Shown piece after piece: positions 1 through 24,000 of a stretch of 24,000 nt of DNA. Under the pieces are notes generated by a model that did not search any database, had not been told where the DNA came from, and saw only the letters and a list, made by a program, of their open reading frames with translations. The number at the start of each line of letters is the position of its first letter. The first letter of the stretch is position 1. The stretch comes from Rhizobacter sp. (GTDB taxonomy: Bacteria > Pseudomonadota > Gammaproteobacteria > Burkholderiales > Burkholderiaceae_C). The DNA lies in the NCBI GenBank assembly GCA_046595475.1, contig JBKJOQ010000059.1, one strand, 5' to 3'. The position numbers were made by a program, and so were the translations under genes.

Positions 1-2310
1 CGGCCCGACGTGATGGCGGTCTACACCGTCACGCTGCGTGCGGCCAAGCTGCAGTACCCGGTGCTGCTGTCCAACGGCAACCTGGTCGACCAAGGCGACA
101 TGATGGCCGGCGTGTACGGCCCGCGGCACTTTGCCAAGTGGCACGACCCCTTCCCCAAGCCCAGCTACCTCTTTGCGCTGGTGGCCGCCGACCTGGTGGC
201 GCGCGAGCAGCACATACGCACCCGCTCGGGCAAAGACCACTTGCTGCAGGTGTACGTGCGCCGCGGTGACCTTGAGAAGACCGAGCACGCGATGAACTCG
301 CTGATCGCAAGCGTGGTGTGGGACGAAGCCCGCTTCAAGCTGCCGCTCGATCTGGAGCGCTTCATGATCGTTGCCGTGGGCGACTTCAACATGGGCGCGA
401 TGGAAAATAAGGGCCTGAACATCTTCAACACGAAGTTCGTTCTGGCCAACCCGGCCACCGCCACCGATGTCGATTACGCCGGCATCGAGAGCGTGGTGGG
501 CCACGAGTACTTCCACAACTGGACGGGCAACCGCATCACCTGCCGCGACTGGTTTCAGCTGAGCCTGAAAGAAGGCCTCACCGTCTTCCGCGACCAAGAG
601 TTCAGCATGGACATGGCGGGCACTGCCACTGCCCGCGCCGTGAAGCGCATTGAAGACGTGCGCACGCTGCGCCAGGTGCAGTTCCCCGAAGACGCCGGTG
701 GCATGGCCCACCCGGTGCGGCCCGACAGCTATGTCGAGATCAACAATTTCTACACCGCCACCGTCTACGAAAAGGGCGCAGAAGTCGTGCGCATGATGCA
801 GACCTTGGTGAGCAACCAGTCCGATCCCTTGGGGCGCGCGGGCTTCGCCCGTGGCATCACCCTCTATTTCAGCCGCTTCGATGGCCAGGCCGTGACCTGC
901 GATGACTTCGCCCAGGCCATCGCCGATGCCAACCCCGAGAGTGCACTCGCCAAGCAGTTGCTGCAGTTCAAGCGCTGGTACAGCCAGGCCGGCACACCGC
1001 GCGTGAGCGCACGCGGGCGCTACGACGCGCCTTCGCGCACCTACACCTTGGGCATCGAGCAGACCGCTCTGCCCTCACCCGGCCAGCCCGCCAAGCAAGC
1101 CTATGTGATCCCGCTGGCCATGGGTCTGGTGGGGCGCGACGGCCAAGCACTGCCCTTGCAGCTGGAAGGCGAAGCACAGCCAGTGGGCACCGAGCGCGTA
1201 CTGGTGCTCAACGAAGCGCGCACCTTCTTCACCTTCGTCAACGTCGACGTGGAGCCCGTGCCCTCGCTTCTGCGCGGTTTCTCGGCGCCGGTGGTGCTGG
1301 CCGATCAACTGGCCGATGCCGACCTGCTCACTCTGTTGAAGCATGACACCGATCCCTTCAACCGCTGGGAAGCCGGCCAGCGCCTGGCGCTGAATCGCCT
1401 GCTCGCGTGCATCAAAGACGGCGGCGTGCTGCAGCTCGACAACGCCTTCATCGACGCCATGCGCAGCCTGTTGCGCGACCCGCAGCTAGACGCGGCCTTC
1501 AAAGAGCTGGCGCTCACGCTGCCGAGCGAAATCTACCTCGCCGAGCAGCTCAACCCGGTCGACCCGCAGCGCATACACGCCGTGCGCGAAGCCATGCTGC
1601 TGCAGTTGGCCCAAGCCCTGCGCGACGACTGGGGCTGGGCCTTCGAGGCGCACCAGGTGAAGGGCGGCTACTCGCCCGACCCGATCTCATCGGGCCGCCG
1701 TGCGCTGGCCAACCTTGCGCTCACCATGCTGTGCCGCGACGCCCACGCCCGCGGTGACGCCGTGTGGCCGGGCCGCGCCTATGAGCGCTTCAAAGACGCT
1801 GGCAACATGACCGACCGCCTGGGTGCGCTCACCGCGCTCACGCACTCGCATGCCGAGCTGGCCGAGCTGGCGCTGCAGCGCTTCCACACCTTGTTCAAGG
1901 GCGAAGCGCTCGTCATCGACAAGTGGTTCACGCTGCAAGCCACCACGCCCGAAAAAGATGGCCAGGTGTTCACCCGCGCGAAGCACCTGCTCAAGCACCC
2001 CGACTTCTCGCTCAAGAACCCCAACCGCGCACGCAGCCTCATCGCCGCGCTGTGCATGGGCAACCCGGCGGCCTTTCATCGCAGCGATGCAGCGGGCTAT
2101 GTGTTCTGGGCCGACCGCATCATCGAGCTCGACGGCGTCAACCCGCAGCTTGCGGCCCGCTTGGCGCGCGTGATGGACCGCTGGAGCCAGCTGGCCGAGC
2201 CCTACCGCGCGGCAGCGGGTGAAGCCATCAAACGCGTGGCCGCCAAACCCGATCTTTCAAGCGACGTGGCCGAAGTCATCAACCGCGCGCTGCAACAGGA
2301 AACAGCATGA
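1..2310 (+). CDS. pepN: Aminopeptidase N (M1 family zinc metallopeptidase), 5' end outside window
   Basis: The translated frame contains the M1 exopeptidase motif [11 protein letters not shown] and the zinc-binding [13 protein letters not shown]...[10 protein letters not shown] (HExxH-18-E) motif. The long C-terminal ERAP1-like/DUF3458-type region is typical of PepN. The frame is open to position 1, so the true start is upstream. The stop overlaps the fbp start (ATGA at 2307-2310). Confidence 0.95.
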
Positions 2311-3317
2311 CCCGAAGAATCAGCCTCACCCAGTACCTGGTCGAGCAACAGCGCCAGCACGGCCACATTCCCGGCCAGCTGCGCTTGTTGATCGAGGTGG
2401 TGGCACGTGCTTGCAAGCGCATCAGCATCAGCGTGAACAAGGGCGCCCTGGGCGACGTGCTCGGCACGGCCACAAGCGAAAACGTGCAGGGCGAGATCCA
2501 GAAGAAGCTGGACATCATTGCCAACGAGGTGCTGATCGAAGCCAACGAATGGGGCGGCGCGCTCGCGGCCATGGCCAGCGAAGAAATGGAAGGCATCTAC
2601 GTGGTGCCCAACCGCTACCCGCAAGGCGAATACCTGCTGCTGTTCGACCCTCTCGATGGCTCTTCGAACATCGACGTCAACGTGAGCATAGGCACCATCT
2701 TCTCGGTGCTGAAGAAGCCCGAGGGCCACGAAGGCGTAAGCGAGGCCGATTTCCTGCAAGCCGGCAGCAAGCAAGTGGCCGCCGGCTACTGCGTGTATGG
2801 CCCGCAAACCACGCTGGTGCTCACGGTGGGCGATGGCGTGACCATGTTCACCCTCGACCGCGAGCAAGGCTCGTGGGTGCTCACGCAAGACGGCGTGCAG
2901 ATCCCGGAAGACACCAAAGAGTTTGCCGTCAACATGAGCAACATGCGCCACTGGGCGCCGCCCATGAAGCGCTACATCGACGAGTGCCTGGCCGGCAAGA
3001 GCGGCCCGCGCGGCAAAGACTTCAACATGCGCTGGATCGCGAGCATGGTGGCCGACGTGCACCGCATCTTGACCCGCGGTGGCGTGTTCATGTACCCCTG
3101 GGACAAACGCGAGCCCGACAAGGCCGGCAAGCTGCGCCTGATGTATGAGGCCAACCCGATGGGCTTTCTGGTCGAGCAGGCGGGCGGCGCGGCAACGAAT
3201 ACGCAGCAGCGCATTCTCGACATCGAGCCGAGCAAGCTGCATCAGCGCGTGAGCGTGGTGCTGGGCTCCAAGAACGAGGTGGAGCGCGTCACCGCCTATC
3301 ACCAGGCGCAGAGCTGA
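2307..3317 (+). CDS. fbp: Fructose-1,6-bisphosphatase, class 1
   Basis: 336 aa. N-terminus [16 protein letters not shown]..., with [24 protein letters not shown] and [15 protein letters not shown] / [15 protein letters not shown] blocks characteristic of class I FBPase. Coupled to both flanking genes by overlapping stop and start codons. Confidence 0.95.
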
Positions 3318-3988
3318 TGGGCACCGTCTACCTGGTGCGCCACGGCCAGGCCTCGTTTGGCGCCGACAACTACGACAAGCTGAGCGATCTGGGCCACCGC
3401 CAATGCGAGCGGCTCGGCGAGTACTTTCGCGGCAAAGGCTTGCGCTTTGATGCCGCGCTGGTGGGCACGCTGCAACGCCAGATCGAGTCGCTGGCCGGCA
3501 TTGCCAAGGGCATGCAGTGGCAGGCAGAGCCGCTTTCATGGCCAGGGCTTAATGAATACGACAGCAAGGCGGTGGTGAGCGCCATTCACACCGGCCCGCT
3601 TGAAAAGCCCACCACGCCCGAACTCGTGCGCCACCACTTCCGCCTGTTGCGTGCAGGCCTTGCCGCCTGGATGGCCGGCACCAGCCAGCCCGAAGGCATG
3701 CCAAGCTATGCCGACTTCGTCGCAGGCATCACCGGGGCGCTAGACCACGTGCGTGGCAACCACCACGAGAAGAACGTGCTCATCGTCTCAAGCGGCGGGC
3801 CTATTTCGACCATCGTGGGCCATGTGCTGGGCATGTCACCCGAAGCGACCATTGACCTCAACATGCGCATACGCAACAGCTCGGTCACAGAGCTCGCTTT
3901 CACGCCCAAGCGGCACATGCTCATGACCTACAACACCCTGCCGCACCTCGATCACCCTGATCACGCGGCGTGGGTCACCTACGCTTGA
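3317..3988 (+). CDS. Histidine phosphatase family protein (phosphoglycerate-mutase-like)
   Basis: N-terminal VYLVRHGQASF (RHG catalytic motif) and later SSGGPIS/HxxG-like region. The start ATG overlaps the fbp stop (TGATG at 3315-3319). 223 aa. Confidence 0.85.
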   Translation: MGTVYLVRHGQASFGADNYDKLSDLGHRQCERLGEYFRGKGLRFDAALVGTLQRQIESLAGIAKGMQWQAEPLSWPGLNEYDSKAVVSAIHTGPLEKPTTPELVRHHFRLLRAGLAAWMAGTSQPEGMPSYADFVAGITGALDHVRGNHHEKNVLIVSSGGPISTIVGHVLGMSPEATIDLNMRIRNSSVTELAFTPKRHMLMTYNTLPHLDHPDHAAWVTYA

Positions 3989-4003
3989 GGCAAACGGCCC
4001 CGC

Positions 4004-4009
4004 TATAAT
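4004..4009 (+). promoter_or_regulatory. Candidate sigma70 -10 box (TATAAT) for tRNA-Thr, followed by a GC-rich discriminator
   Basis: A perfect TATAAT hexamer in a GC-rich background, 14 nt upstream of the mature tRNA 5' end. It is followed by CTCGCGC, a GC discriminator typical of stable-RNA promoters. No convincing -35 was found. Confidence 0.4.
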
Positions 4010-4023
4010 CTCGCGCTTCACCT

Positions 4024-4099
4024 GCCGGTGTAGCTCAGTTGGTAGAGCAGCGCATTCGTAATGCGAAGGTCGAGGGTTCGACTCCTTTCACCGGCACCA
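4024..4099 (+). tRNA. tRNA-Thr (anticodon CGU)
   Basis: Hand-folded cloverleaf. Acceptor GCCGGTG/CACCGGC, D arm GCTC-AGTTGGTA-GAGC, anticodon arm GCGCA-TTCGTAA-TGCGA (anticodon CGT), T arm with a GTTCGACT loop, discriminator A, and encoded CCA. 76 nt. Confidence 0.95.
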
Positions 4100-4117
4100 C
4101 ACAAATCGACACCCCGA

Positions 4118-4153
4118 AGCCAGCGACGCCGCTCTGCGGCTCGTTGGCTTTTT
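4118..4153 (+). terminator. Rho-independent terminator downstream of tRNA-Thr
   Basis: AGCCAGCGA(c)GCCGC-tct-GCGGC-TCGTTGGCT forms about 14 bp of stem (one G:U pair, one bulge), followed by TTTTT. Confidence 0.65.
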
Positions 4154-4232
4154 GGTATCTGAACGAGATTGCATGAGCACGCTGGGCCGCCCCAAGGGCG
4201 AATACCGAAGTGCGAAGCACGAAGGTATTTCA

Positions 4233-4655
4233 ATGAGCTCAACTTTGTCGACAACAAGCCCTCTCGCTCGCATGCTGGTCAACATCATTCAAGCCCGGCG
4301 GCCCTGGCAGCTGATCTTGTTCGTGCTGGTCTGCGTGGTGTGTTACCTCACCCTCACGCCCAGCCCGCCCAAAGGCGTCGACCTGGGCTGGGACAAGCTG
4401 AACCACGCCACCGCGTTCGCCGCGTTGACTGTGGCGGGCTGCTTCGCCTTTCCTGGATCTTGGCGCACCGTGCTGGCAGTGCTGCTCGGGCTGCTGGCCC
4501 TGGGCGGGCTGATCGAGGTGGTGCAGTACTTCGTGCCCGGCCGCAGCTGCGACCTGCTCGATGTAGTGGCCGATGCCGTTGGCATGGCGGTTGGCGCCAC
4601 TGTGGCGCTGCTGACGACAAAACTGGCGCGGCGGGCGCAAGCAGCGCCCGCCTGA
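4233..4655 (+). CDS. VanZ-like family membrane protein
   Basis: Four hydrophobic segments, with the VanZ-type motifs WDKLNHATAF and IEVVQYFVPGRSCDLLDVVADAVG. The track ORF begins at 4152, inside the tRNA terminator, so an internal ATG is preferred (4233, alternatively 4272). The start is uncertain. Confidence 0.7.
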   Translation: MSSTLSTTSPLARMLVNIIQARRPWQLILFVLVCVVCYLTLTPSPPKGVDLGWDKLNHATAFAALTVAGCFAFPGSWRTVLAVLLGLLALGGLIEVVQYFVPGRSCDLLDVVADAVGMAVGATVALLTTKLARRAQAAPA

Positions 4656-4658
4656 AAC

Positions 4659-4928
4659 TCACTGGTCGCGGCGCTGCAAGCGCTCCCAGAACGAGACGGC
4701 CTTACTGACCCAGGCACGGTAGTGCGGGTCTTGCGCCGAATAAAACGGAATGCCGCGCTCAACGAAGCGAGCCGCGGCCTGCGCCAACGCCACCCGCGAG
4801 GGGCTGGCGCCGTGCTCCAGCTCAATTCCTTCCAGCGCATGCAGCGCGGTGAAGCGCGGCATCGGTTCGGGCGCCATCAAGTGCTCGCGCAGAGTCGAAG
4901 AATCCATGGCGGAAGAGGCAGAGGGCAT
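4659..4928 (-). CDS. Hypothetical small protein (about 89 aa)
   Basis: ORF with a GGAG Shine-Dalgarno 6 nt upstream of the ATG at 4928 (minus strand). The composition is not Arg/Ala-skewed like the antisense artefacts. No family recognised. Convergent with the VanZ-like gene. Confidence 0.45.
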   Translation of the reverse strand: MPSASSAMDSSTLREHLMAPEPMPRFTALHALEGIELEHGASPSRVALAQAAARFVERGIPFYSAQDPHYRAWVSKAVSFWERLQRRDQ

Positions 4929-5437
4929 GCAAGGCTCCGTGAGCAGTCGGTCCGCTATTCTTCGTCTCAATCGACCGCACCTTGAGCAGCAACAACGGCC
5001 CACCTGCGCCTCATTTCACGCTTATGGCTTGGCTGCCAGCCCGGCCCCACACGCTGCGTAGTGCGTATCCAACAAACCGTTTCCAAGTGCAAGCACGCCG
5101 AAAATCTCGCCTGCAAGCCTCCATTCAGAATGCATCGCAATGCGACGGGCGTGCGTACTTCTCGTTCTGGAGAAGGTGAGCGCCAACCATTGCATTGCGG
5201 CACGTCACCCTGTGGCTAAGGTGTCAAAACCGCTGACGAATTCGGCAGCGAAAACCCGGCTGCACCGTTTGAACGCCAAGTCCTCGCGCAAGCCCCTTGC
5301 TCAGGGTGGAGAGGCCCTTCCTACGGGTTCGCACCACTTGGGCACCTCCGTGAGGCCCGATATCTTCGCAGACGGAAATACGAACGAGCGTTCTTTTTTG
5401 CACGCCGTTCCGAAAATCAAGACAGTGGAGAGAACCC

Positions 5438-6427
5438 ATGAAGCCAATGCTTGTGTCAGACGTCGGTTGGTGCATCGCGATGAAGGATGTCTTTACCGCA
5501 TGCGGCCTGGATGCTGAGGCCTTGCTCGCGAAAGCCGGTTTCAACTTCAGCGGTACCGACCAGGTCGACGTCACCGAACTGACCGACGCGTTCAGCCGCG
5601 CGTGGGAATTGGCTGTCGCGCAAACGGGCAACCCGGCGATCGGCCTCACCGCACCGTCGCACCCGCTGAAATCACTGGGCGTGCTGTCGCACATGGTGCT
5701 GTCGGCACCCGACTTGCGCGGCGCCATGCAAGCCATCGTGCGCTTCACGCACCTGATCTCGCCGACCGCCACCTTCGATGCCAAGCTCGATGGCGGCAGC
5801 TGCTTTCTGATCCTTGAAATCGCGCCTGGCCGCAACCCGGTGCCGAGCCAGCGCTACGACTTCTACTCCACCGTGCTCTTGCAAGCCGCGCGCTGGATCA
5901 CCGGGCGCCACCTGACGCCGCGGGCCTTCTATCACCCGGCGCCCACGCCCGCCGACCCCACGCCGTGGCATGAGGCCTACGGCTGCCCGGTGCACTTCGG
6001 CAGCAGCAAATGCATGCTCGAGTTGTCGAGCGCCGACCTCTCGCTGCCGATTCCCACCGCCGACCCGCGCGTGGCCGACCTGTGCGACCGCCTCGCCACG
6101 CAAGTGGCTGAGCAGCAAGGCGGCTCGGTCAGCATCCGCGTGCGCCAGGCACTGCAAAAGATCATCGCCAAGGGCGAGCCGCGCCGTCAGACAGTGGCCA
6201 CCATGCTGTGCATCAGCGAGCGCACCTTGCAGCGTCGGCTTACCGAAGAAGGCACGAGCTTCGCCGAGCTGGTCGACGAAGTGCGGCGCGAACTGGCGCA
6301 GCGCTACTTCAAGCACAGCACCATCAGCTCCACCGAAATCACCTTTGCGCTGGGCTTTGCCGACCCCAGCAATTTCTATCGTGCATGCAAGCGCTGGTTT
6401 GGTCGCTCACCCAGCACCATGCGCTAA
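5438..6427 (+). CDS. AraC family transcriptional regulator (N-terminal AraC-binding-like domain + C-terminal HTH)
   Basis: The C-terminus ...ISERTLQRRLTEEGTSFAELVDEVRRELAQRYF...STEITFALGFADPSNFYRACKRWFGRSPSTMR is a classic double-HTH AraC signature. GGAGAG RBS 7 nt upstream of the ATG. Confidence 0.9.
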   Translation: MKPMLVSDVGWCIAMKDVFTACGLDAEALLAKAGFNFSGTDQVDVTELTDAFSRAWELAVAQTGNPAIGLTAPSHPLKSLGVLSHMVLSAPDLRGAMQAIVRFTHLISPTATFDAKLDGGSCFLILEIAPGRNPVPSQRYDFYSTVLLQAARWITGRHLTPRAFYHPAPTPADPTPWHEAYGCPVHFGSSKCMLELSSADLSLPIPTADPRVADLCDRLATQVAEQQGGSVSIRVRQALQKIIAKGEPRRQTVATMLCISERTLQRRLTEEGTSFAELVDEVRRELAQRYFKHSTISSTEITFALGFADPSNFYRACKRWFGRSPSTMR

Positions 6428-6451
6428 CAGCCTTACCGCGTAGTCACCGAG

Positions 6452-6910
6452 ATGATCGAAAGCGCCGAAGCGTTTGCCGAGATGGTCAACAGCACGCCTC
6501 CCGACCCGTTTCGTCTGGCCTGGGCCGAAGCGCCAACGGCGGTGTGGTGGGAGCTCGTGGATCGCTATCCGCATCTGTCGGCCTGGGTGGCTGCAAACCG
6601 CACCGTGCCTGAGGAAGTGCTGGCGCATCTCGCATCCCATGGCAACACACAGGCACGCACGGTCGTGGCCTCCAAGGCCCAACTCCCTGAGCAACTGCTC
6701 TTGATCCTGGCGCACGACAAAGACGAAGCCGTGCGCCTGCGTGTGGCGTTCAATGCGCTGGCCACCCGCGAGGTGCTGGCTTCGCTCGCCAGCGACGCCT
6801 GTCCCGTCGTGCGCATGCACGCGCAAGCGCGCCTCACCCACGGCATCAGTGGCAACAACTTGCCCGCGTCGTATCTCGACTCCGTCAGCCTCGCAGACCT
6901 GCTGCACTGA
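6452..6910 (+). CDS. Hypothetical protein with leucine-rich-repeat-variant / HEAT-like helical repeats
   Basis: Repeats of roughly 23-24 aa: PEEVLAHLASHGNTQARTVVA / PEQLLLILAHDKDEAVRLRVA / TREVLASLASDACPVVRMHA. It starts 24 nt after the AraC stop, so it is probably co-transcribed. No clear RBS. Confidence 0.55.
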   Translation: MIESAEAFAEMVNSTPPDPFRLAWAEAPTAVWWELVDRYPHLSAWVAANRTVPEEVLAHLASHGNTQARTVVASKAQLPEQLLLILAHDKDEAVRLRVAFNALATREVLASLASDACPVVRMHAQARLTHGISGNNLPASYLDSVSLADLLH

Positions 6911-7236
6911 AGGCGACTGCGCCTCTCCACGGGCCGCATAGACGCGCGTCACCCACGCGTGATGAGCCACGCTCCAAAAATTGGGGCGGAATGGTACTAG
7001 GCGAAAACCCTCTCCGCGTTTGAGTGGTTCCGCGGGCCATGAGCTTGGCCCGATCGGTCAGTGCCATTCGTGAACCAACTAACGATCATCGCGCTGCGCC
7101 TCTGACGAACGCTTCACCGGGCCAGCAACGCTACCGCACCGCCAGTCCGGGTCGGGCACAACCCATGAGGGTCGGGGTACAAGAAGTGCGCGAGTCCTAC
7201 TTCAACTTACAGCAACAACTATCTGGAGATCCAAAC

Positions 7237-7770
7237 ATGAAACTGATCAAACTGTCCGTCCTCGCCGCAGCCCTGGTGCTGAGCTTCTCTGCTTCCGCCG
7301 CCATGACCCCCATCAGCGACTCCGCCCTCAGCGAGGTCACGGGCCAAGACGGCGTGACGATCGCAGGTGACCTGAAAATCAACATCGGCTCGTTCCGCTA
7401 CACCGACACCGACGCCACCGGCGGCTCCGTGTCGTTCAACAACATCGGCATCAACGGCATGTTCGTGATGACCGTGGACATCCTCAATGCCGCAGCCTTC
7501 TCGGGCGGCGTGGGTGCGGCCATGGTCAGCCACGGCCTGACGGCTGCTGAAGCCGCCACGAACCTCACCGCACTGGTGACCAACGGCGTGTACGACAACG
7601 CCAGCGACGTGGTTCAGTTCGCTTTCCCCGCTGCCAACCTCGACACCCGCCTGACCCCGAGCATCTCGGTGGCCTCGATCACCATGGGCCACAGCACGCG
7701 GTCGTTCGGCAGCGTCGCCTTGAACAACATCGACCTGCAAGGCACCAAGATCTGGCTGTGGGCTCACTGA
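7237..7770 (+). CDS. Secreted leader-motif protein P1 (177 aa), candidate major subunit of the cluster
   Basis: GGAG RBS 8 nt upstream. Sec signal [21 protein letters not shown], followed at once by [14 protein letters not shown]. The mature part is Cys-free and G/N/S/T/A/V-rich, with an internal repeat [12 protein letters not shown] / [12 protein letters not shown]. The track ORF start at 7024 was rejected. Confidence 0.8.
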
Positions 7771-7824
7771 GCCATGAGTTGACGGCGCCCTCTCTCTTTG
7801 GGCGCTAGCTCGATGCATCGTTAG

Positions 7825-7860
7825 GCCCCGTGGCCCTCCCGCCACGGGGCATTTGTGTGT
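7825..7860 (+). terminator. Stem-loop (10-bp perfect GC-rich stem) + T-rich tail after P1: terminator or attenuator
   Basis: GCCCCGTGGC-cctccc-GCCACGGGGC at 7825-7850, followed by ATTTGTGTGT. It lies in the 157-nt gap between P1 and P2. Confidence 0.6.
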
Positions 7861-7927
7861 CGCGCTCGTGTGTTGCATCGCTTGCCACTCACTTACCCAA
7901 CTTCGAACCGCCCTATGGGCCACCACC

Positions 7928-8731
7928 ATGCCAGTCCGTTTCACATTCGCTGTTTGCCTCGTCGCCGCTCTGTGTGGCGCGGGCACGGCTGTGCACGCCC
8001 AGGGTGTGGCACTGGCCGACAGCGAACTCTCCAACGTGTGGGGCCAGGCGCTGCTGGACCTCACCAACACCAGCCTCAACGGCTACGACTTCTCTCGAAT
8101 CACGCTTGGCGCCGACATCCAGCTCAGCGCCAACTTGAGCAACGTGCGGCTGGGCGAATACAGCTACGCCGCGCGGAACGCGACCGGCGCCGACATTGAC
8201 CTCGGCCTGTTTCGCTTCGGGCGCAGCGATGGCACCGACGCACAGCGCACGGTGAGCATCACCGACCCCTACTTCGAATTCGTCTACAAGAACAACAGCG
8301 ACGCAGCCACACGCGAAGTGGTGGGCATGCGCCTGGGCTTCGGCAGCATCAAGGGCGATCTCGGCGTGCAGCTCAACGCCGTGAGCGGCTCCTTGCTGAT
8401 CAACGGTGGCGCGCTTGGCACGCTCGATTCGCGCAGCGACACGCTGGGCGGCAAGCGCTGGGACGGCGGGAGCTGCGGCGCCAGCGCCTGCCCCTTCACG
8501 CTGGCACAAATCAGCACGCTTACCGCCGGAGACGCCAGCGGCCCCAGCCGCGACTTCTTCATCTCGGTGCTCAAGCAGGCCGTGCAGTTCCCCGGCACCA
8601 GCGCCGCTGTCGGCGCATCAGACCCGGCGCTGGCCGGCTTCTGGCTCAACTGGCGCGATCGTCTCTCCGCGACCGGACTCAACCAGCCGGTGCCACCCAA
8701 CCTGCCCAAGCTGGCCATCGGCGGCGGCTGA
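7928..8731 (+). CDS. Secreted leader-motif protein P2 (267 aa)
   Basis: Sec signal MPVRFTFAVCLVAALCGAGTAVHA, then QGVA-LADSELSNVWGQ. Start chosen at the Met that yields a signal peptide; the track start at 7853 lies in the terminator tail. Confidence 0.72.
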   Translation: MPVRFTFAVCLVAALCGAGTAVHAQGVALADSELSNVWGQALLDLTNTSLNGYDFSRITLGADIQLSANLSNVRLGEYSYAARNATGADIDLGLFRFGRSDGTDAQRTVSITDPYFEFVYKNNSDAATREVVGMRLGFGSIKGDLGVQLNAVSGSLLINGGALGTLDSRSDTLGGKRWDGGSCGASACPFTLAQISTLTAGDASGPSRDFFISVLKQAVQFPGTSAAVGASDPALAGFWLNWRDRLSATGLNQPVPPNLPKLAIGGG

Positions 8732-8733
8732 AC

Positions 8734-9654
8734 ATGATGCGCAGTACCCGCTCCTTGTCAGCGCATGCCCTGTGCGCGCTCACCTTGCTGGCCAGCGCCG
8801 CCTGCCACGCCGGCGGCCTGCAGCCGCTGAACGACGCCGAGCTGTCGGCCGTGAGCGGTGCCGACGGCCTGGCCTTCAACCTGCGCGGCTTCTCGCTCTC
8901 GGGCCCGATCACGTTGACCTACACCATGCCCGGCCCGGCAGGCAATTCGCTGTGGCTCTCAGACTTCGCGCTGTCGCGCAGCGACGACCTGGCCACCACC
9001 TTCAGCGACCCCTACCGCCTGCAAGTGCTGGCGCGCGGCAACGGCCTCGCCGATGTGATCCGCCTGAGCGAACCAGAGAACGCCAACGGCTTGCTCAAGT
9101 GGCAGTTCGCTGCCGACTGGGGCGTCAACGCCGATGGCATGAGCTTTCATGGCGGTGCGCTGGTGGTGCAAGACCTGGTCACCCGCGGCGGCAGCCTGAC
9201 GCTGACCACCCCCGCGGCCGCTGACGTGGAAGGCATTGCCTTCGGCGCCGCCCTGCGCATCGACATTGCCAACCTGATGCTGCGCCCGCGCGGCCGTGAC
9301 GACACCAGCAACCCCGACCCGGCCACTGTGAGCGAGCAATGGCGCTTGTCGGGCATACACCTCGGCGCGGCCTCCAGCAGCGGCGTGCTGCTGGGCTCGC
9401 CGTGGGCGATTGCCGATGCCACCACCCAGCCGGGCATCGTCAACGCCGTGACCGATGCCAGTGGCAACTCGAACCTGCACATCGGCATCGACTGGCCCAC
9501 CAACGGCAACAGCGCAGCCATCGGCGGCCTGCTGATCGACAACATCACGTTCAAGAGCAGCACCCTGCCCGGCGGCATGCTCGATCTGGGCTCGAGCCGC
9601 GTTGGCACGATGCAGATCCAGTACCTAGACGTGAAGCTCAGGGCGGGGTTCTAA
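8734..9654 (+). CDS. Secreted leader-motif protein P3 (306 aa) with an OMP-like C-terminus
   Basis: Signal MMRSTRSLSAHALCALTLLASAACHA, then GGLQP-LNDAELSAVSGADG. Ends in ...QIQYLDVKLRAGF (alternating hydrophobic residues, terminal Phe). Only 2 nt after the P2 stop. Confidence 0.75.
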   Translation: MMRSTRSLSAHALCALTLLASAACHAGGLQPLNDAELSAVSGADGLAFNLRGFSLSGPITLTYTMPGPAGNSLWLSDFALSRSDDLATTFSDPYRLQVLARGNGLADVIRLSEPENANGLLKWQFAADWGVNADGMSFHGGALVVQDLVTRGGSLTLTTPAAADVEGIAFGAALRIDIANLMLRPRGRDDTSNPDPATVSEQWRLSGIHLGAASSSGVLLGSPWAIADATTQPGIVNAVTDASGNSNLHIGIDWPTNGNSAAIGGLLIDNITFKSSTLPGGMLDLGSSRVGTMQIQYLDVKLRAGF

Positions 9655-9655
9655 C

Positions 9656-10120
9656 GTGCGTGCCTTTTTCCCCCTGTTGCTGCTGGTACCGATGCTGGCC
9701 TGCGCCAACCCGGTGGCCTTGAGCGACGAAGAACTGTCTGGCGTCTGCGGTCAAGACGGCATCGGCCTGGCCATACACCTGGAACTGAATTCGGCGCTGA
9801 TCGCAAGCGGCGTCTTGAACAGCAGCCTCACCGCCGGCTTCAAGGTCAACGGAACGACCACCTATGCCGTGGTGCAAAACCTCGGCGGTGTGCTCGACCT
9901 GATCGGCCTCACGCTCAACATCCACACCCGCAGCGACGGCGGCGGCGATTACATCGACCTGGGGCTGCCCAGCTTCGTTGGCTTCAAGCAGTTCGGGTTT
10001 CGCGCCCTGGGCGCGCAGACCGACCCCAGCGCCGCGATTGCACCGAGCGGCAGCTACGGCCAGGTGCTTCTCAACGGCACGGGCACGATGACCGGCCACC
10101 TCTTGATCTGGGCGCAATAG
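9656..10120 (+). CDS. Secreted leader-motif protein P4 (154 aa)
   Basis: GTG start 1 nt after the P3 stop. Signal MRAFFPLLLLVPMLACA, then NPVA-LSDEELSGVCGQDG. The C-terminus GQVLLNGTGTMTGHLLIWAQ aligns with the P1 C-terminus [20 protein letters not shown]. Confidence 0.75.
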   Translation: MRAFFPLLLLVPMLACANPVALSDEELSGVCGQDGIGLAIHLELNSALIASGVLNSSLTAGFKVNGTTTYAVVQNLGGVLDLIGLTLNIHTRSDGGGDYIDLGLPSFVGFKQFGFRALGAQTDPSAAIAPSGSYGQVLLNGTGTMTGHLLIWAQ

Positions 10121-10138
10121 CGCCGACTAAGGCACAGC

Positions 10139-10903
10139 ATGTGGATGATCCTGCTCGGCGTGGCCGCCGTGTTGATCAGCGGTGCGGGCATCAGCTCGCA
10201 AACACCGCCTCAACCGCAACCCAAAGACAAGTTCGAGCTGCCGATGGCACGCGTGGGCGGCGGCCCCGCGCCCGACACCGTGGCCATCGTTCCGTACTCG
10301 GAATTCAAGTACCAGAACATCGTTCGCCAAGCCTACGACTACAGCTGCGGCTCGGCCGCGCTGGTGACCGTGATGAAAAGCTACCTCGGCGTTCAAGTCT
10401 CCGAGGAGCAGGCCATGGAAGGCATGCTGGCCCACGGTGAGCGCGAGAACATCGTGACGCGGCGCGGCTTCTCGCTGCTCGACATGAAGCGCTACCTCGC
10501 CACGCTGGAGATCAGCTCAGCGGGCTTTCGCGCCGAGATGTCCGACCTGGCCACGCTGAAGGAGCCCGGCATCGTGCCGATCGAGTACGCCGGCTTCAAG
10601 CACTTCGTCGTGTTCCGCGGCCTGCGCGACGGGCGCGTGTACCTGGCCGATCCGTCCATGGGCCACATCACCTTCCCGGCGGAAGAGTTCGCCAAGCTGT
10701 GGGACCGCAACACCCTGTTCGTGCTGTACCCGGCCAAGAACAACCCCGTCACCCTCAGCAAGCTTGCGCTGACCGACCGCGAGCTGGGTGTGATCGACGG
10801 CGACCTGGTTCGCACTGAAGCCATCTTCCCCCAACTCGACCGGACCGAAGCCCTGCGCAGCGCAGTGCAATCGGGGCTCGGCACCTTCAACTTGCGAAAA
10901 TGA
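10139..10903 (+). CDS. Stand-alone C39-family (bacteriocin-processing type) cysteine peptidase, signal-anchored/periplasmic
   Basis: N-terminal hydrophobic segment MWMILLGVAAVLISGAG. The block RQAYDYSCGSAALVTVMKSY has Gln 6 residues before the catalytic Cys (codon 10346-10348). Downstream are FKHFVVFRG (His) and YLADPS (Asp). AAGG RBS. The stop overlaps the next start (ATGA). Confidence 0.85.
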   Translation: MWMILLGVAAVLISGAGISSQTPPQPQPKDKFELPMARVGGGPAPDTVAIVPYSEFKYQNIVRQAYDYSCGSAALVTVMKSYLGVQVSEEQAMEGMLAHGERENIVTRRGFSLLDMKRYLATLEISSAGFRAEMSDLATLKEPGIVPIEYAGFKHFVVFRGLRDGRVYLADPSMGHITFPAEEFAKLWDRNTLFVLYPAKNNPVTLSKLALTDRELGVIDGDLVRTEAIFPQLDRTEALRSAVQSGLGTFNLRK

Positions 10904-11949
10904 AAGCAGCCCTCTTCATCCCCCTCCTGCTGCTCTGCAGCGCGGTCACCGCCCAGACCACCGCTCCCGCACCAGACACGCCAGCCGCGCCGGCCACGCC
11001 TGCCTCGGCCCCCGCCACAGCCGACGCCGCACGCGGCGCCCTCGCCAAGAAAGAAGGCGACTTCGACCAGGCCAAGCTGCTGAAAGAAACGCTCACCGCC
11101 TCCGACAAGCAGTACTCACTGCTCAAGACGGGCAAATACGCCGTCACCTACGACCTCACCTACTCGTACATCGGCCAGCAGCAGATCCAGGCCGCGTTTA
11201 CCGACTCGCTGCTCACGCTGTTCGACATCCAGAACACGCGCTCGCACACCGTCACCAACACCGTGTCGACCGACTACGGTGTGAAAGACAACTTCACTGC
11301 GAACGTGACGCTGCCCTTCGTGAGCAAGTATTCGCAGTCCGAGGCCTTCACCGGCTTGTCCAGCGCGTTTGGCGACATCTCAATCGGCGCGCGCTTCCAG
11401 CCCTTCTCGCTCAGGCGCGATCTGCCCACGTTCACCGTCACCGGCGGGCTGCGCCTGCCCACCGGCCGCAGCCCCTTCAAGACCATCGACGGCCAGGGCC
11501 TGGCCACCGGCGCCGGCTACACCTCGGCCACGGTGGGCATGAACGTGTCGCAGGTGGTCGACCCCGTCGCGCTGTTCGGCTCGCTCAACCTCACGCTCGG
11601 CAAGAGCGCCAAAGGCCTGAGCCAAACGCGTGCCGGCAAAACCCTGACCGAAGTGCACCCCGGTGACAGCATCGGCTTCGGCTTCGGCATGGCCTACGCC
11701 ATGTCGTACAACATCTCGACCACGGTGGCGTTCCAGGAGTCGGTCTCCGCACGCAGCCGGCTCTTCCTGCGCGACAGCAATGGCGTGGACTCTGACGTCA
11801 AGACCGCCCCGCAGACCTCGGCCATGCTCAACCTGGGTCTGGGCGTGCGGGTCTCGCCTCTCACCACGATCAACTTCACCGTGGGCATAGGCCTGAGCAA
11901 CGACAGCCCCGACTTCACCCTCGGCATGAACATGCCGCTGCATTTCTGA
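10900..11949 (+). CDS. Outer-membrane beta-barrel protein (resembles the MetA-pathway/phenol-degradation 'transporter' OMP family) with an N-terminal PT/A linker and charged helix
   Basis: Signal MKAALFIPLLLLCSAVTA. It is followed by a low-complexity stretch, QTTAPAPDTPAAPATPASAPATADA, and a charged segment, ALAKKEGDFDQAKLLKETL. The rest shows alternating beta-strand patterns and ends ...FTLGMNMPLHF (terminal Phe). Family assignment is from pattern memory, not a search. Confidence 0.72.
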   Translation: MKAALFIPLLLLCSAVTAQTTAPAPDTPAAPATPASAPATADAARGALAKKEGDFDQAKLLKETLTASDKQYSLLKTGKYAVTYDLTYSYIGQQQIQAAFTDSLLTLFDIQNTRSHTVTNTVSTDYGVKDNFTANVTLPFVSKYSQSEAFTGLSSAFGDISIGARFQPFSLRRDLPTFTVTGGLRLPTGRSPFKTIDGQGLATGAGYTSATVGMNVSQVVDPVALFGSLNLTLGKSAKGLSQTRAGKTLTEVHPGDSIGFGFGMAYAMSYNISTTVAFQESVSARSRLFLRDSNGVDSDVKTAPQTSAMLNLGLGVRVSPLTTINFTVGIGLSNDSPDFTLGMNMPLHF

Positions 11950-11959
11950 GCGCAGCGCC

Positions 11960-13591
11960 GTGATCTCGAAAGCGCCTAGCCCGCGCGCGGGCCGCAGGGC
12001 CCTGGCGGCCTGCGCCGCGGCCGCCTCGGTCGTGGCGGCACTGCCGGCACGCGCCGCCTTCATCGAAACCATCGGCACGAGCCCGGTCGCCATGTCGCTC
12101 GGCAACGCTGTGACGGCCGACCCGCCCGGCCTCGACGCCATCCACTTCAACCCGGCCGGCCTGACGCACATCAAGGGCAACACGCGGCAAGACACCATCT
12201 TCGGCGCGTCGACCAAGCCTTACGCCCACTTCACGCAGCCCGCTGGCTTCGACATCGGAGGCTTTAAAGACGACCCGCTGGCCAACACCTCGACCGGCCC
12301 GGTGCGCCAGGCCATCTACCTGCCCATCGTCGGCCCGCCCAAGGCGCGCCTGCCCTTCGGGCTTGCCGCCGGCTTGGGCTTTGCTTACCACGAAGAAGGC
12401 TCGCCCTGGACCTTCGCCACCGCCACCTATCTGCCGCAAGCCGTGGGCTTTGACCGCAGCCGCGACCCGAACGACCCCGGCCGCTACGACGGGCGCCGTG
12501 TCGTGATCCAGCGCCTGGTCTACCTTTCGCCCTCGATCGGCTACAAGGCTTCGGACACCTTGAGCCTGGGCATTGCAGTGCCCATCGCGCACCAAGGCTT
12601 TGCGCTCAACACCGACATGCGCTTCCCCAACAAGCTGCTGGGCGTCATCGGCAAGCTGCAAGACGCCTGGTGCGGCGACAACAGCAACCCACTCGACGCG
12701 TTCGCCTTCGGCCTGTGCGACGGTGGCAACAAGGCCGGCCACCTGCGCCCGTTCGAAAAAGCCGGCAGCATGGAATTCGAGATGACCTCGCCCGCCGACC
12801 CGACGCTCAACCTCGGTGTGCTGTGGGAGCCCAAGAGTTGGTTTGGCATGGGTGCCGTGTACCAGTCGGGCTCCAAGACCGTACTCACCGGGCGCTACAG
12901 CTTTCAGTCGGAAGAGATGTTCCGCAGCTTCGTGCATGGCATGTACAGCAGCCTGCTCGGGCCAGTGGTGGCCTCGACCTTCGGCTTCCCGACCTCAATC
13001 CCGCCCATTCAAAGCGGCAACGCCACGCTGATCATGCCGCTGCCCGAGCACATTCAGGTGGGCATCAAGTTCAAGCCCTTCGAGCGCGTGCAGATCAACT
13101 TCGACGCCAACTGGACGCACTGGAAAGACTGGGACAAGCTCACCTTCCAGTTCGACCAGCCGGTGGCCCTGCTGGAGATGGCGCGCATTTTCGGCCAGAC
13201 CGATTCATCCCGACTCGTCATTCCGCGCGGCTACAAGAGCACCATCCACTACGGTGTGGGCCTGCAAGTGCGCGTGACCGATTCGCTCATGCTGCGCGCC
13301 GGCTACGAGCCGCGCAAGGCCTCGGTGACAAACTCGGTGCTGGACCTCATCGCCCCGCTACCCGACGTCACCATCAAGAGCCTCGGGGTCGGCATTCGAA
13401 CCCACGACGGCCTGCAAATCGACCTGGGCGCAAGCTACGCCAGCGGCAAGTTCAACATCCCTGCCGAGGGCAGCTGCAACTTGAATTGCAGCAACTTCTT
13501 CAACGCCGTTTACAACCCCTATGCCGGCCTCGACGTGAGCGGTGGCATCCGCATCCGCTACTACGGCATCACCCTGTCCAAGCCATTCTGA
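11960..13591 (+). CDS. Outer-membrane transport protein, OMPP1/FadL/TodX-like (543 aa)
   Basis: GTG start. Signal ...AASVVAALPARA. The N-terminal block GTSPVAMSLGNAVTADPPGLDAIHFNPAGLTHI is typical of the FadL family. Ends in IRIRYYGITLSKPF. Longer than the typical roughly 430-aa FadL. Confidence 0.8.
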   Translation: MISKAPSPRAGRRALAACAAAASVVAALPARAAFIETIGTSPVAMSLGNAVTADPPGLDAIHFNPAGLTHIKGNTRQDTIFGASTKPYAHFTQPAGFDIGGFKDDPLANTSTGPVRQAIYLPIVGPPKARLPFGLAAGLGFAYHEEGSPWTFATATYLPQAVGFDRSRDPNDPGRYDGRRVVIQRLVYLSPSIGYKASDTLSLGIAVPIAHQGFALNTDMRFPNKLLGVIGKLQDAWCGDNSNPLDAFAFGLCDGGNKAGHLRPFEKAGSMEFEMTSPADPTLNLGVLWEPKSWFGMGAVYQSGSKTVLTGRYSFQSEEMFRSFVHGMYSSLLGPVVASTFGFPTSIPPIQSGNATLIMPLPEHIQVGIKFKPFERVQINFDANWTHWKDWDKLTFQFDQPVALLEMARIFGQTDSSRLVIPRGYKSTIHYGVGLQVRVTDSLMLRAGYEPRKASVTNSVLDLIAPLPDVTIKSLGVGIRTHDGLQIDLGASYASGKFNIPAEGSCNLNCSNFFNAVYNPYAGLDVSGGIRIRYYGITLSKPF

Positions 13592-13597
13592 TCTGCC

Positions 13598-14161
13598 ATG
13601 AAAACTCTGATCACACGCACCATGGTTCACGCCACCCTGGCCTTCACGCTGCTCGCCTGGGGCAACGCGGCCTTGGCGCAACAGGCCGCCACCGACGAAA
13701 AGCAAAAGCTGGTGCAGCGCGTGCTCACGCTGTGGCACATCGAAGACACCGCTGTGGTCATGGTGCAGCGGCCCGCGCTTGACGCCATGCAGCAGGCACG
13801 CATCGCTTTGCAAGGGCGCGTGGGCGCGGCCAAGCAAGAGGCCACGCTGAAAGACATCGCCACCGACCTGCAGAAATACATCGACGAAGCGACGCCCATC
13901 GTGAAAGAAAACGCCAAGCGCGTGAAGGCTCCCACGCTCACCCCGCTGCTGATGCAGAACTTCAATGAAGAAGAGCTGCGCCAGCTGATCGCTTTGCTCG
14001 AATCACCGGTGAAGAAGAAGTTCGAGCAGTTGGTGCCGCAATTTGAGCGTGCCTTCGGCGAGAAGGTCGCAGCCGATGCCCACGCCGCGATCGACCCCAA
14101 GCTGCAAGAGATGACCAAAGCGGTGGGCTTGAAGCTTCGCGCGGCTTCTATGACTCCTTGA
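13598..14161 (+). CDS. Periplasmic DUF2059-like protein
   Basis: Signal MKTLITRTMVHATLAFTLLAWGNAALA. The mature part is all-helical and K/E/Q-rich, with the block FNEEELRQLIALLESPVKKKFEQL that matches my recollection of DUF2059 (F..eEl..l..Fy.sp.g.k). 6 nt after the FadL-like stop. Confidence 0.65.
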   Translation: MKTLITRTMVHATLAFTLLAWGNAALAQQAATDEKQKLVQRVLTLWHIEDTAVVMVQRPALDAMQQARIALQGRVGAAKQEATLKDIATDLQKYIDEATPIVKENAKRVKAPTLTPLLMQNFNEEELRQLIALLESPVKKKFEQLVPQFERAFGEKVAADAHAAIDPKLQEMTKAVGLKLRAASMTP

Positions 14162-14197
14162 CGTAACCCATGACGTGACCCCATACGGTTCGTTCAG

Positions 14198-14259
14198 CTC
14201 CGTTCGGCCTGAGGTATCGAAGGCCAGCGCCGGGCTTCGATACCTCAGCCCGAACGGAG
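14198..14259. repeat. 62-nt near-perfect inverted repeat (25-bp arms, 1 mismatch, 12-nt loop)
   Basis: CTCCGTTCGGCCTGAGGTATCGAAG (14198-14222) pairs with CTTCGATACCTCAGCCCGAACGGAG (14235-14259). No U-tract follows. It lies in the only sizeable gap (144 nt) within the distal part of the cluster. Confidence 0.8.
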
Positions 14260-14305
14260 ATGGGGGGCTGTTGGGCTTAGACGACCAGCCTTGTGACCTG
14301 ACCCT

Positions 14306-16036
14306 ATGACAACGATGCACCCCTTGCTGACCCAGCGCCTGCTGGCACTGCTGCTGGCAGCCCTGCTCACGGCCTGCGGCGGCGCCACCACGGGCGGCGT
14401 CTCGGCCACGCCCTCGGGCGCGGCGGCCTTGTCGCTCAGCCTAGCCGGCAGCGCGCACCCTGGGGTCGACCATGTGTGGGTAACGGTCAGCGCGGTTGCC
14501 CTGCACACCGACGCTGACCGCGCCTGGTCGCCCACCGACACCAGCTGGCAGGTGATGCCGCTGGCGCAGCCGCTCACGATCGACATCGCCTCGCTGACCA
14601 ACGGCGTCATCGCCTCGCTCTTCAGCGGCAAAGCCCTGGCGCCTGCCACCTACACGCAGCTGCGGCTGTTCGTGCTGGCACACGACGACACACTGGCCGC
14701 GTCGGCCAAAAACCTGAGCCTGCTCTACAACGCGCAAGTCAGCAGCACCGACAGCGCAGGCACCGTGCACCAGCTGCCGCTAGAAATGCCCGGCACCAGC
14801 CTGGGCCTGCGCGTGGGTTTGGGCGTGGACGCAGGTGTGGGCGACCCGATCACGGCGATCGCCAGCACGCTCAGCAGCATCACGCTGCAGTGGGATCTGG
14901 AACACAGCCTGGTTCATTTCACCGCCGACGATGGGGTGGACCGCTACACCCTGCGCCCCGACCTGCGGGCCTTTGACCTGGCCCGCACGGGCGCCATCGT
15001 CGGCTTGATCGACAAATCGCTGCTGTGCAGCGCCGGCACACGCAACGGCTGCATAGACAACATCGTGATCACCGCCCAGCTGCCAGCCAGCGATGGCAGC
15101 GCCAACGTGAGCGTGCGTTCCACACCCGTGACCGTGGGCGCGAGCTATGCCCTCTTTGCGCTGTACCCACTGCCGGCGTCGCCCACCGGCCAGTTCGACG
15201 TGGTGATCCGCGGGCGCAACATGCAGACCATGGTGGTGCGCCATGTGCCGGCAAGCACCGCCGACCTGCTGGCCACGGCGCCCACGCAGCTCGGCGCCAA
15301 CCCGGGCGACCCCGCCCATCCCATTCCGATGCTCCCCGTGCTGAGTGCGCAAGGCGATGCTCAGGCCAGCCTCTCAAGCGCGCTGTCGCCGCACAGCGCT
15401 CAGCTGGTGTTCGGCCAGACGCTAGCGGGGACGGGTGAGCTGCCCTACGAAGTGGTGATTGCCAACACCGACCCCTTCACTGGCTTGCTCGCGCAGCCCG
15501 TGGCATTGCCCAGCGGCCCGCTGCGCGTGGCGACCTATTCGGCCGACGCGGTGCTCAGCTTCAGCGACGTGACACCGCAAGAAGGACCAGACCGCTACAC
15601 GCTGCGCGCCCACGGGACGCGCTACGACGACCCAGGTGCGCCCAGCAGCGTGTTGGCTACGGGTGGCAGCAATTTCAGCGTGGCTGCGGCCAGCCCACAA
15701 CGCAAAAACACCCTGGGTCTCGCAACGCTAACGCTCAGCGTGAGCGGCGGCTCAACGCAGCGTTTCGACGCAGCGCAAGTGCTGGTGACCGACGTGGCAG
15801 GCATCGTGAGCACGCAAGACATCTCGGCGCTCATCGGCCAGAGCGGTGCGCAGGTCTCGCTGCCGTTGCCCGCAGGCGCGATTGCCGCCGCGCTCGGCGG
15901 CACGGCGGTCTACACCGTGGAAGTGCGCGCCTGGCAACGCGCCACACCCGCGCAGAGCCTGCAGTGGGTGCGCGTGCCAGCGCCGCTTGACCTGCGCAAC
16001 ACCAGCTCGGCCAGCGTGGCCATCACGCTGCCATAG
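14306..16036 (+). CDS. Large lipoprotein, DUF4382-like N-terminal domain (576 aa)
   Basis: Lipobox LLAALLTAC-GG. The N-terminal region ...VDHVWVTVSAVALHTDADRAWSP...LTIDIASL...TYTQLRLFV resembles DUF4382. The remainder is Ala/Ser/Thr/Val/Leu-rich and beta-rich. The start codon (14306 vs 14315) is uncertain. Confidence 0.68.
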   Translation: MTTMHPLLTQRLLALLLAALLTACGGATTGGVSATPSGAAALSLSLAGSAHPGVDHVWVTVSAVALHTDADRAWSPTDTSWQVMPLAQPLTIDIASLTNGVIASLFSGKALAPATYTQLRLFVLAHDDTLAASAKNLSLLYNAQVSSTDSAGTVHQLPLEMPGTSLGLRVGLGVDAGVGDPITAIASTLSSITLQWDLEHSLVHFTADDGVDRYTLRPDLRAFDLARTGAIVGLIDKSLLCSAGTRNGCIDNIVITAQLPASDGSANVSVRSTPVTVGASYALFALYPLPASPTGQFDVVIRGRNMQTMVVRHVPASTADLLATAPTQLGANPGDPAHPIPMLPVLSAQGDAQASLSSALSPHSAQLVFGQTLAGTGELPYEVVIANTDPFTGLLAQPVALPSGPLRVATYSADAVLSFSDVTPQEGPDRYTLRAHGTRYDDPGAPSSVLATGGSNFSVAAASPQRKNTLGLATLTLSVSGGSTQRFDAAQVLVTDVAGIVSTQDISALIGQSGAQVSLPLPAGAIAAALGGTAVYTVEVRAWQRATPAQSLQWVRVPAPLDLRNTSSASVAITLP

Positions 16037-16054
16037 GCCGAGGAAGCATGGGGC

Positions 16055-16465
16055 TCAATGCCCGGGTTCGGCCTTTTTGGGCGGCGGCACCATCAAAAAT
16101 GGAAACGGCAAGGCCAGCATAGGCAGAAAGAGCGTGTCCAGCGGCAGGGAGACGGTGGCCGCCGATGCGCTTTGCACCAGGCCCACCGAACCGAGCGTGG
16201 TCACGGCGGCGAACTTGTATTGCGCCAGGGCTTGCTGGCGATCGAAGTGAGCCCAGTCCATCCAAGGTGAAGCAGCGGGCGCGGTGTCGGCACTGCCCAG
16301 CAGAATGTTGCGCAGCAGCGGGTCGCTCAGGCCGGCGGCGTGCACGGCCGACAGTTCGCTGTCAGCCAGCAGGCGCCCGGGGCTTTCCATCGCCTGGCTG
16401 GCCACGGTGATCAAGGCGAGCAAGGGCGCGGCCAGGCTCCGCACAAGAACGCGGGTGTTTTTCAT
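16055..16465 (-). CDS. Secreted leader-motif protein P5 (136 aa), divergent paralogue with a hydrophobic Pro/Phe-rich tail
   Basis: GGAG RBS 6-7 nt upstream of the ATG at 16465. Signal MKNTRVLVRSLAAPLLALITVASQA, then MESPGRL-LADSELSAVHAAG, with the motif G-[QA] replaced by A-A. C-terminus LDTLFLPMLALPFPFLMVPPPKKAEPGH. Convergent, 18 nt from the lipoprotein stop. Confidence 0.6.
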   Translation of the reverse strand: MKNTRVLVRSLAAPLLALITVASQAMESPGRLLADSELSAVHAAGLSDPLLRNILLGSADTAPAASPWMDWAHFDRQQALAQYKFAAVTTLGSVGLVQSASAATVSLPLDTLFLPMLALPFPFLMVPPPKKAEPGH

Positions 16466-16611
16466 CGGTCTCTCCAGCGCGAGGCCGATCAACACCAGAA
16501 CGCATTTCGCGCCAGGCGTCGGCCTCTTGCCGGATGTATCGACCGGTGCGACGGCGACTTGAGCGCGCCGATGCGCGCTTGTTCACGGCGTCTTGCACCA
16601 CCCGCGATGTT

Positions 16612-17739
16612 TCAGCGCATGAAGCTCAGGCGCGGGCCGATGATCGTCGTCTCGACGAAGTTGGTGCCGTGGTGGTTGCTGGGGCTGAAGGCGAGGTTCA
16701 CGCCGCCGTAGTCCCAGCCCTGGCGGCTCTCGATGGTGCGCACCAGGTTCTCGGAAGTGACGTTCCTGCCGCAACGGTCCAGGGCCTCCATCAGGAAATG
16801 CGCCAGCAAGTAGCCGCCATAGGTGTCGTACGCCACTTTCTGGCCGGTGCGGCTGCACTCCTGCCCGAACTCGCGCGCTGTTGCAGTGGTTTGGCGCCAC
16901 GGGTAGGGGCAGACCTGCGTCATGGCCAGGCCACGGGCGTCTTCCCCCAGCACCGGCAGCGCGCCCACCGCGGTGGAGATGGTGTACAGCGGCGCGTTGA
17001 CGAAGGCGCGGTTGGCCTTGACGTAGCCCACCACCGACGGGCCCACGGCGATCATCAGCACCGCCTGCGGCCGCACGGTGGCAATGGTTTGCGCCGCCGC
17101 CGCGGCATCTGCGCCATCCAGACCCAGGGCGGCCGAGCCGACCAGGGTTGCGCCCTGCTCCTTGATGGCCTGCTCGGCCACTGGCAGCATGAATTTGCCG
17201 AAGTCGTTGTTCTGGTAGACCACGGCGATGCGCGTGCGCGCCAGTGTCACCAGGTTGCGCACCGAGTAGGCGATCTCGTCTTTGAAGCTCGCCTGCGTGG
17301 TGAAGAAGTAAGGGTGGTGCTTCATGCGCAGGTTGGGTGCGCCGGTGTACACGCCCACCAGCGGTACCTTTTTCTCCAACAGCATTGGCAGGCTGGCACC
17401 CACGCCCGCAGTGCTGCCCAGGCCGGTGAGTGCAACCACCTTGTCGCGCTCGATCAGCAAGCCCACGTTCTCCACCGTGCGGCGCGTGTCATAGGCGTCG
17501 TCCAGCAGAATCAGCTCGACCTTGCGGCCGTTGACCCCACCCTTGCGGTTGACCTGCTCAATCGCCAACTTTTCGCCGGCCAGCACACCGGCAAAGGCAG
17601 CCGCCAAGGGGCCGGTGAGCGGTGCACTCTGCCCGATGAGGATGGGCCCTTCCTTGGCCTGCGTTGTGTGCGCGGCGCCAACGCCGAGGGCGGCCACGGC
17701 AGTGCTCAGCACCTGGCGGCGGTTCAATCCGGTTGTCAT
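16612..17739 (-). CDS. ABC-transporter substrate-binding protein, branched-chain-amino-acid (LivK/PBP type 1) family; Tat-type signal
   Basis: N-terminus MTTGLNRRQVLSTAVAALGVGAAHT (twin-Arg). It is followed by ILIGQSAPLTGPLAAAF...AIEQVNRKGGVNGRKVELILLDDAYD, typical of the Leu/Ile/Val-binding family. GAGGAA RBS. No permease or ATPase genes are adjacent. Confidence 0.9.
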   Translation of the reverse strand: MTTGLNRRQVLSTAVAALGVGAAHTTQAKEGPILIGQSAPLTGPLAAAFAGVLAGEKLAIEQVNRKGGVNGRKVELILLDDAYDTRRTVENVGLLIERDKVVALTGLGSTAGVGASLPMLLEKKVPLVGVYTGAPNLRMKHHPYFFTTQASFKDEIAYSVRNLVTLARTRIAVVYQNNDFGKFMLPVAEQAIKEQGATLVGSAALGLDGADAAAAAQTIATVRPQAVLMIAVGPSVVGYVKANRAFVNAPLYTISTAVGALPVLGEDARGLAMTQVCPYPWRQTTATAREFGQECSRTGQKVAYDTYGGYLLAHFLMEALDRCGRNVTSENLVRTIESRQGWDYGGVNLAFSPSNHHGTNFVETTIIGPRLSFMR

Positions 17740-17761
17740 GTCTCATTTCCTCAAAGCGTTC

Positions 17762-17789
17762 AACGGCGGGAGCTGCGCGCCCCGCCGTT
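17762..17789 (-). terminator. GC-rich hairpin between the DUF2147 gene and the SBP gene (possible terminator, no clear U-tract)
   Basis: AACGGCGGG-N10-CCCGCCGTT, a 9-bp perfect stem. The flanking sequence is not T-rich on either strand. Confidence 0.3.
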
Positions 17790-17810
17790 ACCACAAGGCA
17801 TGCGGAAGGC

Positions 17811-18248
17811 TTATTCCGCGCGCACCCACGTCTGGGTGCGACCCAAGAGCGGCGTGCCGATGTAGCCGCGCACCTCGAGCTTGCGGCCGCCGTCCAGGGG
17901 CTTCAGGCGAACCCGGTAGGTCTTGCCGTTGTTGGGGTCGAGGATTTCGCCACCCGACCACACCTCTTCGTCAGGCTGCTTGCTGACGTTGCTCAGGATG
18001 ATCAGGCCCACCAAGCGCTGGTTCTTGCGGTCGTCACCGCACTGGTCGCAGACCGATTCCCTCTTCGACGCGTCGAACAAGGACTCGATGCGCCCGGTCA
18101 AACGCCCGCCGGTCTCTGTCACACGCACGATCGACTTCTCAGTCTTGCCGTCGTCGTCGATCGTCTTCCACACGCCAACGGGGCTGGCTTGCGCCCAGGC
18201 GGCACACGCGCCAAGAGCCAGGGTCACCGCAGCAATGAAACGCTTCAT
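17811..18248 (-). CDS. DUF2147 domain-containing periplasmic protein
   Basis: Signal MKRFIAAVTLALGACAAWA. Blocks GVWKTIDDDGKTEKSIVRV...GRLTGRI and GGEILDPNNGKTYRVRLKPLDGGRKLEVRGYIGTPLLGRTQTWVR match the DUF2147 pattern. AGGAG RBS. Confidence 0.85.
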   Translation of the reverse strand: MKRFIAAVTLALGACAAWAQASPVGVWKTIDDDGKTEKSIVRVTETGGRLTGRIESLFDASKRESVCDQCGDDRKNQRLVGLIILSNVSKQPDEEVWSGGEILDPNNGKTYRVRLKPLDGGRKLEVRGYIGTPLLGRTQTWVRAE

Positions 18249-18658
18249 CTCAATCTCCTCTTGTGGTTGTCAAGGCACACGCAGTCGAGCCGGTAGGCTG
18301 GAACCAGGCCTCTTGTCTCGACAGGGGCGTGTGCCGGCGCTCCGCGCATCGCGCGGCAGCGCACGATATGAGCGAGCCCGCATCTGCGCACTGACTGGCC
18401 AAGCCAATTGCTTGTCTTGCCCGCTACGGGTTTGCACCTCATGGCAGCGCTACACCTTGCGCGCGTTCGCCCAAGTCGCGCATTTGTTGGCAAAGGCACG
18501 CTTCAACAGCGGAACCTAACTCGCAACCAGGCGTTAGGCGTGCACTTGTTCCTTCATTCCAAGCCGCGCGCAGCCTACTCTTTGTTACCGATGCCGCGAA
18601 CAGCCTTTCTTATTCGCCGATTCGCCAGTAAAAGACCTCAACCTCAGAAGGAACCGAC

Positions 18659-19015
18659 ATGCACAGCCACACGTCTTCAAAAGCCCTCCGGGCCATCGCC
18701 TTCTCTCTTGTCGCGCTGAGCGCCTGCACCGCGACCATGGCCGGCGAATCGATTGCAGCTCCGCTCGTCCTCGCCAAGGCCGACACCACCATGCCGTTCG
18801 TGCACTCCATGGCACCAGCGGCCGCCACCAACGAATCGGCAGCCGCCTACCCGTCTCTGGCTGAAGCCGAACTCATCGGCATGGGCTACTCGACCTTTGA
18901 CGCCGTGCTGGCCGAAGCGCTGGGCACGGCCACTGCCGCTGGTTACGGCCCGGCGCCGTCACGTGGCGCCGTCGAGGCCGTGGTGGCCCGCCTCATGGGC
19001 GGCCTGATGCCCTGA
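18659..19015 (+). CDS. Small hypothetical lipoprotein/secreted protein (118 aa)
   Basis: GAAGGAA RBS. N-terminus ...AIAFSLVALSAC-TA (lipobox-like LSAC). The mature part is Ala-rich. No family recognised. Confidence 0.5.
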   Translation: MHSHTSSKALRAIAFSLVALSACTATMAGESIAAPLVLAKADTTMPFVHSMAPAAATNESAAAYPSLAEAELIGMGYSTFDAVLAEALGTATAAGYGPAPSRGAVEAVVARLMGGLMP

Positions 19016-19036
19016 GCGACGCTCGGCAGTTCAGCT

Positions 19037-20752
19037 TCACGCCAAGGGCGCGACCGCGACGCGGTTGCGCCCTTCTTTTTTGGCCCGGTAAAGCGCGTTG
19101 TCGGCCTGCTCCAGCAGCTGAGCGGCATCGAGCCGCGCGTGACCCAGGCACAGCCCGATGCTGATGGTGACGCTCAAGCCTGCGGCCACCTCGTCCCAGC
19201 CGTGGCCTTCGATGGCCGCGCGCAGCCGCTCGCAGGCCTCACCGGCCCACTCGAGCGTTGACGAAGCAAAGACGATCAGAAACTCTTCGCCGCCCGTGCG
19301 TGCGATCAGATCGCCGCCGCGCACACGCGCACGGAACAGGTCGGCCGTGGCCATCAGCACTGCATCACCCACGGCATGCCCGAAGCGGTCGTTCACCTGT
19401 TTGAAGTGATCGAGGTCGAGCACCGCCACAGCCAAAGGGACACCGGTGCGCGTGCTGTGTGACATGAGGCGCGGCAGCTCGCGCTCCACCTGGCGGCGGT
19501 TGCCCAGGCCGGTGAGCGGGTCGGCCAGCACATAGCGGCCCAGCTCGCGAGCCTGCGCCTGCAGGCGCTCGGCTTCGGCAGCCATCTGCTCGGCGCGCAC
19601 CCGCTGCAGCTCAGCCTGCATGCGTGAGCGCTCGGCGCCGAAGAGGGCTTGGTCGAGCTCCAGCCGGTTCATCATCAGGCGCGATTGAGCATCACAGCGC
19701 TGTTCCAGCTGCTCTTTGGTGAGGGCGTGGTACGCCTCGTGGTGTGCGAGCGCCTCGCCCAGGTCGCCACGCGCCTTGTGCGCCAGGTAGAGCTGCAGGT
19801 GCATGTCACGCACCATGGCGTTGGCATAGAGCTCTTGGGCGCCGGCCAGCGCTTCATTCAGCAAGGGCACGGCTTCGTCATAGCGCTTGCCTCGCACCAG
19901 CAGCTCGGCGCGGCTGCCATCAGAGGCCAGCACCAGCGCGCGGTGGCCATGCTGCACGGCGAGCGCGCGCGAATGGTCGAGCAGCGTGTAGGCCGCCTTC
20001 TCTTGCCCGCTCACGCCAAGGTAGCGGCCCAGATTCGACAGCGTCAGCGCCTCGCGATAGGCGTTGCCCGACCGGCGCGCCACGTTGAGCGCTTCTTCAC
20101 CATGGCGGCGCGCGCGCTCCATGGCGGCCTGGGCGCCCACGAGGTCACCACGCGATTCAAGGGCGTCGAAGGCATCGGAGGCCACCACTCCCAGGTTGGT
20201 GAGCGCGCGGTAGATCTCTTCTTCGCTTTGCAGCTCGCGCGCCATGGCAAGCGACTCGGCTAGAAATCGCTCGCCCTCTTCGAAGCGCCCCAAATGCCCC
20301 TTGGTCAGGCCCACGCGGTTGTAGGCCAGGCACAGCAGGCCTGCATCACCGCAGGCGCGTGCAGCTTCCACGCTTTCGCTGACGTGGTCTAGCGCCTCGG
20401 CATTCAGACCGAGGTCGAGCAGCGCCATCGCCATGTTGCACAGCACTTCGGCACGCGCCGCGTCGTCACCCGTCTCACGCAGGGTGGGCAGCACGGCCTG
20501 CCCGGCAGCAATGGCCTGCTCAGCCAGGCCTTCGCGGCAATTGAGCGTCACCAGCAGGCGCAGCGCTTTCGAAAGGCTCGCGCTGTCTTGGGCGTCTCGC
20601 GCCAGAGCCTCGGCTCGCAAGGCGAGCTCGATGCCGCGGGCATGCTCGTCCCGCTCGGATGCCTGCTGGGCCTGCTGCAGCAGGGCGATCAGCGAGGCAG
20701 GGGCTGCCGCCACATGTGGCGCGTGGGATGCTTGCGTGCCGGGCGGGTTCAT
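19037..20752 (-). CDS. Diguanylate cyclase: N-terminal TPR-like repeats + coiled coil + GGDEF domain (GGEEF active site, RxxD I-site)
   Basis: GGEEF is encoded at 19280-19294 (minus strand) and preceded by RGGD-LIART, an I-site at the canonical 5-residue distance. VAVLDLDHFKQVNDRFGHAVGD is a typical GGDEF block. The N-terminal two thirds are helical repeats (ALxxxAxA...). Start set at the Met (20752) that avoids overlap with the upstream gene; the start is uncertain. Confidence 0.9.
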   Translation of the reverse strand: MNPPGTQASHAPHVAAAPASLIALLQQAQQASERDEHARGIELALRAEALARDAQDSASLSKALRLLVTLNCREGLAEQAIAAGQAVLPTLRETGDDAARAEVLCNMAMALLDLGLNAEALDHVSESVEAARACGDAGLLCLAYNRVGLTKGHLGRFEEGERFLAESLAMARELQSEEEIYRALTNLGVVASDAFDALESRGDLVGAQAAMERARRHGEEALNVARRSGNAYREALTLSNLGRYLGVSGQEKAAYTLLDHSRALAVQHGHRALVLASDGSRAELLVRGKRYDEAVPLLNEALAGAQELYANAMVRDMHLQLYLAHKARGDLGEALAHHEAYHALTKEQLEQRCDAQSRLMMNRLELDQALFGAERSRMQAELQRVRAEQMAAEAERLQAQARELGRYVLADPLTGLGNRRQVERELPRLMSHSTRTGVPLAVAVLDLDHFKQVNDRFGHAVGDAVLMATADLFRARVRGGDLIARTGGEEFLIVFASSTLEWAGEACERLRAAIEGHGWDEVAAGLSVTISIGLCLGHARLDAAQLLEQADNALYRAKKEGRNRVAVAPLA

Positions 20753-20777
20753 CAAGGTCGCACTGCGGGGCTTGAGA

Positions 20778-22079
20778 TCAAGCGGGCAAGTCGCTGGGTT
20801 GCAAGGCTGTGGCGAGTACCTTGTCGACACGCTTGCCGTCGAGGTCGACCACCTCAAAGCGCCAGCTTTCCCACTCCACCGAATCGGTGGTCTGGGGCAG
20901 GCGGCCCAGCAGCAGCATCACCATGCCGGCCAGTGTGTTGTAGCGGCCGCGGTCTTCTTCGGGCAGGTCTTTCAGGCTCAGGCGGTCTTTCAGCTCCGGC
21001 ACCGGAATCAACCCATCAAAGAGCCAGCTGCCGTCGGCACGTTGGATGGCCCAGGCATCTTCGGCGGCTGGCGTAGTGAACTCGCCTGTGATCGTTTCCA
21101 TCACGTCGCGCACGGTGATCACGCCCTGCACCTCGCCGTATTCATCGACAACAAAAACCAGCTGCGCACTCGACGCCCGAAACTGGTCCAGCAGCTCCAT
21201 GCCCGAGAGCGTTTCGGGCACGAACACCGGCGGTTGCAGCTTTTCGGTGAGCGACAGTGGCTGGCCCTGCAGCTGCTGCTGCAGCAGCGTCTGTGCCGAC
21301 ACCACGCCCAGCACGTCGTTGAGCCCGCCGCGGCACACCGGGTAGCGCGAATGCTCTTGCCCTGCAATGGCTGCGAGCACGGTTTCCAGCGGCGCCACGG
21401 CGTCGAGCCAGACGATGTCAGTGCGCGGGATCATCATCGAGCCCACCGAGCGGTCATCGAGGCGGAACACGTTGCGCACCATCTGGTGCTCTTGCGCCTC
21501 GATCACGCCGGCGTCCAAGCCCTCTTCGAGGCTGGCAGCAATTTCTTCTTCCGTCACCGAGCGGCTGGGGCCACCGTGAATCCCCATCAGGCGCAGCGTG
21601 GCCTCAGTGCACCACGACAGCAGCTTCACGAAAGGCCGCACCGCCAACGAGAGCCACTCCATGGGGTGCGCCACCAGGCGTGCCACGGTTTCGGGATACA
21701 TCTGGCCGACCCGCTTGGGCACCAACTCGCCGAAGATGATGGTCACGAAGGTGATGCACATCACCACCAGCGCGGTCGCTGAGATGCCAGCCATCTTGGG
21801 CGTGACACCAAAGCTGCTGACCAGCCACGCCCCCAACGGCTCGGAAAAAGCCGCTTCGCCGACGATGCCATTGAGCACGCCGATCGAGGTGATGCCGATC
21901 TGCACCGTGGAGAGAAACTTGGTCGGGTTCTCGTGCAGATCCATTGCGACCTGCGCGCTGGAGTCTCCGGTCTCCACCATCACCTGCAGCCGCGCCCGGC
22001 GGCTGGCGGTGAGCGCCATCTCTGACATGGCGAACAACCCGTTGAGCAGTATCAGGAAGGCAAGAAGAGCTGTTTCCAT
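20778..22079 (-). CDS. Hemolysin-family/CNNM protein (DUF21 transmembrane domain + CBS pair + CorC_HlyC domain; TlyC/CorC-like)
   Basis: The N-terminus METALLAFLILLNGLFAMSEMAL is the typical CNNM/DUF21 start. It is followed by ELVPKRV, a CBS pair region (MIPRTDIVWLD...SRYPVC...GVVSAQTLL...VVDEYGEVQGVITVRDVME) and a C-terminal CorC_HlyC region (...NTLAGMVMLLLGRLPQTTDSVEWESWRFEVVDLDGKRVDKV). Confidence 0.9.
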   Translation of the reverse strand: METALLAFLILLNGLFAMSEMALTASRRARLQVMVETGDSSAQVAMDLHENPTKFLSTVQIGITSIGVLNGIVGEAAFSEPLGAWLVSSFGVTPKMAGISATALVVMCITFVTIIFGELVPKRVGQMYPETVARLVAHPMEWLSLAVRPFVKLLSWCTEATLRLMGIHGGPSRSVTEEEIAASLEEGLDAGVIEAQEHQMVRNVFRLDDRSVGSMMIPRTDIVWLDAVAPLETVLAAIAGQEHSRYPVCRGGLNDVLGVVSAQTLLQQQLQGQPLSLTEKLQPPVFVPETLSGMELLDQFRASSAQLVFVVDEYGEVQGVITVRDVMETITGEFTTPAAEDAWAIQRADGSWLFDGLIPVPELKDRLSLKDLPEEDRGRYNTLAGMVMLLLGRLPQTTDSVEWESWRFEVVDLDGKRVDKVLATALQPSDLPA

Positions 22080-22172
22080 GAACCGGGGCCCGCCCGGAAC
22101 GCACTGTACGAAGAAGCGGGCAAGCGTAGCAGAGTCGTTCTGCGGTGCAGTGACAGGCCGCAGAATGACGTC

Positions 22173-22994
22173 ATGAACTACTTGATTGGCGACCTGCAAG
22201 GCTGCTGCGACGCGCTGGAGCGGCTCTTGGCACGCATTGCGTTCTCCCCCTCACGCGACCACGCCTACTTTCTCGGCGACCTGGTGAACCGGGGGCCTGC
22301 TTCACTGGCCACGGTGCGGCGCCTGAGCGCCTTGGGCAACGCCACCACTTGCCTGCTGGGCAACCACGACCTGCACCTGCTGGCGGTGGCCTACGGCGTG
22401 CGCCCGGCGGGCCGCCATGACACGCTCGTCGACCTGCTGCAGGCACCCGACCGCGACACGCTGATCGAGTGGCTGCGCCACCGCCGCATGGCCGTACACG
22501 AGCAGGGTTGGCTGATGGTGCACGCGGGCGTGGCGCCCCAATGGGACCTGGCCACGACACTGGCGCTCGCGGGCGAGGTGGAGCAGCGCCTGCGCAGCCC
22601 CGACATCGCGAGCTTCCTGCGCGTGATGTACGGCAACGAGCCCGCCCGCTGGGAGCCGGGGCTGCAAGGCGAAGCGCGCTTGCGCTTTGCGGTCAACGTG
22701 CTCACGCGCATTCGCTTTTGCACCGCCGACGGCACGCTCGACATGAAGACCAAGGACGGCGTCAGCGATGCACCGCCCGGCCTTTACCCCTGGTTCGACG
22801 CTCCCGGCCGGCAGACCACGGGGGTGCCCACGGCCTTCGGGCACTGGTCCACGCTGGGCTTGGTCGACAGGCCAAATCTGTTGTCGTTGGACACCGGCTG
22901 CGTGTGGGGCGGCCAATTGACCGCCGCGCGCGTCGATGGCGCACAGCGCGAAGTGATTCAGGTGCCCTGCGAGCAAGCCCAGCGACCCGATTGA
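22173..22994 (+). CDS. apaH: Bis(5'-nucleosyl)-tetraphosphatase, symmetrical (Ap4A hydrolase)
   Basis: MNYLIGDLQGCCDALERLL...FLGDLVNRGPASL...LGNHDLHLL...MVHAGV..., the metallophosphoesterase motifs in ApaH order. 273 aa. Divergent from the CNNM gene (93-nt gap). Confidence 0.92.
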   Translation: MNYLIGDLQGCCDALERLLARIAFSPSRDHAYFLGDLVNRGPASLATVRRLSALGNATTCLLGNHDLHLLAVAYGVRPAGRHDTLVDLLQAPDRDTLIEWLRHRRMAVHEQGWLMVHAGVAPQWDLATTLALAGEVEQRLRSPDIASFLRVMYGNEPARWEPGLQGEARLRFAVNVLTRIRFCTADGTLDMKTKDGVSDAPPGLYPWFDAPGRQTTGVPTAFGHWSTLGLVDRPNLLSLDTGCVWGGQLTAARVDGAQREVIQVPCEQAQRPD

Positions 22995-22995
22995 C

Positions 22996-23001
22996 TACAA
23001 T
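22996..23001 (+). promoter_or_regulatory. Candidate -10 box (TACAAT) for tRNA-Ser
   Basis: TACAAT lies 13 nt upstream of the mature tRNA-Ser 5' end, the same geometry as the TATAAT before tRNA-Thr. It is followed by GC-rich CGCGGC. No good -35. It sits within and just after the apaH stop region. Confidence 0.3.
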
Positions 23002-23014
23002 CGCGGCTTCTTCA

Positions 23015-23104
23015 GGAAGCGTGGCCGAGCGGTTTAAGGCACTGGTCTTGAAAACCAGCGATGGGGGAACCCATCCGTGAGTTCGAATCTCACCGCTTCC
23101 GCCA
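23015..23104 (+). tRNA. tRNA-Ser (anticodon UGA), class II with long variable arm
   Basis: Acceptor GGAAGCG/CGCTTCC, D arm GGCCGAGCGGTTTAAGGC, anticodon arm CTGGT-CTTGAAA-ACCAG (anticodon TGA), and a long variable arm CGATGGGGGAACCCATCCG. T arm GTGAGTTCGAATCTCAC, discriminator G, encoded CCA. 90 nt. Confidence 0.95.
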
Positions 23105-23118
23105 GACAAGTAGGAAAT

Positions 23119-23141
23119 ACGGGCCCTTGCGGCCCGTTTTC
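23119..23141 (+). terminator. Rho-independent terminator after tRNA-Ser
   Basis: ACGGGCC-cttgc-GGCCCGT followed by TTTTCAATTT. Confidence 0.6.
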
Positions 23142-23303
23142 AATTTCCACCTGCGTTTGAACCTTCCTCCGAATTCACACTGGCTTGCGACAGATCAGCC
23201 TTCATGCAGGTGATGCGTGCGGGGTCACCGGCGCCTCGATCGCCTCCCAGCCGAGCACGATGGCCGGCACCGCCTCGCGAAGGTGCTTCGCAAGGCGGGC
23301 CGA

Positions 23304-23699
23304 TCACCTCGGGTGTCCGAGCAACAACATCACCGCAGACGCGATGGCCATGGCGATGAACACCAGCCGCATGGGGCCGGGGCGGCGCATGCCTGTGAAC
23401 GGTTCACCGCAGCGCACGAAGCCGACCTGGGTCAGCGCCGCGACGATGGCCTCTCTGCCACCGCTGCACGAGAAGTAAACGCCGCCGGGCGTGTCGGCCC
23501 GGTTGTGCTGGATGCGAAAGCCCCGGCTCATCCAGGCCGGCCCGTCGGGTTCGAAAGCCACCACCTGATCCGGTCGGAACTCGTACGTTCCCAGGCAACG
23601 AATCACCAGCATGTCCTTCGAGATGGTGATGCCCGCCTTGCCCCCCTGCTGGGAGCTGAACCCGACGCGCGTGTGCCCACTCAGGGTGATCTCGGTCAT
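23304..23699 (-). CDS. Hypothetical protein with C-terminal transmembrane segment (131 aa)
   Basis: A strong GGAGCAAGGA RBS lies directly upstream of the ATG at 23699 (minus strand). The C-terminus is MRLVFIAMAIASAVMLLLG. No family recognised. The track ORF start at 23834 was rejected in favour of the RBS-supported Met. Confidence 0.45.
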   Translation of the reverse strand: MTEITLSGHTRVGFSSQQGGKAGITISKDMLVIRCLGTYEFRPDQVVAFEPDGPAWMSRGFRIQHNRADTPGGVYFSCSGGREAIVAALTQVGFVRCGEPFTGMRRPGPMRLVFIAMAIASAVMLLLGHPR

Positions 23700-23983
23700 T
23701 CCTTGCTCCTGGTCCGAGTGGCAGCGGGAGGCACTCCTTCGCGAGGGCCCGGAGGGTTCGCACCACGCAGTCGCCGTTGCCGGGCCGCACGCCAAAGATT
23801 GAAAATCAGGGCGAAACCCGGGATCGTCCAGCACGCTGAAATCACGAGGGCAGCCAGGTTGGCGTCTTCCCAGTCGAACGTCGGCGGTGCCGCACCCGCC
23901 GAAGTCTCCTGCGAGTCGGCCACGTCGACCAGCATGGCGCCTTCAGCCAGCTGCGCGCCGTCACGTTCGAGGAAGGACCGCAC
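23696..23983 (-). CDS. Possible small membrane protein (start uncertain, may begin at 23935)
   Basis: ORF whose stop overlaps the downstream start (ATGA-type coupling at 23696-23699). It has one hydrophobic segment, LAALVISACWTIPGFALIFNLW. No family recognised, and it is close to the window edge. Confidence 0.25.
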   Translation of the reverse strand: MRSFLERDGAQLAEGAMLVDVADSQETSAGAAPPTFDWEDANLAALVISACWTIPGFALIFNLWRAARQRRLRGANPPGPREGVPPAATRTRSKE

Positions 23984-24000
23984 GACCGTGGGAACCGTGC

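Follow-up and report, generated by a model that had tools for sequence, protein, structure and literature searches.

A cluster of ten genes lying in the window, the 24,000-nt stretch of Rhizobacter sp. DNA analysed here, probably forms a biogenesis operon for a Fil-type (DUF6160) pilus, in which the leaders of the subunits would be cut by a C39 peptidase and the subunits would leave through an outer-membrane barrel. Four consecutive genes have FilA, FilB, FilC and FilD as their best NCBIfam matches, all four with scores far under the NCBI cut-offs; for the peptidase and the first of two barrels, FapD and FapF rank second. In intermediate loci the Fil scores rise, and FilA of locus L061 clears the NCBI cut-off (235.5 versus 220). 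Judged by sequence, the cluster is a distant Burkholderiales branch of the "putative pilus system" encoded by filABCD in Acinetobacter. The original prediction had regarded the system as uncharacterised; this has to be corrected in that the system does have a name, and NCBIfam already models FilA–FilD. No biogenesis pathway is known for the subunit family, and we found no description of the biogenesis mechanism of a Fil-type pilus in the papers searched.

The gene order is well conserved. Neighbourhood analysis showed that the leader-bearing proteins, the peptidase and the barrels co-occur: the cassette of leader-bearing proteins P1–P4 is complete in 28/32 Burkholderiales loci, and the order C39 peptidase, FapF/FilC-like barrel, FadL-like barrel was found in all 73 related loci with enough sequence to be counted. 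None of the loci examined has the barrels without the peptidase, the gene of barrel 1 always lies directly 3' of the C39 gene, and the gene of barrel 2 always lies 3' of the FilC-like gene. The proposed ten-gene unit is upheld for eight genes, which are conserved across Burkholderiales loci together with an AraC-family gene; the DUF4382 lipoprotein and P5 are lineage-specific.

All ten open reading frames are present where they had been placed, and their coordinates reproduce the claimed gaps. P1 (7237-7770, + strand) is followed on the same strand by P2 (7928-8731), P3 (8734-9654), P4 (9656-10120), the C39 peptidase (10139-10903), barrel 1 (10900-11949), barrel 2 (11960-13591) and a DUF2059-like protein (13598-14161), with gaps of 2, 1, 18, -4, 10 and 6 nt from P2 onward. 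After a further 144 nt comes the DUF4382 lipoprotein (14306-16036, + strand), and then P5, which is convergent (16055-16465, - strand). A GC-rich hairpin does lie 3' of P1 (7825-7850, + strand), with a perfect 10-bp stem containing 9 GC pairs and a T-rich tail (ATTTGTGTGT). It is a probable partial terminator or attenuator and would raise the ratio of the major subunit to the machinery. The 144-nt gap contains the expected large palindrome (14195-14262, no strand), whose 34-nt arms are 88% complementary and whose RNA fold has an energy of -73.6 kcal/mol (z -5.4). The palindrome is missing from loci L083 and L084, where its flanking genes overlap, and is probably an inserted element or terminator outside the machinery.

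Read directly, the N-termini of all ten products look exported, in line with the original prediction. P1–P5, both barrels and the DUF2059-like protein carry Sec-type signals, the C39 protein has a hydrophobic, uncharged N-terminus that is a signal or anchor, and the DUF4382 protein has a lipobox (LLTAC/GG). Pfam and NCBIfam domain searches of the ten products found no ATPase, ABC transporter or usher, again as predicted, and no secretin domain.

P1 is a DUF6160 protein (Pfam, 1.5e-23; 83 bits, cut-off 27), which identifies the DUF that the original prediction alluded to for the leader-motif proteins, and it also matches the N-terminus of NCBIfam FilA (9e-10). Its Sec signal (residues 1-22) is followed by a double-glycine-type propeptide of ~15 aa and by the mature domain, whose first residue is D38. 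From this residue through to H177 at the C-terminus, P1 aligns with chain A of PDB 9xfv (2e-46), which is also the only PDB match of its AF2 model, a globular, mixed alpha/beta fold. This entry ("pilus-like-alpha") is a cryo-EM structure of a helical filament from cave water with a rise of 11.7 Å (PMC12956863), and its protomer is a close homologue of P1, imaged here as an extracellular helical filament, in keeping with the surface fibre that had been proposed. The 173-aa chain corresponds to residues 38-210 of protein P0236 (MKFAKLTAVAAILGALSVSASA/MTAIDDSTLSTVSGQ/DGVSIAG...), and the model begins with the residue that directly follows G-Q in the common motif and ends at the C-terminus. In Acinetobacter sp. 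Tol 5, FilA is reported to be a subunit of a pilus (PMC11784438). We conclude that P1 is the major pilin. The tandem duplication of P1 genes in several loci and the hairpin 3' of P1 both fit a major-subunit gene.

Lying behind the Sec signal, the leader motif keeps the register of double-glycine leaders, with hydrophobic residues at -12, -7 and -4, an acidic residue at -8 and Gly at -2; recognition has been reported to depend on Leu-12, Glu-8, Leu-7 and Val-4, with GG, GA or GS after them (PMC6363468). Among 99 unique leader windows, each no more than 6.1 kb from a C39 gene, the positions left unconstrained in the search are occupied by L/M/I/V at -12 (all windows), V/I at -4 (90%), M/L at -15 (72%) and E/D at -8 (63%), whereas the near-invariance of G at -2, L/M at -7 and D/E at -10 is partly circular, as the seed pattern imposed these residues. 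The residue at -1 is Gln in 73/99 windows, which departs from the classical GG, GA or GS site. The leader is predicted to be helical in both AF2 models. The C39 protein is FilB/FapD-like (Pfam Peptidase_C39 5e-18; NCBIfam FilB 1e-65, FapD 7.6e-37), and its closest solved relatives by profile are the double-glycine proteases LahT150 (6mpz, 8e-16) and PCAT1 (4ry2). The catalytic set is intact: Q64, C70, H155 and D171 do not vary across 40 diverse homologues. We regard the protein as a stand-alone peptidase, periplasmic or inner-membrane-tethered, and propose that it removes the subunit propeptide. The absence of residues 23-37 from the cryo-EM model could alternatively reflect disorder or the action of another protease.

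It is also conceivable, if improbable, that the cluster makes a Fil pilus but that the peptidase acts on the machinery and not on the subunits; its target could be the plug or the linker in the FapF-like barrel, in line with what has been proposed for FapD and FapF. In that case the motif would serve for targeting or for chaperone binding, and either a different protease would remove it or it would only be disordered in the filament. In the Fap system, the periplasmic C39 enzyme FapD is catalytically required and its target is unknown, with cleavage of FapF or FapE having been suggested (PMC5557850). The Gln at -1, atypical of C39 sites, would also suit this explanation, as would 22 gammaproteobacterial loci (Marinobacter, Oleiphilaceae, Bermanella) that have the C39-FilC-FilD triad and no leader protein within 10 kb of it. 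However, the motif stands in the exact register of leaders that C39 enzymes recognise and co-occurs with the peptidase gene, and the solved filament subunit begins precisely at the predicted scissile bond.

Under the favoured reading, the C39 enzyme would also process P2, P3 and P4. P1–P5 had been described as five paralogues; the leader motif is indeed common to all of them, but demonstrable homology of the mature parts is confined to P1 and P4, which align over their full length (hhalign 95.4%, E 1.9e-8). P4, with the leader VALSDEELSGVCGQ/DG, is a minor pilin resembling P1. P2 and P3 have the leader alone in common with P1 and are candidate accessory or tip components. P2 (267 aa; leader HAQG-VALADSELSNVWGQ/ALL) is the second gene of the cassette in a conserved position and has a sub-threshold match to Pfam DUF6160, and its mature part is weakly similar to P3 only (hhalign 50% probability). 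P3 (306 aa; leader LQPLNDAELSAVSGA/DG) is an all-beta protein whose AF2 model has a pLDDT of 86 and a pTM of 0.76; its 272 homologues are all annotated as hypothetical, and searching the PDB by fold and by sequence gave no match. P5 carries the motif LLADSELSAVHAAG and ends in a hydrophobic tail; its cleavage position reads A-A, in contrast to the G-Q or G-A of the other four, and Gly is therefore missing at -2. A 138-aa homologue in the same position in L083 is 56% identical and conserves HAAG, and no homologue was found in L001-L080. P5 is a real gene, lineage-specific and confined to the closest relatives.

Barrel 1 is a FapF/FilC-like outer-membrane barrel (NCBIfam FilC 2e-80, FapF 1.9e-22; Pfam Phenol_MetA_deg 4e-6) and matches the FapF entries 5o65, 5o67 and 5o68 in the PDB (6e-17). 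Barrel 2 is a FilD-like member of the FadL/OmpP1 family (Pfam Toluene_X 1e-43; NCBIfam FilD 3e-122) with a weak match to the PorV family (NCBIfam, 1e-6) and a match to PDB 3dwo (1.6e-5). By analogy with FapF and PorV only, we propose that barrel 1 may be the subunit export channel and that barrel 2 may serve as an assembly platform or shuttle. Pfam confirms the C39, Toluene_X/FadL, Phenol_MetA_deg and DUF4382 domains, and the barrel names could be taken to mean that the barrels transport hydrophobic compounds (hydrocarbons, fatty acids, wax esters), with the leader proteins and peptidase functionally separate. Hydrocarbon and wax-ester bacteria commonly have this family, and in L081 and L082 genes for WS/DGAT and fatty acyl-CoA reductase are interspersed at the end of the cluster. 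We consider this very unlikely, since the FilC and FapF-structure matches of barrel 1 far exceed its Phenol_MetA_deg match, the three genes keep their order in every locus counted while overlapping or nearly touching, and the wax-ester genes are missing from the window and from most loci.

The remaining genes of the Fil-type operon are less uniform. The assignment of DUF2059 was borne out in part: the Pfam match is sub-threshold (18.7 bits against a cut-off of 23.6), yet the DUF2059 entries 3oao and 2x3o in the PDB match with E 0.005. This helical, periplasmic protein is encoded 3' of the FadL-like gene in 30/32 Burkholderiales loci, is replaced by a DUF4124+MalM protein in gammaproteobacterial loci, and is a candidate periplasmic chaperone or adaptor. 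The DUF4382 lipoprotein (Pfam 1.8e-14) is the last gene of the operon and occurs in 4/32 Burkholderiales loci; in L083 its gene overlaps the one before it. It shows no similarity to the lipoprotein that L061 encodes at the FilF position, and the downstream genes have no homology to the genes that gammaproteobacterial loci carry at the FilE and FilF positions. Upstream, an AraC-family gene (5438-6427, + strand; Pfam Arabinose_bd and HTH_18) adjoins the cluster in 27 of the 32 Burkholderiales loci, is found at the equivalent place in L081 and L083, and forms part of the conserved unit; its product is the likely transcriptional regulator and would control the operon. Between it and P1 lies a gene for a small, cytoplasmic LRV-repeat protein without a signal peptide (6452-6910, + strand; weak Pfam LRV_2/LRV matches), and a gene of 152-159 aa occupies this position in L081, L083 and L084.

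In the pathway we envisage, P1, P4, P2 and P3 would be made as prepro-proteins, each with a Sec signal, a propeptide of ~15 residues and a mature domain. Once exported by Sec and freed of the signal by signal peptidase, the propeptide would fold as a short amphipathic helix bearing the determinants of a double-glycine leader (hydrophobic -15, -12, -7 and -4; acidic -8 and -10; Gly -2; Gln, Ala or Gly -1). The periplasm-facing C39 peptidase would recognise this helix and cut after G-Q (or G-A, G-G), exposing an N-terminus of the form D-G-[VI]-[ST]. The FapF-homologous barrel would then carry the subunits across the outer membrane, with the FadL/PorV-like barrel as an assembly or anchoring partner and the DUF2059-like protein as a periplasmic helper. 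Outside the cell, the subunits would polymerise into a helical filament of folded subunits, and export would therefore be driven by folding and polymerisation, not by ATP. The order of these steps, like the roles of the DUF4382 lipoprotein and P5, is what we infer.

Given that the peptidase and barrel 1 are homologous to FapD and FapF, one might suspect a functional amyloid of the Fap or curli kind, a reading that is already contradicted and to which we give hardly any credence: P1–P5 lack Q/N-rich imperfect repeats, the P1 model is globular, and the filament of the P1 homologue is built from folded, alpha-helix-containing subunits with a rise of 11.7 Å and not the 4.8 Å of cross-beta (PMC12956863). 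We therefore conclude that the filament consists of folded subunits and is not amyloid. That P1–P5 are C39-matured bacteriocin-like toxins or signalling proteins, as the double-glycine-like leader and weak, non-significant matches of leader fragments to bacteriocin leader models (E ~0.1) might hint, is just as implausible, given that the same Pfam and NCBIfam searches of the ten products found no immunity gene or ABC exporter, that the products are 136-306 aa long with Sec signals, and that the P1 homologue is a filament protomer.

The comparison with known systems supports the earlier view of an analogous but distinct Sec-dependent, nucleotide-independent route to a surface fibre, with Fap-like machinery and other subunits. 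The Fap logic it invoked reflects true homology of the peptidase and barrel 1 to FapD and FapF, while the subunits differ and, as had been noted, are unrelated to FapB/FapC or CsgA. The leaders share the register of bacteriocin double-glycine leaders and follow a Sec signal. The Fil-type pilus falls into no known pilus class, standing apart from the chaperone-usher, type IV, type V, curli and Fap fibres, and represents a little-studied class of surface filament in Gram-negatives.

All ten open reading frames of the predicted export cluster were found at the coordinates originally assigned to them. On the plus strand, the genes for the leader-motif proteins P1 (7237-7770), P2 (7928-8731), P3 (8734-9654) and P4 (9656-10120) are followed by those for a C39 peptidase (10139-10903), barrel 1 (10900-11949), barrel 2 (11960-13591), the DUF2059-like gene 8 product (13598-14161) and a DUF4382 lipoprotein (14306-16036), with the fifth leader-motif protein, P5 (16055-16465), encoded convergently on the minus strand. 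The ORF coordinates reproduce the predicted spacing of 2, 1, 18, -4, 10 and 6 nt from P2 to gene 8 and the 144 nt after it, and both predicted structured elements are real. The hairpin after P1 (7825-7850) has a perfect 10-bp GC-rich stem and a T-rich tail. The palindrome (14195-14262; 34-nt arms, RNA fold -73.6 kcal/mol, z -5.4) occupies the operon's sole long intergenic gap and has no further copy within the window. In the two closest relatives (loci L083 and L084), where the gene order is identical to that of the window, the DUF4382 gene and its preceding gene overlap at this site, suggesting that the palindrome was inserted in the window, either as a palindromic element or as a terminator gained there. 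A GGAGA ribosome-binding site lies 7 nt upstream of the P1 ATG. The N-termini agree with export of all ten products, being a Sec-type signal, a lipobox (LLTAC/GG in the DUF4382 protein) or, in the C39 protein, an uncharged hydrophobic anchor. The predicted lack of a recognisable ATPase or ABC transporter also held, as none of the ten proteins matched an ATPase, ABC transporter, usher or secretin model in Pfam or NCBIfam. Between an AraC regulator gene (5438-6427, plus strand) and P1 lies a gene for a small cytoplasmic leucine-rich-repeat-variant (LRV) protein (6452-6910, plus strand), which may be a regulatory partner and whose position is kept in L083, L084 and a further close relative, L081. 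Just 3' of the cluster, a DUF2147 protein (17811-18248) and a TPR-GGDEF diguanylate cyclase (19037-20857) are encoded on the minus strand, both also present in L083; fibre expression may be linked to cyclic-di-GMP.

To assign the proteins to families, all ten were searched against the Pfam and NCBIfam profile HMMs, as the original prediction had proposed, and the Fil/DUF6160 family was identified. In Pfam, P1 matches DUF6160 (1.5e-23, 83.3 bits vs a cut-off of 27), with P2-P4 sub-threshold; the peptidase is assigned to Peptidase_C39, barrel 1 weakly to Phenol_MetA_deg (4e-6), barrel 2 to Toluene_X/FadL (1.1e-43), gene 8 to DUF2059 below threshold and the lipoprotein to DUF4382 (1.8e-14). The top NCBIfam matches are to the 'putative pilus system FilA-FilD' models (NF050077-NF050080): FilA for P1 (9e-10, 38.4 bits vs a cut-off of 220, N-terminal residues 3-66 only), FilB for the peptidase (1e-65, 221.7 bits vs 475), FilC for barrel 1 (2e-80, 270.8 bits vs 630) and FilD for barrel 2 (3e-122, 408.6 bits vs 970). 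All four scores fall far short of their curated cut-offs, so the cluster belongs to a distant Fil branch, and its proteins are, by profile comparison, homologues of the Acinetobacter Fil proteins without equivalog status. Fil scores drop stepwise from Alloalcanivorax through Pseudomonas to the window; in the Alloalcanivorax locus (L061), FilA exceeds the NCBI cut-off (235.5 vs 220). The second-best NCBIfam matches are FapD for the peptidase (8e-37, 127 bits vs an equivalog cut-off of 330) and FapF for barrel 1 (2e-22, 80 bits vs 700), and barrel 1 matches FapF crystal structures (PDB 5o65) at 6e-17, so that the Fap-like logic first proposed for the cluster is backed by homology. Barrel 2 has the Toluene_X domain of FadL/OmpP1/TodX transporters and, in its N-terminal part, their NPA hatch motif (...IHFNPAGL...), and has a weak match to the NCBIfam PorV family (1e-6). 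With the family already named and a homologous filament solved, the system is without categorical novelty; the window is a distinct Burkholderiales variant with a multi-subunit cassette, different accessory genes and scores below all curated cut-offs.

The homologous filament is 9XFV, a 'bacteria pilus (like)' of 25 chains and the single PDB entry matched by a profile of P1 homologues (E 1.7e-68). P1 alone also matches it (phmmer 2e-46; 53% identity in the Foldseek alignment), and for the AF2 model of P1 (pLDDT 69.5) it is the sole PDB match (E 5.8e-16, TM 0.62), with no known pilin fold in the PDB matching the model. The entry (EMD-66838) is a cryo-EM 'pilus-like-alpha' helical filament from karst-cave drip water with a rise of 11.70 A and a twist of 283.86 degrees, and its protomer was assigned by the authors to UniProt A0A257CJ09 (PMC12956863). 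Its role in that study is limited to handedness control, with genes and biogenesis left unanalysed (PMC12956863). The 173-residue chain equals residues 38-210 of P0236, a P1 homologue from Burkholderiales bacterium PBB6 (MKFAKLTAVAAILGALSVSASA/MTAIDDSTLSTVSGQ/DGVSIAG...WMWAH), and the model contains all residues from the first after Gly-Gln through the C-terminus and none before. The protomer and P1 share the same leader and the same C-terminal W-x-W-A-H, whereas a 33-residue insertion and an uncultured source set the protomer apart. A start directly after Gly-Gln is what cleavage at a double-glycine-type site predicts, although it does not prove which enzyme cuts.

P1-P5 all carry the motif L/I-x-D-x-x-L-S-x-V-x-G-Q/A directly after the signal peptide. 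Using a leader HMM built from the related loci, we searched 1.53 Mb and found 127 occurrences, 99 of them unique, every one within 6.1 kb of a C39 gene. Positions were numbered back from the residue following Gly, and frequencies were taken over the 99 windows. At positions left free by the seed pattern, M/L is found at -15 (71/99), E/D at -8 (62/99), V/I at -4 (89/99) and D-G at +1 and +2 in ~60%; the constrained positions are -12 (L/M/I/V in 99/99, the seed permitting L/I/V/M/F/T), -10 (D/E), -7 (L/M) and -2 (G), while the partly constrained -1 is Q in 73, A in 14, G in 7, S in 3 and R in 2. The published determinants of double-glycine leaders are Leu-12, Glu-8 and Leu-7 before GG, GA or GS (PMC6363468). 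Read from the aligned leaders, the register of the two is the same, and the hydrophobic and acidic positions agree, but -1 is mostly Q and not G, A or S. The leader stretch is predicted to form a short helix in both AF2 models (P1 and P3). Its fragments align with positions 18-40 of the FilA profile, indicating that Acinetobacter FilA has the same element; against bacteriocin-leader HMMs, for which they are too short, they gave non-significant matches alone (E about 0.1).

The peptidase is a 254-aa protein with an N-terminal signal or anchor and without an ABC domain, and no ABC gene was found in the cluster with Pfam or NCBIfam. Across an alignment of 40 diverse stand-alone homologues, Q64, C70, H155 and D171 show no variation, and the nearest solved structures to its profile are the double-glycine proteases LahT150 (6mpz, 8e-16), PCAT1 and ComA. 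Its relative FapD is a periplasmic C39 enzyme whose catalytic activity is required and whose target 'remains unclear' (PMC5557850). An enzyme of this kind might act on the secretion machinery and not on the subunits; we regard this as unlikely, since the leader register and the start site of 9XFV both speak for the subunits as substrates. We favor, as the probable reading, a Fil-type pilus operon, in which the roles beyond homology are ones we infer: subunits would be exported by Sec, lose a double-glycine-type propeptide to the C39 peptidase in the periplasm, cross the outer membrane via the FapF-like barrel, which the FadL/PorV-like barrel would partner, and polymerize outside the cell. With a Sec signal and a double-glycine propeptide in tandem, and a filament model that begins exactly at the predicted cut, this route gains a concrete first step, periplasmic C39 maturation, and such periplasmic re-use of the leader and C39 pair for pilus building would surprise specialists. 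While the Fil filament has been seen in nature by cryo-EM, its assembly route is absent from the literature searched: queries on Fil pili, DUF6160, periplasmic C39 with FadL and pilus, and FapD/FapE cleavage returned no paper on Fil pilus assembly.

The gene neighborhood was then compared across genomes. The stand-alone peptidase family comprises 937 clusters (50% identity) at E <= 1e-10, and related peptidases occur in at least 594 species-level genomes, a number that may include Fap-type loci. From a genome scan, the 80 top-ranked loci (L001-L080) were retained, and the window proteins were searched against their ORFs. The order C39, FilC-like barrel, FadL-like barrel on one strand is conserved in 73/73 loci with at least 2.9 kb downstream, L061 included, confirming the synteny that the original prediction had asked about. 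The hosts include Pseudomonas, Marinobacter, Alcanivorax and many Burkholderiales; Acinetobacter, outside the loci surveyed, is added by the Fil literature and the NCBIfam models. The domains of the two barrels would also suit a module for transport of hydrophobic compounds, but this is improbable, as barrel 1 is homologous to FapF/FilC and the barrel genes are invariably linked to the peptidase gene. Bacteria associated with hydrocarbons and wax esters (Marinobacter, Alcanivorax, Oleiphilaceae, Acinetobacter) often carry the family, and at the cluster end of L081 (14035-18678) and L082 (7174-11802), DUF4382 is interspersed with genes for a fatty acyl-CoA reductase and a WS/DGAT wax-ester synthase, followed by a second AraC gene; the host range and the wax-ester genes may indicate a link to hydrophobic surfaces or lipids.

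Around the conserved triad, the gene content varies. Among the 32 Burkholderiales loci, the full P1-P2-P3-P4 cassette is present in 28, a DUF2059-like gene 3' of the FadL-like gene in 30, a nearby AraC regulator in 27 and the DUF4382 lipoprotein in 4, whereas P5 is found in none of L001-L080. The cassette is divergently oriented or interrupted by AraC in some loci, and Pseudomonas loci have a single P1-like gene directly 5' of the peptidase gene. With the leader HMM, no leader-motif protein was detected within 10 kb of the triad in 22 gammaproteobacterial loci of Marinobacter, Oleiphilaceae and Bermanella (L043, L044, L046, L049, L052, L054, L058, L060, L062, L063, L065, L066, L070, L072, L073, L076-L079 and others), which implies that the substrates of these loci are encoded at another site or have diverged too far for this HMM. 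In gammaproteobacterial loci, FilD is followed by a gene for a DUF4124+MalM periplasmic protein or lipoprotein (L053, 13383-14564; L073, 13555-14598), presumably at the FilE position, and L061 additionally encodes a 674-aa lipoprotein. The DUF4382 lipoprotein is probably not FilF, as BLASTP found no significant similarity to the L061 lipoprotein, and gene 8 is probably not FilE, its one local match to the L053 protein being weak (27 bits, 24% identity). No NCBIfam model matched the proteins at the FilE and FilF positions, and we treat the DUF4382 and DUF2059-like proteins as probable non-homologous occupants of these positions. Two Massilia loci (L022, 13924-14670; L032, 13942-14706) have an extra leader-motif ORF (…LSDEELGEVAGQG…) directly 3' of the DUF2059-like gene, at the position of DUF4382 in the window. 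In L061, a TPR-sulfotransferase gene (7777-9642) lies between FilA and FilB, which hints at a possible modification of the pilus or an associated glycan.

P1-P5 had been described as five paralogues. This stands for the leader, common to all five, whereas homology of the mature parts appears for P1 and P4 alone. By profile comparison, homology to P1 extends over all of mature P4 (95.4% probability, E 1.9e-8), and mature P2 and P3 show a weak likeness to each other (49.7% probability). Both were rejected as P1-type pilins, with hhalign probabilities of 1-5% for the mature parts. P1 genes are tandemly duplicated in Duganella, Janthinobacterium and Roseateles loci; this and the hairpin after P1 are in keeping with a major-subunit role for P1 and a minor-pilin role for P4. 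We infer that P2 and P3 would then act as leader-dependent accessory or tip proteins. The AF2 model of P3 is confident and all-beta (pLDDT 86, pTM 0.76) and has no significant PDB relative by Foldseek or sequence profile; its top non-significant matches include the lipid-transfer/TULIP-like CETP, JHBP and Der p 7 (probability <= 0.2). P5 has Ala-Ala at -2/-1, where the others have Gly-Gln or Gly-Ala, and a hydrophobic C-terminal stretch followed by PPPKKAEPGH. A 138-aa, 56% identical homologue in L083 keeps both Ala-Ala and the C-terminal stretch, and P5 may be an uncleavable leader protein.

The subunits bear on two further explanations. The Fap relationship of peptidase and barrel 1 might suggest that the cluster makes an amyloid, but P1-P5 contain no Q/N-rich imperfect repeats, no NCBIfam model for FapA, FapB, FapC or FapE matches, and 9XFV consists of folded subunits; the amyloid reading was rejected as highly improbable, in line with the early remark that the subunits are unlike FapB/FapC. 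That P1-P5 are bacteriocin-like toxins, the usual cargo type of such leaders notwithstanding, is scarcely credible against the filament evidence and the lack of an immunity gene or ABC exporter.

Beyond the Fil-type pilus operon itself, we see about even chances that Fil pili and Fap amyloids are two branches of one unrecognized outer-membrane secretion and assembly pathway. It would consist of a periplasmic C39 protease and a FapF-type barrel, joined by a FadL/PorV-like partner in the Fil branch, with a Sec signal and then a double-glycine-type propeptide that holds subunits assembly-incompetent or channel-targeted until its removal in the periplasm. This would mean that a device for bacteriocin maturation in the cytoplasm has been put to use on the opposite side of the inner membrane, in making a pilus whose subunit fold is new, and would indicate the kind of sequence that FapD should recognize. 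The proposed biogenesis logic was not found in the literature searched; it bears on the FapD substrate, which it makes directly testable.

Gram-negative pili are usually grouped by assembly into chaperone-usher, type IV, type V, curli and Fap, and conjugative classes. The Fil/DUF6160 filament fits none of these classes, and no Pfam or NCBIfam match to chaperone-usher, type IV, type V or curli components (usher/chaperone, PilB/C/Q-type, Mfa/Fim-type, CsgG/E/F) was found in the ten proteins. In type IX secretion, the shuttle PorV is an outer-membrane protein of FadL fold that serves protein secretion and not lipid uptake. The cluster, unlike that system, lacks the remaining T9SS components, and its cargo carries no C-terminal sorting domain. 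The PorV resemblance of barrel 2 is a lead to the role of this FilD-like barrel and not evidence of membership. With the C39 domains of PCAT/AMS proteins (LahT150, PCAT1, ComA), the peptidase shares the same catalytic Gln/Cys/His/Asp set, and the leader shares Leu-12, Glu-8, Leu-7, Val-4 and Gly-2 in the same register with double-glycine leaders. [quoted passage not shown] The cluster resembles Fap in exporting its subunits by Sec, in a dedicated outer-membrane barrel and in the lack of any nucleotide-driven component, and its peptidase is the likely counterpart of the periplasmic C39 enzyme on which Fap secretion depends; the cluster differs in having subunits unrelated to FapB/FapC/FapE, a homologous filament of folded, non-amyloid subunits and an additional FadL-family barrel, and in lacking FapA and FapE.

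The closest known system is fil of Acinetobacter, an operon of six genes whose FilF product has been evaluated as an A. baumannii vaccine candidate (PMC4751259). One report cites FilA as the subunit of the Fil pilus in Acinetobacter sp. Tol 5 (PMC11784438), and biofilms of A. baumannii show induction of FilC and FilF (PMC8792954). The release of FilF, a lipoprotein, depends on the T2SS, surface localization having been demonstrated for InvL and not for FilF (PMC12802150). The vaccine candidacy and the biofilm induction give the pathway some applied interest. Like filABCDEF, the window has the order DUF6160 subunit, stand-alone C39 peptidase, FapF-like barrel and FadL-family barrel. It differs in having four upstream leader proteins and a convergent fifth instead of a single FilA, and, compared with gammaproteobacterial Fil loci, in carrying a DUF2059-like protein and a DUF4382 lipoprotein in place of the DUF4124+MalM protein and the large lipoprotein.

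Follow-up and report, generated by a model that had tools for sequence, protein, structure and literature searches.

Double-glycine leaders and C39 peptidases are known as parts of cytoplasmic peptide export that is coupled to ABC transporters, as in the PCAT systems ComC/ComA, colicin V/CvaB, LahT, and PCAT1. Another leader-processing system is that of the type IV prepilins, in which the dedicated peptidase PilD, an aspartic protease at the cytoplasmic face, removes the N-terminal leader, which is short, conserved, and terminated by Gly, from every subunit of the fibre, whether major or minor. The closest relatives of the locus described here are two fibre systems. In Acinetobacter Tol 5, FilA was found as a fimbrial protein (PMC3498257), and NCBIfam describes a "putative pilus system" FilA-FilD (NF050077-NF050080) with the gene order subunit, C39 peptidase, FapF-like protein, and FadL-like protein. 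The Fap functional-amyloid system of Pseudomonas (FapA-F) contains the C39 peptidase FapD, which acts in the periplasm and of which the catalytic cysteine is required for secretion (PMC5557850), and the trimeric barrel FapF; the substrate of FapD was stated as unknown in papers of 2017 (PMC5557850) and 2018. A third relative is a Pilus-like-alpha filament from karst-cave water, for which a model was built into the density of the environmental filament (PDB 9XFV/EMD-66838; PNAS 2026; PMC12956863). In that paper, the filament served solely as a validation case for handedness determination, and the main text is silent on its signal peptide and its N-terminus (PMC12956863).

The window analyzed here, i.e., the whole stretch of 24,000 nucleotides, contains a Fil/Fap-type fibre operon with the gene order AraC, P1-P4, FilB (C39), FilC (FapF-like), FilD (FadL-like), DUF2059 protein, and P5 (Table 1). 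All five P proteins carry a conserved 12-residue segment, in the following termed the tag, and we consider it probable, at roughly 70%, that this tag represents a minimal propeptide of the double-glycine type behind a Sec signal, cleavage by signal peptidase I (SPase I) being followed by cleavage by FilB in the periplasm.

Table 1. Features of the fibre operon in the window (positions are those of the window; signal peptides, propeptides, and the mature N-terminus are predicted).
Feature	Position	Strand	Description
AraC-family regulator	5438..6427	+	Upstream of the operon; homologue in 43/58 full-length loci
P1	7237..7770	+	Major fibre subunit (DUF6160/FilA-like)
P1 signal peptide	about 7237-7299	+	
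P1 propeptide	7300-7347	+	16 aa
P1 tag	7312-7347	+	12 residues, -12 to -1
P1 mature N-terminus	7348	+	Asp38
P2	7928..8731	+	Paralogue, 267 aa
P2 signal peptide	about 7928-7999	+	
P2 propeptide	8000-8047	+	
P2 tag	8012-8047	+	LADSELSNVWGQ
P3	8734..9654	+	Paralogue, 306 aa
P3 propeptide	8812-8862	+	
P3 tag	8827-8862	+	LNDAELSAVSGA
P4	9656..10120	+	Paralogue, 154 aa, GTG start
P4 propeptide	9707-9754	+	
P4 tag	9719-9754	+	LSDEELSGVCGQ
FilB	10139..10903	+	FilB-like stand-alone C39 cysteine peptidase, 254 aa; N-terminal uncharged hydrophobic helix, C39 core, conserved C-terminal tail
FilB Cys70 codon	10346-10348	+	Catalytic
FilB His155 codon	10601-10603	+	Catalytic
FilB Asp171 codon	10649-10651	+	Catalytic
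FilB tail segment	10769..10804	+	Tag-like, LTDRELGVIDGD; family consensus LxLxDxELGVxDxD
FilC	10900..11949	+	FapF-like outer-membrane barrel; start overlaps the FilB stop codon
FilD	11960..13591	+	OmpP1/FadL/TodX-family outer-membrane protein; Pfam Toluene_X E 1e-43
Accessory protein	13598..14161	+	Signal peptide, weak DUF2059 match; conserved, 43/58 full-length loci
DUF4382 lipoprotein	14306..16036	+	N-terminal LLTACGG; Pfam match; occasional cluster member, 3/58 full-length loci
P5	16055..16465	-	Small tagged protein, 136 aa
P5 signal peptide	16391-16465	-	
P5 propeptide	16334-16390	-	
P5 tag	16334-16369	-	LADSELSAVHAA

Co-occurrence was counted over 58 full-length related loci, all of which contain FilB, FilC, and FilD together, while homologues of the mature part of P2 are present in 43 of them. 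The order of the core genes equals that of the Acinetobacter Fil system, and the scores against the NCBIfam models with their cut-offs were 38/220 bits for FilA, 222/475 bits for FilB, 271/630 bits for FilC, and 409/970 bits for FilD; judged by these profiles, FilA-D of the window are homologous to, but fall outside, the narrow NCBIfam Fil models, all four being far below the cut-offs. No match to FilE or FilF was obtained in the comparison with the Acinetobacter system, and unlike the latter this lineage adds four tagged paralogues as well as the DUF2059 and AraC genes. FilB and FilC are also homologues of FapD and FapF: FilC matches the FapF crystal structure 5O65 with an E-value of 6e-17 (phmmer), and the scores against NCBIfam were 127 bits for FilB against FapD (cut-off 330) and 80 bits for FilC against FapF (cut-off 700). 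The operon is not a member of the Fap system itself, with these equivalog scores under the cut-offs, no FapB/FapC amyloid-repeat subunits, and no Pfam FapBC match in any of P1-P5. It furthermore differs from Fap in that all subunits rather than just one are tagged, in the extra FadL-family protein FilD, and in the N-terminus of the peptidase, which is a canonical signal peptide in FapD and an uncharged helix in FilB.

The sequence-only reading of this DNA had reported the 12-mer in all five P proteins, right behind the signal peptidase site. Its coordinates agree exactly with all five translations, and the tag begins 4-7 residues past the site. As judged by eye, the N-termini of P1-P5 show a basic n-region followed by a hydrophobic core and by a small-x-small site (ASA, VHA, CHA, ACA, and SQA). 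A six-frame scan of the window with the strict pattern [LIVM][SANTED][DE].[EADQ]L..[VIL].[GA]. returned 6 sites vs. 0 in the reversed sequence and a mean of 0.075 over 200 shuffles; the sixth site, missed by that first reading, lies in the C-terminal tail of FilB (LTDRELGVIDGD, 10769-10804). The residue at -1 is Gln in three and Ala in two of P1-P5, and P5 has Ala at -2. While the tag is common to the paralogues, their mature parts are unrelated in length and sequence and range from 136 to >760 aa across the family. P1 is the sole P protein above the gathering cut-off of 27 bits for Pfam DUF6160 (PF19657; 83.3 bits); P2-P4 reach 18-24 bits over the N-terminal part only (P2: 18 bits), and P5 obtained no score with this profile. 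What is shared consists in essence of the signal peptide and the tag. Against NCBIfam FilA, the N-terminus of P1 alone is covered, the tag aligning to positions 20-41 of the model. Proteins of the P5 type (A/G at -2, then G[LM][SD]D...) are found again 4-6 kb past FilB in many loci, and in the source genome of 9XFV such a protein lies at the equivalent place on the opposite strand.

A position-for-position fit of the tag to the spacing of double-glycine leaders had been proposed, and it holds over 242 distinct tag copies from family members, for a comparison that took in 200 related loci with conserved positions -15, -12, -10, -8, -7, -4, and -2. Residue frequencies among the 242 copies are L/M 77% at -15, L/I/M 97% at -12, D/E 98% at -10, E/D 65% and A 26% at -8, L/M 99% at -7, V 79% (V/I 84%) at -4, and G 83% and A 15% (together 98%) at -2. 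The tag therefore has the hydrophobic residues at -4, -7, -12, and -15, the acidic residue at -8, and the Gly at -2 of a double-glycine leader, and the match includes -15 as a fourth hydrophobic position, which is absent from the original list. It departs from such leaders at -1, where instead of Gly, Ala, or Ser mostly Gln or Arg is found (Q 54%, R 26%, A 9%, G 7% of the 242 copies), and in its location, as it is not the extreme N-terminus of a protein devoid of a Sec signal: an n-region, an h-region, and an AxA-type segment precede it in P1-P5 and in the 242 relatives. To our knowledge, no characterized C39 peptidase accepts Gln or Arg at -1, the known substrates having Gly, Ala, or Ser. Members of the family ending in GG also align in register with the leader models for ComC, lactococcin, and class IIb, and one GG-ending relative reached 15.1 bits with TIGR01847, in register and below the cut-off of 15.7; the propeptides of P1-P5 gave no match to curated leader profiles except a weak one of P4 to BLP_Lacticasei. 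Compared with the PCAT systems, leader length and spacing as well as the C39 fold with the catalytic Gln/Cys/His/Asp are shared. Unlike PCAT leaders, however, the tag stands behind a Sec signal peptide, so that it would be exposed only in the periplasm; unlike PCATs, FilB is a stand-alone peptidase devoid of an ABC transporter; and the substrates differ as well, with mostly Gln, Arg, or Lys at -1 and with fibre subunits of 136 to >700 aa as cargo instead of small peptides.

FilB is a bona fide C39 peptidase by its Pfam score, its catalytic set with the oxyanion Gln, and its papain-like C39 fold. Its sole significant Pfam match is Peptidase_C39 (PF03412) with 65.6 bits at a cut-off of 22, the AF2 model of its core has pLDDT values >90 and matches PCAT1, ComA, and LahT150 (Foldseek E 1e-8), and Q64, C70, H155, and D171 are invariant over 86 homologues, which includes the active-site cysteine that had been assigned earlier from the sequence. 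No ABC-transporter domain was found among the operon genes scanned, and FilB is thus not a C39-ABC exporter fusion. The N-terminal helix is kept in all lineages examined. Because this segment is devoid of a basic n-region, the topology of FilB is one that we infer; by homology to FapD, the catalytic domain would be periplasmic. In the tag-like segment of the tail, E215, G217, and D222 are invariant, while the Gly at the equivalent of -2 is not conserved.

Residues 38-177 of P1 align to residues 1-173 of the 9XFV chain (phmmer E 2e-46; Foldseek E 1.7e-16, 53% identity). This chain is 100% identical to residues 38-210 of P0116, the P1 orthologue, and accordingly starts at the residue right after G36-Q37. 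Its source genome (locus L201) has the same gene order as the operon in the window and also contains the AraC homologue with Pfam HTH_18/Arabinose_bd matches. The 9XFV subunit, as a P1 orthologue from a syntenic operon, shows that proteins of this family do assemble into helical filaments outside the cell. AF2 models the tag of P1 as a short helix of residues 28-35 with pLDDT values of 55-63, and the core exceeds 90 from residue 39, i.e., the folded core begins at about +1/+2 after G-Q.

Enrichment of the tag beside C39 genes had been suggested as a check. In 80 genome loci, which were located through FilB alone and then scanned for a signal peptide plus tag, 224 matches were found vs. 1 in the reversed control. 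A tag HMM was positive for 72 of 81 sources, and those of the apparently negative sources that were inspected carry variants (LEDEAMSEMTGQ in L063 and L066, LDDASLAGISGQ in L065). Tag and FilB co-occur in almost every locus with enough DNA, which links the tag to a C39 peptidase that stands alone and retains its Gln/Cys/His/Asp set.

In the sequence of events which we favor, P1-P5 would be exported by Sec, and SPase I would cut at the AxA-type site, leaving an N-terminal peptide of 16-19 residues. This peptide would be amphipathic, with hydrophobic residues at -15, -12, -7, and -4, acidic residues at -10/-8, and Gly at -2, and its helix may be bound by FilB as bacteriocin leaders are bound by PCAT peptidase domains. 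FilB, either kept at the inner membrane or freed from it through its N-terminal hydrophobic segment, is the presumed enzyme cutting the propeptide; it would cleave after G-[Q/R/A/G], so that the mature subunit begins with D-G-[V/I]-S. Cleavage may be coupled to export, with a hand-over to FilC and FilD and assembly of the P1 filament. SPase I is excluded as the enzyme cutting G-Q|D, because Gln or Arg at -1 breaks its -3/-1 rule, under which neither residue is accepted in this position. The type IV prepilins offer a parallel in the removal of a short Gly-ending leader from all subunits by a dedicated peptidase; folds and machinery are unrelated, and the prepilin leader takes the place of Sec signal cleavage, whereas the tag comes after that cleavage.

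The sequence-only reading had left the choice between two-step maturation and a periplasmic sorting tag. The latter would be retained uncut and disordered in the filament and would bind a chaperone-like FilB C39 domain or a periplasmic part of FilC, routing the subunits to the outer-membrane transporter. Since AF2 predicts the tag segment to be flexible, its absence from the 9XFV model is no proof of cleavage, and the first modeled residue may only mark the onset of order. C39-like domains that bind substrates and are non-catalytic are known (PMC5557850), and the half-motif in the FilB tail, which lacks a conserved Gly at -2, suggests that LxDxEL may be sufficient for binding; Gln or Arg at -1 would moreover be unusual for a C39 cleavage site. 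We nevertheless regard a retained tag as rather improbable, because the catalytic residues of FilB are all invariant over the 86 homologues and Fap needs its catalytic cysteine, because Gly/Ala at -2 is conserved as a scissile site would be, and because the 9XFV chain begins exactly at +1 and not a few residues to either side. Two-step maturation is favored by this start together with the boundary of the AF2 core and the incompatibility of G-Q|D with SPase I.

Two further explanations are less likely still. Another periplasmic or extracellular protease might remove the propeptide while FilB acts elsewhere, e.g., on a linker of FilC, similar to FapF, which was weighed as a possible FapD substrate by Rouse et al. 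(PMC5557850). Such a separation would agree with five loci from metagenomes (three kinds: L088/L165, L090/L188, and L196), which speak against the favored reading: each contains a cluster of 3-4 large tagged proteins between housekeeping genes, and no C39 peptidase lies nearby. However, FilC and FilD are also missing from these loci, all three genes being absent within 1-10 kb of DNA, so that the clusters look like split operons rather than like peptidase independence. The C39-type spacing of the tag, the matches of its GG variants to leader profiles, and the co-occurrence with FilB argue in the same direction, and we consider a different protease quite unlikely. The resemblance to double-glycine leaders could also be coincidental, if the 12-mer were a conserved N-terminal element of the DUF6160 fold such as a polymerization strand or helix, with no role in targeting or processing. 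The segment does lie inside the Pfam DUF6160 model (positions 20-45 of 96); but it is outside the confident AF2 core, is missing from the native filament model, is shared by proteins with otherwise unrelated mature parts, and is present in FapE and FapA too, which makes a purely structural role very improbable.

FapE carries the tag after its signal peptide in five of five fap operons examined, and three of the four FapA-like proteins found contain an internal copy. The tag in FapE predicts a cleavage site for FapD. Beyond the operon described here, the motif L-x-D-x-E-L-[SA]-x-[VLI]-x-G-[QRKAG] might be the general recognition and cleavage signal for all periplasmic stand-alone C39 peptidases of the FilB/FapD clade. 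It would define a previously undescribed two-step Sec-then-C39 route of subunit maturation for the distinct class of surface fibres of Gram-negative bacteria that 9XFV represents, and FapD would cut FapE behind G38-R39 (Pseudomonas operon L203), while FapA would contain either a further cleavage site or a decoy; we give this generalization about even odds. It counts against the proposal that in the data of Rouse et al. FapE peptides were missing over the first ~70 residues, a stretch longer than the 39 residues up to the predicted site (PMC5557850). For Fap, the tag offers a concrete and testable cleavage site in FapE. Leader and peptidase seem to act together in the periplasm, with the leader following a Sec signal; this would be a new arrangement of targeting signals, and the tag would serve to mark all subunits of a widespread fibre system for maturation. 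It joins three hitherto separate pieces, i.e., the Acinetobacter Fil fimbriae, the environmental filament of 2026 that had no biology attached, and the Pseudomonas Fap machinery. It would also imply that one lineage of C39 peptidases can cleave after Gln, Arg, or Lys (P1), a point relevant to protease specificity and to the engineering of periplasmic processing tags. By pattern scan, at least 593 FilB-like stretches were found among species-representative genomes, with further matches in metagenomes, again as a lower bound.

Retranslation of the window confirmed both position and reading of the 12-mer tags that had been described for the five secreted paralogues P1-P5, and inspection by eye bore out the Sec signal peptide proposed ahead of each, with a basic n-region, a hydrophobic core and a small-x-small site, the tag starting 4-7 residues past this site. 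A strict pattern of the motif applied to all six frames of the window returned six sites, while the reversed sequence gave none and 200 shuffles a mean of 0.075. The sixth site, which is additional to those first noted, lies in the C-terminal tail of the stand-alone C39 peptidase FilB. Matches of the DUF2059 protein of the locus to a loose regular expression (FNEEELRQLIAL) were rejected as tags, being internal helices; the helix F[ST]E[ED]ELRQ[LI]IA[LI]LESPV, which triggers such loose patterns, is not N-terminal. An assignment of P4 as a lipoprotein (MLAC) was likewise rejected, because the lipobox is mismatched and the Cys is absent from P4-type homologues.

A genome scan seeded with FilB alone yielded 80 related loci from Sphaerotilaceae, Oxalobacteraceae, Pseudomonas, Kistimonas, Hahellaceae, Oleiphilus and Marinobacter, which contain 224 motif matches behind a hydrophobic segment compared with 1 in reversed-sequence controls. 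A motif HMM was positive in 72 of 81 sources, with up to seven tagged genes per source, and the inspected "negatives" hold variants outside the model such as LEDEAMSEMTGQ in L063 and L066; the best 20-column motif matches score ~31 bits, which would fall below significance in a database of 1.84 billion representatives. Counted backwards from the proposed cut, the 242 distinct motif copies carry L/M at -15 (77%), P/A at -13, L/I/M at -12 (97%), D/E at -10 (98%), E/A/D at -8, L/M at -7 (99%), S/A/G at -6, V at -4 (79%), G (83%) or A (15%) at -2 and Q (54%), R (26%), A (9%) or G (7%) at -1, followed by D/G at +1 and G/L at +2. In the family the motif usually starts 3-4 residues past an AxA-type site, so that SPase I would leave a peptide of 15-19 residues, which, judged from these sequences, would include every one of the four hydrophobic positions that a minimal double-glycine leader has.

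The leader of colicin V, MRTLTLNELDSVSGG, is 15 residues long and closely resembles such a peptide. When 25-residue segments were scanned against curated leader profiles, an Oxalobacteraceae relative ending in VSGG/DG (the slash marks the proposed cut) reached 15.1 bits with TIGR01847 "bacteriocin_sig" at a cut-off of 15.7, and it also matched the ComC, lactococcin, class IIb and lantibiotic leader models with GG in register at -2/-1; the Q- or A-ending tags of the window matched FilA and DUF6160 only, plus a weak BLP_Lacticasei match for P4. Taken together with the residue frequencies, the likeness to double-glycine leaders claimed in the sequence-only reading holds for the spacing, which is kept in the 242 copies, fails at -1, where mostly Q or R is found, and is borderline in the profile match. 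In Oxalobacteraceae the P4-type paralogue carries a true double glycine, VSGG/DGISF (L018, L032, L033, L039, L040, L044, L046, L047, L050, L051 and others), and the tags of the genes beside it in that operon close with GQ or GR, so that a single peptidase would need to tolerate G, Q and R alike at the P1 position of the cut.

Cleavage at this site was approached from three sides. SPase I itself was rejected as the enzyme cutting at G-Q/D, since a bulky Q or R at -1 and a distance of ~16 residues beyond the h-region are against SPase I rules. AlphaFold renders the P1 motif as a short helix (residues 28-35, pLDDT 55-63), with the confident core of the model starting from residue 39. The only PDB structural match to this model, at 53% identity (Foldseek E 1.7e-16), is 9XFV, the helical "pilus-like-alpha" filament of karst-cave water (PMC12956863), and no PDB relatives of P2-P4 were found. 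The 173 residues of the 9XFV chain are 100% identical to residues 38-210 of a P1 orthologue (P0116) and span from the Asp after its G36-Q37 to the C-terminal His. The 9XFV model was built into density first and then matched to a UniProt entry, and the main text of that paper leaves signal peptide and N-terminus unmentioned (PMC12956863). The operon of the 9XFV source genome is organised as in the window, with AraC, DUF6160, three further ORFs, C39, FilC-like and Toluene_X genes, then an ORF of DUF2059 size and, on the other strand, a small ORF. The exclusion of SPase I, the start of the predicted core and the start of the filament chain agree in pointing to cleavage of the tag; the filament start is strong support and not proof, since the first modelled 9XFV residue might only mark the onset of order.

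The sequence-only reading had set two-step maturation beside a use of the motif as a sorting tag, and of these two-step maturation is best supported by the AlphaFold boundary, the 9XFV start and the invariant catalytic residues of FilB (probability about 0.7). The subunits would be exported by Sec, SPase I would remove the signal peptide and FilB would cut behind G-[QRAG], a step that would be coupled to hand-over to the outer-membrane proteins FilC and FilD and to filament assembly. Residues Q64, C70, H155 and D171 of FilB are invariant in 86 homologues, and these catalytic residues, like the Gly or Ala at -2, are a poor fit for a tag that is retained for docking, which the structural data by themselves would allow but which we regard as unlikely. 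Removal of the tag by a different protease is more doubtful still, and a purely structural tag, which fits the data worst, is highly improbable.

FilB has an intact C39 core, which in the AlphaFold model (pLDDT >90) superposes on the peptidase domains of PCAT1, ComA and leader-bound LahT150, and the N-terminus of FilB is an uncharged hydrophobic helix from the outset in every lineage examined. By analogy with FapD, which acts in the periplasm (PMC5557850), FilB is presumably periplasmic. The tail segment LTDRELGVIDGD (residues 211-222; family consensus LxLxDxELGVxDxD) is non-helical in the AF2 model (pLDDT 60-77), with E215, G217 and D222 invariant in 86 homologues and the Gly at the -2 equivalent not conserved; it could serve for docking or as a pseudo-substrate. 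Earlier records exist separately for periplasmic C39 peptidases (FapD), Fil fimbriae, DUF6160 and the 9XFV filament, and the tag, its likeness to double-glycine leaders and its occurrence in FapE are not described in the texts searched on DUF6160, FilA/FilB, FapD and periplasmic C39. The arrangement proposed here is a variant on known parts, a double-glycine leader/C39 pair shifted into the periplasm behind a Sec signal, with relaxed specificity at the P1 position.

A wide occurrence of the motif in genomes that lack any C39 peptidase had been named beforehand as counting against the proposed role of the motif. A degenerate DNA motif pattern run over metagenome contigs returned at least 120 stretches; among the 120 matches listed, 108 encode signal-peptide-plus-motif proteins and 40 have FilB nearby on the contig, most others being uninformative on FilB, as their DNA breaks off ~2 kb or less from the subunit genes. 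Three kinds of locus, five loci in all (L088/L165, L090/L188, L196), differ. Each encodes 3-4 large signal-peptide-plus-tag proteins (~200-760 aa), bordered by housekeeping and other genes such as mnmE, yidC, dnaA, dnaN, dcd, proS, an ECF sigma factor or a TetR regulator, and no C39, FilC or FilD was found within the contig DNA at each locus. What is missing from these clusters is the entire export machinery, beyond the peptidase alone, and from the contigs they are read as split operons; this machinery may be encoded at an unlinked site, or something else may read the tag.

The tag extends to the Fap system. In five fap operons (L203-L207), retrieved with a FapF fragment as query, each FapE has the tag behind the signal peptide, and the FapA-like proteins of L204, L206 and L207 hold an internal copy ~70-90 residues in, that of L203 being degenerate, which suggests that FapA might be another FapD substrate, or else a decoy. 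All six Fap proteins of L203 were scanned and its FapB and FapC gave no match; the scan of L204-L207 covered the FapE, FapA-like and FapD sequences. In the data of Rouse et al., FapE was the one Fap protein for which N-terminal peptides were lacking, and they described the target of FapD as "unclear" (PMC5557850), and a 2018 review states that the FapD substrate "is yet to be determined". The FapE tag supplies a specific candidate bond for FapD cleavage, although the peptide gap of ~70 FapE residues in Rouse et al. is larger than the 39 residues that the candidate site would remove (PMC5557850).

In the window, the best NCBIfam model for FilB is "putative pilus system C39 peptidase FilB" (222 bits), then FapD (127 bits). 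The gene after that of FilB encodes a FilC/FapF-like protein (E 6e-17 with the FapF crystal structure 5O65 in phmmer), and the next, FilD, belongs to the FadL/TodX family (Pfam/NCBIfam). P1 matches DUF6160 with 83 bits (Pfam), and in P2-P4 this match is confined to signal peptide and motif. Every score of the window proteins against the NCBIfam Fil and Fap models is far under the narrow cut-offs; on sequence grounds the locus is a relative of both systems and a member of neither family. FilB, FilC and FilD occur together in 58 of 58 full-length loci, and P1-P4, the DUF2059 protein and the AraC regulator in 43 of these. The stop of FilB and the start of FilC overlap (ATGA, 10900-10903), and gaps of 2 bases (P2/P3, 8731-8734) and 1 base (P3/P4, 9654-9656) separate the paralogue genes, consistent with a single translationally coupled operon. 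The 152-aa ORF upstream of P1 has a homologue in only 1 of 80 related loci and is therefore probably not a part of the fibre system.

Features of the window, of orphan tagged clusters and of fap operons (slash, proposed cut)
Feature	Coordinates	Strand	Remark
tRNA-Thr(CGT)	4024-4099		ARAGORN
152-aa ORF	6452-6910		between AraC gene and P1; no signal peptide
FilB	10139-10903	+	C39 peptidase
Sixth motif site	10769-10804		FilB C-terminal tail
Signal-peptide protein	13598-14161		weak DUF2059 match; conserved partner
DUF4382 lipoprotein	14306-16036		LLTACGG lipobox; between DUF2059 gene and P5; only 3 of 58 full related loci
Large GGEEF protein	19037-20857	-	C-terminal (diguanylate cyclase) motif, from translation only; 2.5 kb from P5
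tRNA-Ser(TGA)	23015-23104		ARAGORN
Orphan cluster L196	1359-6765
Orphan cluster L088	2645-8467		L165 similar
Orphan cluster L188	1493-7871		L090 similar
FapE L203			LKDHELATLRGR/YVMPG
FapE L204			VSDIALSHVVGR/GVIGG
FapE L205			LGDHELSQLRGK/AVNS
FapE L206			LSDYELAQLRGK/AVNG
FapE L207			VSDNTLSHIVGR/GVIGG
FapA-like L204	11576-11989	-	internal copy LSDDALSEVSGK
FapA-like L207	10745-11161	-	internal copy LSNHALASISGK
FapA-like L206	2232-2465	+	internal copy LSHERLDEVRGR
FapA-like L203 (Pseudomonas)	3546-3980	+	degenerate copy LSDGDFANISSG

The GGEEF protein might have a regulatory part in biofilm or fibre production, and the rest of the window holds housekeeping genes judging by translations, e.g., pepN-like and fructose-1,6-bisphosphatase-like ORFs. 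The C-termini of the paralogues are alike, with alternating hydrophobic strands (P1 TKIWLWAH; P3 YLDVKLRAGF, ~9610-9651; P4 GHLLIWAQ, ~10090-10117), and the proteins encoded by the first genes of L196, L188 and L088 end similarly (LIQHLKIRTTGL); a C-terminal strand of the P1 fold may be common to paralogues and orphan-cluster proteins despite their unrelated middles.

Follow-up and report, generated by a model that had tools for sequence, protein, structure and literature searches.

Two named bacterial systems contain a stand-alone C39 peptidase, Fap and Fil. In the Fap system, FapD is a periplasmic enzyme on whose catalytic Cys the secretion of FapC depends, and the target of FapD has been left open in the literature, with FapF or FapE suggested (PMC5557850). 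The substrate of this periplasmic C39 enzyme, which is required for Fap amyloid secretion, has been a question since 2017. The Fil system of Acinetobacter baumannii, FilABCDEF, is described as a "putative pilus system", and its literature includes a "type III pilus" annotation, proteomic detection of FilC and FilF in pellicles and biofilms of Acinetobacter, and vaccine studies of FilF; a literature search on FilB, C39 and DUF6160 turned up no mechanistic study. [quoted passage not shown] A last structure of relevance is PDB entry 9XFV ("pilus-like-alpha"), a helical filament imaged straight from the water of a karst cave (PNAS 2026) and assigned to the sequence UniProt A0A257CJ09. In that paper the filament serves as a handedness control only, and its gene context, biogenesis, processing and N-terminus are not discussed (PMC12956863).

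The locus described here lies in a 24,000-nucleotide stretch of Rhizobacter sp. DNA (hereafter the window), where positions 10139–10903 (+ strand) encode a stand-alone, FilB-like C39 cysteine peptidase, as judged from Pfam, NCBIfam and PDB matches, an AF2 model and Foldseek. The open reading frame, of 254 amino acids, begins at the first ATG downstream of an in-frame TAG (10118–10120), with the sequence AAGG ∼7 nt 5′ of the start codon. The N-terminus, MWMILLGVAAVLISGAGISS, is followed by QTPPQPQPKD, and the protein consists of a hydrophobic helix (residues 1–21), a disordered Pro-rich linker (22–54), the C39 core (∼60–205) and a tail (206–254); the hydrophobic segment, linker and core are all as described in an earlier, sequence-only reading of this DNA. 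Residues 60–195 match the Pfam family PF03412 (Peptidase_C39) with 65.6 bits, for a cutoff of 22 (E=5e-18), and a PDB sequence search returned solely double-glycine peptidase domains (LahT150, 6MPZ, and PCAT1). The AF2 model is confident for the core, residues 68–205 (pLDDT ∼90), and of low confidence for the tail, which is conserved; in this model the N-terminal helix covers residues 2–21. The best PDB matches of this model in Foldseek are the peptidase domains of PCAT1, ComA and LahT (TMt 0.69–0.77), and the matched entries 7N87, 5XE8, 3K8U and 6MPZ have the papain-like alpha/beta fold of double-glycine peptidases. Profile and structure comparison both place the protein in the C39 peptidase fold.

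The catalytic codons, spanning 10328–10651 (+ strand), were located by reading the sequence and by alignment to the active sites of LahT150 and PCAT1. They correspond to Q64 (CAA, 10328–10330, +), C70 (TGC, 10346–10348, +), H155 within FKHFVVF (CAC, 10601–10603, +) and D171 within YLADPS (GAT, 10649–10651, +), which align with the Gln, Cys, His and Asp of the two enzymes and are the residues that the sequence-only reading had picked out as an intact catalytic set. When 40 diverse stand-alone relatives (28–75% identity) are aligned, Q64, D67, S69, C70, H155, D171 and P172 prove invariant, and the catalytic Q/C/H/D are invariant in both alignments A2 and A3. C70 is kept, the loss of this Cys being what marks a non-catalytic C39-like domain. 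From the profile match, the fold and the invariant catalytic residues, the protein is judged to be a C39 peptidase, catalytically competent by its residues, rather than a C39-like domain that has degenerated.

The Pfam scan of window ORFs revealed no gene for an ABC transporter, in agreement with the earlier claim that the peptidase has no such partner. Matches of NCBIfam ABC models to the 254-aa protein are confined to its peptidase part, and the fused TM and ATPase domains that characterise PCAT/AMS proteins are absent. The window peptidase therefore has the fold and the catalytic Gln/Cys/His/Asp in common with PCAT1, ComA and LahT150, but differs from PCAT/AMS proteins in lacking TM and ATPase domains and in its proposed action, which would follow Sec export and not take place in the cytoplasm. 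Its top NCBIfam match is FilB (NF050078; 221.7 bits over residues 46–226, under the cutoff of 475 of this "exception"-type model), and it also matches FapD (NF058616) with 126.7 bits, below the equivalog cutoff of 330. FilA, FilB, FilC and FilD are the best NCBIfam matches of the four core genes, all with scores under the curated cutoffs, and FapD and FapF are the second-place matches, behind FilB and FilC. By sequence, the peptidase is homologous to FilB and related to FapD, and joins the named but functionally uncharacterised FilB/FapD group of periplasmic C39 peptidases. The sequence-only reading had compared the protein to FapD, a likeness that holds both for the peptidase (126.7 bits) and for the neighbouring barrel, whose sole PDB relative is FapF (E=6e-17); it had missed that the protein belongs to the already named FilB family of the "putative pilus system".

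That reading had also called free C39 proteins of this kind rare, which they are not. Searching 1.84 billion representative proteins exhaustively gave 1918 clusters (50% identity) of stand-alone relatives at E<=1e-3 and 937 at E<=1e-10, and when each species was represented by one genome, at least 595 species genomes proved to carry a relative. The best 150 relatives are mostly ∼190–290 amino acids long, and none of these reaches the length of a PCAT.

The peptidase gene is part of an operon preceded by a gene for an AraC-family regulator (5438–6427, +; Pfam Arabinose_bd and HTH_18). Four genes for leader-bearing proteins, labeled P1 to P4, follow. P1 (7237–7770, +) is a DUF6160 protein (PF19657, E=1.5e-23) and the predicted major filament subunit. 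It is followed by a GC-rich hairpin with a T-rich tail (7825–7850, +; 10-bp stem, 9 GC pairs), a probable attenuator that would set the major-to-minor subunit ratio; P1–P2 spacer hairpins are strong in 33 related loci, with a median of -25.8 kcal/mol per 45 nt (a value without shuffled control). P2 (7928–8731, +), whose leader reads LADSELSNVWGQ/AL (here and below, the slash marks a predicted cleavage site), was assigned from a weak N-terminal match to DUF6160, the leader motif and gene order. The Pfam scan and the motif identified P3 (8734–9654, +; LNDAELSAVSGA/DG) and P4 (9656–10120, +; LSDEELSGVCGQ/DG), the latter a small P1-like protein with the C-terminus LLIWAQ. PDB sequence searches with P2, P3 and P4 returned no significant match; these proteins would be minor or tip subunits.

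Downstream of the peptidase lies the gene for an outer-membrane barrel similar to FilC and FapF (10900–11949, +; NCBIfam FilC 270 bits), the predicted export channel. It possesses a long Pro/Ala-rich N-terminal region, and its sole PDB relatives are the FapF entries 5O65, 5O67 and 5O68 (E=6e-17). The TGA of the peptidase gene (10901–10903) overlaps the ATG of the barrel gene (10900–10902), forming the ATGA at 10900–10903 that the sequence-only reading had noted. The stoichiometric co-expression drawn from this overlap is not a conserved feature, as the ATGA occurs in just ∼6 of 79 related loci, most of the others having gaps of 20–60 nt; conserved translational coupling of peptidase and barrel was rejected on the same count. 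The next genes encode a FilD-like outer-membrane protein of the FadL/TodX family (11960–13591, +; PF03349 E=1e-43, NCBIfam FilD 408 bits, PDB 3DWO E=1.6e-5), a 187-aa secreted helical protein with a weak DUF2059 match (13598–14161, +) and a 576-aa lipoprotein (14306–16036, +; DUF4382, PF14321 E=1.8e-14, lipobox LLTAC/GG), considered accessory. As regards counterparts of FilE and FilF, neither of the last two proteins matched an NCBIfam model at E<=0.01; at E<=10 the 187-aa protein has two weak, unrelated matches only, and the 576-aa protein none. Finally, P5 is encoded on the opposite strand (16055–16465, -), and was found by motif scan and ORF analysis. It has a Sec signal and the leader LADSELSAVHAA/GL, and towards its C-terminus a hydrophobic stretch precedes PPPKK, so that it is possibly a membrane-anchored base subunit.

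This organization is that of the FilB system, in which FilA (DUF6160), FilC and FilD are found as neighbours in the same order, and positions 21–41 of the FilA profile align to the leader motif of the window proteins. It differs in the number of candidate subunits, with a single FilA gene there against four tandem leader proteins and P5 in the window. The likeness to Fap lies in a stand-alone C39 peptidase outside the cytoplasm, partnered with a FapF-family barrel (5O65 E=6e-17; NCBIfam FapF 79.6 bits). In contrast to Fap, where the secreted proteins are the FapB/C amyloid, the window candidates are globular DUF6160 subunits of a helical filament, and none of the window proteins scanned has a FapBC domain, as the amyloid subunits of a FapD operon would. 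The window operon has an additional FadL-like protein, and its peptidase has a hydrophobic N-terminus without charged n-region, whereas FapD has a classical signal peptide.

P1 to P4 each possess a Sec signal ending in AxA, and a conserved segment 2–5 residues further on; in P5 the arrangement is alike, but the segment lies slightly further from the signal. This confirms the five proteins with GG-like motifs of the sequence-only reading, four upstream on the + strand and the fifth at 16055–16465 on the - strand. P1–P4 are DUF6160-like, and P5 has solely the leader in common with them. Across 137 unique sequences from related loci, the N-terminal half of the consensus is L/M(-15), P/A(-13), L/M/I(-12), D(-10), E/A/D(-8), L(-7), and the C-terminal half S/A(-6), V/I(-4), G(-2), Q/R/A/G(-1), D/G(+1), G/L(+2). 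The best-conserved hydrophobic positions in this set are -4, -7, -12 and -15, with an acidic residue at -8 to -10. The search pattern demanded Gly at -2, and ∼15 additional sequences have Ala at this position. Within the 1.66 million translated residues of these loci, 225 of the 233 motif matches are found within 7 kb of a C39 gene. In P1, the predicted propeptide (-15 to -1; 7303–7347, +) lies between the Sec site SAA/M and the predicted C39 site GQ/DG. The propeptide predicted to remain after signal peptidase I is 15–16 residues long, which is the core length of a double-glycine leader.

The pattern Leu-12/Glu-8/Leu-7/Val-4/Gly-2 is therefore common to the leaders of PCAT1, ComA and LahT150 and to the window candidates, and at the sequence level the segment matches the double-glycine leader consensus in its conserved positions, position -1 alone departing from it. 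Q or R is found at -1 in 107 of the 137 motifs, outside the Gly/Ala/Ser set, so the S1 site of the peptidase would need to be more open. The candidates differ from PCAT/AMS substrates in this respect and in size, the latter being small peptides with G/A/S at -1, and the former structural proteins of 150–300 amino acids with mostly Q/R. A comparison of the leaders with the NCBIfam bacteriocin-leader HMMs gave a single, non-significant match (E=0.23). As a separate matter, the conserved C-terminal tail of the peptidase (LALTDRELGVIDGD) was considered as a leader-like pseudo-substrate and rejected: it scores -10 to 0 with the leader PSSM, against ∼30 for real leaders, with a median z of 0.8 and only 4 of 81 tails below 5% of shuffles, and AF2 gives it a pLDDT of 53–62 with no docking onto the core.

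The sole significant PDB match of P1 is the 9XFV filament (E=8e-16, 53% identity). The chain built in 9XFV comprises 173 residues, corresponding to residues 38–210 of the 210-aa protein P0385, which is encoded in a syntenic operon: AraC, P1, P2, P3, P4, C39, FilC, FilD, a 201-aa protein, then a convergent P5-like gene. The 9XFV structure proves that a P1 homologue builds a filament. The chain opens with DGVSIAGD, right after TLSTVSGQ, its first residue (aligned D38) being the predicted +1. The AF2 model of the window P1 (mean pLDDT 84.7) has a folded domain starting at residue 39, with pLDDT >90, preceded by the signal helix and by a short low-confidence helix at 28–35 (positions -10 to -3). 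The start of the 9XFV chain at +1 agrees with leader cleavage and supports it strongly, short of proof because a disordered, uncleaved leader would yield the same 9XFV model.

The leader motif, this chain start and the genetic linkage of peptidase and leader-bearing genes support P1–P5 as candidate substrates of the peptidase, as the sequence-only reading had suggested. The observation made in that reading is therefore confirmed, and its interpretation supported. I propose that the protein is probably a periplasmic pilin leader peptidase that would act on the leader-bearing proteins of its own operon, P1–P5.

In order to see how far this organization is conserved, the best 80 related loci were surveyed, covering Burkholderiales, Pseudomonas, Marinobacter, Oleiphilaceae and others. 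A FilC-like barrel gene follows the C39 gene in all 80, a FilD-like gene is present in every one of the 80 whose contig extends far enough, and at least one homologue of the window leader proteins is found within 10 kb in 62. In Burkholderiales, P1–P4 homologues are located directly upstream of the peptidase, or a few kb off in an operon that is separate or divergent, and in Pseudomonas one DUF6160 gene lies ahead of the peptidase. Most Burkholderiales loci, and locus L082 as well, have an AraC gene at the flank of the system. The 187-aa protein is kept after FilD in Burkholderiales loci, and L082 has a 201-aa version; homologues of the 576-aa lipoprotein were found in L002, L003, L006 and L014 only, and are absent from L082. 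A P5 counterpart of matching design and in the matching convergent position is present in L082 (17162–17650), and tblastn with P5 gave weak matches in L006 and L030.

In Marinobacter, Oleiphilus and Bermanella loci, C39, FilC and FilD are present, but an adjacent DUF6160 gene was not found, and a check of Marinobacter-type loci for a neighbouring substrate gene revealed none. Loci of this kind would fit a different reading, in which an active periplasmic peptidase cuts a component of the machinery, such as the disordered N-terminus of the FapF-like barrel, and the DUF6160 motif is an uncleaved targeting or chaperone-binding signal, invisible in the filament through disorder alone. The long Pro/Ala-rich N-terminal region of the FilC-like protein, the usual, non-canonical Q/R at -1 and the naming of FapF or FapE as possible FapD targets are all compatible with it. 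I nevertheless regard this reading as unlikely, given that the motif reproduces the C39 recognition consensus at each position, that a motif scan did not find it in FilC, FilD or other machinery proteins, that both the 9XFV subunit and the AF2 fold of P1 start at +1, and that neighbours of other periplasmic C39 subfamilies possess a canonical GG, as described below.

These other subfamilies were sampled through six loci with stand-alone C39 peptidases closer to FapD, three of them Fap-like operons that encode FapBC-domain proteins together with a barrel of the FapF type. In all six, at least one neighbouring protein has a Sec signal and, after it, a double-glycine-type leader. Examples include VPEEELGEVRGG/YAGFYFAFDFSG, MHEKEMSCLRGG/AYYVDFSVG, LSDFELSNIQGK/YAGLYFSFDFSG and VSGDELAGMRGG/LRIGALNFDF, and a canonical GG occupies the corresponding site in neighbours of the sampled subfamilies. 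Although the sample is small, these sequences suggest that precursors with a nested "Sec signal + GG-type propeptide" are the general substrates of periplasmic C39 enzymes. In the Fap-like operons, the motif is found on the FapE-position and small first-gene proteins, and is absent from the FapBC amyloid proteins. This distribution, together with a comparable model for FapE and FapD, raises the possibility that the peptidase cuts minor or initiator subunits, or P5 only, as a checkpoint for channel opening, with P1 matured otherwise or never. In Fil-type loci, however, it is the P1 family, with conserved ends and a variable centre, that has the best-conserved leader, and the solved P1-type subunit starts at +1; a restriction to minor subunits is accordingly a slightly weaker candidate still than cleavage of the machinery. 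Processing of all five leader-bearing proteins of the operon, P1 included, is the reading retained here.

Processing of this kind depends on the location of the peptidase. No charged residues precede the hydrophobic segment in any of 81 peptidase sequences, and the net charge of the 15 residues that follow it is negative or zero in 80 of the 81. The flanking charges are a weak topology signal because the Pseudomonas members carry Glu at position 3. With this weak signal, and a window segment devoid of a positively charged n-region, the N-terminus could be either a membrane anchor or a cleavable signal peptide, as both fit. Of the "signal-anchored" protein in the sequence-only reading, the hydrophobic segment is therefore retained, and the anchor as such was overstated. 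The peptidases of the other sampled subfamilies have classical cleavable Sec signal peptides, in support of the family as a whole being located in the periplasm. From homology and the location of the candidate substrates, a periplasmic orientation of the window peptidase is most likely.

The missing positive n-region could also be read as that of a cytoplasm-facing enzyme working for an unlinked exporter of the bacteriocin type, or the protein could be a non-catalytic C39-like chaperone, inactive C39-like domains being known in type 1 secretion systems (3ZUA, HlyB). Both are very improbable: the catalytic Q/C/H/D are strictly conserved, the scanned window ORFs include no ABC transporter, the Sec signals of relatives from sister subfamilies are classical and cleavable, and the candidate leaders sit downstream of Sec signal peptides, so that cleavage in the cytoplasm would strip the export signal.

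For a periplasmic leader peptidase, the following sequence of events can be proposed. The enzyme would reside at the periplasmic face of the inner membrane, either tethered through its helix and the ∼35-residue Pro-rich linker or released by signal cleavage. Its substrates would be exported by Sec and cut after AxA by signal peptidase I, exposing a propeptide of 15–16 residues that is of the double-glycine type but for its final residue. This leader may form a short amphipathic helix and dock in a hydrophobic groove of the peptidase, where C70 would cleave after position -1 (for P1, VTGQ/DGVTIAG), freeing a new N-terminal beta-strand. The subunit would then exit through the FapF-like barrel, aided by the FadL-like protein, and the exported subunits would polymerise to a helical, pilus-like filament, the major subunit of which would be P1. 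The cleavage event, the periplasmic location and the coupling to export are the parts of this scheme that I infer.

A dedicated enzyme removing a short N-terminal pilin leader before assembly is likewise found in type IV pili, with the prepilin peptidase PilD/PulO. PilD itself is not related to the C39 enzymes, being a polytopic aspartyl protease that works at the cytoplasmic face, and pilin, leader and assembly machine all differ from those described here.

The operon offers an unusually clear pairing of enzyme and candidate substrates, and a scissile bond can be predicted for all five proteins. It links to an orphan cryo-EM filament structure, and its motif extends to Fap-like operons; together with 9XFV, it turns the question of the periplasmic C39 target into a precise, testable prediction. 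A wider reading, to which I give about even credence, is that the stand-alone periplasmic C39 peptidases (FilB, FapD and many unnamed subfamilies) form a general second-step leader-processing pathway of Gram-negatives. Fibre subunits would pass Sec with a nested double-glycine-type propeptide, and its removal in the periplasm by a dedicated C39 enzyme would license export through a FapF-type barrel and polymerisation. If true, the DUF6160 "pilus-like-alpha" filament would represent a widespread, previously unclassified class of pilus with its own equivalent of a prepilin peptidase, and the long-sought substrate of FapD would be the leader-bearing protein at the FapE position. If the pairing of enzyme and substrates in the operon is confirmed, it would define how subunits mature in a surface-fibre pathway that is widespread (at least 595 species genomes), and the peptidase, as an accessible periplasmic cysteine protease, would be a possible anti-biofilm target.

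The C39 peptidase carries a C-terminal tail (residues 206–254; window 10754–10900) that is conserved family-wide: relatives share an LxLxDxEL(G/R)VxD motif and end in an aromatic-basic C-terminus. A likeness between this tail and the leader motif of the candidate substrates was tested, and was not statistically significant. The barrel may dock here.

GG-type leaders following a Sec signal are also found in the Fap-like operons of other periplasmic C39 subfamilies, here three loci from metagenome-assembled genomes of Thermodesulfobacteriota, Deltaproteobacteria and Nitrospiraceae. In all three, the gene immediately following that of the C39 peptidase (L084, 8732–9325; L085, 8773–9141; L086, 8698–9261) encodes a protein with a Sec signal and a canonical ELxxVxGG leader. 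The small protein encoded by the first gene of these operons has a similar leader, ending in G-R, G-K or G-L. No obvious leader of this type was identified in the FapBC-domain proteins of these three operons.

Among the related C39 loci, the core formed by the peptidase, the FapF-like barrel FilC and the FadL-like protein FilD is found in Marinobacter alexandrii (L069, 6998–14648) without an adjoining gene for DUF6160, the domain of the predicted major filament subunit P1. This gene is likewise absent beside the core in L049, L051, L052, L054 and others, and such cores have genes for a large regulator of the LuxR/MalT type and for a 372-aa lipoprotein on their flanks. These Marinobacter-type cores must receive their substrates from genes elsewhere, or act on another kind of substrate.

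In the window, the operon ends with a DUF4382 lipoprotein gene (14306–16036, + strand), as it does in L002, L003, L006 and L014. Most related loci lack this lipoprotein, as does L082, the genome locus encoding the subunit of PDB 9XFV (P0385), which makes the lipoprotein an accessory component. Convergent to the operon lies P5 (16055–16465, − strand), the fifth leader-bearing gene, whose product consists of a Sec signal, the leader LADSELSAVHAA, a mature part of ∼95 aa and a C-terminal hydrophobic stretch, with PPPKK at its end. Both its design and its position are matched in L082 (17162–17650, − strand), and P5 could serve as a base or terminator subunit anchored in the membrane. A TPR-GGDEF diguanylate cyclase is encoded 3 kb downstream (19037–20857, − strand), and it is possible that it is tied to the fibre operon by regulation.

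The gene that separates P1 from the AraC regulator (6452–6910, + strand) encodes a leucine-rich-repeat-variant (LRV) protein of 152 aa without signal peptide, with a counterpart in L003 (43% identity). Directly 3′ of P1 is a terminator-like hairpin (7825–7850, + strand), with a 10-bp stem including 9 GC pairs and a T-rich tail; strong hairpins also occur in this spacer in 33 related loci, a count made without a shuffled control. P1 is present as tandem duplicates or triplicates in Roseateles and many Oxalobacteraceae (L005, L019, L024–L030, L032, L033, L037), and alignment of the family (A4) shows conserved ends flanking a hypervariable, insertion-prone centre. Such a pattern points to surface or antigenic variation.
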